The translations under genes were made by a program, and so were the position numbers. A DNA stretch of 64,000 nt from an uncultured Verrucomicrobiota bacterium. Its GTDB lineage: Bacteria > Verrucomicrobiota > Kiritimatiellia > CAJWTS01. Numbering within the stretch: the first letter of the stretch is position 1; each line of letters starts with the position of its first letter. The notes beneath the pieces were generated by a model. The model was not told the origin of the DNA and ran no database searches. It was given only the letters and a program-made list of their open reading frames with translations. The stretch is from NCBI GenBank assembly GCA_913047795.1, contig CAJWTS010000011.1, positions 5,232-69,231 on the forward strand, read 5' to 3'. Shown piece by piece: positions 1 through 64,000 of the stretch.

Positions 1-814
1 GGCGGAGACGGATGGGATCCCCGGTGACTGCGATGCGTTGATCGTGGCCGGCCCCACGACGCAGGTGCCTGACGCGGAGGTCGAACATATTTCGCGGTTC
101 CTGGATCGCAACGGAAGGGTGATGATCCTTGTCGATCCGTTTGTGCGATCGGGACTTGAGTTGCTGCTCGACGGGTGGGGTGTGCGTCTCGCGACCGACG
201 TTGTCATCGACCGCGTTTCGCTTACCGGCGGGCGCGAGTTCTATGTCGGCCGCTACGGGCGGCACAAGATTACGACGAGCCTGAAGAACGTGGCCACGAT
301 ATTTTCGATGCCGCGCTCGGTGGAGCCGCAGGTCTCGCGCGAGGTTCCTGACTCGGAGCGTAGCGACAAGCCGCGTGTGCAGATCCTTGCGTTGACGTCC
401 AAGAGTAGTTGGGCCAAGCGGGATTTCAGGCGCAAGTCGCTCAGTTTCGATCCCGACGTCGATCGACTCGGACCGGTCTCGCTCGCGGTGGCCGTTGAGA
501 AGGGCGCCGTGGAGGGGGTCGATGTGGCGCTTGAGCCCAGCCGGATTGTTGTCGTGGGTGATTCGGATCTTGGCGCGAACCAGTCGCTGGACAGCGGCGC
601 GGGCGGCAACGAAGATTTCTTTATGAATTGTTTGAACTGGCTGTTGGCGCGCGAGTCCCTACTTGCTATTTCGCCGAAACCGCTCGGGTCTGCGATCTAT
701 CAGGCCTCGCGCGACCAATTCGGATGGACGCTTGCGGCACTGGTGGGCGGAATTCCCCTTTGTGTCTGTATGCTGGGCGTATTGATATGGGTGGGGCGCC
801 GGCGTGGATCGTGA
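1..814 (+). CDS. GldG-like ABC transporter auxiliary component, 5'-partial (continues upstream of window), C-terminal TM anchor
   Basis: ORF open at the window edge. C-terminal block VVVGDSDLGANQ...GNEDFFMNCLNWL followed by a hydrophobic helix is typical of GldG / ABC_transp_aux proteins. Confidence 0.55.
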   Translation, partial: AETDGIPGDCDALIVAGPTTQVPDAEVEHISRFLDRNGRVMILVDPFVRSGLELLLDGWGVRLATDVVIDRVSLTGGREFYVGRYGRHKITTSLKNVATIFSMPRSVEPQVSREVPDSERSDKPRVQILALTSKSSWAKRDFRRKSLSFDPDVDRLGPVSLAVAVEKGAVEGVDVALEPSRIVVVGDSDLGANQSLDSGAGGNEDFFMNCLNWLLARESLLAISPKPLGSAIYQASRDQFGWTLAALVGGIPLCVCMLGVLIWVGRRRGS

Positions 815-860
815 TCAGCCCGACGCCCGTCGAGTCCGCCGGGACGGGCCGGAGTAGGAT

Positions 861-2726
861 ATGACCGGGAAAACAACGTTTCGATTGTTCGTCATCGTCT
901 GCCTCATGGGGGCGTTCGTCTGGGCCGTGCGCCGTGAAAAGAGCGTCGACCCGGGGCCCGATGTAGTCGTGGCGGGCATGCGCTCCGACGAAATACGGGA
1001 GCTTCGCCTGCGCATGCGCGATGTCGATATGACCTGTCGCAAAGTGGGTCACGGGTGGCAAGTCGTGCGGCCGGTGTCGACGCGTGGGAATTCAGCCTTT
1101 ATCGAACGCTTGCTGGTCATGGTTGAAGAGTTGCCCCGGCTGGAAACGGTTGGGTCTGCGGATATGCACCACCGCTTTCTGACGCTGTCCGATTACGCGC
1201 TTGAAGAACCGCGTGTCAGGATTGACCTGGTTCAGGACGATCGCACCTGGGAATTGCAGGTCGGCCGTCTGTCGCCGCTGGGCGACGTGCTTTACGTCAA
1301 GCTCGCGGCCGAGGATAACGTGATTGCAACCTCGACCAATCTGTTCGTCGCTCTGCCGGCGGACGTGTCGGAGTTACGGGATCGCGGACTTTTTCAGCGC
1401 GATCCAGGCCAGGTCGAGCGCCTCGAACTGGAACGGGCAGGTCAGAGTTTCGTGCGCGTCGTGAGAGCGAATGACGGCTGGTATCTGAGACAGCCGATGG
1501 ATGTGCGGGCCGATGGACAGCGCGTCGCCGGGTTGCTCGATCAACTCTATACGTTGCGCGCGCAGTCGTTTGTGTGGGATCCGCGTCCCGGCGATACGAC
1601 TGACGAGCCCGAAGTTTACGGTACACGACCGGACCAGGCGGCGATGCAGATTCGCATTTGGCACAAGGGTAGCGCGACGCCTTCAGAGGTGGTGATTGGC
1701 AAGGCGATCGACGAGTGGAAGGGTTACTATGCGAGCGCACGCGATCTGAATGGAATCGTGGCGATCACGAGCAGCGTGATCGACGCGGTTGCGCAGATTC
1801 CAGGCGATACCTTGCGGGAGCGTCGAATATTGACGACGCATGCGGAGTGGGTCACCGCGATTCACGTCGAAGAGAATGATCGTCGCTTGAGTTTGCGGCG
1901 CGATAGGAAGGGGCCGTGGCAGATCGAAGCGCCGGTCCAGTGGCCTGCCGACGGGGAGAACGTACAGCGGTTTCTCGCCGCGATTACATTGATCCAGGCG
2001 GAGACATTCCACGAGGGCACGAACCTTGCCGCCTATGGACTCGCCCCGGCTGCTGCTACCGTGGAATTGCTCAGCGAGGGTCTGAGGCAGGGGCAGTCCA
2101 GGGATGATCCCCCGCGCGGTCAGCGGCTTGTCATCGGTACGACCGTCACTCAGGGCGTAACCTACGTGAAGTTGGATGATGCGGAGACGATCTTCGGTGT
2201 CGCGGCTGACAACATCGCCGGACTCTGGCCGCACCTTGCAGAATCGAGCGATCGCAGCCGCGTGAATCCGCTACTGTTACGCGATCGTTCGATGTTGACC
2301 GTGAATCCGGATGCGGTTCGTGGGTTGACGCTGCGTAAGGACGGCGTGTCCCGGAGTGTGCAGCGCTCCGGGGACGGCCAATGGCGCGTCGGGGATGAGG
2401 CGGACGGCTCGGTAGTCCAGGAGGCGGTGATCGACGTTTTGATCGCACTCGCCCGACTGCGAGCGCTGCGGATCGAGGCGCACAACGAGACGAACCTGGC
2501 GCGGTTTGGACTGGATGAGCCCGCCATCACGCTCACCGTTGCACTCGACGCCAGCGAGGGAATCCAGAAAATCATCATGATCGGTTTCCGGGCAAGGACG
2601 GACGGGGTCTATGCCATGGTCCAGGGCACGGATCTCGTTTTTGTGCTCGAGGCGCGCGTGGCTGCCACATTGATGCGGGATCTCGTGGGGCCGCGCGCTC
2701 CGGCGAACGGGGATGAAGGGTTCTGA
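861..2726 (+). CDS. DUF4340 domain protein (usual partner of GldG-like auxiliary components)
   Basis: 621 aa ORF with an N-terminal TM helix (FRLFVIVCLMGAFVWAV). Sits directly downstream of the GldG-like gene, the conserved position for DUF4340. Confidence 0.5.
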   Translation: MTGKTTFRLFVIVCLMGAFVWAVRREKSVDPGPDVVVAGMRSDEIRELRLRMRDVDMTCRKVGHGWQVVRPVSTRGNSAFIERLLVMVEELPRLETVGSADMHHRFLTLSDYALEEPRVRIDLVQDDRTWELQVGRLSPLGDVLYVKLAAEDNVIATSTNLFVALPADVSELRDRGLFQRDPGQVERLELERAGQSFVRVVRANDGWYLRQPMDVRADGQRVAGLLDQLYTLRAQSFVWDPRPGDTTDEPEVYGTRPDQAAMQIRIWHKGSATPSEVVIGKAIDEWKGYYASARDLNGIVAITSSVIDAVAQIPGDTLRERRILTTHAEWVTAIHVEENDRRLSLRRDRKGPWQIEAPVQWPADGENVQRFLAAITLIQAETFHEGTNLAAYGLAPAAATVELLSEGLRQGQSRDDPPRGQRLVIGTTVTQGVTYVKLDDAETIFGVAADNIAGLWPHLAESSDRSRVNPLLLRDRSMLTVNPDAVRGLTLRKDGVSRSVQRSGDGQWRVGDEADGSVVQEAVIDVLIALARLRALRIEAHNETNLARFGLDEPAITLTVALDASEGIQKIIMIGFRARTDGVYAMVQGTDLVFVLEARVAATLMRDLVGPRAPANGDEGF

Positions 2727-4644
2727 CGTGGCCCGCCGGCAACAGGGATCGCGCGTATCGCGCGCCGCGTGCTGGTTGCTTGGCCTGCTGCTTAAAACCC
2801 TGAGATACGTGGGGGTCCTCCTGGTTCTGCTTGCGATCGCATTCACCTGGTACGGATTGCCCACGCCGATCACCGCACATCTTATGCGTAACGTCGATAC
2901 GGGGAATCTCGCCGTCAATGCGCGGCGGGTTCAACTCGATCTTCGCCACGGCCTGCGTTTTCGCGACGCAATGATTTATAGAAAAGGCGACATTGGCCCG
3001 CCGGTGATGGAGGCCGCGGACCTCGTTCTTTCGATCAGTCCGATGGCGCTGTGGCGTGGCGGGCAACCCTTGCGCGGCATGATCCTGAGGGACGGCACCC
3101 TGCGACGCAGCAAGGGAGGGCGACCGCGGGGGTCTGCGCGCGATCCGCTGACGCTCTGGCTCGAGATCGAAGATTGTGAGGTGTTGGGTATCTGGATTGA
3201 ATCCGCGAACCTGACCTATCGCACCAACGCGCGCGACATCTGGTACGACAACATGCATGGCATCGCCGGCAAGGGTGACGGCAGTGGTCCCTTCAGCGCC
3301 TCGGTTCACCTGAACACAGCGGAACGGAAGTACGACGGTCATGTTCAGGCGCGGATCGACCTGGCTTCCTTTCATGGATTTTTCGAAGCGTTCGGTCTGG
3401 ACACGGTGATCGACTTCACGCAGCGCTTCACCTTTGAAAACGAAATGCCATCCGGCACGGTGGACTTCGCGGGTGCCATTGGTTCCCCCGGGTTCATCGA
3501 CGTCAGCGGGAAATTCGACATGCCGAATACGCGTTATCGCGACACGGCCTGCGATCGTTTTCTTGCCACGTTCAATGTCTTCATGTCCGGAACCAATCGC
3601 ACGATTCGCGTCGATCCCGTAACCATCGTTCGCGATGAGAAGGTCATGGAGGCCGCGTTTACGCTTTATCCCGTGCCGGGCGTGATCGACTTCAAATTGG
3701 ATTCTACCCTTCAGCCCGAGATGGCGGCCCGGATGATGGATCCGGGGCTGGTAAAATTGTTAAAACCGTTCACCTTTGGCGAATCGACCACGGTAGATGC
3801 GCGCGGTCACCTGCGGCCCGGCTTCCTCGACGAAACAAGTATCAGCGGGGAGATCCACGGAACCGGCCTGGGATGGGGGCACTACCAGACCGACGTCTGC
3901 CGCTTCGCGCTTGATATTAGCGGGCGCACGACATCGGTCAACCGCATCGAGGGTGAAATCTATGGAGGTAAGGTTACCGGTCGCGTCCGAATCTATCCGG
4001 ATGAGACCGGGACCAACCATCACTACGCGGTTGCCGGGCGACTCGAGGCTGTCCGTCTGAAAGATCTGATTGAGAGCTCCGCAGGTAAGGAGGTTGTTAA
4101 CCTGGAGGGACGGCTGACTGTGACCGGCTACGTACGCGGAATGACGGCATCCGGGCTGGGGCCGCCGGCGGATGGCAGGTTCAAGGCCAGCGTTCGGAAG
4201 GGGCGCCTGTTTCGCGTGCCGCTATTCGGAGGTCTGACCGAACTGATGGCCCGTTGGATCCCGGGATTGAGTGGAATCGCGCGACAACAGGAGGCGTCTG
4301 CGACGTTCGAAATCAGGGACGGGGCGGCGCATACAAAAAAGTTGCAGATTGACGGCAACGTATTGCGTTTGTCAGCCGAGGGGCGCTACCGTTTCGACCG
4401 CCACCTGGATTTCGACGTCCATGTTACGCTTGCCAAGAAAGGCTTGGTAAGGGATATCCTTCGGTTTCCGATCGAGCTACTCAACGAGACGTTCTTTGAG
4501 ATTGTCCTGACGGGGACGACGAAGGATCCGAACTGGTACCTCAAGCGATTCTCGCGCGATCTGTTCAAAAAACTGGGATTCTTCGATAAAAAGGATAAGG
4601 ATAGCGTAGATCCGAAGGGGCAGGCACAAGAGGAAGGTGACTAA
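2713..4644 (+). CDS. AsmA/TamB-like large membrane-anchored protein
   Basis: 643 aa with an N-terminal TM helix (LLGLLLKTLRYVGVLLVLLAIAF) and an extended beta-rich body. C-terminal region resembles the AsmA-like C-terminal domain. Overlaps the upstream gene by 14 bp. Confidence 0.4.
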   Translation: MKGSDVARRQQGSRVSRAACWLLGLLLKTLRYVGVLLVLLAIAFTWYGLPTPITAHLMRNVDTGNLAVNARRVQLDLRHGLRFRDAMIYRKGDIGPPVMEAADLVLSISPMALWRGGQPLRGMILRDGTLRRSKGGRPRGSARDPLTLWLEIEDCEVLGIWIESANLTYRTNARDIWYDNMHGIAGKGDGSGPFSASVHLNTAERKYDGHVQARIDLASFHGFFEAFGLDTVIDFTQRFTFENEMPSGTVDFAGAIGSPGFIDVSGKFDMPNTRYRDTACDRFLATFNVFMSGTNRTIRVDPVTIVRDEKVMEAAFTLYPVPGVIDFKLDSTLQPEMAARMMDPGLVKLLKPFTFGESTTVDARGHLRPGFLDETSISGEIHGTGLGWGHYQTDVCRFALDISGRTTSVNRIEGEIYGGKVTGRVRIYPDETGTNHHYAVAGRLEAVRLKDLIESSAGKEVVNLEGRLTVTGYVRGMTASGLGPPADGRFKASVRKGRLFRVPLFGGLTELMARWIPGLSGIARQQEASATFEIRDGAAHTKKLQIDGNVLRLSAEGRYRFDRHLDFDVHVTLAKKGLVRDILRFPIELLNETFFEIVLTGTTKDPNWYLKRFSRDLFKKLGFFDKKDKDSVDPKGQAQEEGD

Positions 4645-5188
4645 AGCGATGACGTTATCAGCGATGAGCATCTGGCTGGGGGCCGCGCTGGCGCTTGCAC
4701 ACGGCGTCGCGCTATTGAACCCGTCCCTCGCCCGGCAGTGGATACGATCCTTCCCGCGCAGCCGCATCGCGGCGTGGATTCTAACCGCTGTGGACGTGGC
4801 CTGGGTTGCCTTTCTGCTTTACGATGCCAATGTCGAGTTGATCCACCGCGTGCGCTGGATTATCCCGTATCTCGCCCCGGTTGCGTACGTCATGATCATT
4901 TTCTGCATGAATGAATTGCTCGCCCCACGGGCGCTCGGCGGCCTGCTGTTGCTCCTGCCGGCCCCGATGCTCGACGCCGCGCGCTGGCACGCGTCGCCCT
5001 GGCGACTGGTTATTATTCTGCTGGCCTACTTGTGGGTTGTTGAGGGTGGCATCCTCGTATTGAGTCCGTATCGCTTCCGACGCTGGTTGGCCGGTTGGGT
5101 CGCCAACGACGGTCGTTGCCGCCTGGGCGGCGCGTTGGGGCTTGGATTCGGCGTGGTCCTCGTGCTGCTCGGATTCAGCTTGTACTGA
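4637..5188 (+). CDS. hypothetical polytopic membrane protein
   Basis: 183 aa with several hydrophobic helices and a start overlapping the upstream stop. No recognisable family. Confidence 0.4.
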   Translation: MTKAMTLSAMSIWLGAALALAHGVALLNPSLARQWIRSFPRSRIAAWILTAVDVAWVAFLLYDANVELIHRVRWIIPYLAPVAYVMIIFCMNELLAPRALGGLLLLLPAPMLDAARWHASPWRLVIILLAYLWVVEGGILVLSPYRFRRWLAGWVANDGRCRLGGALGLGFGVVLVLLGFSLY

Positions 5189-5211
5189 TCGGTTGGGGAC
5201 GGCCTCGCGAC

Positions 5212-6530
<1,319 letters not shown>

Positions 6531-6531
<1 letters not shown>

Positions 6532-8066
6532 TACGTGCCTCCCCCTGTCGCGGCCGGCCGGGCGGTGCGGGTGATGACGTGTGGGCTGGGCGGAACGACG
6601 CGCCCCGGAAACTCGGATGCACTCAGCCGCTCCAGCTCGGCAACCATGGCGTGGCCGAGCACGTGTTCGATTTGATCCGCATTGCTGTCGACGTGAATCG
6701 GGGCGATATCCGCGTGCGTGATCAGGTATGTCTCCCAGAGTCGATGATTGCGAACGACCCGTTCGGCTGCCGCCAGTCCCTCGATCGTAAGCTGCACGCG
6801 ACCTCCGCCGCCCGTTCGGATCAGGTCGTCACGCCGCGCGCGGCGCATCGCCCGGCGTAGGACACCGTGGGTCCAGGACTGCTCCTGCATGAGTTCGCCC
6901 AATGGCATGCCGGAGCGCACCACGGCGTCGGTTGCCGGTTTGCCAGGGACGGCATGCTCCTCGTTCCACTCGAATAGCGCGCGCAGCAAGTGCTGGCGTT
7001 CAACCGTGCGCCGCACGCGACGGTGTCGCGCCGTGCCGTGCACCACACCGCGCGCGGATCCAAAGATCATGCTGATGATAAAGAGGCCGGTGGCCACCAC
7101 GACGATGACGGCACCGGCCGGTATGCGCGGGGCGAGCGCGCTGATACAGGCGCCTAGCAGGCAGCTCACTTCACCGATGAGCGCCGCAATCAGAATCAGC
7201 CGGCCGAGCTTATACGTCCAAAACCTCGCGGCCGCCGCCGGAATAATCAGCAGGGCGATCATCAGGATGAGTCCGACCGCCTGCAGGCCGATCACCGTAA
7301 CGACCACGACGAGGCTCATCATGATAATGTCCAGTTTAACGCTGGGGCGGCCCTGCGCGTTGCTGTAGTCCTGGTCGAAACAGACCAGCGAAAACTCTTT
7401 GAAGAAGATTGTGGCAAGAAAGATGACGACCAGCGCTGCGGCGCCGATCAGCCATGCGTCTGAGGCGAGCATGGACGCCGTCTTGCCGTAGATAAAGGAC
7501 TCGAGCCCGGCGGCATGCCCGACGTTGAGTTGTTGAATGATGCCCAATAGGGCCACGCCAAGGCCGAAGAAGACGCTGAGCACGATGCCGAGCGCCGCGT
7601 CTTCCTTGAGACGGGTCTGGGTGCGAATCAGCAGAACGAGACCCATGCCGATCATTCCGAACACGAGCGCGCCGGTCAACAGGCCCGGCAGGAATTTCCC
7701 GCTGCCACCGTAGGACGTCATGACCAGAAATGCGACGCCGATACCCGGCAGAGTCGCGTGGCTGATGGCGTCGCCCATCAACGCGCGCCTGCGCAGCAGC
7801 ATGAAAGAACCGACGATTCCGGCCGCGATGCCGAGCATCATTGATCCAAGTGCGACGACCCGCAGGTTGTAATCGTCGAAGCTCAGTACGCGGACGAGTT
7901 TCTCAACGGTCGGCAGTGCTACCGTGGTATCGGTGATCGACCGTGTTTCGACGGCTTCAGCCCCCGGCAAGGCAAGCGTTAGGCCAAGCAGGATCAATGC
8001 GGCCGTGTACAATCGACGAACGCCGGCCGGCCGGCGGCGCGTATGCTTGTTGTGTCCTGGATTCAT
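6531..8066 (-). CDS. ABC-3 family metal transporter permease with C-terminally fused DtxR-like repressor domain; N-terminal signal-like extension
   Basis: Permease core carries LMGDAISHATLPGIGVAF. C-terminal domain carries RQHLLRALFEWNEE..., HRLWETYLITH..., ADQIEHVLGHAMVAELERL (DtxR HTH plus metal-binding/dimerisation). Stop and start overlap with the downstream permease. Confidence 0.75.
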
Positions 8067-8165
8067 GCGTCCTGGTTCCGGGGCCTCGTTCGTCTCTGCG
8101 GGTCTCCGTTCGGTTGCTGTCGTGACACCGGGATAAAGGCCATTGGATAAGCGGCCGGGCGCCGA

Positions 8166-8993
8166 CTAGCGTCGGCGCGCACGGGCGAGGGCGTGTCCTG
8201 CCTCGTCAAGCAACGTCAACTTTCCGCCGTATGTCTTCTGGAGCATTTCCGGTGTGAAGACATCGCGCGTCGGTCCGGCGGCAACGATGCGCATATTGAG
8301 CAGCACAACTTCGTCAAAATACTCCGGCACGGTCTGAAGATCGTGATGGACACAGAGCACGGTCTTGCCGTTCGCGAGCAGATCCTGCAGCAGGGTGATG
8401 ATGGCCTTTTCGGTTGCTGCGTCGACGCCCGAGAACGGTTCGTCCATGAAATAAAGTTGCGCATCCTGTACCAGCGCGCGGGCGAGGAAGATGCGCTGTT
8501 GCTGTCCGCCCGATAGTTGGCTGATCTGGCGCGACGCGTAGTCTGCCATGCCCACACGGTCCATGGCGTTGCGTGCGGCTTCGCGGTGGGTGCGCGTCAC
8601 GGGCCGGCACCAGCCGATCTTGGCGTAGCGGCCCATTGTCACGACGTCCAACGCGGTGACCGGGAAATCCCAGTCAACACTTTCGCGCTGCGGGACGTAT
8701 CCGACGAGATGCCGCTGCTGGGCGTAGGGATGGCCGTAGATCAGAACGCGTCCCGATGCGCGTGGCACCAGATCGAGAACGGATTTGATCAGGGTGCTTT
8801 TGCCCGCGCCGTTGGGCCCGATAATGCCGATAAGCTTTTTCTCCGGCGCGTCGTATTCGATATCCCAGAGGACCGGCTTGTGGTGATAGGCGACCGTCAT
8901 GTCGTCGATCGACAACGGTGCGTTCTCCGGATGTTCGGTTCCGAGCGTGCGATCTTCCGCGCGCTCGCGGGATAGTATGCCGGTGATTGCCAT
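8166..8993 (-). CDS. metal ABC transporter ATP-binding protein (TroB/MntA/ZnuC-like)
   Basis: Walker A GPNGAGKST, ABC signature LSGGQQQR, Walker B LYFMDEP. Lies in an operon with the SBP and permeases. Confidence 0.85.
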   Translation of the reverse strand: MAITGILSRERAEDRTLGTEHPENAPLSIDDMTVAYHHKPVLWDIEYDAPEKKLIGIIGPNGAGKSTLIKSVLDLVPRASGRVLIYGHPYAQQRHLVGYVPQRESVDWDFPVTALDVVTMGRYAKIGWCRPVTRTHREAARNAMDRVGMADYASRQISQLSGGQQQRIFLARALVQDAQLYFMDEPFSGVDAATEKAIITLLQDLLANGKTVLCVHHDLQTVPEYFDEVVLLNMRIVAAGPTRDVFTPEMLQKTYGGKLTLLDEAGHALARARRR

Positions 8994-9013
8994 GATGCGT
9001 GCTTCCGGATTTT

Positions 9014-10009
9014 CTAGTGCACGGCCTTCAAACTCAGGCGGCCGTTCAGTCCCTTTTCGGGCGCTTGGCCGCCAAGTGCGCGGGTGACGGTCGTGACGTT
9101 GTGATCGATCATGCCGATATAGGTTCCCTCATAAGTGCCTGCGGTTCCCATGGCGTCTGAGAACAGGGATCCGCCGATCCTGACTTCGTGCCCGCGTGCC
9201 CGCGCGCCCTCCTGCAGGGCTCGAATGTTCTTATCTGAAACGCTTGTCTCGACAAAAACGGCCCGGACGTTGCGGTCAACGATCTTGTCGACAAGCCGGC
9301 GAATGTCTTCCAGTCCGGCTTCCGATTCGGTGGAGATGCCCTGGATACCCAACACTTCAATATCGTAAGCGCGGCCGAAATAATTGAAGGCATCATGGGC
9401 CGTGATGAGAATACGGGACGTTTGGGGTATCGATTGAATCGCTGTTCTGGCGTAGGCATTGAGTTTCTCTAGCTGCTCCTTGTAGGCCTGTGCATTGGCG
9501 GCATACGTCGCGGCGTTGGGTGAATCGAAGGAGCTGAGGGCATCGCGCACGGCATCGACCGCCTTGATCCACCCGTTAGCGTCCATCCAGAGGTGGGGAT
9601 CGTAGTGACCCGCGAATTCGGGGGGTTCCAGGAGATATTCCGGGTCGACCAACTCGGTGACGGCAAAAACCGGCTTTTTCCCCGCGACCTTGATCAGGGT
9701 GTCCGTCATCTTCCCTTCGAGCATGAGCCCGCTGTAGAACACAACGTCGGCGCTCATGAGTTTGGCCACGTCGTTGCGCGTCGGCTTGTAGAGATGCGGA
9801 TCCACGCCGGTCCCGACGATACCCGTAATCTCGGCAACGTTCCCGGCTACCTGCCTGACGATATCTGCGACCATGCCGATTGTCGCGGTGACGTGGTAGG
9901 GGTAATCGCGTTCGAACGTGCCTTCGACCGGCGCGGGATTGCGCGAACAGGACGTCGCGAGGAGCAGTCCGAGACCGCATGCGAGTAGGTTGCGAACGTT
10001 GATATTCAT
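9014..10009 (-). CDS. metal ABC transporter substrate-binding lipoprotein (TroA/MntC/ZnuA cluster A-I family)
   Basis: Lipoprotein signal (LLLATSC). Overall similarity to TroA/PsaA-type SBPs with a helical backbone linker. Stop overlaps the regulator gene (4 bp). Confidence 0.8.
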   Translation of the reverse strand: MNINVRNLLACGLGLLLATSCSRNPAPVEGTFERDYPYHVTATIGMVADIVRQVAGNVAEITGIVGTGVDPHLYKPTRNDVAKLMSADVVFYSGLMLEGKMTDTLIKVAGKKPVFAVTELVDPEYLLEPPEFAGHYDPHLWMDANGWIKAVDAVRDALSSFDSPNAATYAANAQAYKEQLEKLNAYARTAIQSIPQTSRILITAHDAFNYFGRAYDIEVLGIQGISTESEAGLEDIRRLVDKIVDRNVRAVFVETSVSDKNIRALQEGARARGHEVRIGGSLFSDAMGTAGTYEGTYIGMIDHNVTTVTRALGGQAPEKGLNGRLSLKAVH

Positions 10010-10680
10010 CTCTTTTTCCTGGTTGTGGTCGATACGAATACGTGTGGCGTGGCCTCCTCGCCGAGGCTCAACTCCCGACCATCATGCCGAATGGTTAGCG
10101 AGTCTCCGAAGGGTTCACGATTCACGATTTCGATGTCGGTTCCGGGATATAGCTTCAGGTCTCCGAGGTAGCGTAGAAGATCGGAGTCGTCATCATTCAC
10201 CTCCAGGATCCGGACCGTCTGACCGGCATCGATTTCTGACAATGGCATGGAGTCCACACGGGCGATCTGGCCGTCCTTGGTCGGGATGGGGGAGCCGTGC
10301 GGGTCTGTGCTGACATCGTCCAGGGCGGCGGCCATACGGTCCTCGACGTCATCAGAAAGCACGTGCTCGAGTTTCTCGGCTTCTTCATGTACGCGGTCCC
10401 AGGGAACACCCAGTGCTTTAGAGAGGTACAACTCGACCAGGCGATGATGGCGAATGACCTCCAACGCGATCATTTCGCCGTTCGGATGCAGACGTACGCC
10501 CTTGTAAGGAACGTATTGGATGAGTTCCATTTCGGATGACGCCAGCTTCTGCAGCATGTTCGTAACAGATGCCGGACGCTGACCAAGTTTGTCGGCGAGA
10601 ACGGTGGTGGTTACCCAATTATCGCCATCCTGCAGGTGATATATGTTCTTCAGAAAATTCTCTACAGATTGTGAAATCAT
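10006..10680 (-). CDS. DtxR/MntR family metal-dependent transcriptional regulator with C-terminal FeoA/SH3-like domain
   Basis: N-terminal winged HTH (TTVLADKLGQRPASVTNMLQKL), HRLVELYL dimerisation/metal-site motif, and a C-terminal FeoA-like domain (VRILEVNDD...LYPGTDIEIV). First gene of the minus-strand operon. Confidence 0.8.
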   Translation of the reverse strand: MISQSVENFLKNIYHLQDGDNWVTTTVLADKLGQRPASVTNMLQKLASSEMELIQYVPYKGVRLHPNGEMIALEVIRHHRLVELYLSKALGVPWDRVHEEAEKLEHVLSDDVEDRMAAALDDVSTDPHGSPIPTKDGQIARVDSMPLSEIDAGQTVRILEVNDDDSDLLRYLGDLKLYPGTDIEIVNREPFGDSLTIRHDGRELSLGEEATPHVFVSTTTRKKR

Positions 10681-10701
10681 ATTTATCCTTACAAAACTGT
10701 T

Positions 10702-10720
10702 AATTTAGGGGTACCTAAAT
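10702..10720. promoter_or_regulatory. candidate DtxR/MntR operator (near-palindrome AATTTAGGGGTACCTAAAT)
   Basis: TTTAGG-GGTA-CCTAAA inverted repeat 22 bp upstream of the regulator start, in the divergent promoter region. Resembles the DtxR box consensus TWAGGTWAGSCTWACCTWA. Confidence 0.45.
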
Positions 10721-10840
10721 ATAGCCGGGGTGTCAAGCGGTAGGATCGCAAGCTGTTCCGACGTGGCCGGTCGTCATGGCCCTCTCGGCTGGAAATATTG
10801 TAAGGTATGTGTGCACAGAGACGATGACCGCAAGATCATA

Positions 10841-11737
10841 GTGAAAAAGGTGCTCATAAGTGGCGCGCGTGGCTTTGTTGGCACGCCGCTGGCGGCCGCT
10901 CTGCGGGAAGACGGTTATGCCGTCACGGCGCTATCACGTCGTGAGGGTGGAAGCGGCGTGGTTAGCTGGGACCCGGCCGCGGGACGTCTCGCGCCCGAGG
11001 ATGTGACAGGCTTCGATGCCGTCGTGCACCTGGCGGGTGAGGGCATCGCTACCGGCCGCTGGACGACGAAACGTAAACGGCTGATTCGCGACAGCAGGGT
11101 AGGGGGTACCCGCCTGCTGTGCGAGACGCTCGCGGCTGCATCAGCACTGCCGAGCGTTTTCATTTGCGCATCGGCGATCGGATATTACGGCGACCGTGGG
11201 TCGGAGGAACTTAGCGAAGAAAGCGCTGCGGGGAAGGGGTTTCTGGCCGAGGTCTGTCGCGATTGGGAGGCGGAGACGGTTCGACTCGCGGAGGCCGGCG
11301 TTCGGGTGGTCAACGCGCGTATCGGGGTTATACTAGGTCGCACTGGAGGCGCATTGCAACGTATGCTGCTGCCCTTCCGGCTTGGCCTCGGCGGAGTGAT
11401 AGGGGATGGTAACCAAGTGATGAGTTGGATTGCAGTCGAAGATGTTGTGAATGCGATCCGATTCGCGGTCGCGACGGAGGCGCTTTGTGGCCCGGTCAAT
11501 CTCACCGCACCCTCGCCCGTAGCCAATCGCTCCTTTACGAAATCACTCGGGCGCGCCCTGGCGCGGCCGACCGTGTTTCCGATGCCCGCCTTCGTCGCAC
11601 GGATTGCCTTCGGCGAGATGGCCGATGAACTCTTGCTTTCCAGTGCGCATGTTCTTCCGCGCAAGCTTCTCTCCGCCGGCTTCACCTTCAGCCATGCAGA
11701 ACTCGACGATGCCTTGCGTGCCGTTCTTGCGGACTGA
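10841..11737 (+). CDS. TIGR01777/YfcH-like NAD-dependent epimerase family protein (SDR fold + DUF1731)
   Basis: Rossmann motif VLISGARGFVGTPL near the N-terminus. Probable GTG start at 10841 (the listed ORF starts further upstream). TGATG overlap with hemH. Confidence 0.7.
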   Translation: MKKVLISGARGFVGTPLAAALREDGYAVTALSRREGGSGVVSWDPAAGRLAPEDVTGFDAVVHLAGEGIATGRWTTKRKRLIRDSRVGGTRLLCETLAAASALPSVFICASAIGYYGDRGSEELSEESAAGKGFLAEVCRDWEAETVRLAEAGVRVVNARIGVILGRTGGALQRMLLPFRLGLGGVIGDGNQVMSWIAVEDVVNAIRFAVATEALCGPVNLTAPSPVANRSFTKSLGRALARPTVFPMPAFVARIAFGEMADELLLSSAHVLPRKLLSAGFTFSHAELDDALRAVLAD

Positions 11738-12816
11738 TGGCCGGCACGACGGACCAGACCGGCCGTAGCAGCCGCGGGGTTTTGCTCGTTAACCTCGGTT
11801 CTCCGGACTCGACATCGGTTGCGGATGTGCGGCGCTACCTGCATCAATTCCTGATGGATCGCTACGTCATTGATGTGCCGTACCTCATGCGCAAGATGAT
11901 TGTCTGCCTGAGTATTCTCCCTACGCGCCCGAAACAAACCGCAGCCGCCTACCGCGCGATCTGGGGGCCGGACGGTTCGCCACTGATTGCGATCAGTCGG
12001 CGTGTGCAGGCCGCTCTGCAGGAGCGATTGGATCTACCCGTGGGTCTGGCCATGCGTTACGGCCGGCCCGGGATCAAGCAGTCCCTGGACGCGTTGCTCG
12101 ATCGGCTCGACGGCAATGATCCCGTGGTGCACGTCATGCCGCTTTATCCACATTTCGCGCAGGCGACTTACAAGACCGTCGTTGAGGAAATTGCGCGGGT
12201 CACGCGTCATCTTCGCCGACCGGTACGACTGGAGTATCTTCCGCCGTTCTACGAGGAGCCGCACTATATTCGTGCGCTGGCCGATTCGTTACAGGAATCA
12301 CTCAGGTGGGACTATGATCACGTGCTTTTCAGCTATCACGGCATCCCGGAGAAACATGTGCGTAAGGAAGATCGATCGGGTGCGCATTGTCTCGCGCGGG
12401 ATCATTGTTGCGAGGTTGATGCGCCGGCGCGGAGAACGTGCTATCGCGCGCATGTGTATGCCACGACACGCGCGGTCGTCGCGTCGACCGGCATTGCGGC
12501 GGATAAGCACTCCGTCGCGTTCCAGTCGCGGCTGGGGCGCGACCCCTGGTTGCGGCCTTTCACGGATTTCGAGTACGAGCGCCTGGCGGAGGCGGGTGTG
12601 CGGCGCTTGCTGGTCGTCTGTGCCTCCTTTGTCGCCGACTGTCTCGAGACCCTCGAGGAGATCGAAATTCACGGTAACGAGAGCTTCCGTGCCTGCGGTG
12701 GCGAGGAATTACGGCTCGTGCCCTGTCTGAACGACAATCCCTCCTGGATCGACACGCTGGAGGGTTGGTGTCGCAGCGGATGGAACGATCCTGAATGGGG
12801 TCGACTCGATCCGTGA
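11737..12816 (+). CDS. hemH: ferrochelatase
   Basis: VLLVNLGSPDS N-terminal motif, ~360 aa, overall ferrochelatase similarity. Start overlaps the upstream stop. Confidence 0.85.
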   Translation: MAGTTDQTGRSSRGVLLVNLGSPDSTSVADVRRYLHQFLMDRYVIDVPYLMRKMIVCLSILPTRPKQTAAAYRAIWGPDGSPLIAISRRVQAALQERLDLPVGLAMRYGRPGIKQSLDALLDRLDGNDPVVHVMPLYPHFAQATYKTVVEEIARVTRHLRRPVRLEYLPPFYEEPHYIRALADSLQESLRWDYDHVLFSYHGIPEKHVRKEDRSGAHCLARDHCCEVDAPARRTCYRAHVYATTRAVVASTGIAADKHSVAFQSRLGRDPWLRPFTDFEYERLAEAGVRRLLVVCASFVADCLETLEEIEIHGNESFRACGGEELRLVPCLNDNPSWIDTLEGWCRSGWNDPEWGRLDP

Positions 12817-13217
12817 CGGGGGCAGGTAACGCGTTCGACTACCGGTATCTCAACCGATGGCTGCTGGGATGCCTGGTAGCGGGACTCGCGTGGTGGTTCG
12901 TCCTGGCCATGGACCTGCTCGGCTTACCGGCGGAGATGACGACATGTGGATCGATTCGTATGCTCGGGCGCCCCTGCGCGTTGTGTGGCATGACCCGCGC
13001 CGTTGCGTCTTTATTGGCGGGAGACCCCGGAGGGGCGCATCGTTACAACCCGGCGGTGATCCCGCTTGCCATTGTGATGCTCCTGGAAGTCGTCGCGCGC
13101 CTCGTGCTCGCGATACGGCGCGTGCCCGACGCGTATCGGGCGAACGTCATGCGCCTCGACAGGGCGACGCATGTCGCCGTCGTCGTGCTGCTTGCGGTCC
13201 TCTTCGTCGTCGGCTAA
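12795..13217 (+). CDS. DUF2752 family membrane protein
   Basis: CGSIRMLGRPCALCGMTRA motif characteristic of DUF2752, plus TM helices. The start is uncertain. Confidence 0.5.
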   Translation: MGSTRSVTGAGNAFDYRYLNRWLLGCLVAGLAWWFVLAMDLLGLPAEMTTCGSIRMLGRPCALCGMTRAVASLLAGDPGGAHRYNPAVIPLAIVMLLEVVARLVLAIRRVPDAYRANVMRLDRATHVAVVVLLAVLFVVG

Positions 13218-13232
13218 GCCGCACCGGATAGA

Positions 13233-13670
13233 CTACGCCTTTGTGATGCCCTTGAACCAGTCGACGGCATAGTGTCCGATCAGGGGTACGGGCTTCTCTG
13301 CGCCGTTGCAGGCGTTTATGAGGCCCAGGATAAACAACAAAAGTAGCGCCAGGCCGAGCACGGGAAGCAGGACAAAGCCGATGCACATCGCCAGCAGCGG
13401 CGCGGAGATCGTGCCCACCACGACACCGGCAATCCAGAGCAGCAGGACCTGCTTGGAATGGAAGAGCGAGAACGCGTTATCGCGCATAATAAGGGGCACA
13501 ATGAAAAACGGGATCCCCACAAAACTCAACGCGTAGGACAAGATCGCGAAGGCCTTGCCCTTATCGGCTTCGCTACCGTCGCCCGTGGGTGTCTTGGGCT
13601 GTGCTTCGTCGAACCTGGTTTCTTCCGTTGATGGTTCCTGATTGTCCGTCATGTCGTGTCCTCCAATCAT
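13233..13670 (-). CDS. DUF4870-like small membrane protein
   Basis: ILSYALSFVGIPFF...LFHSKQ motif and two or three TM helices. Acidic N-terminal tail. Confidence 0.5.
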   Translation of the reverse strand: MIGGHDMTDNQEPSTEETRFDEAQPKTPTGDGSEADKGKAFAILSYALSFVGIPFFIVPLIMRDNAFSLFHSKQVLLLWIAGVVVGTISAPLLAMCIGFVLLPVLGLALLLLFILGLINACNGAEKPVPLIGHYAVDWFKGITKA

Positions 13671-13849
13671 GCACTGGGTTACGATTGACGCCGCGGCGGA
13701 TGCGCCGTTGCTCGTCGTAGACTATCCGGCTTATACGGGCGGAGATCAAGCGCGAACCCGGACCGGTCGCGGCGCTGTTACCGCCGCTTTGTCGTGCTGT
13801 GTCTTGACAGTCGAAGTCGAGAACCCCATGATAACGCGAAGTTTAAACG

Positions 13850-14269
13850 ATGGACGCTCTTATGGCTGAACGCCCCTACGATCATTTCCAAAATGTTGCC
13901 CCGGTTCCCAAGGTTATCGGGGAGAAGCGCAAGCGCCCCAATATCATTGCAGTTGTGGACGAGGACAATTGTACGGGCTGCGAAGCCTGCGTCCCGTTTT
14001 GTCCGGTGGATTGCATCGAACACGTCCCGGATGGGAAATACGACGATGTCGTGATTTCGCCGGTGCAGATCCGCTTTAACGAGTGCATCGGGTGCCGAAT
14101 TTGCGTGCGCGTATGCGACCGAATGACCTGGTCCGCGATCCAGATGCATCCGACGGAGGATGTCGAGCAGCGCTTCGACGTTGAGATTTCGGGTAAGAAG
14201 TACGGGTGGGAAGGTGTTCCCGACGATCCGCATATCGGGCGCAAGACCGAGCAGCACGTTCGCAAGTAG
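13850..14269 (+). CDS. 4Fe-4S dicluster ferredoxin-like protein
   Basis: Two cysteine motifs, CTGCEACVPFCP and CIGCRICVRVCD. Confidence 0.7.
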   Translation: MDALMAERPYDHFQNVAPVPKVIGEKRKRPNIIAVVDEDNCTGCEACVPFCPVDCIEHVPDGKYDDVVISPVQIRFNECIGCRICVRVCDRMTWSAIQMHPTEDVEQRFDVEISGKKYGWEGVPDDPHIGRKTEQHVRK

Positions 14270-14355
14270 GCCATGATTAGGCCCGATCGTCTGAGCGAGC
14301 AGGTCGGTGCGCCGTGTGTCAACCGCCGAGTTTTTTTCCGATTAATGACCGTCTT

Positions 14356-15282
14356 ATGAAACCCGACGTCCCGGATAATTTGACTGAAGACGCTCCCGAT
14401 GAACCGGCATCCGAGCCGGCGAAGAACTGGCCCGAGAGCCGTTGGGGCAGGTGGCTGCATTCGCTATTTGTCATCCCCTTCTTTATCGCGCTCTTCGGCG
14501 TTATTCTTGCCACGCTCGTATATGTTGTGGCGGCCGACGATCGTTCAATCAACGACTACCTGGAGGACATCCAGACCGGCCGCAAATCCAAGCGCTGGCA
14601 GGCGGCTTTCGAGCTGTCCAAGATCTTCGTCAACCCTGACCGGGTTCCCGGCGATCACGTGTTCGTGCCCCAGGTGATCGCGCTCTTCGATGACGAAACG
14701 ATGCGACAAGAGGATCCCCGGGTTCGGCAGTATCTTGCGCTGGCGATGGGGCGCTCCGGCATCGACGGCTTTTATGCGCCTCTGATGGAAGGCTTTCACG
14801 CGGCGGGGGCTGACGACCGCGCCGTATTCATCCAGGCTCTCGGCTACCTCGGTAGGACCGAAGCCGTGGACGAGTTGCACCCGTATCTGCAGCATGCGAA
14901 GGCCCCGATGCGGCTCGTGACGGTCATCGCCCTGGGAAATATAGGTGCTCGCGAATCGATCGAGCACCTGCTGCCCTTGCTGAGCGATGCGGAGCCCAAC
15001 GTGATGTGGGACGCGGCGGTCGCGCTTGCGAAACTCGGTGACAGGTCGGGTCGGGAGATCCTGCTGGCGTTGATGAGTCGGGAATATTACGCACAGTTTG
15101 GCGAAGTGGACGCGCAGGAGCGCGCGCGGGCCATGGTGGTTGCCATCCAGGCGGCGGCGGGCTTGGGCGATTCCGAGATGGATGCGGCCATCGCTCGACT
15201 GGCGAAGGACGACCCCAATGCCCTGGTCAGTAATGCGGCCCGCAAGGCGCTTGAGCATATTGGCGGACGCAGGACTCAATAG
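14356..15282 (+). CDS. HEAT/PBS-lyase repeat protein with N-terminal TM helix
   Basis: Repeated ~30 aa helical units with conserved A/L/G spacing (ALGYLG, ALGNIG, ALAKLGD), typical of HEAT-like repeats. The start is chosen at the internal Met and is uncertain. Confidence 0.6.
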   Translation: MKPDVPDNLTEDAPDEPASEPAKNWPESRWGRWLHSLFVIPFFIALFGVILATLVYVVAADDRSINDYLEDIQTGRKSKRWQAAFELSKIFVNPDRVPGDHVFVPQVIALFDDETMRQEDPRVRQYLALAMGRSGIDGFYAPLMEGFHAAGADDRAVFIQALGYLGRTEAVDELHPYLQHAKAPMRLVTVIALGNIGARESIEHLLPLLSDAEPNVMWDAAVALAKLGDRSGREILLALMSREYYAQFGEVDAQERARAMVVAIQAAAGLGDSEMDAAIARLAKDDPNALVSNAARKALEHIGGRRTQ

Positions 15283-15503
15283 GGCATGGCGTCTGCACGG
15301 CAGACGTGTCTGATCGCCGTGTGCCTGTCTGTTGCTTTTTACGCGACGCGGTGACGGGCGGATCGTTCGGGAGGTCGACGGGTTCGCTCACAGGTCGCTG
15401 TCGGCGCCTGGCCGAGTACCCGACGTATGGGAGGCCCGTAACGGATTTGATCTGGAGCTCGCTGGATGTCCGAGTTTCGGCCCTGCAGGCCGGGTACGTC
15501 GAT

Positions 15504-15532
15504 TTGTCCACACCTGGAAATGAATATATAAT
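15504..15532 (+). promoter_or_regulatory. sigma70-like promoter TTGTCC-N17-TATAAT
   Basis: -35 at 15504-15509 and -10 at 15527-15532. Lies 50 bp upstream of a GGAGG RBS and the ATG at 15585. Confidence 0.35.
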
Positions 15533-15584
15533 CTTGCTGTGGCGTCGAAGCGTTAACAAGTTCGAAACACGATTCGGAGGCGGA

Positions 15585-16550
15585 ATGAAAACGTTAATAT
15601 GGGTTCTGGCATTCGTGACGGTGGTATCGGTTGACGTGCGGGGCGTTCAAATCGGCGAACATGTCTCACAGGTCCGGCGCGAGTTGGGCGAACCGAAGGG
15701 ATATCTTCGCATGGATACGTTCGAGTTGTTGTGCTACGACCGCGGCCGGGTCAAATGCCGCGATGGGCGGGTGGTCGACATGGACCTGGTCTCTCCCGAG
15801 GAACTCGCTGTTCGGCGTGATGACGAAGCGCGGCAGCGTGCCAGGCAGGCGCGAGAAGTGGAGGAGCGACGGGTGCGCATGACCGCGCGGGGCGAAGCCC
15901 TCAAGTCCGACAAATTGAGTGACCCCGCATTTCTGGCCGGTTCGGCGGCGGACCGTCTCAGGTTCTGGACGGCCTTTCGTAAGCTTTACCAGGACGTGAA
16001 TGTCGACGTTGAATATGGAGAAACGCTGTTGCGATTCGAACACGATCTTGCACTTGAAGAGGAGGCCCGCGAACGCGAACGGGAGCAGGCCGCGGCGGAG
16101 CGACGCCTGGTCGAGCTTGAGCGGCGTGTGCTGGATGCCGAGGCACGCGCGCGCAACGCAGAGGACGTTGCATACGATGCGCGGCGGGATCGCGGCAATC
16201 GCTTTTACTATCCGGCATCCGTCGTGACGCCCGTCCTGCAACATGGCGCGCATAACCCCTGTCGTAATAGCCCGCGCAAGGGATCATCGATCCAGGTGAG
16301 TATTGGCGGGCAGATTGTGCACCAGCGCGGTGACCCGCATGCGGCGCAGGGAAGCAATTGCCGAACAACGGTTTTTCGGCCGGCGGCATCGAAACGCGGG
16401 ATTGCCGTGATGTATACGCGCTGTGAACCGGACAAAAGCGAATCGACTCCACACGCGGCCTTCCGGGCGCGCATGCGGGCCCAGAAGGCGGCCGCGCGCA
16501 GCTCATTTCACGCGACCTACTCGAGCCGGTCCGGCGGGAGCTACGACTAG
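15585..16550 (+). CDS. hypothetical secreted protein with charged coiled-coil region; 3' end doubtful
   Basis: GGAGG RBS, a signal-peptide-like N-terminus (MKTLIWVLAFVTVVSV) and a highly charged E/R-rich helical stretch (EEEAREREREQAAAERRLVELERR). The last ~100 codons look non-protein-like, so the true stop may lie earlier or a frameshift may be present. Confidence 0.35.
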   Translation: MKTLIWVLAFVTVVSVDVRGVQIGEHVSQVRRELGEPKGYLRMDTFELLCYDRGRVKCRDGRVVDMDLVSPEELAVRRDDEARQRARQAREVEERRVRMTARGEALKSDKLSDPAFLAGSAADRLRFWTAFRKLYQDVNVDVEYGETLLRFEHDLALEEEAREREREQAAAERRLVELERRVLDAEARARNAEDVAYDARRDRGNRFYYPASVVTPVLQHGAHNPCRNSPRKGSSIQVSIGGQIVHQRGDPHAAQGSNCRTTVFRPAASKRGIAVMYTRCEPDKSESTPHAAFRARMRAQKAAARSSFHATYSSRSGGSYD

Positions 16551-16693
16551 CAGGGCGTCATCTGATTGGCAGGATGCCCTCTTAGAGTCAGCACCCGGCG
16601 CTTTCCCGTGCTCTTCCTTGCGGAAGGATCGGTGTTGTGATCACGCCGTTCCTTCACGATGCTACGCAGGGCATCCCTCGTGCCCGTGACGCA

Positions 16694-18223
16694 TTACGTG
16701 CGAAAGAACTTGCGCAGGCAGGCGTCGGATGGTGGGCGGGTACATAGCGAGACGACCACGGTTGCGACGACGCAGACGAGGAACATCACGGCTGCGGGCA
16801 TGATTCCGCGGTCCGGGCCGAGCCAGTTGATCAGGTAGTGGCGGTTCTCGCCGAAACCGGAATCGCGGAACATGTATAGCCATGTTGCAGCCGTGGAAAG
16901 AATGCCGGCGTAGGCCCCGGCGCGGGTCAGGCGTTTCCAGTAGACGGCGGCGAAGATCACGGGAAACAGTGCCCCGAAGCCCGAGAAACACCAGATGCCC
17001 AGCACGAAGACACTGCGCGGCTCCGCCAGGCTGAGAAGGTAGGTGATCGCGACGACGACAATCACAAACCCGCGTCCGATCAAGATCTTCTGCCGCTCAC
17101 TGAAGGTGCGCTTGCGGCCGTAGTGCAGCACGATGTCGTTAGTGAAAATATTGCTCAGGCAGAGGAATTGCGAATCCAGCGAGGACATGATGGCCGCGAG
17201 AATGCCCGCACTTAGTAGTCCTGTCGTCAAGGGGGTGGTCAACTTTTTGACCATGATCGGGAGCACGGCGTTTGCGTTGGCGAAATTGGGGGGTATCACC
17301 GGGCGGCCGCCGACCACGGCCGACGTGGCCCATGCGCCGATGAGTACGCAGGGCACCCAAACAAGCATGATGCAGATCGGGTGAGCGATGACGGAAAGCC
17401 GAAAGGTGCGGGCCGATCGCGCGGTCAGCCAGTGCTGGAAGAGATGCGGGAACATGCCGACCGAGAGCGGGATGAAGAGATAGGTCAGGAATTCCCACTT
17501 GCCGATCGCGACACGTGTGAACATCTCGGGCCGGCTTTCAATCACGGCGCGGCTGGCGCTCTCGAAGCCGCCCAGCTTGGATGCCAGTGTAAAGGATGCG
17601 ACGGCTGCAACAATCATGAAGACGACTGTCTGAAAGGCGTTGGCCCAGGCTGCGCCGCGCAACCCACCGAAGAAGACGTAGCTCATCACGACAAGGCAGA
17701 TGACCGCCGAGCCAAGCGCGGGTGGCACGCCGCCCTTGAAGTCGGCAAATGCTTCCGGGAAGGCACCGGCCGTTACAACATTGATGATCGTGCCGGAGGC
17801 CATCACGCCGATGAGCAGGTAGGGAATCAGCAGTCCGACGAGAATCGGAAACAGCACGATCCCAATGTTTTCCGATTCGAGGCGATCGCGAAAGAACTGG
17901 ATCTGAGTCATGTATCCATTGCGTTTGCCGAACGACCATAGGCGGATACCAATGATGAAGAAGATGAGAGGATGGATGATGCCGGAGATGGAAGCCATCA
18001 GTCCGTAGACGCCGATCCCGCGCTTAAACGATTCCCCCGTGGACCCCACCAGCGCAAAAGCCGTCATCGTTGTTCCAAACAACGACATCAAGAGGAGGAA
18101 GGGGCCGATCGAGCGTTCGGCGAGGAAGAAATCGGACGAGCTGCCACGCGCCATCCGACCGGCATAGAGGCCGAGGCCGAGCAGAAGCAGCAGATAGCAA
18201 GTGATGACGATCAGTGGGGTCAT
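16694..18223 (-). CDS. sodium:solute symporter family (SSF) transporter
   Basis: 509 aa with ~13 TM helices and the SSF N-terminal signature (YLLLLLGLGLYAGRMARGSSSDFFLAERSIGPF). Confidence 0.8.
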   Translation of the reverse strand: MTPLIVITCYLLLLLGLGLYAGRMARGSSSDFFLAERSIGPFLLLMSLFGTTMTAFALVGSTGESFKRGIGVYGLMASISGIIHPLIFFIIGIRLWSFGKRNGYMTQIQFFRDRLESENIGIVLFPILVGLLIPYLLIGVMASGTIINVVTAGAFPEAFADFKGGVPPALGSAVICLVVMSYVFFGGLRGAAWANAFQTVVFMIVAAVASFTLASKLGGFESASRAVIESRPEMFTRVAIGKWEFLTYLFIPLSVGMFPHLFQHWLTARSARTFRLSVIAHPICIMLVWVPCVLIGAWATSAVVGGRPVIPPNFANANAVLPIMVKKLTTPLTTGLLSAGILAAIMSSLDSQFLCLSNIFTNDIVLHYGRKRTFSERQKILIGRGFVIVVVAITYLLSLAEPRSVFVLGIWCFSGFGALFPVIFAAVYWKRLTRAGAYAGILSTAATWLYMFRDSGFGENRHYLINWLGPDRGIMPAAVMFLVCVVATVVVSLCTRPPSDACLRKFFRT

Positions 18224-18429
18224 GGCGTGTCGTCGTCCTCGATCTCATGCGGCCAGCAGGCGTAGCAGGCCCAGGCGCCCAGGCAGCCTGCGAGGATTGA
18301 GATCAGGGCATGGTAGGCGAGCCCAATGGGCATGAACCCGAAGAGCAGGCGGGCGTCCGTCCAGAACCAGACGTCCTGGTGAAGCACGATCAGGACCAGC
18401 GTGGCGATGTACATGATGCGGCGATTCAT
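18220..18429 (-). CDS. DUF3311-like small membrane protein (SSF transporter companion)
   Basis: 69 aa, two TM helices, ATGA overlap with the downstream SSF gene. This is the typical arrangement for DUF3311/YhdT-like proteins. Confidence 0.55.
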   Translation of the reverse strand: MNRRIMYIATLVLIVLHQDVWFWTDARLLFGFMPIGLAYHALISILAGCLGAWACYACWPHEIEDDDTP

Positions 18430-18539
18430 TGCCGGGCACTATACGGGACTCGGAACCCCCCACGCAACGGTTCTGTCTGCTATGATGTTGTGACAGGATA
18501 CCTTTGGTTCCTTCGAAGCCCGGGAGACGTGAGGTACGG

Positions 18540-19493
18540 ATGCGTTGGCGAAAATTGACAGTAAGTGCGGTGGCGGTCGTGCTGGTTCTGGCCGTCGGCG
18601 AGATCGCGATGCGGGGTTTTTTCGGCCCGGCCCTCCGGGTTCAGCTTGATGAGCGCAATTTGCTCTATCGCTATGACGCCGAATTGGGGTGGTTCCCCGT
18701 AGCAAACAGCCGGGCAAACCATACAGGTGTCCGGCAGATCGATGTGCAGCACAACAGTCGTGGATTCAGGGATCCTGAGCACGAGCCCGGCCACCGACCG
18801 GGTCTATTGATTCTCGGGGACTCGTTCGTCTGGGGCTATGACGCCGAGGTATCTGAGCGCTTCAGCGAGCTTCTGCGTGAAAGGATGAGCGGGTGGGACG
18901 TCTATAACCTCGGAATAAGTGGATACGGCACGGATCAGGAGTACCTGCTACTACAGGGTCAATTTGACCACTATCGTCCCGCCCTTGTTCTGGTTGTATA
19001 TTGCCAGATGAATGACGAGGCCAACAACTCAAGTAGCGTATCGCATGGCTATCACAAGCCCTATTTTCGTCTGTCGGGGGATGGGGAACCGGTTCTTGAT
19101 GGAACCCCGGTTCCGCGGTCGGCGCACTACTTTTTCGCCGAACACCGGTTGCTGACGAAGTCGTATTGGATCCGACTCGCGGTGAAACCCTATTTTAAAC
19201 GGCGGTCTCCGCCCACCGTTCATATACCCAATCCAACAGCCGCCATATTTGCGGCAATGCGGCATTTCCTTGCGGCACGTGACGCCACATTGATCGTGGG
19301 CTTCGAAGGCGCCAATCGCGGGCTACAGGCCGTCCTCGAGTCTGAGGGCATTCCAGTCATTGACCTCGACACGAGCCATCGCTACTTCACCTACGGGCGT
19401 CACTGGACGCCCAGGGGGCATCGCGTCGTCGCTGACCGGATCCATGCCTTCCTGGCTGATGGCGGATTCCTGGGCCAGCCCCGGCGTCGGTGA
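18540..19493 (+). CDS. membrane-anchored SGNH/GDSL-like hydrolase family protein (paralog A)
   Basis: GAGG RBS. N-terminal TM helix. SGNH blocks GDSFVWGY (I), GISGYG (II), MNDE (III) and a C-terminal D..H.. block (V). Confidence 0.55.
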   Translation: MRWRKLTVSAVAVVLVLAVGEIAMRGFFGPALRVQLDERNLLYRYDAELGWFPVANSRANHTGVRQIDVQHNSRGFRDPEHEPGHRPGLLILGDSFVWGYDAEVSERFSELLRERMSGWDVYNLGISGYGTDQEYLLLQGQFDHYRPALVLVVYCQMNDEANNSSSVSHGYHKPYFRLSGDGEPVLDGTPVPRSAHYFFAEHRLLTKSYWIRLAVKPYFKRRSPPTVHIPNPTAAIFAAMRHFLAARDATLIVGFEGANRGLQAVLESEGIPVIDLDTSHRYFTYGRHWTPRGHRVVADRIHAFLADGGFLGQPRRR

Positions 19494-19612
19494 ACTTCAG
19501 GCCGTGCGGGGTGGGGCCGTGGCCAATCTTGCTCTTGCAACGACTTGACAGCGTTGACGCGACCGCGCAATTTACCCAGTCGCAGAATGGTATGGCATGA
19601 AGGATCGCGGGC

Positions 19613-20353
19613 ATGGCAAAAGCACGTAAGAACAACGGACGCATTCACAGCTTTGATTTTCAACCGGGTGATATTCTTGCGCGCAAGTACGAGATAATCG
19701 ACAAGGTTGGAAGTGGCTGGGAAGGTGAGGTCTTCAGGATCCGGGAACGCAGCACGGGGATCGAGCGCGCCGCCAAGATCTTCTTTCCGCATCGCAACCG
19801 GCGTGACAAGAGCTCCAAGTTCTACGCGCGTAAATTGCACAAGCTGCGCGATTGTCCAATCCTGATCCAGTATCATAGCCAGGAGACGATCAAGTACAAT
19901 GACTACCCCGTTACGGTGCTGATTTCCGAACTCGTTGAAGGTGAGCCGCTCAGCGATTTCCTGACGCGTCATCCCGGCAAACGAATCACGCCGTTCCAGG
20001 GCGTGATCCTGCTCCACGCGCTGGCGAAGGGGATCGAGAAGATTCACCGCATCCGCGAATATCACGGCGACCTTCACTCCGGGAACATTATCATCCGCCA
20101 TCATGGACTGGGCTTTGATCTGAAAATCATCGATCTGTTTCAGTGGGAGTACCCCCGGCGGGAAAACATTAACGATGATGTCGTGGACCTCATCCGCCTC
20201 TTCTACGACGCGATCGGCGGCCCCAAGCATTACGCGAAACACCCGCGTGAGATAAAGGCCATCTGTTGCGGCCTCAAGCGATCACTGATCCTTAAGAAAT
20301 TCAAGACGGCCGGACAATTGCGCACGTACCTCGAGAACATGGAGTGGGAGTGA
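19613..20353 (+). CDS. compact atypical protein-kinase-like protein
   Basis: Gly-rich loop DKVGSGWEGEVF, AAKIF lysine motif, hinge SELVEGE, catalytic-loop-like HGDLHSGNIII, and DLF in place of DFG. 246 aa. Confidence 0.55.
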   Translation: MAKARKNNGRIHSFDFQPGDILARKYEIIDKVGSGWEGEVFRIRERSTGIERAAKIFFPHRNRRDKSSKFYARKLHKLRDCPILIQYHSQETIKYNDYPVTVLISELVEGEPLSDFLTRHPGKRITPFQGVILLHALAKGIEKIHRIREYHGDLHSGNIIIRHHGLGFDLKIIDLFQWEYPRRENINDDVVDLIRLFYDAIGGPKHYAKHPREIKAICCGLKRSLILKKFKTAGQLRTYLENMEWE

Positions 20354-21189
20354 AGAGCAGGGGGTTGCTACGTTCGCGTCTCTTTGTCGATCACTACACC
20401 TCCGACGCCGAAATATTTGAAGCGCCGTCCGGGCAACTGGCGGTCTACACGGCGGCGGCGGAAGACGATGCGGCCAATGAGGATGCCGTTGGTCTGTTCC
20501 CTTGTACCGAGGAGACGACCGTGCTGGCGGTGGCGGACGGCGTTGGCGGTCAGCGTGCCGGCGAACAGGCCGCCCACATCGCGTTGATGCAGCTACGCGC
20601 GGCGCTGAATCGCATTCGTCGCGAGAGCGCGGAACCACGAGCAGCGATCCTCGATGGATTTGAACAGGCCAATCGCGCCGTGCTTGAGATGGGTATCGGC
20701 GCGGCGACGACGCTGGCGGTCGTCGAGGTTTGTGGGAAACAGATCCGTCCTTATCATGTCGGCGACTCACCAATCCTCGTGGTCGGCCAGCGTGGCCAGG
20801 TGAAGTTGCAGTCGGTTGCACATTCACCGGTCGGCTACGCGGTGGAGTCCGGGTTGGTGGACGAAGATGATGCGCTCAATCATGAGGAGCGGCACGTGGT
20901 GTCGAACTTGATCGGTGATCAGGAGATGCGCATTGAAATGGGATCAACGATGACCCTTGCGCGTTACGACACGTTGTTGATTGCAAGTGATGGACTCTGG
21001 GACAATCTGTATTTGTCGGAGATCGTGGAGAACGTTCGCAAGGGACCCATGGAACAGGTCGTCCGCGGCCTGGTGGGAACATGCCGCAGTCGCATGCATG
21101 GCGACGGCGAAGGGCAACCGTCCAAGCTCGATGACGTCAGCTTCGTGGTTTATCGGCCGGCGCGTGGTCGTCGTTCCGTGAAAAGTTGA
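20344..21189 (+). CDS. PP2C-family serine/threonine phosphatase
   Basis: AVADGVGG metal-binding motif and LLIASDGLWDN motif. GTG start overlaps the kinase-like gene by 10 bp. Confidence 0.75.
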   Translation: MGVKSRGLLRSRLFVDHYTSDAEIFEAPSGQLAVYTAAAEDDAANEDAVGLFPCTEETTVLAVADGVGGQRAGEQAAHIALMQLRAALNRIRRESAEPRAAILDGFEQANRAVLEMGIGAATTLAVVEVCGKQIRPYHVGDSPILVVGQRGQVKLQSVAHSPVGYAVESGLVDEDDALNHEERHVVSNLIGDQEMRIEMGSTMTLARYDTLLIASDGLWDNLYLSEIVENVRKGPMEQVVRGLVGTCRSRMHGDGEGQPSKLDDVSFVVYRPARGRRSVKS

Positions 21190-21218
21190 TCGGCCACAGG
21201 TTGCCGGCACCCGTTCGT

Positions 21219-22337
21219 TCAGAGATCCGGGTAGCGATAGATTTCACCGCGATAATTACGGAGTAGCAGGTTGCCGTTCTCCCGCCCGACGACGTACTCT
21301 GGCATGATGGGCACCTTGCCGCCGCCGCCCGGCGCATCGATCATATAGGTTGGAACGGCGTAGCCGGTCGTGAATCCGTGCAGGCTGCGGATGATCTCGA
21401 GCCCACGGTCGACCGGGGTGCGGAAATGAGAGCTGCCGGTTACGGCGTCGCATTGGTGCAGGTAGTAGGGGCGGATGCGCAGACGCACAAGGCCGTCCAT
21501 CAGGGCCCGCATCGTGGCCGGGTCGTCGTTGATGCCTGCCAGCAATACTGTCTGGTTGGCAAGCGGAATGCCGGCGTTCGTCAACCGATTGACGGCCCGC
21601 GTGACCTCCGGGGTCAGTTCGCGCGGATGCGTGAAGTGGACGCTGATCCAAAGGGGGTGATAGCGCTTGAGCATGCGGGCCAGGCCAGGCGTAAAACGCT
21701 GGGGTAGAACGGCCGGGGTTTTTGTTCCAATACGGATCAGCCGCACATGTTCGATGGCGTGCAGCTGCGCGAGTAGCCATTCCAGCTTGTCGTCGGTCAG
21801 GGTTAGCGGGTCGCCGCCGGAGATCAGGACGTCTTCGATTTCAGGATGTGATCGTATGTAGTCCAGCGCCGTCTCCCATTGCGGGATCGCCGCCGGAATT
21901 TCACCGCTGCCGACAATCCGTGAGCGGGTACAGTAGCGGCAGTACGTCGCGCAATGATCGCTCACCAGGAAGAGCGCCTTGGCGGGATAGGTGTGCACAA
22001 TCCCGTGGACCGGCGAATGTGCCTCCTCGCCGAGCGGGTCATCGTGTTCGCCGGGGGCTCGGGAATACTCCCGCATCGAGGGAATCATCGTGCGACGGAG
22101 CGGTTCATGGGGATCCGATGTTGCAAGTAGGCTCGCGTAGTAGGGCGTGATGGCGAGCGGCAGTGACCCGTTGCGCTGTCTGATCGCTTGGCGCTCGTCT
22201 TCGCTAAGCTCGAAGGCCGCCTCGAGTTGATCGAGACTGCGGTAGCGATTGCGAAGCTGCCATTGCCAGTCGCCCCAATCTCGCCGGGAGCTCGTGGGGA
22301 AATGTTGCTTACGGAATAAATCGGAACGTGTGGACAT
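21219..22337 (-). CDS. KamA-family radical SAM enzyme (lysine 2,3-aminomutase-like)
   Basis: CATYCRYCTRS radical SAM cysteine motif and the N-terminal W.DW.WQLRNR motif of lysine aminomutases. Start chosen at ATG 22337; the listed ORF extends to a GTG at 22382. Confidence 0.75.
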   Translation of the reverse strand: MSTRSDLFRKQHFPTSSRRDWGDWQWQLRNRYRSLDQLEAAFELSEDERQAIRQRNGSLPLAITPYYASLLATSDPHEPLRRTMIPSMREYSRAPGEHDDPLGEEAHSPVHGIVHTYPAKALFLVSDHCATYCRYCTRSRIVGSGEIPAAIPQWETALDYIRSHPEIEDVLISGGDPLTLTDDKLEWLLAQLHAIEHVRLIRIGTKTPAVLPQRFTPGLARMLKRYHPLWISVHFTHPRELTPEVTRAVNRLTNAGIPLANQTVLLAGINDDPATMRALMDGLVRLRIRPYYLHQCDAVTGSSHFRTPVDRGLEIIRSLHGFTTGYAVPTYMIDAPGGGGKVPIMPEYVVGRENGNLLLRNYRGEIYRYPDL

Positions 22338-22471
22338 GCGAGTGGTTGTTTCAGCGGTCAATGTCGTCGTCTTGTGCGGCACGATACGGCAGCCATCGCC
22401 GACAGGCCAGACTTCTGTCGCGGCATCTCATTCTTGCTTCATCCGCGGACGGGGATAGAATACCTTCAGAA

Positions 22472-23554
<1,083 letters not shown>

Positions 23555-23717
23555 TTTCCAGGTGCGCTTTGGCTTGCTCTGACTTCTGAATCGCAGCATA
23601 CTCCGACTCTTGCCCGCCGTTCCGACGGCCAATGGCGACCGCTGGTCATAGGACGAACCATGCGCCTCTCCTCAGGCAGGATCTTCCGAATCATACGTGG
23701 GACGAGGAATGGATGTA

Positions 23718-24716
23718 ATGATGGCAAACGAGACAGACCGGGAAAAAGCATTTGAGGCGGCAATCCGCGCCGTGCGGGCGGCCTGTGCCGTCACATCGAG
23801 GGTTCAGGAAGACTTTGCTGATGATCATCGCGTGCTTAAGGCCGATCAAAGTCCCGTCACAACGGCGGACTACGCGGCGCAGGTCGTTATCTGCTCTGTT
23901 TTGGCCGAGGCCTTTCCGGATCTGCCCATGATCAGCGAGGAAAGCGCGGACGAACTCGCTGCGCTCGAAGACGACACGTTGCGCGATCTTGTGCTCGAGT
24001 ATGCGCAGACTGCCATTCCCGGACTGACAGGAGACCAGGTGTATGCCTTCCTGGATCACGATGACGGAATCGGCGCGTCGCGTTCGTGGATTCTCGATCC
24101 GGTTGACGGGACGAAGGGATTCATTCGCGGCGATCAATACGCAATCGCGCTGGCGTTGTACGAGGAGGGGCAGATCGAAATGGGCATTCTGGGCTGTCCG
24201 CGGTACGCGACTGGCGCGAGGAGCGAAGGCCTGATCATTGCGGCGCGGCGTGGAGCAGGCACGGTGTGCATGAATGTGGACGAGGACCGTCCGCGTGCCG
24301 TGAAGGTTCAGGACACCACGACCGCTGCGGCTTCGATTGTTGCGCGCAGCGTCGAGTCCGCGCATTCGAGCTTTGGAATCACTGACCAGCTCAAGTCCGA
24401 GTTAAATATTGTGGCAACGGATGTTTACATGGACGGACAGGGGAAATACGGCGCGGTAGCCGTCGGCGATGCGACCATGTATCTTCGGATTCCACGGCCG
24501 GGCGCGACACGTAAAGAAAATATATGGGATCACGCCGCCGGCGTGATTGTGGTCGAGGAGGCCGGCGGTCGCGTGACGGATATCTTGGGCGAGACGATAG
24601 CCTTTTCGCATGGGGCGAAGCTGGAGCGGAACACCGGCATCCTGGCGACCAACGGGGCGATACACGACGAGGTGCTGTCGGAGCTTAAGCGACTCTACGC
24701 CGCCGCCTCAGAATGA
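23718..24716 (+). CDS. 3'(2'),5'-bisphosphate nucleotidase / inositol monophosphatase family (CysQ/HAL2-like)
   Basis: Motifs DPVDGTKGFIRG and WDHAAG, plus overall IMPase-fold similarity. Start after a GAGGAA RBS. Confidence 0.7.
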   Translation: MMANETDREKAFEAAIRAVRAACAVTSRVQEDFADDHRVLKADQSPVTTADYAAQVVICSVLAEAFPDLPMISEESADELAALEDDTLRDLVLEYAQTAIPGLTGDQVYAFLDHDDGIGASRSWILDPVDGTKGFIRGDQYAIALALYEEGQIEMGILGCPRYATGARSEGLIIAARRGAGTVCMNVDEDRPRAVKVQDTTTAAASIVARSVESAHSSFGITDQLKSELNIVATDVYMDGQGKYGAVAVGDATMYLRIPRPGATRKENIWDHAAGVIVVEEAGGRVTDILGETIAFSHGAKLERNTGILATNGAIHDEVLSELKRLYAAASE

Positions 24717-24859
24717 TGCGACTGGCTGTCAGGCTTTTCGTGGCCTGTTCGACGGTGCGGTCAAATTAAGGAGATTCTTCTCCGCCTTCCATTAACGGGC
24801 TTGCCAGCCGCGAACTTGGAAGCGAAATTGTGGGGAGTTTGGAGCAATTCGGGCTGTTT

Positions 24860-24904
24860 AAATAGGGATAAATATAACCTATTTCCCGATTGTCAGGCCT
24901 ATTT
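24860..24904. promoter_or_regulatory. candidate Rrf2-regulator operator: AAATAGG-N11-CCTATTT inverted repeat plus a second CCTATTT half-site
   Basis: Perfect 7 bp inverted repeat at 24860-24884 and a repeated half-site at ~24898-24904, in the AT-rich promoter region ~60-100 bp upstream of the Rrf2 gene. Confidence 0.4.
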
Positions 24905-24958
24905 TCACCTGCTACTCTCATATTGAGAGTCCTATTCGCTGACTCCACGGAGACGTCA

Positions 24959-25450
24959 ATGGTCAGAATCACTAGAGATATGGAATACGCGCTGATCGCC
25001 CTGCAATACCTGCAGTCCGAATACCCGGGCAAATTAACGTCTGTGAGGCGTATTTGCGATGCCCACGACCTGCCGTTTGATGCCACGTCGCACGTGTTAC
25101 AGCGGCTGAAGCAAGCCGGCGTGGTTCGCTCGCAACAGGGGGTGAACGGCGGGTACCAAATTGTCAAAGATCTGGCGCTGGTATCCTATTATGACCTGCT
25201 CGAGGTGGTCGGAGACCAGATAAAGATAGCATCTTGCCTGGCCGAAAACTGCACCTGCCATCTCGTGAAGTCATGCAATATTATTTCACCGATCATTAGC
25301 CTGAACGATCGTCTGGCCGAGTTCTACCGTGGGATCATGATAAAGGAATTGCTTGATGTTCGCTCGGCCGAAGAGGATCTGATCCGGGATCGGTTCGCCG
25401 TTGTGTCCGCCGACCGGGACGATGTACCGGCTGCGAAGGAGCACAGGTAA
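24959..25450 (+). CDS. Rrf2 family transcriptional regulator (IscR/SufR-like)
   Basis: N-terminal HTH (YALIALQYL) and a C-terminal Cys cluster ([14 protein letters not shown]). Immediately upstream of sufB. Confidence 0.75.
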
Positions 25451-25451
25451 T

Positions 25452-26897
25452 ATGCCGACGGGCGTAGAGAGTGAAAGCAAGCTTGCGCAGGGCTATCGGT
25501 TCGGGTTTGTGTCGGACATCGAGACTGAAACGGTTCCCAAGGGACTGAATGAGGGGATTGTGCGGTTCATTTCTGAGAAGAAGAAAGAACCGCAGTGGCT
25601 ACTCGACTACAGACTGAAGGCGCTCAAGCATTTTCTAACCCTGGATCCACCGGCCTGGGCGCATGTTGACTATCCACCGGTCGACTTCCAGGACATTCGC
25701 TACTACGCCGCGCCAAAATCGCAGGCCGATGGTCCGAAAAGCCTCGCGGATGTCGATGAGGAGTTGCTGGATACCTTCGATCGCCTCGGTATTCCGCTCG
25801 GCGAGCGCGAGCGGTTGGCCGGCGTCGCGGTCGATGCGGTCTTCGATAGTGTGTCCGTGGCGACCACGCACAAGGAAATGCTGGGCGAGCAGGGAATCAT
25901 TTTCTGCTCGTTTTCCGAGGCCGTGCAGGAACATCCGGACCTCGTGCGGGAGAACCTGGGCTCTGTGGTGCCGCACACGGACAACTTCTACGCAGCGCTG
26001 AACGCAGCCGTGTTTACGGACGGGTCGTTTTGCTACATCCCGCGTGACGTGCACTGCCCGGTGGATTTATCCACGTATTTCCGCATCAATGCAGCGGAGA
26101 CCGGTCAGTTTGAACGTACCTTGATCATTGCTGAAGCCGGAAGCCGGGTTTCCTACCTCGAAGGCTGTACGGCACCGATGCGGGATGAGAATCAACTGCA
26201 TGCGGCCGTTGTCGAATTGCTCGCCAAGGACGACGCCGAGATCAAGTACTCCACCGTGCAGAACTGGTACGGCGGGGACGAGCAGGGCCGTGGTGGTATC
26301 TATAATTTCGTAACCAAGCGGGGGAAATGCGCCGGAAAGCGGTCGAAGATCTCGTGGACCCAGGTCGAGGCTGGCTCGGCCATCACCTGGAAGTACCCCA
26401 GCTGCATTCTTCAGGGGGATGATTCGGTGGGTGAATTCTATTCGGTGGCGCTGACAAACAACAGGATGCAGGCCGACACGGGTACAAAAATGATTCATAT
26501 CGGACGCAACACCCGCAGCAGGATCGTCTCCAAGGGGATTTCCGCTGATGAATCGGCGAACAGCTATCGCGGGTTGGTAAAGGTTTTGCCGGGAGCAACC
26601 AACGCGCGCAATCACTCGCAATGCGACTCGATGCTCGTCGGGAACAATTGCAGTGCGAACACCTTTCCGTATCTCGAGATCGCGAATAATACGGCCCACG
26701 TTGAGCATGAAGCCACGACCTCCCGCATTAGTGCTGACCAGATGTTCTACCTGCAGTCGCGCGGACTCGATGCCGAGGCCGCCGTCTCATTGCTGGTGAA
26801 CGGATTTTGCAAAGAGGTGTTTAAGGAGTTGCCGCTCGAATTTTCGGTCGAAGCGGTGAAGCTGCTTGAGATGAAGTTGGAAGGCAGCGTCGGTTGA
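25452..26897 (+). CDS. sufB: Fe-S cluster assembly protein SufB
   Basis: 481 aa with strong SufB-family similarity throughout. AGGT RBS. Confidence 0.9.
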
Positions 26898-26918
26898 TTC
26901 GGCGCAGAAGGAGTCGAC

Positions 26919-27674
26919 ATGTTACAGATTAAGGATTTGGAAGCGCGCGTTGTCGATGGCGCTCCAATTCTCAAAGGTATTTCGCTGACCATTAAGGCGG
27001 GTGAGGTCCATGCAATCATGGGGCCGAACGGCTCGGGCAAGAGCACGCTTTCAAAGATTGTTGCCGGTCATCCCGACTACGAGGTGACGAGCGGAACGAT
27101 CGAATACGAGTTCAATCGCAAGCCGAAGGATCTGTTGACGATGGCGCCGGAGGACCGGGCGCGCGAAGGCGTTTTTATGGCCTTTCAATACCCGGTCGAG
27201 ATTCCGGGGGTTAGCAATTCCGTGTTTCTGCGGGCGGCGTTCAATGAAATTTGTCGTTACCAGGGCGTCGAGGAAATGGATCCGATCGACTTCGACACGT
27301 TTTTGAAGGAGAAGATGAAACTGCTCGAGATGGATCCTGCGTTCGTCGATCGCTACGTCAATGTCGACTTTTCCGGCGGAGAGAAAAAGCGCAACGAGAT
27401 CCTTCAGATGGCGATCATGTCCCCACGCCTGTCGTTCCTCGACGAGACGGACTCGGGCCTCGACGTAGATTCCATGCGGATCGTGGCGGACGGCGTCAAC
27501 AAGTTGCGTTCGGAGCACAACGCGATCGTCCTGATTACGCACTACCAGCGTCTGCTCAACTACATCAAACCGGATGTCGTGCACGTGATCTGCGACGGGC
27601 GAATCGTCCGCAGTGCCGGTCCGGAACTAGCGCTCGAGGTTGAAGAGCGTGGATACGACTGGCTCGCTGCCTAA
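26919..27674 (+). CDS. sufC: Fe-S cluster assembly ATPase SufC
   Basis: Walker A GPNGSGKST, LSGGEKKR signature, ~250 aa. Confidence 0.9.
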   Translation: MLQIKDLEARVVDGAPILKGISLTIKAGEVHAIMGPNGSGKSTLSKIVAGHPDYEVTSGTIEYEFNRKPKDLLTMAPEDRAREGVFMAFQYPVEIPGVSNSVFLRAAFNEICRYQGVEEMDPIDFDTFLKEKMKLLEMDPAFVDRYVNVDFSGGEKKRNEILQMAIMSPRLSFLDETDSGLDVDSMRIVADGVNKLRSEHNAIVLITHYQRLLNYIKPDVVHVICDGRIVRSAGPELALEVEERGYDWLAA

Positions 27675-27682
27675 ACCGCGGG

Positions 27683-29023
27683 GTGGCCGCGCGAGTGGCC
27701 GGCGGGTCCTTTGTCATGAATGTTTCTTCTGTATACGAGGCCGTGACCGCACGTCGAAACGGCGCGGCTCCGGATTGGTGGCGCAGGTTGCGTGCCGAGG
27801 GGCTTGAGCGCTTCGAGTATCTTGGGTTGCCAACGGTACGTGATGAGGAGTGGAAGTATACGAACGTTCGCACGATCGCCGATACCGAATTTGGACTGTG
27901 CGGAAGTGTTGGTGAAGCTGACCTTAACGTCTTCGCGACGCAACGTACGCAGGGCATCGCGGAGCTTGTCTTTGTCGACGGGCTATATTCTGCCGAGGCG
28001 AGTCGCCTGGATACGTTGCCGGAAGGGATTCGGGTTGACCGGTTCGAAGACGCGCTTGATCGCGATCCGGACCGTCTGCAGGCTTGCCTGACCCGCGCAG
28101 CCGTTTCGGATGCGGATGCCTTTACTTCTCTAAACATCGCACTGCTTGATAACGGCGTGCTGATTCGGGCGGATGCGGACGCGACCTGCACCACGCCGAT
28201 TCAACTGACCTTCATCACGACCGCCGCGGCGGAACACGCGTTAATGTCGCCGCGTGTACTGATCGATGCGGGGATCAACAGCCGCCTGGCAGTGGTCGAG
28301 AGTCATGTCTCGCAGACCGATGCTTCCTACATGACCAACCATTTGACGGATATCTTAATCGGACGTGGCGGTCAGGTGGAATACTGCCTGCTACAGTCGC
28401 AGGGCTCCGCCGCGGTGCATGTGGGCACAACGCGTGTCTGGCAGGAGGCCGACTCACGGCTTGAAGCTTTTGCGCTCGAGACCGGCGCAGCGCTGGGTCG
28501 GCAGAACCTTGTCATTCAGATCGAAGGCGCGGGCGCGCATGCGTCGCTCGACGGAATCTACCTGCTGCACGAGGGGCAGCATCTCGATAACCACACCTCC
28601 GTGGTGCATCACCAGCCGAGTTGTACCAGTGATCAACTGTATAAAGGCATACTCAACGGGGCATCACGCGCGGTATTCAACGGCAAGATTTTCGTGGAGC
28701 GGGACGCCCAGATGACCAACGCGTACCAGCTCAATCGCAACTTATTGCTTCACCCGAAAGCGAAGGTAGATACGAAGCCACAGCTTGAGATCTATGCGGA
28801 TGACGTGCGGTGCACCCACGGGGCGACGATTGGACAACTCGACGACGAAGAGATCTTTTATCTCCGCAGTCGCGGAATCGAGGAGACATCCGCGATCACA
28901 ATGCTGGCACGTGGCTTTGCAGCCGAAGTTCTCGGCCGCGTATCCGGCGAGGAAACCGTCAAGATGCTGAAGGGTTGCCTTGATGGATACTTTTTCGAAT
29001 ATGCGCGTCGCGGGGACGCTTGA
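27683..29023 (+). CDS. sufD: Fe-S cluster assembly protein SufD
   Basis: SufB/D-family C-terminal beta-helix region. Positioned after sufC. The start could be the internal Met at 27716. Confidence 0.8.
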   Translation: MAARVAGGSFVMNVSSVYEAVTARRNGAAPDWWRRLRAEGLERFEYLGLPTVRDEEWKYTNVRTIADTEFGLCGSVGEADLNVFATQRTQGIAELVFVDGLYSAEASRLDTLPEGIRVDRFEDALDRDPDRLQACLTRAAVSDADAFTSLNIALLDNGVLIRADADATCTTPIQLTFITTAAAEHALMSPRVLIDAGINSRLAVVESHVSQTDASYMTNHLTDILIGRGGQVEYCLLQSQGSAAVHVGTTRVWQEADSRLEAFALETGAALGRQNLVIQIEGAGAHASLDGIYLLHEGQHLDNHTSVVHHQPSCTSDQLYKGILNGASRAVFNGKIFVERDAQMTNAYQLNRNLLLHPKAKVDTKPQLEIYADDVRCTHGATIGQLDDEEIFYLRSRGIEETSAITMLARGFAAEVLGRVSGEETVKMLKGCLDGYFFEYARRGDA

Positions 29024-29063
29024 CGGGAATGGAGGGGTGTTTTGGGGCTCCGGGACGATTTGA

Positions 29064-30314
29064 ATGAGTACGACGATAGAACAAATGAATCGGGTTAGCT
29101 TCGACGCCGATCGAATCCGTGCCGATTTTCCGGCCGCGACACGGACCGTTCACGATGGCCGGCGCCTGGTGTATTTGGACAACGCCGCGACGACACTCAA
29201 GCCGCGTGTCGTGGTGGACGCCCTGGCGGAACATATGCTGTTGGGTGCCTCAAACGTTCATCGCGGATTGCACTATCTTAGTGAGCGCGCAACGGAAGCC
29301 TACGAGGCGGCGCGCGACAGCGTCTGCGACTTCATTCATGCGGCGGCGCGCGAAGAAATTGTCTTTACGAACGGAACAACCGCCGCGATCAACCTGGTTG
29401 CGCATTCGTTCGGATCCCTGCTCGGCGAAGGCGATGAGATCGTTGTTTCGCAGATGGAGCACCATTCCAACATCGTGCCGTGGCAGCTCCTATGTGAACG
29501 GCGCGGGTGTGTTTTGCGCGTGGCGCCGATCGACAAGAACGGAGAACTGATCCTGGATGCCTACCGCGACATGCTGAGCGATCGCACGCGTCTGGTCTCG
29601 ATGGTCTACGTCTCGAACTCGTTGGGAACCGTGAACCCGATCGAAGAGATTATCGCCGGCGCGCATGCCGTCGGAGCAAAGGTTCTGGTCGACGCCGCGC
29701 AGGCGGTTGCGACGAGGGCGATTGATGTGCAGGCATTGGATTGTGATTTTCTGGCGTTCTCGGCGCATAAACTCTTTGGGCCGACGGGCGTCGGCGTGCT
29801 CTACGGTAAGCAGGTGCATCTCGAAGCGATGCCGCCGTTTTTGGGCGGTGGTGACATGATCGCATCGGTGCGCTTTGAGAAAACGGAGTACAATCGGCTG
29901 CCGTACAAATTCGAGGCGGGAACCGGTAATATTGGCGGCGTGATTGCTCTTAAGCCGGCGATCGATTACGTGAGCGCGATCGGCTTTGACGCCATTCAGG
30001 CCCACGAGCAGGATTTGCTCACCTACGCCACGGACGTACTGCGGGGTCATGAGGGTCTGCGCCTGATCGGCACGGCGCGCGAAAAGGCCGCGATTGTATC
30101 ATTCCTTGTGGGGGAGGTGCATGCGCACGATGTTGGCTCGATCCTGGACCAGGAGGGAGTCGCGATTCGGGCCGGTCATCATTGCACCCAGCCGGTCATG
30201 GAGTTTTTCGAAGTTCCGGCTACGGCGCGCGCTTCGTTTTCGATCTATAATACGCGCGAAGACGTAGATGCGTTGTCCTTGGCCGTGCGCAAGGTGGAGG
30301 AACTGTTTGAATGA
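29064..30314 (+). CDS. sufS: cysteine desulfurase SufS
   Basis: Class V aminotransferase. PLP lysine region SAHKLFGPTGVGVLY and active-site HHCTQP. Confidence 0.85.
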   Translation: MSTTIEQMNRVSFDADRIRADFPAATRTVHDGRRLVYLDNAATTLKPRVVVDALAEHMLLGASNVHRGLHYLSERATEAYEAARDSVCDFIHAAAREEIVFTNGTTAAINLVAHSFGSLLGEGDEIVVSQMEHHSNIVPWQLLCERRGCVLRVAPIDKNGELILDAYRDMLSDRTRLVSMVYVSNSLGTVNPIEEIIAGAHAVGAKVLVDAAQAVATRAIDVQALDCDFLAFSAHKLFGPTGVGVLYGKQVHLEAMPPFLGGGDMIASVRFEKTEYNRLPYKFEAGTGNIGGVIALKPAIDYVSAIGFDAIQAHEQDLLTYATDVLRGHEGLRLIGTAREKAAIVSFLVGEVHAHDVGSILDQEGVAIRAGHHCTQPVMEFFEVPATARASFSIYNTREDVDALSLAVRKVEELFE

Positions 30315-30763
30315 GCGCCCTCGACGAGTTGTACCAGCAGGTGATCATCGAGCACAATCGTAAGCCGCGGAATTTTCGTGTGATCGAGAATGCGACGTAC
30401 GTCGCCGAAGGCTTCAATCCTATCTGTGGCGATCATTTTCATATCTACATCGTCGTGGGTGACGATGGCTGCATTGAGGACGTTGCGTTTGACGGAAAGG
30501 GTTGTGCGATTTCGAAGGCGTCGGCATCCATGATGACTCAGGCGCTGATCGGAAAGTCGGAGATCGAAGCGCGACAACTCTTCGCGGAGTTCAATTCCCT
30601 GGCGAAGGGCGACCTCGATCCCGATAAGGATGATAATACGCTGGGCAAGTTGGCTGTGTTTAGCGGGATCTGGAAGTTTCCAGCCCGTGTAAAATGCGCT
30701 GTGCTCGCCTGGCATACCGCCACCAGCGCATTGGACGAGGTCGACATTGTGTCGACCGAGTAG
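30311..30763 (+). CDS. sufU: SufU/NifU-like sulfur transfer scaffold
   Basis: NPICGDHFHIYI...GKGCAISKASASMMT, the NifU N-terminal domain signature. 4 bp overlap with sufS. Confidence 0.75.
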   Translation: MSALDELYQQVIIEHNRKPRNFRVIENATYVAEGFNPICGDHFHIYIVVGDDGCIEDVAFDGKGCAISKASASMMTQALIGKSEIEARQLFAEFNSLAKGDLDPDKDDNTLGKLAVFSGIWKFPARVKCAVLAWHTATSALDEVDIVSTE

Positions 30764-30785
30764 AGAAGACTGCTCGCGTCGCGAG

Positions 30786-31277
30786 CTACTTCTTGCTCGA
30801 GCCTTCCTTCTTGCCTGTGGCCGGCTTGTGGAGATAGGCGTCGTGAAATTCCGTCAACAGGCCGCGAAGTTTCCTCACGTGCGAGACCTCCGTTGTCTGC
30901 TTGGCTTTCATCGAATGCACTAACATCTGGTGGAGAAACGAGAGCTTGTTGAGGTAGGCCTCTTTTTCGGCACCGTTGGCCGGCTTGATGCGTTGCTGCA
31001 GGAAGTAGGAGGTCACGATGTCGGCGATATGATCCGCATGTTTTTCCTTGTTCTGAACCCAGCGCGCGATCTGGTTCTGGTTTTTCGTCGGATCAGTCGA
31101 AAGTTCCTCGATCTTCGTCATCGATTTTTCGATCGTTCGCAGATCTTCCTCGATGGCGGCGAATCGTGCTTCATCTCCGTAGATACCACAGGGAATTTGG
31201 CAATGGGCGAGGGCGTAGCCGGTGCCGAGGACGGCCGTGGCGGCGGCAATTGAAAGTAGACGGTGTACGTTTTTCAT
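30786..31277 (-). CDS. sodN: nickel superoxide dismutase precursor
   Basis: Ni-hook HCQIPCGIYGD immediately follows a 24 aa hydrophobic leader ending in ALA. Four-helix-bundle length (~140 aa mature). Confidence 0.8.
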   Translation of the reverse strand: MKNVHRLLSIAAATAVLGTGYALAHCQIPCGIYGDEARFAAIEEDLRTIEKSMTKIEELSTDPTKNQNQIARWVQNKEKHADHIADIVTSYFLQQRIKPANGAEKEAYLNKLSFLHQMLVHSMKAKQTTEVSHVRKLRGLLTEFHDAYLHKPATGKKEGSSKK

Positions 31278-31331
31278 GGTCGTTATTCCTTTGGGTCTCG
31301 TTTGGGTTGCGTAATGCGGGCGTCCCGCCGG

Positions 31332-33107
31332 TCAGACAGGGATCGGTTCCGTCGCATCGGATTTTGTCACACAGCGACTCACCTTCTGCACGCTGATGCA
31401 TCCGGTCGGGCAGACCTCGAGGCAGGCATTGCAGCGGATGCAGTCGTTCTGATTGATGAAATACTCGTCGTTGTAGCTGTCGGTGCCCTTGTTGTTGCCG
31501 AACTCTACGATGCGTCCGTCAGGGTCCAACTCCAGCGACGGGGTGCGTACGATGCAATCCGGGCGAGGTTTGACTACGATGCATTGGTCGCACTGAATGC
31601 AGCGGGAATTATCAATCTCATATTTATAATAGCAAAGATAACACCGCGCGGATTCCTCCTTCGCCGCGGACTCCTCGTAGCCCTGTTCGACCTCATTTGT
31701 GAGGTCTCGTGCTTCGAGCGGCAGGGTGGGCATATCGTGCAAATCGACAAGGTCCATTTCGCGCGTACGGGGAAACTCGCGGCCGTCCTCGACATAGGCG
31801 ACTTCCTGCATACGACGATTGCCCATCAGGTAGGTGTCGACGTCGAGCGCACACTGTTTCCCATGCGCAATCGCTTCGATGAGCGTGGCGGCCCCCGTTG
31901 AGAAATCGCCGGCCGCGAAGATCTGCTCCAGGGCGGTCTTCTGTCCGGGACTGCTCAGTAGCCATTCGTCGTCGCCGACGAGCTTGCGATAGAGATCCTT
32001 GTCGATGAAATCGGTTTTGGGGAATTGGCCCGTGGCAAGCAGGATGATGTCGGCGGGCACATCGAACTCGCTTCCTTCGATTTCGATCGGCCGGCGCCGG
32101 CCACTCTCATCCGGTTCGCCGAGTTCGGTCTTGATAAAGCGCATGGCCTTGATGTGTCCATTCTCGCCGATGTACTCTTTAGGCGAGACCATGAAATCCA
32201 TCGGAATGCCTTCGACTTCGAGTTCTTCCAACTCGCCGGGTGTGATCAGCATCTCGTTGACCGAACGCCGATAGCAAACACGAATCTGCTTGGCGCCGAG
32301 CCGGTAGGCCGTGCGCGAACAGTCCATGGCGGTGAAGCCACCGCCGATCACAAGCAGGTTGTCACCGACGGGTGCTTTGTCGTTTTCGTTTGCTTCAAGC
32401 AGCCACGGGATTCCGTGGTAAATGCCTTCTAGGTCGGCACCGGGTAGCCGAAGGTAATTCTCTCGCAACGTGCCGCAGGCCATCACCACTGCGTCCTGCG
32501 TATCGAGGAGTTCGCGCATCGTGATATCAATGCCGATGCTCGTGTTGCAAATGATTTCCACGCCCTGGCGACGCACCTGGTCGATCTCGCGATCGATGTG
32601 CTCGCGCGGGAGCCGAAATTCGGGGATGCCCTGGTTCATCATGCCGCCGGGCTTGTTGTGTTTCTCGTAGACGGTGGGGGTGTGGCCCATCATGGAAAGG
32701 TTGCGCGCGCAGGCCAGGCCCGCGGGGCCGGCGCCGATGATGGCGATCTTCTTCCCGGTTTCGGGGTACAGACGGTCGAATACGACGATATCTTCGGACT
32801 TCAGATCGGAGGCGGCACGTTTGGAGAAGCATATCGCCAACGAGTCGCCGAGGCCGTCCCAACCGTGGCGGCAGGTTTCTTCGCAGGGCCGGGAGCAGAC
32901 ACGTCCAAGTACAGCCGGGAAAACGTTGTCACGCAGGTTGATCCGGTACGCTTCGTCGAACTCTCCGCGATAGATCGCGCCGAGGTATCCCGGAATATCC
33001 GTGTGGGCGGGACAGCTTTCCTGGCAGGGAATATTTTTGGCGACCCAGTCAAGGTCTCGCGGATCGCTCGCGATTCCCTCGGGTTGAGTTAAGGCACGTT
33101 CAAGCAT
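31332..33107 (-). CDS. GltD-family NAD(P)H-dependent Fe-S flavoprotein oxidoreductase with C-terminal 2x[4Fe-4S] ferredoxin domain
   Basis: N-terminal Cys-rich region (CQESCPAHTDIPGY...CSRPCEETCRHG), IAIIGAGPAGLACA dinucleotide motif, and C-terminal CIQCDQCIVV...CIRCNACLEVCP. Confidence 0.7.
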   Translation of the reverse strand: MLERALTQPEGIASDPRDLDWVAKNIPCQESCPAHTDIPGYLGAIYRGEFDEAYRINLRDNVFPAVLGRVCSRPCEETCRHGWDGLGDSLAICFSKRAASDLKSEDIVVFDRLYPETGKKIAIIGAGPAGLACARNLSMMGHTPTVYEKHNKPGGMMNQGIPEFRLPREHIDREIDQVRRQGVEIICNTSIGIDITMRELLDTQDAVVMACGTLRENYLRLPGADLEGIYHGIPWLLEANENDKAPVGDNLLVIGGGFTAMDCSRTAYRLGAKQIRVCYRRSVNEMLITPGELEELEVEGIPMDFMVSPKEYIGENGHIKAMRFIKTELGEPDESGRRRPIEIEGSEFDVPADIILLATGQFPKTDFIDKDLYRKLVGDDEWLLSSPGQKTALEQIFAAGDFSTGAATLIEAIAHGKQCALDVDTYLMGNRRMQEVAYVEDGREFPRTREMDLVDLHDMPTLPLEARDLTNEVEQGYEESAAKEESARCYLCYYKYEIDNSRCIQCDQCIVVKPRPDCIVRTPSLELDPDGRIVEFGNNKGTDSYNDEYFINQNDCIRCNACLEVCPTGCISVQKVSRCVTKSDATEPIPV

Positions 33108-33651
33108 AAGTAATCATATCTAGCAACTCTGCCCTATGCTTTCAACCCCTTTCGGTCCGATTGGGTCCGTCGTTCGATCCCGTGTCGGGCATTTTCCTGT
33201 TCCGCGCGGCTCGGGGAGACAGCTCGCGTGACCGCTCCCGCACGTCAACCGCCTCCGAACGGATCAGGATGCGGAATCAGCGACCTCGGACTCCCGGTAG
33301 AACGGCTGAGTCCATGCGAATTTTTCGCCGCGGCCCCAGCACTCGAATCTGACAAACGAGCGATCCTCAGGGAAGTCGATTTACATGGAATTTTCATCGA
33401 CCTGGCCAATTCGAGTGGAAAAGTCCGATCCGACGTTCTCCTGGATTGAGCAGGTATCGTCGCTGCGTGTTGTGTGCGTATGCAGGTTTCCGCGCAACGA
33501 GGCCCCGCCGTTTAGGTCTTCATAAGGATGAATGATTTTCAACTGTAACCTCCTCGTGTTGAACGTGGTTAATGCGACGGGATCCGTCGCGCGCGGGGTT
33601 TCTACCTGATTCTCTGAAAGAGTAATAGACGTAGCAGCGCGGGGAACCGGG

Positions 33652-35067
33652 CTAACGCCCGGGCCGGTGGAAGTGGTCGCTGCGGCCAAGGAACAGTTCC
33701 GCCGCTTCCATGAGGGTTTCGCTCATGGTGGGGTGGGGATGGATGGTCAGGGCAAGATCCTCGGCCGTGGCACTCATCTCAATCGCCAGTGCGCCCTCGG
33801 CAATGAGTTCGCCCGCTCCGCTACCGACGAGTCCGACGCCGAGCAATCGCTTGCTATCGGGTTCGAATAGCAGCTTTGTCAGGCCCTCGCTGCGGTCCAT
33901 GGCGATCGCGCGTCCGGAAGCGGCCCAGGGGAACGTGACCGCTTTGTAGGCGGCCCCCGAGGCCTTGGCTTCGGACTCGGTCAGGCCGCACCAGGCTATT
34001 TCGGGATTGGTAAAGACCACGGCCGGGATTGCGCGCGGGTCCCAGCGGACCTTCTCGCCGGCAATGACCTCAGCCGCCACGTGCGCTTCGTGGCTGCCCT
34101 TGTGCGCCAGCATGGGATTACCCGCAACGTCGCCCACGGCGTAGACGTTCGGTTCCGCCGTACGGCGCTGGTCGTCCGTGGCGATAAACCCGTTCTCGTC
34201 GAGTGCGACCGACGTGTTCTCAAGGCCGAGTCCCTCGGTATTCGGTTGGCGTCCGACCGAGACCAGGATCTTGTCGAAGACCTGCTCCTCGTCGGGTGCC
34301 TGCTTGCCTTCCATCCGCACCGTGACGCCGGCATCGGACTCGCTCATTTCGGCGACGCTGGTCTCCAGCAATATCCCTTCGAGCCGGTCGCTCAGGCGTT
34401 TGGCGAGGACCGTCACCAAATCGGGATCCGCACCGGTCAACAGGGCGGGCAACATCTCGACAACCGTGACGCGGCTACCGAGCGCGGCGTAGACCGTGGC
34501 AAGTTCGAGGCCGATATAACCTCCTCCGATCACAAGCAGGGTGGGCGGTATGCTTTCCAGTGCGAGGGCCTGGGTGGAATCCATCACGCGTGAGGAGTTC
34601 GGCAGGAGGGCAGGAATAACGCTCGGCCGCGAACCGGTTGCAATTATCGCGCTGTCAAAGGCGAGCGACTGGTCGGCGCCGTCCAGGCGGGTAATGTTAA
34701 GCGTGTGGGCGTCGATAAAGGTGGCCGTGCCCTGTATGTATTCAATCTTGCGGCTCTTCGCCAGGCCGCCCAGGCCGCCCGTTAGGCGGGTGATGACGCC
34801 GTCCTTCCACGCACGAAGTTTCTCGACGTCGATCGTCGGGTCGGAAAATCCGATTCCCCAATCGGATGCGGATCGTGCTTCTTCAACCAATTTTGCCACA
34901 TGCAGGAGCGCCTTGGAGGGGATGCAGCCGCGATAGAGACAGACTCCGCCGGGGTTGGTCTCGGCGTCGACCAGCGTCACCTTCAGTCCGATGTCGGCCG
35001 CGCGGAAGGCGGCAGCATAGCCGGCCGGACCGGCGCCGATGACGGCGAGATGTTTGGGTTCACTCAT
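33652..35067 (-). CDS. lpdA: dihydrolipoyl dehydrogenase (E3)
   Basis: IGAGPAGYAAAF FAD motif, redox disulfide GGVCLYRGCIPSK, ~470 aa. Start placed at MSEPKH (ATG 35067) rather than the longer listed ORF. Confidence 0.85.
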   Translation of the reverse strand: MSEPKHLAVIGAGPAGYAAAFRAADIGLKVTLVDAETNPGGVCLYRGCIPSKALLHVAKLVEEARSASDWGIGFSDPTIDVEKLRAWKDGVITRLTGGLGGLAKSRKIEYIQGTATFIDAHTLNITRLDGADQSLAFDSAIIATGSRPSVIPALLPNSSRVMDSTQALALESIPPTLLVIGGGYIGLELATVYAALGSRVTVVEMLPALLTGADPDLVTVLAKRLSDRLEGILLETSVAEMSESDAGVTVRMEGKQAPDEEQVFDKILVSVGRQPNTEGLGLENTSVALDENGFIATDDQRRTAEPNVYAVGDVAGNPMLAHKGSHEAHVAAEVIAGEKVRWDPRAIPAVVFTNPEIAWCGLTESEAKASGAAYKAVTFPWAASGRAIAMDRSEGLTKLLFEPDSKRLLGVGLVGSGAGELIAEGALAIEMSATAEDLALTIHPHPTMSETLMEAAELFLGRSDHFHRPGR

Positions 35068-35101
35068 GCGTTGCCTGATGGAATGGGAGCGGCCCTGTTG
35101 T

Positions 35102-36400
35102 TCAGCTGTCCAGCGCCAGTAGCATGGGGTTCTGCATCGCCTCGTCGATGAATCGCGTGAATCGCGCTCCGTCGGCGCCATCAATGACGCGGTGATCGTA
35201 GGATAGTGCGAGCGGCATGAAGAGGCGTGGCACGAACGTTCCGTTTTCGTAGACGGGTTCGTGCGCGCCGCGTGCGACGCCGAGGATCGCGACTTCGGGC
35301 CAATTGATGATCGGGGTAAAAGCTGTTCCGCCAATGCCGCCCAGGTTAGAGATCGTAAAGGTCCCGCCCTGCATATCGTCCAGTTTCAATTTTCGATCGC
35401 GGGCCTTTGCCGAAATCTGAGTCAGTTCGATCGAGATTTCGGTGATGCTCTTCTTGTCGACATCACGCAGGACCGGGACCAGGAGACCGTTCTCCGTGTC
35501 GACCGCCACGCCGATGCTGATGTAGTCCTTTAGCACGATCTGTTTGTTGGCGAAATCGACGCTGGAATTGAATTGCGGAAATTCACGGAGGGCAGCCGCG
35601 ACGACCTTGACGAGGATGGCCGTCAGGGTGAGTTTGCCGCCGTCCTCTTCGACGCGCTTCTTGTATTGTTGGCGGAAGGCTTCGACCGACGTGACATCGG
35701 CTTTGTCGAACTGTGTGACGTGCGGAATGACTGACGCATTGTGGGTCATGGCTTCGGCCGTAACGCGTCGGATATTGTTCATGGGTTGCGTCTCGACAAT
35801 GCCCCATTTGGAAAAATCAGGGAGCGGTTTCGCGAGCGGGTTCTGTTGGGTGGGAACAACGGTCGCGCGCGATTGGAGAAGTTGCTTGGAGTGGCGTTTG
35901 ACGTCGTCGGCCGACAGACGCCCGCGGGGCCCGGTGCCGGCAACCGCCGCGATATCGACTCCGATCTCGAAAGCCAGGCGTCGCACGGCGGGCGAGGCGG
36001 GTACGCGGGCGCCGGGTGGCTGTCGCTGTGGCTGTGGCTGTGGCTGTGGCTGTGGCGGGTCCGCGGCTGGTTCAGCGGCGGGAGTTTTCGCTTCATCGTT
36101 TACGGGTGGTGCGTCGGCCTGCGGTTCACTGTCGGCGGGCACATCGGCCGTGATACCGGTTCCGTCGTCGTCCAGCACGAGGAGGACCTGGCCGACGCTC
36201 ACGGTATCGCCTTCGCTGACGAGGACATCCTTGATCGTTCCGGCGACATCGGACGGGACTTCGACGGTCGCCTTGTCGGTCTCGATCTCGACCACGGAGT
36301 CGTCGACCGCAATCGTATCGCCGGGCGCAACGAGCACGCCGACCACCATGCCTTCTTCGATATTCTCGCCCAGCTCGGGAAGTTTCATTTCAGTGGCCAT
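35102..36400 (-). CDS. aceF: dihydrolipoamide acetyltransferase (E2)
   Basis: Lipoyl domain (IETDKATVEVPS), PQ-repeat flexible linker, E3-binding domain, and catalytic domain with DHRVIDGA. Confidence 0.85.
   Translation of the reverse strand: MATEMKLPELGENIEEGMVVGVLVAPGDTIAVDDSVVEIETDKATVEVPSDVAGTIKDVLVSEGDTVSVGQVLLVLDDDGTGITADVPADSEPQADAPPVNDEAKTPAAEPAADPPQPQPQPQPQRQPPGARVPASPAVRRLAFEIGVDIAAVAGTGPRGRLSADDVKRHSKQLLQSRATVVPTQQNPLAKPLPDFSKWGIVETQPMNNIRRVTAEAMTHNASVIPHVTQFDKADVTSVEAFRQQYKKRVEEDGGKLTLTAILVKVVAAALREFPQFNSSVDFANKQIVLKDYISIGVAVDTENGLLVPVLRDVDKKSITEISIELTQISAKARDRKLKLDDMQGGTFTISNLGGIGGTAFTPIINWPEVAILGVARGAHEPVYENGTFVPRLFMPLALSYDHRVIDGADGARFTRFIDEAMQNPMLLALDS
36021..36056. repeat. 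hexanucleotide microsatellite (TGTGGC)6 encoding the (PQ)n E2 linker
   Basis: Six tandem TGTGGC units (one imperfect) read directly. Encodes PQPQPQPQPQ on the minus strand within aceF. Confidence 0.6.
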
Positions 36401-36412
36401 CTTGAATGCCTC

Positions 36413-39073
36413 CTAGGCGCGCATAGGATTCGGTTTTTCGGGATCGATGTCCAGTTTGCGAATGGCATCGGACAGGATCGATTGCTCGACTTTGCCGTCT
36501 TCGTGCAACGCCGTCAGGGTGGCGAGAACAACGAAGCGCGCGTCTACTTCGAAGTATTCACGTAACGCTTCTCGCGTGTCGCTGCGCCCATAACCGTCGG
36601 TGCCAAGCGCGTAGAATCGCCCCGGAATCCATTTTGCGATCTTATCGGAGAGCACCTTCATGTAATCGGATGCGGCGATAAAGACGCCGGACTCGTTTGC
36701 GAGTAACTCGCCCAGGTAGGGGCGTCGCGGTTCGCTAGCGGGATGCAGCATGTTCCATCGATCGCAATCGAGCGCGTCCCGGCGCAGCTCGTTGTAGCTT
36801 GTGACGCTCCAGACATCGGCCGCGACCCCGTACGTTTCCAGTATGCCCTGCGCGTCGAGCACGCATTGCATGATGGCGCCGCTGCCGAGTAGATGTGCCC
36901 GGTGTTTACCCTCGGCGTTTTCGGCCGCCTTGAAGCGGTACATGCCGCGCAGCACACCTTCGCGACAGTCGCCGGGCATCGCGGGCATGTGAATCTTCTC
37001 GTTGCCAAGTGTCAGGTAGTAGATGATGTTTTCCTGTTCTTTATACATGCGCCGGATGCCGTCGCGAATAATCAACGCGACCTCGTAGGCAAAGGAGGGG
37101 TCGTAGCTGACGACGTTTGACATGACGCTGCTGAGCACGTGACTATGCCCGTCCTGGTGCTGTAGCCCTTCGCCGTTCAGCGTCGTTCGGCCGGAGGTCG
37201 CACCGAGCAGAAAGCCGCGGCACATCATGTCGCCGGCGGCCCACATCAGGTCGCCGGTCCGCTGGTAGCCGAACATGGAGTAGTAGATGTAGAAGGGGAT
37301 CATCGGAATCCCGAGTTCCGCGTACGATGATCCGGCCGCGATGAAGGATGACATGGCGCCCGCTTCATTGATGCCTTCTTCGAGAATCTGCCCCGTTGTC
37401 GATTCCTTGTAGTAGCTCAAAGTGTCGGAATCGACGGGTTCATAGAGTTGGCCGACCGAGGAATATATTCCTATCTGACGGAAGAGCGCGTCCAGTCCGA
37501 ACGTACGTGCCTCGTCCGGAATGATGGGTACGATATACTTTGCGATCGGCTTGTATTTCAGCAAACGGCGCAGGATGTCGGCATAGACCTGTGTGGTTGC
37601 GATGTCGCGCTTACCGGAGCTCTCAAAGAGGTTCGAAAAAAGTTCCTCGGGCGGCGTCGAAAGTGATTCGCATTCGACGTGGCGTGACGGCATGCTGCCG
37701 CCGAGGCTCTTGCGGCGGTCGTGGAGATACACCATTTCCGGGCTTTCGGCGGCCGGCAGGTAGAACGGACAGGAACGTAAATCTTGGTCCGAGATGGGAA
37801 TGCCGAATCGTGTGCGAAACTCGCGCAGCTCGTCTTCGTTCAGCTTCTTCTGTTGATGCGTAATGTTCTTGCCTTCGCCGCTCTCTCCCAGTCCGTAGCC
37901 CTTGACGGTCTTGGCCAGGATGACGGTCGGGCTGCCGCTGTGCTCGACCGCATGTTTGTAGGCGGCATAGACCTTGACCGGGTCATGACCGCCCCAGGAA
38001 AGCCGGTTCAATACGTCGTCGGTCAGATGCTCGACCATTTTGAGGAGGCGCGGATCCTTGCCGAAGAAGTGTTCGCGAATATACGCACCGTCTTCGACGA
38101 TATATTTCTGATATTCACCGTCGACGCATTCCTCCATACGGGCTTGCAGCAGGCCGTCTTCATCGGCGGCAAGAAGGGAATCCCAATCGCTGCTCCAGAT
38201 GACCTTGATTACGTTCCAGCCGGCACCGCGGAAGATGCCTTCGAGTTCCTGGATAATCTTGCCGTTTCCACGCACGGGTCCGTCGAGACGTTGCAGGTTG
38301 CAGTTCACGACCCAGATCAGGTTGTCGAGTTTCTCACGACTGGCCAGCCCGATCGCGCCGAGCGCTTCGGGCTCATCCGATTCGCCGTCGCCAATGAAGG
38401 CCCAGACTTTGCCGCCGTTGTCCGCCTTCAGGTCCCGGTTCTCGAGGTAGCGTAGAAAGCGCGCCTGGTAGATGCTCATGATCGGCGCGAGGCCCATCGA
38501 CACCGTGGGGAAACTCCAGAAGTCCGGCATGATGCGCGGGTGCGGATAGGAGGTCAGTCCGCCGTCGGACTCCAGGTCGCGACGAAAGTTCTCGAGCAGC
38601 TTCGTTTCGAGTCGCCCTTCGAGGTAGGCGCGCGCGTAGATTCCCGGCGAGGCATGCCCCTGAAAGTAGATCGAGTCGCCGCCGTAGTCATCCGTGCGGG
38701 CGCGGAAGAAGTGATTGAAGCCGATTTCGTAAAGAGTGGCGCTCGACGCGAAGGTCGAGATGTGACCACCGAGGCTTGAATCCGTGTGATTGGCCCGCAC
38801 GACCATCGCCATAGCGTTCCAGCGGATGATGCTCTTGATTCGCCGCTCGATCTCGCGGTCACCGGGAAAGGCCGGCTGCGTTTCTGGATCGATGGTGTTG
38901 GTATACGGTGTATTCGCCGTGAAGGGAAAGCGGACGCCGGAGTTGTAGGCGTGGACCTGCAGATTCTTTAGCAATTCCTGCGCCCGCTCCGGACCGTCAT
39001 GCTCCAGAACGTAGTCCAGGGAGTCAATCCACTCCCGGGTCTCGATGTCGTCGTGTGTTAATTTATCGGGCAC
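36413..39073 (-). CDS. aceE: pyruvate dehydrogenase E1 component, homodimeric type
   Basis: 886 aa. N-terminal HDDIETREWIDSLDYVLEHDGPERAQELL is typical of AceE, followed by TPP-binding GDG. Confidence 0.9.
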   Translation of the reverse strand: MPDKLTHDDIETREWIDSLDYVLEHDGPERAQELLKNLQVHAYNSGVRFPFTANTPYTNTIDPETQPAFPGDREIERRIKSIIRWNAMAMVVRANHTDSSLGGHISTFASSATLYEIGFNHFFRARTDDYGGDSIYFQGHASPGIYARAYLEGRLETKLLENFRRDLESDGGLTSYPHPRIMPDFWSFPTVSMGLAPIMSIYQARFLRYLENRDLKADNGGKVWAFIGDGESDEPEALGAIGLASREKLDNLIWVVNCNLQRLDGPVRGNGKIIQELEGIFRGAGWNVIKVIWSSDWDSLLAADEDGLLQARMEECVDGEYQKYIVEDGAYIREHFFGKDPRLLKMVEHLTDDVLNRLSWGGHDPVKVYAAYKHAVEHSGSPTVILAKTVKGYGLGESGEGKNITHQQKKLNEDELREFRTRFGIPISDQDLRSCPFYLPAAESPEMVYLHDRRKSLGGSMPSRHVECESLSTPPEELFSNLFESSGKRDIATTQVYADILRRLLKYKPIAKYIVPIIPDEARTFGLDALFRQIGIYSSVGQLYEPVDSDTLSYYKESTTGQILEEGINEAGAMSSFIAAGSSYAELGIPMIPFYIYYSMFGYQRTGDLMWAAGDMMCRGFLLGATSGRTTLNGEGLQHQDGHSHVLSSVMSNVVSYDPSFAYEVALIIRDGIRRMYKEQENIIYYLTLGNEKIHMPAMPGDCREGVLRGMYRFKAAENAEGKHRAHLLGSGAIMQCVLDAQGILETYGVAADVWSVTSYNELRRDALDCDRWNMLHPASEPRRPYLGELLANESGVFIAASDYMKVLSDKIAKWIPGRFYALGTDGYGRSDTREALREYFEVDARFVVLATLTALHEDGKVEQSILSDAIRKLDIDPEKPNPMRA

Positions 39074-39303
39074 GGCGTTCTCGGCATTTTCCCTTTTCGG
39101 AGCCTCACGGGCTAGTGATGGACATCCGCAATTTTGGGATAGGCGTCTGCGCCGAGGTGTCAGCGCGTGTGATCAATCCACCCTCCCAATAGCATATGAC
39201 AGCCTGCGAGCCGTCTCGAAATCAGATTCGCATTGTTGATAAGAGAGCGACGCTTGTCAAGCTGCGCAACGGATCGGGGAAGGGCCGTCGAGATTACGAA
39301 AAT

Positions 39304-40740
39304 CTACGAACCGTTGACGGCCGCGAGCGCTTCCGCCATGAGTTCGCGCGGTCGCGCGAACAGATCATCGACGCTTATTTCGCCGGCATCCACGTTCTTC
39401 AGCAGTTCACGCTGCGCCAGGTAGTCGTTATTCTGGATTCCGGCTTTGCTCTGCAGCATCCGCCAGGACTTGCGGCGTTCGACGGCCAGCAGCACCATCT
39501 GTCGCGACAGCGCCACATGTTTCAGATTTCCCTTCACTTCGTGCGTGATGTAGGCGCCGAAGTCCTCAATGAACGCACGGTGTTTCCGATTGAATACAGA
39601 GCGGTTCACGACATCGTTCTGCGTCACGCGCACCAGTATGTCCTCGAGGTGGACCATGCCCTTGATATCCTCGTCCTTGAGCTTCTTCAGGTGCTTGCGA
39701 AAGCGTGCTTCCGACAGTGCCCAGTGCGCCACGGTGAAGGCGTACTCGGCACCGGATGACTTGTACTTTGTCATCCACCAGTCACGGTTCTGGGACGGGT
39801 TGCCCTTGACGTCGAAAGATTCCTGATAGGTCTCGCCCGATTGCGGTCGGAACACGAACTCCGGTACGCCGCGCGAGTCGCGAATGCCCTGCGCCTGCTG
39901 GGTCGACATATCGTCCGCGACGCCGTGTTCCGGCTGGCAGGTGGTGAAGGCCTGGAAGAACGAGGTCCCGCGGTACTCCAGCCCTTCCAGCATGCATTTG
40001 TACATCTTGGCGGAGTTCGCCATCGAAACCTGGCAGACCATGGGGGAGCCGTGACCCGCGGTCAGGGATTCGGCCACGCTCTTCTTCTCGCAAAGTTTGC
40101 CCTGGCTGAAGCTGCCGAATTGATTCATGTCGAATCCTCCCACCATCAGCGAGGAGTCCGAGTTCTGACCACCGGTGTTCGAATAGACCTGCGTGTCCAT
40201 CATCAGCATGTTGACGTTGGGACGATTCTGCACGATTGCCTTCGATACGTTCTGATAACCGATATCACCAAATGCGCCGTCGCCGCCGACGGCCCAGACC
40301 TTCGGCAGTTCCTTGATCTCCTGCTCGTTCATCGCCGTGTCGGTCATGCGTGTCAGGTCGAAGTAGTCCCCTTCGCCCAGTGTAGGTTCGTCGCCGGAGA
40401 GAAGGAAGTCGCAGAGACGTTCGGGTACAACCGAGCGACGCGCGTGGTGGATGATGAGCGACTCGCCGATCATCCAACTGATCGTGGCGCCGTCTTGAAA
40501 CAGGGAGTTCATCCAGGGGTAGGGATGCGGATTCGACGGTGGCGTTGAACCGTAGACCGAGTTGCAGCCCGTGCTGGCGCCCATAGCCATCACGGCCATG
40601 CCGTTTGCCAATCTTCCGTCGAGCGCCTGCAGTTCACTATGATTAAAGGCATCCTGGCGCATCACGGCACACATGGCATCGACAAGCACGTCGTCCTGAA
40701 ACACACGAGAAAACACTGAAAAACAGTTGGGTAGTGACAT
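39304..40740 (-). CDS. N-terminally truncated pyruvate:ferredoxin oxidoreductase (NifJ/PFOR) C-terminal TPP-binding domains VI-VII; possible gene remnant
   Basis: Contains ASTGCNSVYGSTPPSNPHPYPWMNSLFQDGA and VWAVGGDGAFGDIGYQN...LMMDTQVYSNTGGQ, matching PFOR domain VI. The ~700 N-terminal residues of full-length PFOR (domains I-V) have no coding space upstream, because a plus-strand ECF sigma gene starts 29 bp away. Confidence 0.55.
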   Translation of the reverse strand: MSLPNCFSVFSRVFQDDVLVDAMCAVMRQDAFNHSELQALDGRLANGMAVMAMGASTGCNSVYGSTPPSNPHPYPWMNSLFQDGATISWMIGESLIIHHARRSVVPERLCDFLLSGDEPTLGEGDYFDLTRMTDTAMNEQEIKELPKVWAVGGDGAFGDIGYQNVSKAIVQNRPNVNMLMMDTQVYSNTGGQNSDSSLMVGGFDMNQFGSFSQGKLCEKKSVAESLTAGHGSPMVCQVSMANSAKMYKCMLEGLEYRGTSFFQAFTTCQPEHGVADDMSTQQAQGIRDSRGVPEFVFRPQSGETYQESFDVKGNPSQNRDWWMTKYKSSGAEYAFTVAHWALSEARFRKHLKKLKDEDIKGMVHLEDILVRVTQNDVVNRSVFNRKHRAFIEDFGAYITHEVKGNLKHVALSRQMVLLAVERRKSWRMLQSKAGIQNNDYLAQRELLKNVDAGEISVDDLFARPRELMAEALAAVNGS

Positions 40741-40768
40741 GAGTCATACCCGATTTTGAATGTAGTTT

Positions 40769-41374
40769 ATGAAGGATATGGATCCATTTCTGGAATTGAT
40801 CGAAGAATACCACGACCAGTTTTATCGCTATGTGTATCGAATGGCGTGGGATACGGGAAAAGCTGACGACATCTTTGCCGAAGCCGTACTCGCTGCTTAT
40901 CAGAATCGCGAAAAATTTCAACTGGGCACGAATTTTCGGGCCTGGATGTTTCGCATCCTTACCAACAAGTGTTTTGTTGCAAACCGTGAGACGGCACGTG
41001 CGTTTGATTCGCTTGATGAGAAGGATATCGAGGTCCCTGCGCGCGGCGGTAACGAGGTGTATGAGGCGGCGATCGAGGATCCGGATGCGTTTCTCGGCGC
41101 CTGTGGAGACGAGGTCTACATCGCTATTCGAGCTCTTTCCAGCGCGCAGCGCGCTTGCCTGCTCATGCGCGTCGTCGAAGGATTTTCGTATCAGGAGATC
41201 GCAAATGTATTGGAGATGCCGTTAGGCACCGTGATGACGCACCTGGCTCGCGGTCGCGCGCGATTGCGCAGGGAACTCGCCGCGTATGCCACGGCCGAAG
41301 GGATTGTCAACGAGCCGATTCGGCTGATTGCGCCGGACGACGAAAACAAGGACATAGCCGATCATGGATCGTGA
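40769..41374 (+). CDS. ECF-type RNA polymerase sigma-70 factor
   Basis: Region 2 (FRAWMFRILTNKC) and region 4 (SYQEIANVLEMPLGTVMTHLARGR). Confidence 0.8.
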   Translation: MKDMDPFLELIEEYHDQFYRYVYRMAWDTGKADDIFAEAVLAAYQNREKFQLGTNFRAWMFRILTNKCFVANRETARAFDSLDEKDIEVPARGGNEVYEAAIEDPDAFLGACGDEVYIAIRALSSAQRACLLMRVVEGFSYQEIANVLEMPLGTVMTHLARGRARLRRELAAYATAEGIVNEPIRLIAPDDENKDIADHGS

Positions 41375-42089
41375 CGAATTGAGATCAGCCTATCTGGACG
41401 GCGAACTTTCGGTTGCCGAGGCGCTCGCGTACGAGAAGTCGCTGACAGAACAGGAATGCTCCGGACTCATCGCGGAGCGCAGGTTCGAGGCGTCTTTGGG
41501 GGAGACCATACGCTCCGACATCCGCTGCCCGGATCCGCTCTGGCATCGCGTGAAGGCCCGCATTCGCGATGAACACCGTGTGCGGTTCATAGGCGTCGGT
41601 TGGCGATGGGGTGCCATCGGTGCCGCTGCCACGGCGCTGGTCTTGATCTCGATCATCGTTCCAGAAGCGCTTCGCGGCCAGACGGCCTTTCTCGAGCCGG
41701 TGGCATCCCTCGAGGCGTTGCGACAGGATGCCGATATTCCGGCCGACCTGAATGCCGTGGCACATTTCCTGGCCAGTCACAAAATGGCGTTGACGTTGCG
41801 CATGACGCCCACGATCCGCGAGACCGATTCGCATACGCATCAGGTCACCTTCCTCGGCGCGCGCGAACGCAAGGTTGGCAGTGAGAAGGTCGTGCAGCTC
41901 ATGTATAACTGTTGCGGCACACCCGCCGTGGTCCTGCTGTCCCATCAGAATACAGAGGTGGCCGACCGCATCCTGCGCGCGTCGCGCGAACAGCGTATCC
42001 AGGCGTCGCGCCGGGTTGGACCCTACGTGGTCGGTCTCGTGAGCAAGCATCACGCACCGGTCCTGCTGCGACTCGTGGGCCAGATCTGA
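41364..42089 (+). CDS. putative anti-sigma factor (single TM)
   Basis: Overlaps the sigma gene by 11 bp. N-terminal YLDGEL..E anti-sigma motif and a central TM helix. Confidence 0.5.
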   Translation: MDRDELRSAYLDGELSVAEALAYEKSLTEQECSGLIAERRFEASLGETIRSDIRCPDPLWHRVKARIRDEHRVRFIGVGWRWGAIGAAATALVLISIIVPEALRGQTAFLEPVASLEALRQDADIPADLNAVAHFLASHKMALTLRMTPTIRETDSHTHQVTFLGARERKVGSEKVVQLMYNCCGTPAVVLLSHQNTEVADRILRASREQRIQASRRVGPYVVGLVSKHHAPVLLRLVGQI

Positions 42090-42103
42090 TCCGGGCGGGG
42101 GCG

Positions 42104-43006
42104 CTAAACGGTATCCCACGGTGGGTGCTCAGGCAGCAGTGCTTCGAATCCTTCAATTCGTTCCGCTTCGTACGTCCCGGCGTATGTGCCCGCGAGGAAG
42201 CGGTCGTAAGCCTCCTCATGGAAGCACCGCCATGATTCGTTTTCATTACCCGGGTCGATGGGGTAGAACAAGGCACCCGCACCAACGGCCGCCTTACGAT
42301 CGCCGGGCGCATCGCCGATCATCAGTACCTTGCCTTCGGCGTAGCGGCCTTCGGTCGCCATCAGCAGATGTTCCTGTTTGGTGCCGAGTTCCTGCCCGGC
42401 GATGAGGCGGACCTCGCCGTCGATGGCGTTCTCGTGCCATTCGCGGATTAATGCCTCGGTCGGCGTCTGGGAGACACAGACTGCGTCCGACGTCGCGCGT
42501 ATGCGCGCCAGGCTCTTGCGGGCGTATTCAAACGGCGGAATGCCCTGCGCGGTGTCGGCCACCTTGTGGTTCACCGCGAGGCTCCAATCGTAGAGTGAGG
42601 CCAGCACGTCGCTACCGGTCCGGTCGATATGGCGCCTTAAGCCCTCATTGCTGAGTTCGGCACCGCTGTTCACCATTTGCTGCAGGTCCGTCATGTCCGG
42701 CAACGCAACGCCCGCGGATCGAACCTCGGGTCGGGCCGCAAGGAGGTCAAAGACGCTCAATAGCGCGACAAAGCGATTCACGCCGCGGCCCTTGGAGTAC
42801 AGGTTGACGAAGGATGCCGTCTCGCGTACCAATTCGTCGACCGCTCCGAGATTCCAATGCTGGATGATCAGGGGGTGAAAACAGGCTTTCTGCTTGATCT
42901 CCATCGAGTCGAAGACGCAGCCGTCCGAATCGATTCCAACAAATGTTTCGTGCTCGGGCGTAAAGCTCTGGAGATCTTCCCGTGTGGCGGGCGCGATGTC
43001 ATTCAT
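42104..43006 (-). CDS. HAD-superfamily hydrolase-like protein
   Basis: N-terminal FVGIDSDGCVFDS (DxD motif I) and C-terminal VLMIGDAPGDRKAA (motif IV-like). Confidence 0.5.
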   Translation of the reverse strand: MNDIAPATREDLQSFTPEHETFVGIDSDGCVFDSMEIKQKACFHPLIIQHWNLGAVDELVRETASFVNLYSKGRGVNRFVALLSVFDLLAARPEVRSAGVALPDMTDLQQMVNSGAELSNEGLRRHIDRTGSDVLASLYDWSLAVNHKVADTAQGIPPFEYARKSLARIRATSDAVCVSQTPTEALIREWHENAIDGEVRLIAGQELGTKQEHLLMATEGRYAEGKVLMIGDAPGDRKAAVGAGALFYPIDPGNENESWRCFHEEAYDRFLAGTYAGTYEAERIEGFEALLPEHPPWDTV

Positions 43007-44235
43007 GGCGCCGCTTGATCCGTGCTGGCGTTCGTGCCGCGAATGATCGCGGCGAGTTGCTGCGCAACGAGTCCGTGGCCGTGCTCGTTGAAGTGACAGA
43101 AATCGAAGTAGACGTTGTCAGCATCGTTCAGTATGCGCCCGGCTTCGCTGATCTCGACGCTCCTGTCTGCTGCAACCTCGCGCATGATCTCGTTGTAGAC
43201 CACGTCGAGATGGAGCGGCCAGCCTCCATCGTAGGCCTCGTGGACGGCATCCATTTGCCGCGCGTCTTCGGCCTTTCCCGTTTCGTTCATCTGCTCGTAG
43301 GCGCGACTCAAAAACTTGCGTGCCAGGGTGGCATATGTCGCGCTCTCGTCCATCACCGCGGTTAGGATCTTTGTAGCGGAGGCAGCGTCTCCATTCTCGA
43401 TCAACCCGGCAGCGATACGGATTTTACCGACCATGTCAGGATTGTCATTCAGAACCACGAAGATCAGGCGTGCACCGCGCTCGCGAGCGAGGTCCGCGAT
43501 GTTCTGCAGGTTGGCACGGTAGGCGTCCGGCGGTACGCGCGCGATAAACGTCCCGAGATCGTAGGGTGCGTCCTTGTCCTCGTAGGTGATCAGTCCTGTC
43601 TTTGTGGCGGCATATTTCAGGATCTTGAACAGGGCAAGCCGGGTCAGTGGGTGGGGCTGCGTTGGGCGAGCGGCGGTCGCCTTGAAATTGGCCAGGCTAT
43701 CCTGTGCGCCGGGCTCGAGCACGTACCGCCGATCATTGAAATTGAACGACGCGATGATGATCGAAGGATTGAGCTGCTCGGCCCAGAGCTGCAGCGTCTG
43801 AAGGCCTTGCAGGGACGAGTACCCCGGGAAGGCCAGGTTGATGACGGCGTGTGACGGCAGCAAGCGGTCCAGTTGCTCGGGGTAGCCGTCCTTGTTCAGC
43901 GTCCGAAAGGCAAACGAATTGGAGTCACCGATGATCAGGATGCGGTTGGTGGCGCCCTCATCGAGCTGCTTGCCGTCGATCGCCAGCAGGCCACGGTGGT
44001 CGTACCGGCGTCTGCTCCGGAAGGTGAATCCTTGATATCCCGGTTTCGCCTCCCATCCGCGTTCCGGCGAAAGCTGGACGCCTGACGGGGACTGCAGGTC
44101 GGGGACCGGCACCAGGTCGGCCTGGATCGAGATGAGGATCCGTGCGCCGCATTCGGCAAGGATCAGCAGGACCACGGCAACCGCGAGGCCGCCCAGGATT
44201 TTTCGGACTGGGTGGGTCTTGTGCATGGCGTTCAA
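43003..44235 (-). CDS. membrane-anchored SGNH/GDSL-like hydrolase family protein (paralog B)
   Basis: TM anchor. Blocks ILIIGDSNSFAF, AFPGYSS, FNDRRY and C-terminal DFCHFNEHGH. Confidence 0.5.
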   Translation of the reverse strand: MNAMHKTHPVRKILGGLAVAVVLLILAECGARILISIQADLVPVPDLQSPSGVQLSPERGWEAKPGYQGFTFRSRRRYDHRGLLAIDGKQLDEGATNRILIIGDSNSFAFRTLNKDGYPEQLDRLLPSHAVINLAFPGYSSLQGLQTLQLWAEQLNPSIIIASFNFNDRRYVLEPGAQDSLANFKATAARPTQPHPLTRLALFKILKYAATKTGLITYEDKDAPYDLGTFIARVPPDAYRANLQNIADLARERGARLIFVVLNDNPDMVGKIRIAAGLIENGDAASATKILTAVMDESATYATLARKFLSRAYEQMNETGKAEDARQMDAVHEAYDGGWPLHLDVVYNEIMREVAADRSVEISEAGRILNDADNVYFDFCHFNEHGHGLVAQQLAAIIRGTNASTDQAAP

Positions 44236-44328
44236 TTGGCTTCCGATCGTTGCACAGGCGCGCTCATTTGACCATTCCGTTGTGCCCTTGACGGTAGGTG
44301 CTGATGTGCGTGAGCATAGTGTTCACCG

Positions 44329-45462
44329 ATGAAGATCGCATCTAAGATTCGTGGCGTCTTGCCCGGCTGTATTGTTGTCGGCGCACTGCTGCTGGCATAC
44401 GTGCCGCACATCCTGTCGCATAACGTGCGCAGTCATGATTTCCTGAAGGGAGACTGCTATTACTATAAGACCATGATCGTGTCCATGCTCGAGGACGGCG
44501 ACCTAGTCATGAGTAACAATATCGGGAAGGGAATCGATCCGCTGAACGGGTTTCTTGCGCTGGGCAAGGATGACGACCTGGAGCGGTTGGTTCCCAAGCA
44601 TCCGATCCTGCTGCCGGTGGTATCCCTGCCGTTTTATGCCGTCCTGGGCAGCGTGGGGCTGCTTCTCTTCAACCTGCTTGTCATTGTCGCCGTCTTCCTT
44701 GTGATGTATGGGATCCTCCGCTTGTTCTACGACACATGGATAGCGGTCGCGACGAGTGTGCTGTTCGGGGTCGCGACGCTCTTCCTTAACTACAGCTACA
44801 ACTATTCCCCTGACGCCTTTTCAACGCTCATCTTTCTGGCGGGCCTGTACTGCGCGTTCCTGCGCCGGCATGGGGCGGCCGGATTACTGCTTGGTCTCGC
44901 GATATTCGCGAAGCTTCCCAATCTGCCACTGGTGATTGTTGTGACCGGATATGTCGCCTGGGATCTCTTGCTGCGCGCGGAGCCCGGCCGCCGCGCGCAC
45001 GGCATGGGCCGGTTCGCCCTGTTTGTCCTCTGTCTGGGCGTGGCGTTGATTCCACTCGCCTGGTCGAACCAGGCGCTCTACGGCGCGCCGTGGATTTTCG
45101 GCTATCATCGTGAGATCACCGCCGCGGGACTGGACGACCATGTCGGAAATTTCAACCAGCCCTTTGTACGGGGCTTCGTTCGCCTGTTGATCGATGGCGA
45201 ACACGGGCTGCTGACGACCAACCCGATCTTGCTCGTCTCGGGCGTCGGACTGGCCTGTCTGTGGCGCCGTTCGGGTCGCGCGGAACTGGTTGTGATCGGC
45301 CTATTGTGTCTGGCGCAACTTGCGTTCTTCGCGTCGTACGACGAGTGGAATCACAGCCACTTCAGCAATCGCTTTCTCATGACAACCGTCGCCCTGTCTT
45401 CCGTATTCGCTGCCGCCGTTCTCGAGCGTGTGGTTCGCGTCTTCGCGCCACCCATGGAGTGA
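44329..45462 (+). CDS. putative GT-C-type polytopic membrane glycosyltransferase (ArnT/PMT-like)
   Basis: 377 aa with ~10 TM helices and an early periplasmic-loop acidic motif (MLEDGDL). Family assignment is tentative. Confidence 0.35.
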   Translation: MKIASKIRGVLPGCIVVGALLLAYVPHILSHNVRSHDFLKGDCYYYKTMIVSMLEDGDLVMSNNIGKGIDPLNGFLALGKDDDLERLVPKHPILLPVVSLPFYAVLGSVGLLLFNLLVIVAVFLVMYGILRLFYDTWIAVATSVLFGVATLFLNYSYNYSPDAFSTLIFLAGLYCAFLRRHGAAGLLLGLAIFAKLPNLPLVIVVTGYVAWDLLLRAEPGRRAHGMGRFALFVLCLGVALIPLAWSNQALYGAPWIFGYHREITAAGLDDHVGNFNQPFVRGFVRLLIDGEHGLLTTNPILLVSGVGLACLWRRSGRAELVVIGLLCLAQLAFFASYDEWNHSHFSNRFLMTTVALSSVFAAAVLERVVRVFAPPME

Positions 45463-45477
45463 TCGCCGCCGCGCGGA

Positions 45478-46326
45478 TCAACGCCTGAGCACAATGAACC
45501 AGTAGTCGCCGTTGGAGAGAACGAGAATGGCCTTGCCGACATAGGCCAAACGCACATTTGGCATTTTGGGATCCGATTTGCCAAACAACAGGTCATGCGT
45601 ACGTTTCTCTCTTCCCGCAGCGTTGACGAAGCGCATGAAGGCCGGTCCGCCTACCGAGGGCAGGTTTTTAACGAACGTTGGTTTAAAGTCGTGGGCGTAG
45701 GCCTGTTTTAGTTCGCGATTCAGGTCGGACGTGCGTCGCATCGCGGAGCTGGAGATGCTGTAGCGCTGATCCGTGATCTTACGGGCTCGATGCATCGGCA
45801 TGCGCAGGTACAGCCACGGTTTGCCGTATCGATCGGCCGCGGGAAAGTCGCCCGCAGGCGAATAGCCGGCAAGTGTTTCCAGGTTCGCCGGGTACTCGAG
45901 TTTATCTTTGTAATATTCCTGGAGGGCGCCGCGCACGGTGCTCAGATCCATGCGCGTTGTCCAGCGCAGGGCCATCGCGTTGCCGGCGGCAGGCAAGGGG
46001 TCGGCGACTTCGGATTCCATTTTGCGATAATGCAACCGGGCCGCACCATGATCCCCGCGCCGCAATTCATGCCACGCGCATATGCCGCGGGCGACGTTGA
46101 CAAGGGGCACGGCACGATTGGCAGCTTCGAAAGCGTGGCATTGTTCGATGACCCGCGCGGATGCTTCGGTTTGCGCGAGGTGGTTGGTCCAGAGCGACCA
46201 GAGCTGTCTTTCAATCTGGCCCGACGCGCTGGAGGCGCTTAGCACGAGGGCCAGCACCAGGGCGGCGTGGCGCATCGGCGCATGGCGGGACCGCACTCCC
46301 AGCCTTCGCTTACTGCGTAATCGCAT
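45478..46326 (-). CDS. hypothetical secreted protein
   Basis: Signal peptide (MRHAALVLALVLSASSASG); no recognisable domain. The start may be the internal Met at 46275. Confidence 0.4.
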   Translation of the reverse strand: MRLRSKRRLGVRSRHAPMRHAALVLALVLSASSASGQIERQLWSLWTNHLAQTEASARVIEQCHAFEAANRAVPLVNVARGICAWHELRRGDHGAARLHYRKMESEVADPLPAAGNAMALRWTTRMDLSTVRGALQEYYKDKLEYPANLETLAGYSPAGDFPAADRYGKPWLYLRMPMHRARKITDQRYSISSSAMRRTSDLNRELKQAYAHDFKPTFVKNLPSVGGPAFMRFVNAAGREKRTHDLLFGKSDPKMPNVRLAYVGKAILVLSNGDYWFIVLRR

Positions 46327-47854
46327 AAAGCAGAATGTTCTGACCCAGGGCCGTCGCGCCGCTCGCGTCGTAGGAATGCGAGTACGGATTCGGGGAGAGT
46401 TCCCATCCGCCCGCCAGGCCGTAGCGGCTGTAGATCACGGCGTAGTGCCCGTCAATCTTGATACCCAGAAGGTGCGGCCGCACGGATGATTGATTTTTAA
46501 GTTTGGCGGCGAGCGCATGTGTCACGCCGACTCGTTCGATGTTATTCGGGTAGCTGAAGATCTGGTGGTTCGCGGGGACGGGGGCCAGTTCCTTGCCGGG
46601 CAATACGCCACGCAGGATTTTACGGAACGAGGCGTCGAAACCCTGGCGGCCGCAGCAGGCCTCGGCGAAGACCGTGCCGCCGTTGAGCAGGTATTGCCGC
46701 AGCATCTTGGCTTCGTTGATGTTCAGTTTGAATTGTTCATGGCCCGTGATGTACAGCAGCGGTGTCTCGAACAGTGTCGGTGCGGACAGCCGGAATTCCT
46801 TGTGTCCGTACTTGACCGGTATGTCCGTGCTGCGGTTGAACTGGCGCATCAGGATCGAGAGTGCCTTGTGGCGTGTCTTCCACTCGCCGTCGTACATGGC
46901 TTGCCCGATGAACATCTTGCCCGCGTACGCGGCCTCGCTGTCGACGAACTCCAGGGTGTTGACCGCTTTCTTGCTCCACGCGCGTTGTGCCGTGGCGTAG
47001 GCCATCACGTTGACTCCGAGCCGTCGCGCGGATTCTTCCTTGTAGCATTGATAGGCGTCGGCTCCCTTGCCGGCCCATCCGGCCGAAAGGCCATAGCGCG
47101 AAATCACGGCGACGGTGCGGCAGTTGATCGTGATGCCGTCGAAGTGCGGAGCTGAACTCCTGTATCCACCTTTGCGTACGCCGTCATAGTAATCGACCCG
47201 CCCGATATCGTAGTACGAGTGATAGATCGGATGATCGGCGGAGAGTTGTTGCAGTTGTGCCTCCGGAAAGATGACCTTCAACTCCTCGGCCGCGGATCGG
47301 TAGAAGGGTAGGGAGCCCAGTCCGGTGTTGAACAGAATGAAACCGCCATCGAGAAGGTACTTGCGCATCTTGGCCCGCTCGGCTGCTGTCATGCTGAAGC
47401 GGAAATGACCGGTACGATACAGGATCGGGTTCTTGTCGGGCTCGGGACTGACCTCGGCCCAGCGGCGCACCTCGTAATCGAAATTCGCGTCGACGGACTC
47501 CTTCATGTTCTTGAGCAGCATGGGCAGGTCGTTGGGATAGACCGACCAGTCGATCGGGCTGAATTTGGACTGAATCTTGGTGAACATGACGGGTGGCGAT
47601 GGCGGGTTCTTCGCTTCGGCACGCGATTGTGGAACGATCGGCGGCCCCGGAAAGGGCACCCAGGTTTCGGCCGATGCGATGTTCTTCGGCGGTGGAGGCG
47701 GTGGCGATGGCTTGACCGGTGGCGGTACGAAGCCGGATTCGTTTTGTCCGCCGCCGTGAGCCTGGGCCCGGGTCAGACTGGGGAAGAGCAGGGCCGCGCT
47801 CAACAGGACGGTCATCGCGAGCGTTGCGGGAGTCGGTCTCGGCGGGCGATTCAT
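46310..47854 (-). CDS. secreted tandem DUF4159 domain protein with proline-rich linker
   Basis: GAGGAAA RBS before ATG 47854. Signal peptide, PPPVKPSPPPPPPK linker, and two GATase1-like DUF4159 repeats (GGFILFNTG..., GGTVFAEACCG...). Confidence 0.6.
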   Translation of the reverse strand: MNRPPRPTPATLAMTVLLSAALLFPSLTRAQAHGGGQNESGFVPPPVKPSPPPPPPKNIASAETWVPFPGPPIVPQSRAEAKNPPSPPVMFTKIQSKFSPIDWSVYPNDLPMLLKNMKESVDANFDYEVRRWAEVSPEPDKNPILYRTGHFRFSMTAAERAKMRKYLLDGGFILFNTGLGSLPFYRSAAEELKVIFPEAQLQQLSADHPIYHSYYDIGRVDYYDGVRKGGYRSSAPHFDGITINCRTVAVISRYGLSAGWAGKGADAYQCYKEESARRLGVNVMAYATAQRAWSKKAVNTLEFVDSEAAYAGKMFIGQAMYDGEWKTRHKALSILMRQFNRSTDIPVKYGHKEFRLSAPTLFETPLLYITGHEQFKLNINEAKMLRQYLLNGGTVFAEACCGRQGFDASFRKILRGVLPGKELAPVPANHQIFSYPNNIERVGVTHALAAKLKNQSSVRPHLLGIKIDGHYAVIYSRYGLAGGWELSPNPYSHSYDASGATALGQNILLYAITQ

Positions 47855-47924
47855 GCGTTTCCTCAAGCGCCATTGTTTGCCAGTGCGCTGGGCATGTCTA
47901 CCCGAAAGTGGGTGACGGAATATA

Positions 47925-48422
47925 TCAGTTAGCCGGTCCGACGGCATTGGGTACGACTTCGTTCAGAAATTCGCCTTCGCGCTTTGGCGCGTTACGGTCT
48001 TTGTGCTTCAGTATGGCCGGATCCATCAGCACGGTATTGGGCGTGGGGGTTCCGATTCGCTTGATGCGTCCCTTGCCGGCTACTGCTTCGCCCTTCTTGA
48101 GTTCCGCGGCCAGGGCTCGCGAACGTGACTTCTTGACGACCAGCACGACCCGCATGTCGGAACCCGGTTCGCTGGTCACGAGCGTGAAGGCGCCCGTGAT
48201 TGGCTTGTCTTTCTGGATCTGCGACACGGTGAGATAGCGAAACTGGTAGAGCACGTTCTTTTCGGTTGTCGAGTCGCGTAGTTGCGCGCGCATGCGATCT
48301 GATTTCGCCAGCGTGTAGTCGAGACAGAATTCGTTGAGATTGCGTACCTCGCCCGCGACCGCACCGGTCGCGGCAAGAACGATTACGAATATGAGCGTCG
48401 CACGTGTCCCATGCATGTCCAT
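47925..48422 (-). CDS. hypothetical secreted protein
   Basis: 165 aa with a signal peptide (TLIFVIVLAATGAVAG). Confidence 0.4.
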   Translation of the reverse strand: MDMHGTRATLIFVIVLAATGAVAGEVRNLNEFCLDYTLAKSDRMRAQLRDSTTEKNVLYQFRYLTVSQIQKDKPITGAFTLVTSEPGSDMRVVLVVKKSRSRALAAELKKGEAVAGKGRIKRIGTPTPNTVLMDPAILKHKDRNAPKREGEFLNEVVPNAVGPAN

Positions 48423-48556
48423 AGCGTACCCTCCGATGGTGGCGAACTCAAGCGGGCGGCGGCAAATTCCTCGACTTGCGGCATCTATCGGGGCACCCTG
48501 ATTTCAGGTCGGGGCACCGGCCGGAAAGGTATGCAGGAGCTCGTACATGATCAATT

Positions 48557-49777
48557 TTGGAGTCAGGAGTTCGCGCAATCGTGACTGACGCAACCGAAAA
48601 GGGACGTCCGTTGTGCCTGCGGCGTATCGCGTTCGGGACGGTACTGCTAGTGGTCGTGCCGCTCGTCCTGCTGCTCGTCCTCGAGATCTTCTGCCGGGTC
48701 TGGTTCGCCTACCAGGTGGGCCCCAGCGTGCTCGTGCGTGGCCTGGGCGCGCGTGTTGACAGCCGCTTCGAAGAGGAGTCGGTCGAGAACCATTTCAACG
48801 TCGTCGGTGAATTCGATAAGTATCATCCTCACCAGTCCCGTTACGGGCGTGATCCGAAGTCGAAGGAGCGATTCAAGGTGCGCATCAATAACTGGGGTTA
48901 CCGTGGTGCAGATTTCACAGCGCAGAAGCCGGCGGACACGATCCGGGTTGCGACACTGGGCTCGTCATCCACATTCGGGTTTTACAATCGCGACGAAACG
49001 ACCTATCCGCGTTATCTGGAAGATGCGCTGAATCAACGCTGTCCCGATCAGCGCTACGAGGTGCTGAACCTCGGGATCCCACATCTGCCTGTCTATAATA
49101 TCTATCACCTCTTCATCAACGACGGTGTGGCCTTGCAGCCCGACATCGTGACCCTGTACGAGGGCGGAAACGACAGCGCGGGGTTTTACGGCGTGCAGCT
49201 CTCGCGTCCGCGTCCCGTGCGCGATCGTCTGGGCCGTGTCAAGGCACTGCGTATGGTCGATTACGTTCTCAGCTTTCGTTCCGTCTTCTACCAATTCTGC
49301 AAGAGTGTCTTTGAAGAGCGTGACAATCAGTTTACCCGCGAGGAAGTTGAGCGCCACGCCGAGGGCAAGAGCGAAGATTTCCTGACCTGCGTCGCGAAAA
49401 TTCGAGCTGTTTGTATCGAACACAACGCGCGCTTCATCGTGGCTACGCAGCAGATCAACTCGAGCGGGTATCGGCTGACCGAGGACGCCGCCAAGGCCCG
49501 GCTGACTTATGAAGACGAATGCAGGTACGTGCTTGATAAGATTGAACGCGGCGAACGGGTCTCACGTTATGAAGCGAATCTGTACGTTCATCATGGAATG
49601 ATGCGGGATTTGCGTGCATGGGCGGCGGAGAACGACGTGCCGCTTGCGGATGCGATTTTGGCGCTGGATCATCGGCGCGAAGTACTCGTCAGCTGGTTAC
49701 ACTTAAGCCCGGAGGGGAACCGCATGATTGCGGGGGTGCTGGCCGAGACGATTCTTGCCGATGGTTGCACGCAATGA
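48557..49777 (+). CDS. membrane-anchored SGNH/GDSL-like hydrolase family protein (paralog C)
   Basis: TM anchor. Blocks VATLGSSSTFGF, GGNDSAG and WLHLSPEGN. Confidence 0.5.
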   Translation: MESGVRAIVTDATEKGRPLCLRRIAFGTVLLVVVPLVLLLVLEIFCRVWFAYQVGPSVLVRGLGARVDSRFEEESVENHFNVVGEFDKYHPHQSRYGRDPKSKERFKVRINNWGYRGADFTAQKPADTIRVATLGSSSTFGFYNRDETTYPRYLEDALNQRCPDQRYEVLNLGIPHLPVYNIYHLFINDGVALQPDIVTLYEGGNDSAGFYGVQLSRPRPVRDRLGRVKALRMVDYVLSFRSVFYQFCKSVFEERDNQFTREEVERHAEGKSEDFLTCVAKIRAVCIEHNARFIVATQQINSSGYRLTEDAAKARLTYEDECRYVLDKIERGERVSRYEANLYVHHGMMRDLRAWAAENDVPLADAILALDHRREVLVSWLHLSPEGNRMIAGVLAETILADGCTQ

Positions 49778-49780
49778 TTT

Positions 49781-50947
49781 ATGAACAGGATTGAAAATCG
49801 AAAGTTTTCCGCTCCGCGTGGGTTTTATATACTGTCCTTCGCGGCTGCGCTGGTGCCGGCGTTGATCCTCCTCTTTCGTTTCGGTCGCACATGGATACCG
49901 GTCGTCATCGTGTTGGGCGCCGTCGCAGTGGTGGGCTGGCTGATGCTGCGTCGCTGCGGTCGCGGCACAGCGAGTCTGCTGCTCAGCCTGGCGCTGCTGA
50001 ACCTTCTGGTCGTGGTGCCTGAACTCGTGCTGCGCTTGACGGGTTTTCGATACGCAGCCGGCATACAGTTCGGACATGAGCAGCATGCGCACTTCGATTT
50101 GTATGTGCCGGACGTGGATCTTTTCTGGCGTCTGCCTGCCGGGCGATCCGGAGGAAATCAATGGGGCTTTCCCGGTCATGATCCGGCCGTGCCCAAGCCG
50201 CCGAACCTGTACCGGATCATGTTCCTCGGAGACTCGTGTACGATGCAGGGCTACCCCTACAAGCTGCATGTATCGTTGAATGAGAATCATGCGACGCCGG
50301 ACCGTTCCTTTGATTGCGTGAACATGGCGTTGGCGGGTTATACCTCGTTCCAGGGTCGCCGGGTAACGGATCTGTACGGCGAAAAATTGCAACCGGACCT
50401 GGTGACGGTCTACTTCGGATGGAACGATCATTGGGCGGCATACGGCGCCGCCGATCGCGATAAGAAGATTGATCTTGCGACGCGGCGCATACTGGGTGGG
50501 AGCCGCTTCCTGCAGTTCCTGATGAAAGCGCTTGCCGATACCGGCCTGTCCCGGCCGCAGCCGTTGGATGTGTTTCGCGTATCGATCGCGGACTACGAGG
50601 CGAACCTGCGTTACATCCAGGCCTTCTTCGCGGAACGCGACGTGCCCGTTATTTTCCTGACCGCTCCCACGTCGCATTACCGGCTCGGCGTCCCGGCGAG
50701 GACGATCGAGGAGAAACTGGGCCAAGCGGCGGCCGGGATTCAAGAGGCGCATCGCGCCTATAACGATGTGGTGCGCCGGGTTGCCGAACAGACCCAATCC
50801 GAATTGATCGACTTGGAGCAGCATTTCGAGGCCGAAGCAGCGATCGAGCCCTTCTTCACGGCGGACGGCATTCACCTGACCGATCGCGGACTGGCGCGGA
50901 TTGCAGCGCAGATTGAACGCCACCTGATGCGGCGTCTCGAACGCTAG
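49781..50947 (+). CDS. membrane-anchored SGNH/GDSL-like hydrolase family protein (paralog D)
   Basis: Two N-terminal TM helices. Blocks IMFLGDSCTMQGY, ALAGYTSFQ, GWNDHW and DGIHLTDRG. Confidence 0.5.
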   Translation: MNRIENRKFSAPRGFYILSFAAALVPALILLFRFGRTWIPVVIVLGAVAVVGWLMLRRCGRGTASLLLSLALLNLLVVVPELVLRLTGFRYAAGIQFGHEQHAHFDLYVPDVDLFWRLPAGRSGGNQWGFPGHDPAVPKPPNLYRIMFLGDSCTMQGYPYKLHVSLNENHATPDRSFDCVNMALAGYTSFQGRRVTDLYGEKLQPDLVTVYFGWNDHWAAYGAADRDKKIDLATRRILGGSRFLQFLMKALADTGLSRPQPLDVFRVSIADYEANLRYIQAFFAERDVPVIFLTAPTSHYRLGVPARTIEEKLGQAAAGIQEAHRAYNDVVRRVAEQTQSELIDLEQHFEAEAAIEPFFTADGIHLTDRGLARIAAQIERHLMRRLER

Positions 50948-51128
50948 ACGGAGCCGGCCAGACCAACAACAGAGGCCACAATGTGCTGCCATTTGGGCTT
51001 CATGTTCTACCCCTTTTTCTCAAAACCGAACATTGAGGTAACCTTTTTCTGGAAGCGGAGCGTTCGGAAATGCGGTTCGCCTATTTGTTCGACTCCTAGT
51101 GTGACAAGTTGTCGATGCGCGATAACCG

Positions 51129-51986
51129 CTATTCCGCCAGGAGCTCACGTACGATGTCGGCGTTCATGCCGACCTGATCCGCGTGCCGCTGGTACATTCC
51201 GACGTTGACGATGTCGGTCTGCTTGATCCGGTCGAAGGCAAACTTGAACGCGGCACGAATGTTTTCGGGCGTGTCGCACTTGCGCGCGGCGGCAAGAATC
51301 TTGTAGGCGATGCAGGGCTTGTCGGTGAACCGAGTGAACGCACAGGTCACTTCTCGGTCCTCGTCGTCGAATGGCTCTTCGGCCTGCTCGCCTTTGGCGA
51401 CCAGGTCACGATCAACCTTTGCCAGGTGGTAGAAGCAAGACATATAGAAGTCGATGTCCCAATCCTTGTCTTCGACGTAGCGCAGGATTTCCGGTAAATG
51501 CGCCGCAATGCCCACCATGGCGCCGGTATCGCGCATCGCCTTGAGATAATCCTCCACCTGATCGAATGTCCCGTTTTTCCAGTGCTGATCACTCATTGAG
51601 CCGTGGAAGTAGATCCCAATCGGGTCGAGGCTCGCAATGTCGCGGATGTTCTCGAACGGGTCCGGATGTTCACCCGCCGTCTGGCATATCCAGTTCATCG
51701 TGCCACCCCGCGCGCGATAGGCGCGGACCCTTTCGAAAATGATCTCATCGCCGCGAGTCTGCACCGTATTGATGCCGCACGCCTCGCTACGAAACCAGGT
51801 GGCGAGCGTGTTTTCGACCGAATGATATTCGCGCATCTCCGCATCGAGGTCGGCGCTGCGATGGGAGTAGCCGCGTATCGGGTTGCCGCCGATAATCAGT
51901 CGGGTGATATCGTGTTTGCCGAAACGAACAGTCGGCAGCGTTGCAGTGGCGGTGGTGCGCATAGAGGTCTCCGTGTCTTTGGCCAA
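51129..51986 (-). CDS. hypothetical protein
   Basis: 285 aa ORF with protein-like composition. No family recognised. Confidence 0.4.
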   Translation of the reverse strand: MAKDTETSMRTTATATLPTVRFGKHDITRLIIGGNPIRGYSHRSADLDAEMREYHSVENTLATWFRSEACGINTVQTRGDEIIFERVRAYRARGGTMNWICQTAGEHPDPFENIRDIASLDPIGIYFHGSMSDQHWKNGTFDQVEDYLKAMRDTGAMVGIAAHLPEILRYVEDKDWDIDFYMSCFYHLAKVDRDLVAKGEQAEEPFDDEDREVTCAFTRFTDKPCIAYKILAAARKCDTPENIRAAFKFAFDRIKQTDIVNVGMYQRHADQVGMNADIVRELLAE

Positions 51987-51988
51987 CG

Positions 51989-52996
51989 CTACGGGTCACG
52001 CGCGGCGGGTACGCCATCGCGTGGACCCGTTTGTTCGACGAGGGGTCTATCGACTCGTTGTTTCGTTTCGGAATCTTCTGATGAGATGACGAGAACCAGC
52101 CCTGGCATGAGCCAGATTAAGGCCGGCATGTAGTACCTGATCTCATGCCACATGGAGGTGAAAAAATGAAGAAGAAGCCACGGAACGCAACATGAGGCGA
52201 GTCGCCAATACGGTGCCGGTATTCGCCTTGCGCCGAGGAGCAAGAGGAAGGCGGGAGAGAGCATCAGCAGAAGGTCCATGTTGCCGACAGAGACACTCAA
52301 GTTTCGCGACAGGTACTTGAGGATATCAAGAAGATTTTCTGTGGTAGGCCAAATCAGCCGCAGGCCAAGAAAGACCAGAACCCAAGCTGCTGCAGAAAGG
52401 AGAAGCCATGTGCACTCTGATCGCCTAATTTGTGGGAGCCAGTAAAGGGCATAGGCATAAGGGATAAAGCACATGGTTTCTCTGTTCAGAGTACCCAGTA
52501 GAACTAGCGGAAGGAGTCCCGCGGGCCTCCGTGACAAGGTGGCGAGCAGCCCCAGACCAAAGAACGCCATTTCCAACACAGACGTCGGCTGATAGTAATA
52601 GTACCTGTATGTAAAGGGGATAAAAGCGGCTAGGGCTGTGGATGCAAGAGCAGCGGTTCTGTCTGGCCAAGCAAGGCGGAGTGCCAGAAATACAGCTAGA
52701 AAGGTTGCGAATATTGAAAGAAACCTGATTGCAGCGTAGATGCCCAGGAACAGAATCTTGTACATCTTGGTTCCAGGTTCAGTTCCCGACAAGCGGATCG
52801 TGATTTCAACCACAATTGGTTGTAGAACACGAAACTGATATGGAGCGGGTGCGGTGTGTGTAACGATGGCATGGTGGAGTCTCTGTTGGTCTTTGAACTT
52901 GGGCAGGTCTATCGCGTCGAGATGCATGCGCGTTCCGATTGCAGCAAGTATGACGAACCATATTATGATCGCCAGAAACGGGCGTTGGCGTTTCAT
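51989..52996 (-). CDS. hypothetical polytopic membrane protein (lower-GC gene)
   Basis: 335 aa with ~9 TM helices. GC is visibly lower than its neighbours. Confidence 0.4.
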   Translation of the reverse strand: MKRQRPFLAIIIWFVILAAIGTRMHLDAIDLPKFKDQQRLHHAIVTHTAPAPYQFRVLQPIVVEITIRLSGTEPGTKMYKILFLGIYAAIRFLSIFATFLAVFLALRLAWPDRTAALASTALAAFIPFTYRYYYYQPTSVLEMAFFGLGLLATLSRRPAGLLPLVLLGTLNRETMCFIPYAYALYWLPQIRRSECTWLLLSAAAWVLVFLGLRLIWPTTENLLDILKYLSRNLSVSVGNMDLLLMLSPAFLLLLGARRIPAPYWRLASCCVPWLLLHFFTSMWHEIRYYMPALIWLMPGLVLVISSEDSETKQRVDRPLVEQTGPRDGVPAARDP

Positions 52997-53757
52997 CTCT
53001 TCCTCCGTCGAACGCGAAGCTCAGGTGCGCGCGGCTCTGACGCGTCGCCTGCAGCGCTTGGTTGGGGGGCATGCACCGCCAGTTCCGCCAGAACACCGTC
53101 GGTTGTCTCGACACGTCCAAAGATACGTGCATGCATCAGTAGGGCCTCATCATGGGCGCGTTGGGTGAATGTCGCACAGGCATCTTCGCACAGGAGACTG
53201 TTGTAGCCTAGTTCCGCCGCAGCGCGGGCGGTTCCTAAGACGCACGCATCGGTCAGGATTCCCGTAATGACAAGGCTCCGGATGCCCATGTTCCGCAGAG
53301 CGTGATCAAGAAGACTGGCTGTGAACCCGCCGGAGGTGAGCTTGTCGACCACAAGGTCCGCCTCACCGGGGGACAACCTCTCGTCGATTTGGTAGCCGGG
53401 GCTGTCTCGATGCGATCTTGGCCCTCCGGCAGAGAAGTTCGCTTTCAGACGTTCCGTCATCTCGTCGCCGGAAGGCGTCACGTTGCCGTTACGAGTAAAC
53501 ACGATCTTTCGATTCTGACGCCGGAACAGTCCCATGAGTCGCCGGATATTCGGAACCACTGTCTCGTCAATACGCCGGTTCCAGTAACTGACGATCTGCG
53601 GATAGTGGGTGGCCAAAGGAGAATCCGGCTCGACCGTCATCTGGTCGGATTGCATGTCGACCACGATAAGTGCGGTCGACTTGGCATCGAGCACAAAGTC
53701 GGCGCTCATCACATCGAACGGCCATTCCGAATCGAGCTTCCGAGGATTCCATTTCAT
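52993..53757 (-). CDS. isochorismatase-family cysteine hydrolase
   Basis: ALIVVDMQ N-terminal motif and ITGILTDACV catalytic-Cys motif. Start chosen at Met 53757. Confidence 0.7.
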   Translation of the reverse strand: MKWNPRKLDSEWPFDVMSADFVLDAKSTALIVVDMQSDQMTVEPDSPLATHYPQIVSYWNRRIDETVVPNIRRLMGLFRRQNRKIVFTRNGNVTPSGDEMTERLKANFSAGGPRSHRDSPGYQIDERLSPGEADLVVDKLTSGGFTASLLDHALRNMGIRSLVITGILTDACVLGTARAAAELGYNSLLCEDACATFTQRAHDEALLMHARIFGRVETTDGVLAELAVHAPQPSAAGDASEPRAPELRVRRRKR

Positions 53758-53829
53758 GTGGTGTCTTATCTCCCAACGTTGGAAATCACGGGCGCGCGCT
53801 TCGCGCGTCCTGTGCATTGACTTGTTAGG

Positions 53830-54552
53830 CTAGTTTTCGTACCCCAACCTGCTAAGGGTGTCAGGTGGAAAAAGCTCACGGAAAAGATCGTAGTGATGAG
53901 GCTGGAACAGAGAATGATAAGTTTTAGTGTCCAATTGCGATCTGGTCACATACGCCGGATAGTTCACTATGGTATTAAGATCAAATGGCTTAGATACTCT
54001 CAACAGAATCTCTTCTGAAAATTCAAGGTGTCCAGCGATTCTGGAAATTGTCGATTGGTAGTCATTTTCAAATTCTTCAAGTTTCAAATTGAGGAATCTT
54101 CTGTCGGAAAAGGGAAAGTGATAGATATTCATGATTACTCCTCTAGATAGATTTTGCATTTCAAAAGAAATACCATCTTCAGATTGGAGGCGCTCTTTGT
54201 ATGTCTTTCCCGTATCTTTCCACTCTGTATTAACCCAGGGTTCATCAATTCTTTGATGCCATCGATATGCAGATGCAATGATTTCATAAGGATGACGGAT
54301 TACGTGTATCCCTTTTACTGTTAAATTTTCTATTCGCAGATTACCGCCCCACGATACGAATTTGTAATCAACAGATTGATCCACTTCTGCACTACTTTCA
54401 TAGACAATCACGTCTGCGTCATTCGGAACTTCCGAAGTGGTAGAAAGGTCGTAATAAGTCAAACCCACCTCTTGAGCAATGGCTCGAGCTATTCTGCCGC
54501 ACAGGTGATGACCAGTTTTGTGATGTGTGATAAAAATTCGTTTGAACATCAT
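53830..54552 (-). CDS. putative sulfotransferase-family protein (low-GC gene)
   Basis: 240 aa with an N-terminal phosphate-binding-loop-like FITHHKTGHH and a sulfotransferase-like size and fold. GC is roughly 40% against ~63% for the surroundings. Confidence 0.45.
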   Translation of the reverse strand: MMFKRIFITHHKTGHHLCGRIARAIAQEVGLTYYDLSTTSEVPNDADVIVYESSAEVDQSVDYKFVSWGGNLRIENLTVKGIHVIRHPYEIIASAYRWHQRIDEPWVNTEWKDTGKTYKERLQSEDGISFEMQNLSRGVIMNIYHFPFSDRRFLNLKLEEFENDYQSTISRIAGHLEFSEEILLRVSKPFDLNTIVNYPAYVTRSQLDTKTYHSLFQPHHYDLFRELFPPDTLSRLGYEN

Positions 54553-54644
54553 ACTTCCCGTAATTTTGAAGCCTAACGTTGCGTTTAGCCGCGGGGCGAT
54601 CTCGCGTCAGGGACGGTCACATGACCGACGGAGCCGTTCCGTGG

Positions 54645-55823
54645 TTAGCGCTTCAGATCCAGCCCCAGGATACTGAAGAAGAAACTGAACAGGACCGTCT
54701 GGCAGCCCATGATCAGGGAGGTGACGGCGGGAATGACGGTGCGCAGGGTCTGTGCGGGAATCAGCGGGCCGAACGATTGACTGCGCCAATGCATCACGGC
54801 CGCAATCGATCCACCGATGCCGATCAGCACCAGCACCGCGCCGATCACGAGGCCGAGCTCCAGCGTGAATGTGTCGAAGATCTTCAGGAACTTTTCTTCG
54901 CGAGGACGTAAACCGGAGACCATGGCGAAGGTCTTGGAGAGGAACGCGAAGAGAACGGCCTGGAAGCCGATCAGGACCGCGGCGGCGGAGAACATCATGG
55001 TGTGGATTCCGAGGTTGGCATCGCCAACACGTTGATCGCCGGGCAGAAGCCAGGCGCCGGTCGCGAGGCCCGCAATCATTAAGAGCATGCCGGGGTACAG
55101 GAATAACCAGCGTGGGCTGTAGAGCAGCATGAACCGCAGGTGCCGCCAGCCGTCGCGCCAGGTGCGCAGATGCGGTGCGCGCGTGCGCCCGTCGGGTGAC
55201 AGCGTGGTTGGAACCTCGGCGATGCGACTGTTGTGCAGCGTCGCCTTGACCACCATTTCGCTGGCGAATTCCATGCCGGTCGATTGCAGGTCCCAGGTTG
55301 CAGCTGCCTGCTTGCTGAACCCGCGCAGGCCGCAATGAAAGTCGCTGCTGGGACAATTGAAAAATAGGCGACCGATCCAACTCAGCACGGGATTGCCAAG
55401 GTAGCGGTGCAGGAACGGCATGGCACCCGGCGCGATGCCGCCCTTGAAGCGGTTGCCCATGACGAGGTCGTATCCTTCGCGCAGTTTTTCCACATAGCGC
55501 GGCATGTGGCTGAAATCATAGCTGTCGTCGGCGTCGCCCATGAGGATGTAGGTGCTGCGCGCCGCCGCGATGCCGCCCAGCAACGCGCTGCCGTATCCCT
55601 TGTTTTCGATATCGACAACGCGCGCACCGGCGTCGGTTGCCATTTTCTGGGATCCATCCGTGCTGCCGTTGTCGGCGATGAGGACCTCGCCCGGAGCACC
55701 GAAATCATCGATGGCCGCTTTCGCTTTGCGGACACAGGTCTCGATGGTCTCTGCCTCGTTGAGGCAGGGCATCAGGATCGTGATTTCGAGGGAATCAGCC
55801 TTGGATGTGTGCTGGTCAGTCAT
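54645..55823 (-). CDS. family 2 glycosyltransferase with C-terminal transmembrane domain (DPM/GtrB-like)
   Basis: ILMPCLNEAE, IADNGSTDGS and a DAD motif (GDADDS), followed by ~4 TM helices. Start chosen at ATG 55823. Confidence 0.7.
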   Translation of the reverse strand: MTDQHTSKADSLEITILMPCLNEAETIETCVRKAKAAIDDFGAPGEVLIADNGSTDGSQKMATDAGARVVDIENKGYGSALLGGIAAARSTYILMGDADDSYDFSHMPRYVEKLREGYDLVMGNRFKGGIAPGAMPFLHRYLGNPVLSWIGRLFFNCPSSDFHCGLRGFSKQAAATWDLQSTGMEFASEMVVKATLHNSRIAEVPTTLSPDGRTRAPHLRTWRDGWRHLRFMLLYSPRWLFLYPGMLLMIAGLATGAWLLPGDQRVGDANLGIHTMMFSAAAVLIGFQAVLFAFLSKTFAMVSGLRPREEKFLKIFDTFTLELGLVIGAVLVLIGIGGSIAAVMHWRSQSFGPLIPAQTLRTVIPAVTSLIMGCQTVLFSFFFSILGLDLKR

Positions 55824-56299
55824 TTGGAGCCCGCTGAGGCGACTATCCAAGCATAGGGATTCCCATTCCGGCAAGCGTAATGGCAGGCACGGTTGTCATC
55901 AGGACGTGGGGTGCGTGGATGTGTCCACGGGGTACCTGCTAAGGGTAGCGGAAGCGGTCCTCGCCTGGCCTAAAGGTCCGTGAAGAAGATGATCGGACCC
56001 GCGACGCCGAAGAACAAGCTCGCGCCACACCGGATATGACGACAGGGGAGAATAGCGCGGCGATCAGAAACCGTATGGCGAGGCTGGTAAGACGGCCTCG
56101 ATATTCGTTCATGGGCCGTGCCGGGTTGGATGCGCATCTCCCGCGCGTCCGGACGCCTGTGTTCATCAGCCCAAGACCGGGAAAGGACCCGGCTTCGACT
56201 CTTGCCTTTTTAATGGCTATCGGGCACGATTCGTCCCCCTTCCGGATCGGCCGCAGGCTGGAGCCGGGCCGGGCGAGCAACCATTCGGGCTGGCGTGTT

Positions 56300-57199
56300 A
56301 TGTGTGGTATCGTAGGCTTATATCTGAAGAACGAGGCGTTGCAGCCTCGGATTGGTGAGTTGGTTACACCCATGCTGGATCGCATGGGCGATCGTGGTCC
56401 GGATAGCGCCGGGCTGGCCATCTATCGCGACGAAGTTCCCGCCGACAGCATTAAACTGACGCTTCGGCGCCTTTCGGATGAACTTGACTGGTCGGACGTG
56501 GATACGGCTCTGACCAAACGCTTTGCTGGTGATGTTCCCCTGCGCGAGAACGGAAGCTACGCCGTTGTCGTGGTGACGGGTACCGAGCAAGCCGTCGTTG
56601 ACTACCTTGCGGAAGCCTACCCCTCGGTGCGGATCATGAGTGCCGGGCGCAAAATCGAGATATTCAAGGAAGCCGGTCGTCCGGAAGCCATCTCGAAGAA
56701 ATTTGGTTTTGACGGTCTTTATGGCTCGCATGCCATCGGTCATACGCGCATGGCGACAGAGAGCGCGGTGACAACCGACGGCTCACATCCGTTTTCGACC
56801 GGGATGGACCTGTGCCTCGTTCATAACGGTAGTCTCAGCAACTATTTCGCACTGCGCGAGAATTTGCAGCGGCAGGGGATCGAGTTTCGGACCGAAAACG
56901 ATTCAGAAGTCGCGGCGGGTTACCTGATGTGGCGCATGCGCGAAGGCGATAGCCTGCGGGCGGCGCTGGAATCGGCGCTCGCGGATCTCGACGGTTTCTA
57001 CACGTTTGCAATCGGAACCGCCAACGGTTTCGCCGTCTTGCGCGATCCCATCGCTTGTAAGCCCGCCGTGATGGTCGAGACCGATGACTACGTGGCCATG
57101 GCATCGGAGTATCGATCGCTTGCGGATCTGCCCGGTATCGAGGCCGCGCAACAATGGGAACCGGAACCCGGCCTGGTCTATTCGTGGGGCGACGACTAA
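56300..57199 (+). CDS. mgsA: class-II glutamine amidotransferase domain protein; candidate N-methylglutamate synthase subunit A
   Basis: MCGIVGL N-terminal nucleophile. Standalone GltS-type GAT domain, ~300 aa. First in the synteny GAT-GXGXG-FMN-GS-soxBDA. Confidence 0.65.
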   Translation: MCGIVGLYLKNEALQPRIGELVTPMLDRMGDRGPDSAGLAIYRDEVPADSIKLTLRRLSDELDWSDVDTALTKRFAGDVPLRENGSYAVVVVTGTEQAVVDYLAEAYPSVRIMSAGRKIEIFKEAGRPEAISKKFGFDGLYGSHAIGHTRMATESAVTTDGSHPFSTGMDLCLVHNGSLSNYFALRENLQRQGIEFRTENDSEVAAGYLMWRMREGDSLRAALESALADLDGFYTFAIGTANGFAVLRDPIACKPAVMVETDDYVAMASEYRSLADLPGIEAAQQWEPEPGLVYSWGDD

Positions 57200-57236
57200 G
57201 TCGAAGGGAGTCGATATCAAGGAGCAGACGATAGAC

Positions 57237-57911
57237 TTGAGTGCCGACAGCGTACGGGCTTTGAATCAACGCCTGCACGACCTGACCGAGGCGAGCGCGG
57301 ACAGTACCTGGCGCATTGCGCAGCCACGCGGAGCGCACGCGATTGCCTGTGGTATGCGCGTCGCGGCCGATATCGTCATCGATGGGCACGCCGGCTACTA
57401 CTGTGCCGGCATGAATCAGCTGGCACGGATCACCGTTAACGGCAACGTCGGCGTCGGTGTTGCGGAGAACATGATGTCCGGCGTCGTGCGCGTCAAGGGG
57501 CAGGCCAGCCAATCGGCGGGCGCCACCGCGCATGGTGGTCTGCTCGTTATCGAGGGCGATGCGGCGGCGCGCTGCGGGATCTCGCTCAAGGGCGGCAACA
57601 TCGTGGTCGGCGGCTCCGCCGGGCACATGACCGGGTTTCTGTCGCAGGCGGGCAATATCGTTATTTGCGGTGACGCGCGGGAAGCCCTGGGTGATTCGCT
57701 CTATGAAACCCATATTTATGTGCGTGGCAGGGCGGAAGGATTGGGTGCCGATTGCATGGAGAAGGATCTGCGCGACGAACATCGTGAGGATCTCGCGGGT
57801 CTGTTGGAGCAGGCGGAGATCGACGCCGATCCCGCGACGTTTCGTCGCTACGGTTCGGCGCGAACGCTTTATACATATAAAGCCGACAACGCGGAGGTCG
57901 CGGCACAATGA
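57237..57911 (+). CDS. mgsB: GXGXG-motif glutamate-synthase C-terminal-domain-like protein; candidate N-methylglutamate synthase subunit B
   Basis: Right-handed beta-helix repeats (GNVGVGVAENMMSG, GNIVVGGSAGHMTG). The start is uncertain; TTG at 57237 is tentative. Confidence 0.6.
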   Translation: MSADSVRALNQRLHDLTEASADSTWRIAQPRGAHAIACGMRVAADIVIDGHAGYYCAGMNQLARITVNGNVGVGVAENMMSGVVRVKGQASQSAGATAHGGLLVIEGDAAARCGISLKGGNIVVGGSAGHMTGFLSQAGNIVICGDAREALGDSLYETHIYVRGRAEGLGADCMEKDLRDEHREDLAGLLEQAEIDADPATFRRYGSARTLYTYKADNAEVAAQ

Positions 57912-59242
57912 CGGCGAGCGGTCAGCCCGAACCCGGCATGCGCGAGTCGGCCTCGTTCGATCGCAACGTGATCCACGAGATCCAGCGCGCGGCGCGGACC
58001 GGTGTTTATGACATTCGTGGATTCGGGGCGAAGCGGCATTTGCCGCATTTCGACGATCTCGTTTTTCTCGGCGCCAGCATGTCGCGCTATCCACTTGAAG
58101 GATACCGGGAACGATGCGATTGCGATGTGACGCTCGGAACGCGTTTCGCTACGAATCCGATTAAGATTGAAATTCCGATCACCATCGCCGGCATGAGCTT
58201 TGGCGCGCTATCGGGTCCCGCCAAGGAGGCCCTCGGCCGCGGCGCCACCGCTGCTGGTACCAGCACAACGACCGGTGACGGTGGCATGACGCAGGAAGAG
58301 CGGGGTCATTCCGAAAAGCTTGTTTACCAGATCTTGCCATCGCGTTACGGCATGAACCCCGACGATCTGCGCAAGGCGGATGCGATCGAGGTTGTGCTGG
58401 GCCAGGGCGCCAAGCCGGGTGGCGGCGGGATGTTGATGGGGCAGAAAATTTCCGATCGCGTGGCGGAGATGCGCACGCTTCCCAGGAACATCGATCAGCG
58501 TTCGGCCTGCCGACATCCGGATTGGACCGGGCCGGACGATCTCGCGATCAAAATTATCGAACTGCGCGAGATTACGGACTGGAAGGTGCCTGTTTACATT
58601 AAGATTGGTGCGACGCGGACCTACTACGACGTGAAGTTGGCGGTCAAGGCCGGGGCGGATGTCGTTGTGCTGGACGGTATGCAGGGCGGCACCGGTGCGA
58701 CCCAGGAAGTTTTTATCGAGCACGTCGGCATCCCGACCATGCCCGCGCTGCGCCAGGCCGTCCAGGCGCTCAAGGAAATGGACATGCATCGCAAGGTGCA
58801 GTTGATCGTGTCGGGCGGCATACGTACCGGTGCGGACGTGGCCAAGGCGCTCGCCATGGGCGCCGACGCCGTCTCGATCGGTGTTGCAGCCCTGGTCGCA
58901 TTGGGGGACAACAGCCCGGCGCATCAGTCGGACTATGAGAAGCTTGGCTCCGGCGCGGGATACTATGACGACTGGCACGAGGGCCGGTGTCCGGCCGGCA
59001 TCTCCACGCAGGACGAAGAACTCGCGAACCGCCTGGATCCCGAATTGGGCGGGCGCCGGTTGGCCAACTACCTGCGTGTGCTGGCCGTTGAGTGCCAGAC
59101 GATTGCACGTGCCTGTGGCAAGAGCCATGTGCACAATCTCGAACCGGAAGACCTGGTAGCCCTGACCGTGGAATCCGCTGCCATGGCCGGCGTTCCGCTC
59201 GCCGGCACGAACTGGGTGCCTGGATCGGGGCATGGTGAGTGA
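57908..59242 (+). CDS. mgsC: glutamate-synthase FMN-binding-domain protein; candidate N-methylglutamate synthase subunit C
   Basis: ATGA overlap with the upstream gene. GltS FMN/Fe-S TIM-barrel domain motifs (IAGMSFGALS, VVLDGMQGGTGA, SGGIRTGADV). Confidence 0.7.
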   Translation: MTASGQPEPGMRESASFDRNVIHEIQRAARTGVYDIRGFGAKRHLPHFDDLVFLGASMSRYPLEGYRERCDCDVTLGTRFATNPIKIEIPITIAGMSFGALSGPAKEALGRGATAAGTSTTTGDGGMTQEERGHSEKLVYQILPSRYGMNPDDLRKADAIEVVLGQGAKPGGGGMLMGQKISDRVAEMRTLPRNIDQRSACRHPDWTGPDDLAIKIIELREITDWKVPVYIKIGATRTYYDVKLAVKAGADVVVLDGMQGGTGATQEVFIEHVGIPTMPALRQAVQALKEMDMHRKVQLIVSGGIRTGADVAKALAMGADAVSIGVAALVALGDNSPAHQSDYEKLGSGAGYYDDWHEGRCPAGISTQDEELANRLDPELGGRRLANYLRVLAVECQTIARACGKSHVHNLEPEDLVALTVESAAMAGVPLAGTNWVPGSGHGE

Positions 59243-59431
59243 TGCGGGCTTCAGGGAGGCGGACAAGCGAATGCACTCCAGGGCGACGCGTGGATTGAGC
59301 AGTCAGCGGCAGGCTGGAGCGAAGCACAGGACCTGAAGCCTGACCACGGAACCCGGCTGCGATCAGGTCTTAAGACTTACAAGGAAATCGAAAAAAATCA
59401 CCACACGACGTCAAACGAAGAGGAGATAGCC

Positions 59432-60790
59432 ATGCGTACACGCGAAGAAGTAAAACAGCAGATGGCAGAAGACGAGATCGAATTTATCCTGGTTCAATTT
59501 GTAGATGCGACCGGAGCAGCGAAGGTCAAGATGATACCGGTCTCCAGTTTTGACGATGCGGTCGATGAAGGCGCGGGGTTCGCCGGTGCGGCGGTCTGGG
59601 GCGTGGGGCAGGGGCCGCATTCGCACGACATGCTCGCGCGTGTGGATGTCGATACCTACACGCCGATCCCATGGCAGCCGAATACGGCGCGCTTCGCGAG
59701 TGATCTCTTCGTCGATGGTGAATCGTACCCGAATTGCGCGCGTACAAATTTCAAGCGTGTCCTGGCGGACACCCATGAACAGGGATTCATCTTCAACGTC
59801 GGCATGGAGCCGGAGCATTTCCTCGTCACGCGTAATGAGGATGGCTCGATTCAGCCCTGGGATCCCGACGGTGTCGATTCGCTGTCCAAGCCCTGCTACG
59901 ACTTCCGGTCGATGGCGCCCGCTATGGCGTACCTACAGGAGTTGACCACCTCCCTGAATGGACTCGGCTGGGGCGTTTATCAATGCGACCACGAGGACGC
60001 CAATGGGCAGTTCGAGGTCAATTTCGACTACGCCGACGCGTTGACGACCGCCGACCGGATTATTTTCTTCAAGATGGCAACGTCCCAGATTGCGAAAAAA
60101 TATGGAGCGATTGCAACGCATATGCCGAAGCCGTTCAGCGATCGAACCGGCAGCGGGCTGCACGTGCACTATCACCTTGCCGATGCCGAGACGGGTTCCG
60201 GGGTCTTTGGGGACGAGAATGATCCGCGCGGGCTGGGTTGCTCCGAACTCGGGTATCACTTTATCGGCGGTGTGTTGCATCATGCGCGCGCGCTGGCGGC
60301 GGTGACCTGTCCGACGGTGAATTGCTACAAACGTCTGCAACTCGGTTCGGGGTTGTACTCGAGCCGATCGGGATTTACATGGACGCCGGCGTTCGTCACC
60401 TATGGCGACAATAATCGTACGCAGATGATCCGCACGGCGGGACCCGGGCATTTCGAGGATCGCACGGTCTCCGCCGCCGCCAATCCCTACCTGGCCCTGG
60501 CTGCCTACCTGGCGGCCGGGATGGATGGCATCGCGAATAAGATCGATCCGGGCGACCCCAACCTGGGCAATATGTATGAGCGTCCGCTCGAGGAGATCCG
60601 TGCCAGGGGCATTCGGATCCTGCCGCAGTCACTCTGGGAAGCCCTGGCCGAACTGCGCGGCGACGAGGTCATCAAATCCGCCCTGGGCGTGATCGCGGAT
60701 GACTTTATCGAGATGAAGACGCGCGAGTGGGAGACCTACGATCAGCAGGTGACGTCCTGGGAACTCGACGAGTACCTGACCTACTTCTAA
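59432..60790 (+). CDS. gmaS: glutamine-synthetase-family enzyme; candidate gamma-glutamylmethylamide synthetase
   Basis: GAGGAG RBS. GS catalytic-domain similarity (GMEPEHFL, GSGLHVHYHL), 452 aa. Position between mgs-like and sox-like genes. Confidence 0.65.
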   Translation: MRTREEVKQQMAEDEIEFILVQFVDATGAAKVKMIPVSSFDDAVDEGAGFAGAAVWGVGQGPHSHDMLARVDVDTYTPIPWQPNTARFASDLFVDGESYPNCARTNFKRVLADTHEQGFIFNVGMEPEHFLVTRNEDGSIQPWDPDGVDSLSKPCYDFRSMAPAMAYLQELTTSLNGLGWGVYQCDHEDANGQFEVNFDYADALTTADRIIFFKMATSQIAKKYGAIATHMPKPFSDRTGSGLHVHYHLADAETGSGVFGDENDPRGLGCSELGYHFIGGVLHHARALAAVTCPTVNCYKRLQLGSGLYSSRSGFTWTPAFVTYGDNNRTQMIRTAGPGHFEDRTVSAAANPYLALAAYLAAGMDGIANKIDPGDPNLGNMYERPLEEIRARGIRILPQSLWEALAELRGDEVIKSALGVIADDFIEMKTREWETYDQQVTSWELDEYLTYF

Positions 60791-60998
60791 TCCTCGTGAT
60801 CGACCTGGGACGACCGGTTCGGCCGGGATCAATGAATCGGACCTTCGTGCGATCTTAACATTTTTCCGGTAGCCTGATGCCCGTTGATGGAGAGAATTCC
60901 AGCGAACGTCGCCCGCTGCGGTCACGGAGGAGGGCCAGGATCTCTGGTTCTGATCCGGGTGCGACCGGGTTACGCGCAATGCAAGGGCTTACACGACC

Positions 60999-62243
60999 AT
61001 GCCACTGAATCTGCTTAAATTCGCATTCCGTAGCGACTACGGCGAGCCGCGCATGTTTCGTCGGCCGGACCGCCTTCGCGAGGAGTACGACGTCGTCATC
61101 ATCGGCGGTGGCGGGCATGGTCTTGCAGCGGCTTACTATCTTGCAGTCGAACACGGCATTACCAACGTTGCGGTTCTGGAGAAATCGTACATCGGGTCCG
61201 GCGGCACGGGACGTAACACGGCCATTGTGCGCTCGAACTACCTGACGGAGGAGGGCGCGCGGTTCTACCAGGCCAGCGTCGACCTCTTTCGTGACCTGTC
61301 ACGCACCCTCGATCTCAACCTGTTTTATTCCGAACGAGGGCATTTCACCATGGCACATTCATTGGCCTCGCTGCGTACGCAGCGATGGCGTGCCGAGGTG
61401 AACAAACACCTTGGCATTGATTCGCAAGAGGTGGGGCCGGACTTCATTAAGGAGAAGATTCCCGAGATCGACCTGACCTGTGGCGGGCATCAGCCGCCGA
61501 TTTGTGGTGCGCTCTACCACCCGCCCGGCGCGATCGCCCGGCATGATGCGGTGGCCTGGGGCTATGCGCGCGGCGCGGATCAACGTGGCTGCGAGATTCA
61601 TCAGGGCGTCTCGGTGACGGACATTGAAGTGCGCGACGGCGCTGTCACCGGTGTGCATACGGATAAGGGCTTTGTGAAGACAACGCGCGTGCTCTCGGCC
61701 GTGGCGGGTTGGACGACCCATATCCAAAAGATGGTGGGGCTGCGCTCGCCACTCGTGATTCATCCGCTGCAGGCTCTGGTCACCGAGCCGTTGAAGCCGT
61801 GGTTGAACGCGATTGTTGTATCGGCGTCCCTGCATACGTATATCAGTCAGTCATCGCGCGGGGAGCTTGTGGCGGGTGCATCGCTCGATCCTTATGAGCT
61901 CATCTCGATGCGTTCCACGCTCGATTTCGCCGAAACGATGGCCGGTCACATGATGGATCTGTTCCCGTTCCTCGGGGACATCAAGATCATGCGCCAATGG
62001 GCCGGCCTCTGCGACATGACTCCGGACTTCTCGCCGATCATGGGGACCACCGCGATCGACGGATTTTTCCTCGACGCCGGCTGGGGTACCTGGGGATTCA
62101 AGGCGACGCCCATCAGTGGGTATGCCATGGCACACACCATTGCGACCGGCGATAACCACGATTTGATTCGTCCGTTCAACTTGTCCCGTTTTTCGGAATT
62201 CGATCAAGTCGGCGAGAAGGGCGCTGCGTCGGTCGGACATTAG
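60999..62243 (+). CDS. mgdA: sarcosine-oxidase beta-subunit family flavoprotein; candidate N-methylglutamate dehydrogenase subunit A
   Basis: VVIIGGGGHGLAAAYYL FAD motif, ~415 aa, heterotetrameric SoxB-like. Confidence 0.75.
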   Translation: MPLNLLKFAFRSDYGEPRMFRRPDRLREEYDVVIIGGGGHGLAAAYYLAVEHGITNVAVLEKSYIGSGGTGRNTAIVRSNYLTEEGARFYQASVDLFRDLSRTLDLNLFYSERGHFTMAHSLASLRTQRWRAEVNKHLGIDSQEVGPDFIKEKIPEIDLTCGGHQPPICGALYHPPGAIARHDAVAWGYARGADQRGCEIHQGVSVTDIEVRDGAVTGVHTDKGFVKTTRVLSAVAGWTTHIQKMVGLRSPLVIHPLQALVTEPLKPWLNAIVVSASLHTYISQSSRGELVAGASLDPYELISMRSTLDFAETMAGHMMDLFPFLGDIKIMRQWAGLCDMTPDFSPIMGTTAIDGFFLDAGWGTWGFKATPISGYAMAHTIATGDNHDLIRPFNLSRFSEFDQVGEKGAASVGH

Positions 62244-62245
62244 CC

Positions 62246-62509
62246 ATGAAGATACTGACATGTCCCGTTAATGGCCCGCGGCCGATCCAGGAGTTCACGT
62301 ATGGCGGCGAAGTCCGCGACATGCCTTGTCCCGACACGAGCACCGACACGCAGTGGGCGGATTATATCTTTAACCGCACGGGCGAACCGGGTGTGCGACG
62401 CGAGTGGTGGCACCACGGTCCGTCGGGAGTCTGGTTCGTGGCGGAGCGCGATATCATCGGGGATAACGTCCTGAAGACCTATCTCTGGTCCGCGCGGGAG
62501 ACGCCGTGA
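62246..62509 (+). CDS. mgdB: sarcosine-oxidase delta-subunit family protein
   Basis: 87 aa. MKILTCPVNGPRPIQEF is the typical SoxD N-terminus. Confidence 0.7.
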   Translation: MKILTCPVNGPRPIQEFTYGGEVRDMPCPDTSTDTQWADYIFNRTGEPGVRREWWHHGPSGVWFVAERDIIGDNVLKTYLWSARETP

Positions 62510-63468
62510 TTCGACGCCTTCCATCACAACCAGGGGAATGGATCGATCGCGGTCGGGAGATTGCGTTTGAATTCGAGGGTCGGCTGTTGACCGGTGCGCA
62601 CGGGGATACGATCAATAGCGCGCTCTGTGCCAACGGGGTCCGCGTCATCGGTCGCAGCTTCAAATATCATCGGCCGCGCGGCGTCTACAGTATGGCGGGT
62701 CATGATGCCGCCGGATTGTTCACGGATGGCGAACGTACGAATATGCGTGGCGATGCGGTTGCCCTTGTCGACGGCATGTGCCTGAGGGCGGTCAACACAT
62801 TCGGCAATGTGGAGCGTGACCGCATGAGTATCACGGGGCGCTTTGCGAAACTGATGCCCGTGGGATTTTACTATAAAGCCTTCTTTCGTCCGCGGTGGAT
62901 GTTCCCCTGGTTTGAAAGTTTGATTCGGCGTATCGCCGGCCAGGGCGCGATTAACTCCGCTTTTCCGGCAACGAAGAGCCCCAAGGACTATGCGTGGTGC
63001 GACGTGCTCGTCGTCGGTGGCGGGCCGTCGGGCCTGAGCGCTGCACTTGCCGCAGCTGATGCCGGGGCAGGGGTACTGTTGGTCGATGAGAATGCGCGTT
63101 TGGGCGGGTCTCTTGCATGGGGCGCTACCGTGCGGAAAGATGACGAGGGTCTTGTTGATCGCGTCCATGCGCATGACTCGATCGAGGTGCGCTGTGGGAC
63201 TTCCGTCGCGGGAGTCTACACGGATCATTGGGTGGCGCTTGTTGATGCCGACCGGCTGACCAAGTTGCGGGCGAAGGCGATCGTGTTCGCGACCGGGGCG
63301 ATCGAGCAGCCTGCCGTCTTCCAGAATAACGATCTTCCGGGTGTCATGCTGGCTTCTGCAGCGCAGCGACTGGTGCGGCTCTATTCCGTCAAACCGTTCG
63401 ATCGCGTCGTGACGTTGACCGTCCTCGAGGATCACAATCTCATCTGGCTCTACGAGACGAGTTGGTAA
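62506..63468 (+). CDS. mgdC: sarcosine-oxidase alpha-subunit family protein, 3'-truncated (320 aa of ~1000)
   Basis: N-terminal SoxA similarity (LTGAHGDTINSALCANGV, VLVVGGGPSGLSAALAAA). The ORF ends at 63468, exactly where base composition switches to AT-rich. Confidence 0.6.
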   Translation: MIRRLPSQPGEWIDRGREIAFEFEGRLLTGAHGDTINSALCANGVRVIGRSFKYHRPRGVYSMAGHDAAGLFTDGERTNMRGDAVALVDGMCLRAVNTFGNVERDRMSITGRFAKLMPVGFYYKAFFRPRWMFPWFESLIRRIAGQGAINSAFPATKSPKDYAWCDVLVVGGGPSGLSAALAAADAGAGVLLVDENARLGGSLAWGATVRKDDEGLVDRVHAHDSIEVRCGTSVAGVYTDHWVALVDADRLTKLRAKAIVFATGAIEQPAVFQNNDLPGVMLASAAQRLVRLYSVKPFDRVVTLTVLEDHNLIWLYETSW

Positions 63469-63522
63469 AGGAAGCGGTGAGAGTTCTCAATGAATGAGCG
63501 ACGTTATTCGAGGAAGAGATAG

Positions 63523-64000
63523 ATGCCATTTGATATTTCAAAATTACTGATTTCACTCCTTCTGGTTTGTACCTTCATGACGATTGACCTCTGGACGAAG
63601 CGTGAAGTCTGGAAATTGGATAGTTCATCAAGGGCATCGTTAATTTCTGGTGACAAGGTAACGATAACGGCGCCCGTAAGAAATTACGGCGGTCCCGGAA
63701 TTTTTAGTCACGACACTCCCGATCAGAGCTTCCGCTACTGGCATATTTTTGTCGCCTTAACATCATTGGCATGCTTTTGGTGTCTCGTGCTTTCTGACGA
63801 ACGCATCTGGCATTCCGCGATTGGCGCGATATCTGTCGGAGGCATGTGGGGGAACGTTTATGAAATGTTGATTTACGGTAGTGTGACGGATTTTATCCGT
63901 TTGAACGGATCGGGGGTCCTGAACGACTTAACTTTTAATGTTGCCGACGTCTTTATATTTGCAGGTCTTCCACTCTTCTACCTCACTAGCGAAATGCGGC
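63523..64000 (+). CDS. lspA: lipoprotein signal peptidase (signal peptidase II)-like, 3'-partial, on AT-rich DNA
   Basis: Own translation of an open frame absent from the ORF track (no stop before the window end). AGGAAGAG RBS. Conserved LspA blocks GGMWGNVYEMLIYGSVTDF and FNVADVFIFAG. GC and codon usage differ sharply from the rest of the window. Confidence 0.5.
   Translation, partial: MPFDISKLLISLLLVCTFMTIDLWTKREVWKLDSSSRASLISGDKVTITAPVRNYGGPGIFSHDTPDQSFRYWHIFVALTSLACFWCLVLSDERIWHSAIGAISVGGMWGNVYEMLIYGSVTDFIRLNGSGVLNDLTFNVADVFIFAGLPLFYLTSEMR

Follow-up and report, generated by a model that had tools for sequence, protein, structure and literature searches.

The 478-codon reading frame (ORF478) that precedes the pyruvate dehydrogenase (PDH) operon in the window, i.e., the whole stretch of 64,000 nucleotides analysed here, is very probably a young 5′-truncated pseudogene of a gene for a pyruvate:ferredoxin oxidoreductase (PFOR)-like protein of ~1,570 residues, made by a deletion of ~3.5 kb. 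This one locus beside the PDH operon exists in three allelic states, an intact 5′ end and two independent deletions, and it provides a clean snapshot of ongoing gene loss in an uncultured mesopelagic bacterium.

ORF478 is a complete reading frame opened by an ATG, which lies two codons downstream of an in-frame TGA (see Table 1 for the coordinates of all features). As the original prediction had stated, it encodes only the TPP-binding and C-terminal part of a PFOR-type enzyme. Pfam reports a TPP_enzyme_C match and no other domain in ORF478, while the best solved structures are homodimeric PFORs, aligned from domain VI onward (6cin, residues 956–1138; 1b0p, residues 833–1080); PFOR homology begins only at residue ~15–16. 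The position of the frame was also described correctly: it is co-directional with the PDH operon and lies 230 nt upstream of aceE, and an ECF sigma factor gene starts on the other strand 28 nt beyond its ATG (29 bp in the earlier count). Against NCBIfam, ORF478 reaches 79.7 bits with TIGR02176 (cut-off 911), and PorB models give partial matches only (60 bits; cut-off 405).

Within the retained part, the TPP/Mg motifs are intact, i.e., GGDGAFGD (residues 152–159) and MDTQVYSNTGGQ (residues 181–192), both aligned to 6cin and 1b0p. The codon usage is native (GC3 of 0.76) and 123 of the 125 residues that are invariant in the family are kept. At columns conserved to at least 90%, ORF478 has 13 private deviations out of 183, the highest number among 39 sequences (median 4); it is also the most isolated of the 39, and its ratio of novelty at conserved versus variable sites is not significantly raised. 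Likewise, 7 of its 31 unique states fall at conserved sites, compared with ~14% when other isolated sequences are pooled, an excess that is not significant. Of the four proximal-cluster Cys ligands, two are present (Cys59 and Cys268), whereas the CxxC pair has been deleted; the counterpart of Cys59, Cys840 of the Desulfovibrio africanus enzyme, is a proximal [4Fe-4S] ligand in the numbering of 1B0P.

In PFORs, the TPP site is made by domain I and domain VI together, and the way out for electrons is a proximal cluster coordinated by CxxC...C...C, together with two clusters in domain V. The ferredoxin-like domain V with its two [4Fe-4S] clusters was not found in ORF478, either with Pfam or with the family HMM. 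POR_N, PFOR_II and POR domains are absent from the entire 64-kb window, as judged by tblastn with the N-terminal part and by the family HMM run against the six-frame translation; the same two approaches, with the full-family HMM, returned no degraded N-terminal PFOR remnants in the window either. The only match of the family HMM in the six-frame translation is ORF478 itself, and the window holds no other OFOR genes. With domains I and V and the two CxxC ligands all missing, ORF478 is predicted to be unable to act as an oxidoreductase by itself.

Table 1. Coordinates of ORF478, of its parts and of the neighbouring features in the window.
Feature	Position	Strand	Basis
ORF478, complete reading frame, 478 aa, probable chimeric deletion product	39304..40740	-	identical protein on 4 further contigs
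PFOR-derived segment of ORF478	39304..40695	-	profile positions 1104–1564 of the 1569-position family HMM, E 1e-242
Codons 1–15 of ORF478 (MSLPNCFSVFSRVFQ), probable former intergenic DNA near sigma, including the fortuitous ATG	40696..40740	-	~98% alignment to the L059/L063 spacer; aligns to L058/L064 too
TPP_enzyme_C match, residues 147–260, E 4.8e-6	39961..40302	-	Pfam
Cys59 (TGC motif), aligned with D. africanus PFOR Cys840	40564..40566	-	structure alignment
Cys268 (TTCQPEHG), aligned with D. africanus Cys1071	39937..39939	-	structure alignment
Delta-1 deletion junction; possible 5-nt microhomology ACGAC	40689..40696		BLAST identity ends at 40690 (L059) and 40696 (L063)
Position matching the Delta-2 junction (L063)	40295..40296		alignment to L063
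Residual spacer, 28 nt (ORF478 ATG to sigma); ancestral spacer 247–287 nt	40741..40768		comparison with relatives
ECF sigma factor gene, probably divergent to the PFOR-like gene already in the ancestor	40769..41374	+	Pfam, relatives
241-aa ORF overlapping sigma, presumed anti-sigma factor, without Pfam match	41364..42089	+	gene pair shared with relatives
Match to a sigma-70-like promoter (TTGACA-17-AACAAT) in the interval from the remnant to aceE	39232..39260	-	consensus match only
aceE, downstream of ORF478	36413..39073	-	Pfam
aceF	35102..36400	-	pyruvate dehydrogenase operon 33652..39073
lpd	33652..35067	-	pyruvate dehydrogenase operon 33652..39073

Protein and DNA-pattern searches found relatives of ORF478 in many phyla at 57–68% identity; with the members of the long-form clade, the identity is 60–68% over residues 15–477 of ORF478. 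In these relatives, the part homologous to ORF478 forms the last ~465 aa of one undivided ORF of 1,521–1,734 aa, mostly 1,560–1,620 (38 complete loci, i.e., loci with a complete reading frame), and the 38 full-length proteins yielded a family profile of 1,569 positions. The clade was found in MAGs of Verrucomicrobiota, Planctomycetota, Acidobacteriota, Actinomycetota, Myxococcota and Gemmatimonadota, where its members carry no database label more specific than “pyruvate-ferredoxin/flavodoxin oxidoreductase” or “thiamine pyrophosphate-dependent enzyme”. A full-length member begins with POR_N, PFOR_II, POR and a 2x[4Fe-4S] domain that is split by an insertion of ~110 aa, and continues with CxxCGE, an insertion of ~95–130 aa, TGC, the TPP domain and a C-terminal extension of ~200 aa. 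Relative to this layout, the missing part amounts to ~1,100 aa of a ~1,570-aa parent, and not to the ~700 aa first proposed; similarly, the frame had been thought to start just after the position of the CPGCGE motif, whereas the breakpoint lies ~95 residues after CxxCGE, within the family-specific insertion.

The solved structures closest to a full-length member are PFORs (E ~1e-75), but the earlier label “nifJ-like” is imprecise. The parent does not qualify as a canonical nifJ, since a representative full-length relative scores 387.3 bits with TIGR02176 for a cut-off of 911; on this ground, it belongs to a distinct PFOR-like clade, separate from canonical nifJ. No NCBIfam model is passed by the clade (the best being TIGR02176), and our literature searches found no experimental work on the long form and nothing specific on PFOR loss in the lineage of the window. 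Between the genes of the window and the neighbours of full-length members, there is no consistent synteny: the sole partial overlap is one locus of Vicinamibacteria, where sufS and a gltD-like gene lie near a full-length family member, and adjacency to PDH is specific to the clade of the window.

About 13 of the best 120 homologues are only 483–509 aa long, and five of them, located on long contigs, were inspected (L001, L002, L055, L056 and L057). In all five, the N-terminal ~1,070–1,090 aa are encoded directly upstream with uninterrupted homology, and the frame is broken by one 1-nt indel in long-read assemblies of low coverage (L001, L002, L055), by an ambiguous base (L056) or by a run of Ns (L057); picking matches of ~490–510 aa itself forces the break into that region. 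A natural split or a short stand-alone family with conserved N-termini was rejected for these five homologues, and the proposal that ORF478 could be a stand-alone TPP-domain protein is not supported.

The origin of the truncation can be followed in close relatives of the window. Two contigs, found by a search with the sigma factor, encode a sigma protein that is 100% identical in one case and 88% identical at the amino acid level in the other (L058). The former (L059; GCA_029935935.1, 1,674 nt) has 98.6% nucleotide identity to window positions 40690..41840; past the junction, it continues with ~209 nt more spacer (287 nt in total) and then with a PFOR-like N-terminus on the opposite strand (MANRSDSTALENGV...KYPGIRVTCNGNHLVGYHTE...), which represents the first 105 residues (POR_N) and matches profile positions 8–96. 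The same arrangement is found in L058 (82% nucleotide identity), with at least 385 N-terminal codons, and a third contig (L064, 95%) has the whole undeleted spacer, up to the contig end. At the junction (hereafter Delta-1), the window reads ...GTTTCAG GACGAC GTGCTT... and L059 reads ...GTTTCAG CACGAC TCTATT..., with at most 5 nt (ACGAC) shared. Contigs of the same species show the undeleted gene over its first 105 codons only, none of them carrying the entire gene, and the next-closest aceE relative (L054, 73%) has only 540 nt upstream of aceE, without a PFOR C-terminus, and is uninformative in this respect.

The ATG that opens ORF478 is also present in the intergenic regions of L058, L059, L064 and the sister strain L063 (see below), where it is non-coding. 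The frame does have its own start codon, as had been noted, but this is not a PFOR-derived Met: the first ~15 codons are most likely former spacer, and the Met would be an accident of the deletion join. Because L059, L064 and L058 keep the same sigma gene beside the spacer and/or the PFOR 5′ end, the sigma/anti-sigma pair appears to have been the divergent neighbour of the full-length gene before the deletion took place. Given this position of the sigma gene in the relatives, the lesion would be an internal 5′ deletion, and neither an insertion nor a rearrangement. Hence, the earlier idea of a decaying remnant of an ancestral PFOR is retained in our interpretation, while its displacement by a sigma/anti-sigma insertion and the alternative of a rearrangement breakpoint are both abandoned.

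A second deletion allele (Delta-2) came from a look-up of exact-sequence clusters, which returned ORF478 on four contigs and four proteins of 214–222 aa that are at least 90% identical to it. One of these shorter remnants is carried by L063 (17.2 kb), which is 98.3–98.6% identical to the window over 17 kb and has the same gene order over the stretch between the DUF4159 gene and aceE-aceF-lpd, sigma included. Compared with the window, L063 has an extra ~57 nt of the ancestral spacer, its match to L059 running to position 468, but it lacks window positions 40296..40695, i.e., a further 400 nt of coding sequence; its join lies inside the GGDG motif, within an imperfect repeat of ~13 nt. Because L063 keeps more spacer yet lacks more coding sequence, so that neither of the two can have given rise to the other, Delta-2 is independent of Delta-1.

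Moreover, the remnant of L063 has one extra nucleotide (+1) where it aligns with window nucleotide 39646, which leads to a premature stop, and three noted substitutions: V176L, G231D and Q269R, the latter two at residues that are invariant in 38/38 relatives (Q269 adjoins a Cys ligand). Such changes give the picture of what looks like neutral decay. With its different deletion, its frameshift and its substitutions at invariant residues, L063 indicates that a single species-level population has lost the 5′ part on two or more occasions, i.e., that the loss is recurrent; decay is clear in this sister allele, and weak or non-significant in the window allele. Over the shared remnant, the Delta-1 and Delta-2 alleles differ by 4 synonymous and 6 non-synonymous substitutions, besides the indel; the corresponding dN/dS is 0.43, compared with 0.03–0.34 for most neighbouring genes, a difference that is suggestive at most with only 10 substitutions.

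The course of events that we propose is as follows. In the ancestor, a marine species of the Tara mesopelagic samples, a single PFOR-like gene of ~1,575 codons would have stood divergent to the sigma/anti-sigma pair and upstream of aceE-aceF-lpd, with its domains in the order POR_N, PFOR_II, POR, split 2x[4Fe-4S], CxxCGE, insertion, TPP domain and C-terminal extension. In the lineage of the window, one deletion, probably mediated by microhomology, would have taken ~209 bp of spacer and the first ~1,100 codons (roughly 1,105–1,115), joining codon ~1105 onward to spacer DNA that by chance held an in-frame ATG. The spacer removed is the PFOR-proximal part, which presumably contained the promoter and the ribosome-binding site of the PFOR-like gene. 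The product would be devoid of the pyrimidine-binding domain I, which provides one half of the TPP site, as well as of the ferredoxin domain and of two proximal-cluster Cys ligands out of four, and we infer that it is both poorly expressed and non-functional. At face value, the intact frame of 478 codons, the high retention of invariant residues and the native codon usage speak against a pseudogene. However, an intact and little-damaged frame is what a recent deletion predicts, because a strain that is 98.6% identical still has the 5′ end; the frame would remain open only owing to the recency of the event.

Alternatively, ORF478 might result from a gene fission and be a working C-terminal subunit, acting in trans with an N-terminal subunit of ~1,100 aa whose gene would lie at another place in the genome. 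Natural OFORs made of separate subunits do exist, and the intact frame with its preserved TPP motifs and invariant residues, as well as the PorB-type matches, would suit such a scenario, which we nevertheless judge to be very unlikely. Indeed, the break does not coincide with the natural alpha/beta boundary and would place the cluster ligands on two different chains; the 64-kb window contains no N-terminal homologue; the start and the 5′ end of ORF478 are accidental spacer DNA, the promoter side of the ancestral spacer having been deleted; the sister strain L063 has another breakpoint, a frameshift and changes at invariant residues; and every “split” form inspected in the databases turned out to be an artefact. 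We regard it as a decidedly improbable proposition that ORF478 has been kept through a new promoter and in a new role, either as a TPP-binding partner in trans or as a modulator of PDH or of the sigma factor, including the milder version in which the repeated, independent deletions would reflect that losing an iron-rich enzyme (three [4Fe-4S] clusters) was adaptive in an iron-poor, oxygenated ocean for a genome with NiSOD and PDH. As put in this reading, ORF478 overlaps the sigma promoter region in the window allele.

Two further explanations involve the structure of the locus itself. An insertion of the sigma/anti-sigma pair (and its neighbours) into the PFOR gene, or its rearrangement beside it, would also displace the 5′ part, and the sigma gene has a GC3 of 0.60, below that of its neighbours, with a local GC dip to ~0.50 at 40500–41000. 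Yet in relatives at 98.6%, 95% and 82% identity, sigma already borders the undamaged spacer, the PFOR 5′ end or both, and the 64-kb window is devoid of mobile-element genes, which leaves this scenario scarcely credible. As for an assembly artefact, in which a chimeric join or a collapsed contig would yield a truncated ORF478, the window is evidently derived from a metagenome, and several related entries contain frameshifts, ambiguous bases or scaffold gaps. It is nonetheless extremely improbable here: the Delta-1 junction recurs in four further marine assemblies at 99.9–99.99% identity over 10–20 kb (a Tara scaffold of 75 kb, one contig each from k119 and JGI, and a k127 contig of ERR599008), which come from different samples and assemblers, and the microhomology at the junction (at most ~5 nt) is too short to mislead an assembler.

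Regarded as a deletion pseudogene, ORF478 can be compared with several known systems. With the homodimeric NifJ-type PFORs (1B0P, 6CIN), it shares domain VI onward, the GDG...N motif and two proximal-cluster Cys, but it is devoid of domains I–V and of the CxxC ligands; the intact parent, for its part, is ~350–400 aa longer than these enzymes, with insertions in the ferredoxin domain and in the CxxC–TGC interval in addition to its C-terminal extension. PorB/KorB beta subunits are ~290 aa long and have the full set of four Cys ligands, with a CxxC at the N-terminus, and their genes adjoin those of the alpha subunits. As in these proteins (e.g., 9BT4 chain C), the TPP-binding PP domain of ORF478 is found on a separate polypeptide, but it has neither their size nor the CxxC, and the window has no alpha-subunit gene. 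Finally, ORF478 is collinear with the last 461 positions of the profile of the long-form clade, whose members are single full-length ORFs, whereas ORF478 corresponds to the last 30% only. Like the short-homology 5′-truncated pseudogenes of bacterial populations, the locus has a junction mapped against undeleted relatives, an accidental start and a second allele with an independent breakpoint and further decay, and nothing about it is unusual except the clarity with which the three allelic states appear in metagenomes. The type of event is thus ordinary and the locus a case study of gene loss, in which only the uncharacterised parent clade is mildly new.

The locus draws attention to this clade of PFOR-like proteins, which is widespread, and it also constitutes an annotation trap: pipelines label both ORF478 and the remnants of 214–222 aa as “pyruvate-ferredoxin/flavodoxin oxidoreductase”, and such labels would wrongly assign a PFOR-based, anaerobic-type pyruvate metabolism in MAG-based reconstructions. 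In the organism of the window, pyruvate oxidation is presumably handled by the adjacent PDH complex. Besides PDH, the genes of the window include a SUF operon and those for NiSOD and a GltD-like iron-sulfur flavoprotein, a gene set that is consistent with an aerobic marine lifestyle.

Scans for Rfam families, tRNAs, promoters and terminators were uninformative, apart from the promoter-like site before aceE. The sigma gene and the 241-aa ORF also form a pair in L058, L059, L063 and L064. In these four contigs, an extended -10-like element (TGCTAAAAT) is kept ~80 nt upstream of sigma; because this element is missing from the window allele, the expression of sigma may be altered there too. Named homologues of sigma and AceE mostly belong to Candidatus Hydrogenedentes, and the name of one entry gives the source of the sigma gene as the mesopelagic sample TARA_085, 0.22–3 µm fraction.

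A second deletion allele of the PFOR-like gene, independent of the one in the window, is carried by L063 (L063:7816-8858, corresponding to window 39304..40295), the locus of a strain that is 98.5% identical, and here a frameshift and substitutions of invariant residues accompany the deletion. Alleles of this type are annotated as "PFOR" proteins of 214-222 aa in at least four assemblies. In a more distant relative (L058, 82% nucleotide identity), the part of the PFOR-like gene that encodes POR_N carries a frameshift within a (GC)5 stretch (L058:554-1108, minus strand), which could be either an assembly error or an independent inactivation.

Full-length PFOR-like proteins of ~1,560-1,620 aa form a widespread clade (loci L003-L052, e.g., L004:6710-11404), with hosts among Verrucomicrobiota, Planctomycetota, Acidobacteriota, Actinomycetota, Myxococcota, Gemmatimonadota and Bacteroidia MAGs. 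In this long form, the ferredoxin domain is split by an insertion of ~110 aa, a further insertion of ~95-130 aa separates the CxxCGE motif from TGC, and the C-terminus is extended by ~200 aa; against TIGR02176, the NifJ-type PFOR model, the clade scores 387 bits, i.e., under the 911-bit cut-off. A literature search on this clade found nothing.

Some 80 nt 5' of the divergent ECF sigma factor gene lies a conserved extended -10-like element, TGCTAAAAT (L059:505-525, compared with window 40690-40768), which is kept in four relatives (L058, L059, L063 and L064) and has been lost from the window allele through deletion. Judging from the sequence, expression of the sigma/anti-sigma pair may have been rewired in this allele.

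Other features of the window are listed below.

Features of the window beyond the PFOR-like gene and its divergent neighbour
Feature	Position (nt)	Strand	Remarks
ABC-3 (Mn/Zn-type) permease	5212-6531	-	
ABC-3 (Mn/Zn-type) permease	6531-8066	-	
SUF Fe-S assembly operon with Rrf2 regulator	24890-30763		adjoins nickel superoxide dismutase gene
Nickel superoxide dismutase (PF09055)	30786-31277	-	N-terminal hook HCQIPCGIY
GltD-like flavoprotein	31332-33107	-	591 aa; Fer4_20 + Pyr_redox_2, C-terminal 2x[4Fe-4S] domain
lpd (mechanical ORF)	33652-35334	-	560 aa; TTG start; overlap with aceF
240-aa ORF	53830-54552	-	no Pfam match

The true start of lpd is likely at 35067 (471 aa), as in the gene calls on four identical contigs. 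Immediately downstream lies the GltD-like gene, and at one locus from Vicinamibacteria (L033) a similar gene adjoins a PFOR-like gene of full length. In strain L063, ~630 additional nt separate lpd from the flavoprotein gene (L063:14717-15347, at window 33440/33441), overlapping a gene call for a PHP-domain protein of 302 aa that is absent from the window.

Both ABC-3 permeases carry a C-terminal fusion to a DtxR-type metal-binding domain (Fe_dep_repr_C), and their genes adjoin those for a ZnuA-like binding protein, an ATPase and a DtxR/FeoA regulator (8166-10680). Finally, the 240-aa ORF has a GC3 of 0.38, versus 0.56-0.78 in all its neighbours, and may be either foreign or no real gene.

Follow-up and report, generated by a model that had tools for sequence, protein, structure and literature searches.

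An identity of 19-22 nt is near the minimum for RecA-type pairing, an identical core in both partners is the classical signature of att sites, and chimeras formed during amplification arise preferentially at short shared sequences. For assemblers, the usual k_min is 21. Short-read metagenome assemblers are documented to produce interspecies misassemblies, which are routinely counted in mock-community benchmarks (PMC8682757). In LspA, signal peptidase II, the catalytic dyad of the Pseudomonas aeruginosa enzyme is formed by Asp124 and Asp143 (PMC9360617).

The window analysed here, the whole stretch of 64,000 nt, was taken from a 69,637-nt contig in the public NCBI/ENA record. Near its right end an mgdC-like gene stops early and is followed by an LspA-like gene of lower GC content. 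This feature is most probably an artefact rather than biology, and the source contig is likely to be an inter-genome assembly chimera. The features of the region are collected in Table 1.

Table 1. Features at the right end of the window and in the gene cluster upstream
Feature	Position	Strand	Remarks
Upstream part of the N-methylglutamate-pathway cluster	56036..62509	+	Native, ~60% GC; Pfam and NCBIfam matches
GATase-like gene and GXGXG-domain gene	within 56036..62509	+	Pfam/NCBIfam
GltB-like gene	57908-59242	+	Pfam/NCBIfam
GmaS-like type III glutamine-synthetase homologue	59432-60790	+	Pfam/NCBIfam
SoxB-like gene (mgdA)	60999-62243	+	Pfam/NCBIfam
SoxD-like gene (mgdB)	62246-62509	+	Pfam/NCBIfam
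Codons 1-305 of SoxA-family alpha subunit (mgdC-like) and first base of codon 306	62506..63421	+	Genuine left-hand sequence (A); Fer2_4/FAD domains
Crossover zone, 22-nt run GATCGCGTCGTGACGTTGACCG	63400..63421	+	Codes for DRVVTLT in either parent
Foreign tail of the fused ORF, VLEDHNLIWLYETSW and stop	63422..63468	+	Last 15 codons of the 262-296-aa B membrane-protein gene
Intergenic spacer of B, 272-aa gene to LspA-like gene	63469..63522	+	Collinear, 94-96% identity with L005, L092 and L093
LspA-like (Peptidase_A8) gene, first 159 of 208 codons	63523 (ATG)..64000	+	PF01252, E=3.3e-16; continues beyond the window end

The mgdC-like gene and its native context

The 320-codon alpha-subunit ORF ending at 63468 that had been noticed in a reading of the sequence alone (the sequence-only reading) does exist: a 320-aa SoxA/mgdC-like ORF with a GTG start was found at 62506..63468 on the forward strand. 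Its Pfam matches are N-terminal and of SoxA type, with Fer2_4 and only the start of a FAD/NAD Rossmann domain. The full SoxA-family architecture (Fer2_4, FAD domain, SO_alpha_A3 and GCV_T) is absent from the window ORF and complete in two contigs that match the window to the left of the break, L001 and L094. The intact homologue is 960 aa long and matches soxA (TIGR01372) from end to end. It scored 817 bits against the NCBIfam cutoff of 1164, and a score below the cutoff is expected for a SoxA-family paralogue that is not a true sarcosine oxidase.

The cluster stretch upstream of the gene was 100% identical to L001 and was also found in L002, L091 and L094. For the SoxB-like protein, an identical encoding sequence occurs on several public contigs. 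The population carries an intact mgsABC-gmaS-mgdABCD cluster. Because the population has the complete cluster, the short mgdC should not be read as inactivation of the pathway.

The breakpoint and the two parent sequences

The true breakpoint lies at 63421|63422, 47 nt before the stop codon. The sequence-only reading had rightly recognized a breakpoint of some kind, but it placed the break at ~63470, after the stop codon; the alpha ORF is foreign over its final 15 codons. From 50999 to 63421 the window aligns without gaps to L001 (ENA ERZ27286455, 24.7 kb), at 100.000% identity over 12,423 nt. Identity up to 63421 was also 100.000% with L089, L090 and L091, and the left side was 99.98% identical to L002 (JGI 3300020389). 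To the right of 63421, agreement with L001 was 24%, which is the random level. Across the break, marked here by a bar, the window reads ...GTTGACCG|TCCTCGAGG, while L001 and L002 read ...GTTGACCG|CCAATAGCG, the sequence of an intact mgdC.

The left parent, A, was seen in its uninterrupted form on independent contigs. In L001, mgdC runs on to 960 aa with SO_alpha_A3 and GCV_T and is followed by a 185-aa gene in the gamma-subunit position. L094 (JGI 3300046467), from a 98.5% identical strain, is collinear with L001 through the site over 7 kb and has the intact 960-aa alpha subunit and the next genes, and this 960-aa protein is also encoded on another ENA contig, of 24.8 kb. Beyond the site, L002 and L091 (ENA ERZ908597) agree with the intact gene for another 19 and 17 nt, respectively, and then end. 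Altogether, mgdC is intact through the site in five independent contigs of this population (98.5-100% identical), for as far as each of them reaches. The ends of L002 and L091, at 17-19 nt from the break, suggest a weak point for assembly, although the two possibly come from the same Tara read set, in which case their agreement may amount to a single observation. The sequence-only reading had named relatives that share the short mgdC and have lspA behind it as evidence against a real compositional shift; no such relatives were found.

The right parent, B, was traced through relatives: L004 was obtained with a 36-nt probe, L005, L087, L088 and L006 as LspA-like homologues, and L092 and L093 as members of the 90% cluster. 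The GC content of the B contigs is about 50% (50-51.5%). Window positions 63422-63469 were identical to L004 at 48/48 nt. Identity was 96.0% with L093 over 63400-64000, 95.2% with L092 over 63397-64000, and 94% with L005 from 63474 on. In L004, L087, L088, L092 and L093, an intact 262-296-aa ORF ends in the same C-terminus and precedes the LspA-like gene (208 aa). This C-terminus reads ...RLRLDR(V/L)VT(L/M)TVLE(DHN/EDS)LIWL(Y/L)ETSW, followed by the stop. The first base of the Val codon in the window's foreign tail (63421) falls inside the run shared by both parents, and the rest of the VLEDHNLIWLYETSW codons are foreign. The 262-296-aa membrane protein of B had no Pfam, PHROG or PADLOC match. 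ARPP-1, trypsin-like, VWA/YfbK, Sel1 or CHAT genes were seen in the neighbourhoods of the LspA-like family.

Base composition changes at the same place. The abrupt shift in GC reported by the sequence-only reading was borne out, with 60.5% in 62506-63421 and 46.3% in 63422-64000. GC in 200-nt windows drops from 0.615 to 0.455-0.44. A likelihood change-point based on GC only fell on 63430 (support interval 63373-63489), for an lnL gain of 17.8. GC3 falls from 0.67 to the left of the break to 0.51 to its right; the claimed fall at third positions is real, but calling them A/T-rich overstates a value of 0.51. The mean GC of 1,257 windows of 579 nt was 0.593 (sd 0.033), and the right part lies ~3.9 sd below it. 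GC is equally low at only one other locus in the window, at 53.6-54.2 kb. The possibility that this low-GC islet (53.5-54.7 kb) might be another chimeric patch was rejected because L001 and L002 share it. Codon log-odds were -25.8 bits for the LspA-like fragment, which fits the B contigs, and +164.6 bits for the rest of the true mgdC. The two sides of the join are thus unlike in composition and codon usage, which switch along with homology.

An LspA-like gene does follow the junction, as had been claimed; its ORF is probably absent from the ORF track only due to its running past the window end. The Pfam score was 60 bits against a cutoff of 25, and the NCBIfam lspA model TIGR00077 gave 29 bits, far below its cutoff of 73.95. 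The 159 aa in the window are the start of P0138 (208 aa), which is encoded on the 69,637-nt source contig. When aligned to 9emz_A/5dir_A, D123 (SVTDFI) and D142 (FNVAD) correspond to Asp124 and Asp143, so the catalytic dyad is kept, and both Asp residues are invariant in six members of the LspA-like family. A loss of the catalytic Asp in this family (GNVYEM versus GNLYDR) was considered and dropped, as the dyad sits in VVDFI and FNLAD, which are both conserved (PDB chain, PMC9360617). The family is divergent.

A scan of 185,579 GTDB species representatives with the LspA-like fragment gave no close relative. The matches were distant and mostly to housekeeping lspA, at no more than 55% identity over short segments, and mainly from Rhodobacteraceae; the scan found neither organism B nor the source contig. 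The LspA-like gene is most likely that of a different organism, of ~50% GC, and is not to be assigned to this genome.

The shared run and the origin of the join

Apart from the crossover run, mgdC and the foreign 272-aa gene have no stretch in common. GATCGCGTCGTGACGTTGACCG is identical in mgdC of L001, L002 and L091. Its counterpart in L093, GACCGCGTCGTGACGTTGACCG, matches at 21/22 positions with an exact run of 19 nt, and those in L004 and L092 match at 20/22. The run stands in the context ...KPFDRVVTLTANSDGYR... in intact mgdC and in the context ...RLRLDRVVTLTVLEDHN... in the B gene. Position 63402 is T in mgdC versus C in the closest B relatives (L092, L093 and L004), and a T at the equivalent position, which would make the exact run 22 nt long, was seen only in L087, a more distant member of the B family. 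As a 22-mer, the run is single-copy in the window, and among 1.5 Mb of fetched loci it was found only in mgdC copies and L004. By our own calculation, the chance of an identity of at least 19 nt at an arbitrary join of unrelated sequences is ~4^-19. Therefore, the join was directed by identity, through either the k-mers of an assembler or recombination machinery.

The junction was found in one assembly only. Only one contig, of 69,637 nt, is on record for the fused 320-aa protein (P0139), and likewise for the exact LspA-like protein (P0138); neither the fused ORF nor P0138 is in the gene-position index. A 36-nt probe taken from the right of the junction matched only L004, in its native B context, among 241 million JGI metagenome records. 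No other assembly with the junction was found through the gene-position index or the JGI metagenome probe. A homologue search with the 320-aa fusion gave matches of at most 61% identity and also missed the identical 960-aa protein, so it says nothing about other fused forms. The reciprocal junction was searched for with a synthetic peptide of B-left and A-right; only the B-left fragment was matched, and intact mgdC, the positive control, was missed as well.

On either side of the join the window has matches on independent contigs, which diverge there: the A side continues into intact mgdC (L001, L094, L002, L091 and one ENA contig), and the B side extends upstream as an intact 272-296-aa ORF (L092, L093 and L004). 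Together with the unique junction and the shared run, the two parents favour the assembly chimera that the sequence-only reading had listed among its options. We infer the following making of the join in silico. A is a marine bacterium of ~60% GC with an intact mgsABC-gmaS-mgdABCD cluster, and B an organism of ~50% GC with a gene pair, a 272-aa membrane protein and then the LspA-like protein. Because the proteins of both happen to contain DRVVTLT in the same codons, A and B share 22 near-identical bases. A de Bruijn assembler with k of ~21 or less would hold one shared node at this run. If the continuation of A was poorly covered, which the nearby ends of L002 and L091 would fit, its short stub may have been clipped as a tip, and the graph walk would then leave A and enter B through the shared k-mers. 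The outcome would be a fictitious fusion ORF of 320 aa, in frame, together with a seeming cliff in GC. Under this scenario, reads of A at the switch would run ...GTTGACCG|CCAATAGCGACGG.

Some observations speak against an assembly chimera. The 19 exact bases in the nearest B relatives are fewer than the usual k_min of 21, and a 21-mer join needs a B strain with T at 63402. Also, the foreign segment is at least 728 nt long, since the contig holds the whole LspA-like gene, and it possibly reaches ~6.2 kb.

The length of the foreign segment, at least 728 nt, would also suit a real and very recent recombination, in which B DNA was joined to mgdC through the 19-22 nt of homology or illegitimately, for example after natural transformation. 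The join in the public contig is clean and in frame, the run is near the RecA-type minimum, and the two further assemblies that break at the spot could mean a polymorphic population. Such an event would leave a 305-aa N-terminal fragment of mgdC with a 15-aa foreign tail and inactivate N-methylglutamate dehydrogenase. A methylamine-utilising marine bacterium would have gained at least 0.7 kb, including a divergent LspA-like gene, from an unrelated uncultured lineage, in a natural case of inter-lineage gene transfer anchored on minimal homology. However, over 12.4 kb the flank does not differ at a single position from strains with the intact gene, so that the recombination could only be an extremely recent one. 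Just one contig has the junction and the fused protein, compared to five contigs on the intact path, and no mobile-element features accompany them. The gene pair of B, which is otherwise always contiguous, is cut in the middle of a gene. In addition, joins at long chance identity are systematic for k-mer assemblers and rare in vivo. We regard recombination as unlikely, and the insertion of foreign DNA that inactivates the pathway, as proposed by the sequence-only reading, found no positive support, with five contigs on the intact path and the fused ORF on one.

Site-specific integration of an island, prophage or ICE would make the 19-22-nt run an attP core and mgdC a fortuitous attB. The two partners do have an identical core in common, and in L006 a distant LspA-like homologue lies ~5 kb from a tyrosine integrase. 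Yet no integrase or recombinase was found in the visible 579 nt, in L004 (13.4 kb, with ~4.4 kb upstream and 8.9 kb downstream of the homologous site), in L092 or in L093. The neighbours in B look chromosomal (Sel1, trypsin-PDZ, VWA/YfbK and ARPP-1), and the presumed attP would sit inside the conserved coding sequence of an operon-like gene pair. Searches gave no PHROG or PADLOC matches, and the LspA-like gene had no relative in IMG/VR, PLSDB or INPHARED. The window contains no tRNA or tmRNA, and no Rfam family was found; a second boundary, if there is one, would lie past the window end. No transposase was found, and at the junction there were no IS-like inverted or direct repeats and no att-like repeat, which speaks against an IS or transposon insertion, as does the sequence to the right, the 3' end of an ordinary gene and then the LspA-like gene. 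Site-specific integration is the least probable of the explanations weighed here, and a genomic-island boundary, also raised by the sequence-only reading, gained no positive support, with no integrase, tRNA, att-like repeat or IS end.

A chimeric molecule could also have formed in vitro, if templates were switched at the shared run while the library was amplified by PCR or MDA, and the assembler would then have reproduced it faithfully. The join has just such a short shared run, but a lone chimeric molecule seldom outcompetes the correct assembly path, and we give this origin only a slim chance. It is equally an artefact, with the same sequence pattern as an assembly chimera.

An artefactual join matters mainly for quality control. 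The public contig of 69.6 kb, which apparently belongs to a MAG, seems to hold up to ~6 kb of DNA from a foreign organism, and its deposited protein set includes the fictitious 320-aa fusion protein. Anyone who used this end of the contig to infer gene content, HGT or metabolism would be misled. Assembly most likely produced what looks like a truncated mgdC, an inactivated pathway and an island boundary, and as biology these are probably unimportant. The case may also serve as a worked example that chimeric joins can be recognized without reads, through independent contigs for each side and a shared run of about k-mer length.

Comparison with known systems

The order of GmaS-like, SoxB-like, SoxD-like and SoxA-like genes in the window is likewise that of N-methylglutamate dehydrogenase loci. 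The N-terminal 305 aa of the window ORF keep the Fer2_4 and FAD-binding domains of the SoxA family. Compared to an intact SoxA-family alpha subunit, the ORF has 15 foreign residues instead of the C-terminal 655 aa with SO_alpha_A3 and GCV_T.

The LspA-like protein resembles LspA (signal peptidase II; PDB 5DIR/9EMZ) in its DxxTK, NxG, GGxxGN, VxDF and FNxAD motifs. It differs in having GNVYEM in place of GNxYDR (GNLYDR), and its family has an extra C-terminal segment of ~50 aa. Also in contrast to LspA, the gene is always paired with the unannotated 262-296-aa membrane protein.

The abrupt drop in GC and the switch to genes of foreign affinity at the junction are like the boundary of a genomic island or prophage. 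Unlike such a boundary, the junction comes, in the sequence searched, with no integrase, tRNA target, att repeat or phage or plasmid relatives, and it lies in mid-gene in both genes. Compared to the usual case of misassembly, the exact run with the nearest sampled B relatives, 19 nt, is slightly under the usual minimal k of 21, and the chimeric part is possibly several kb long and not just a short terminal stub. The likeness to known interspecies misassemblies lies in the differing continuations of the contigs, the shared run of about k-mer length, the discordant composition and a junction seen in a single assembly.

Contig ends beside the shared run

Two other assemblies of the population on the window's left side, L002 (JGI 3300020389) and L091 (ENA ERZ908597/ERR599008), were found to end on the intact mgdC path, 19 nt and 17 nt past the shared 22-nt run, respectively (window-equivalent 63440 and 63438). 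Both contigs possibly derive from the same Tara read set. Since a contig end this near the shared run is unlikely to arise by chance (roughly 0.4%), these data suggest that, in their read set, the site was weak in coverage or in the assembly graph.

The best named matches of the mgdC N-terminal part were partial proteins from Pirellulaceae/Planctomycetota MAGs, with only 58-61% identity, and an alphaproteobacterial (MarineAlpha10) match was seen at 49% identity; all came from a word-based search, which missed the identical 960-aa protein.

A second low-GC islet

Only one further stretch of the window, the islet at 53500-54700, is strongly low in GC; its GC content drops to 39% at its lowest, close to 53900. 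It is flanked by an isochorismatase-family gene on one side and a GT2 glycosyltransferase gene on the other. A second chimera was rejected as an explanation, because two independent contigs of the population, L001 and L002, also carry the islet, which is therefore genuine sequence. In public contigs, a 100-aa gene is the sole annotation at the islet, and about 0.5 kb is left without annotation.

Coordinates of features in the window and in contigs carrying relatives of the LspA-like gene
Feature	Source	Position	Strand	Remark
ORF in low-GC islet	window	53830-54552	minus	239 aa; sub-threshold Ntox30 hint (E=0.006)
Stretch between this ORF and the GT2 gene	window	54553-54644		~90 nt
mgdC N-terminal part	window	62506-63421
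Mini-ORF in B intergenic spacer	window	63490-63522		10 codons, MNERRYSRKR, then stop
LspA-like gene (partial)	window	63523-64000
LspA-like gene with upstream membrane-protein gene	L093	1582-3081
Same pair	L004	3644-5196
Same pair	L087	51-1521
Same pair	L092	1-783
Neighbourhood of the pair	L004	6442-13417
Neighbourhood of the pair	L092	1537-2598
Neighbourhood of the pair	L006	3700-13653

The LspA-like gene and its upstream neighbour

A multi-pass membrane protein of 262-296 aa is always encoded directly upstream of the LspA-like gene. Its C-terminus is strongly conserved (...RLRLDRVVTLTVLEDHNLIWLYETSW), and it had no match in Pfam, PHROG or PADLOC. The two proteins may form a dedicated protease-substrate or protease-partner pair. 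In the mini-ORF between the two genes, which may be a leader peptide or a chance ORF, the stop codon overlaps the LspA-like start codon (TAGATG); the DNA of the mini-ORF is 94-96% conserved in L005, L092 and L093.

Genes for ARPP-1 (PF20208), trypsin-like/PDZ proteases, VWA/YfbK, Sel1 or CHAT-domain proteins recur near the pair, and L006 carries a tyrosine integrase about 5 kb away. Six co-directional ORFs, none with a detectable family, precede the pair in L004. PADLOC gave no match in these neighbourhoods.

The LspA-like gene codes for a member of a small and divergent family whose proteins are 208 aa long. The protein scored far below the NCBIfam lspA cutoffs. Both catalytic Asp residues are retained, but the protein has GNVYEM where LspA has GNLYDR, and it differs further from LspA by a C-terminal addition of about 50 aa.
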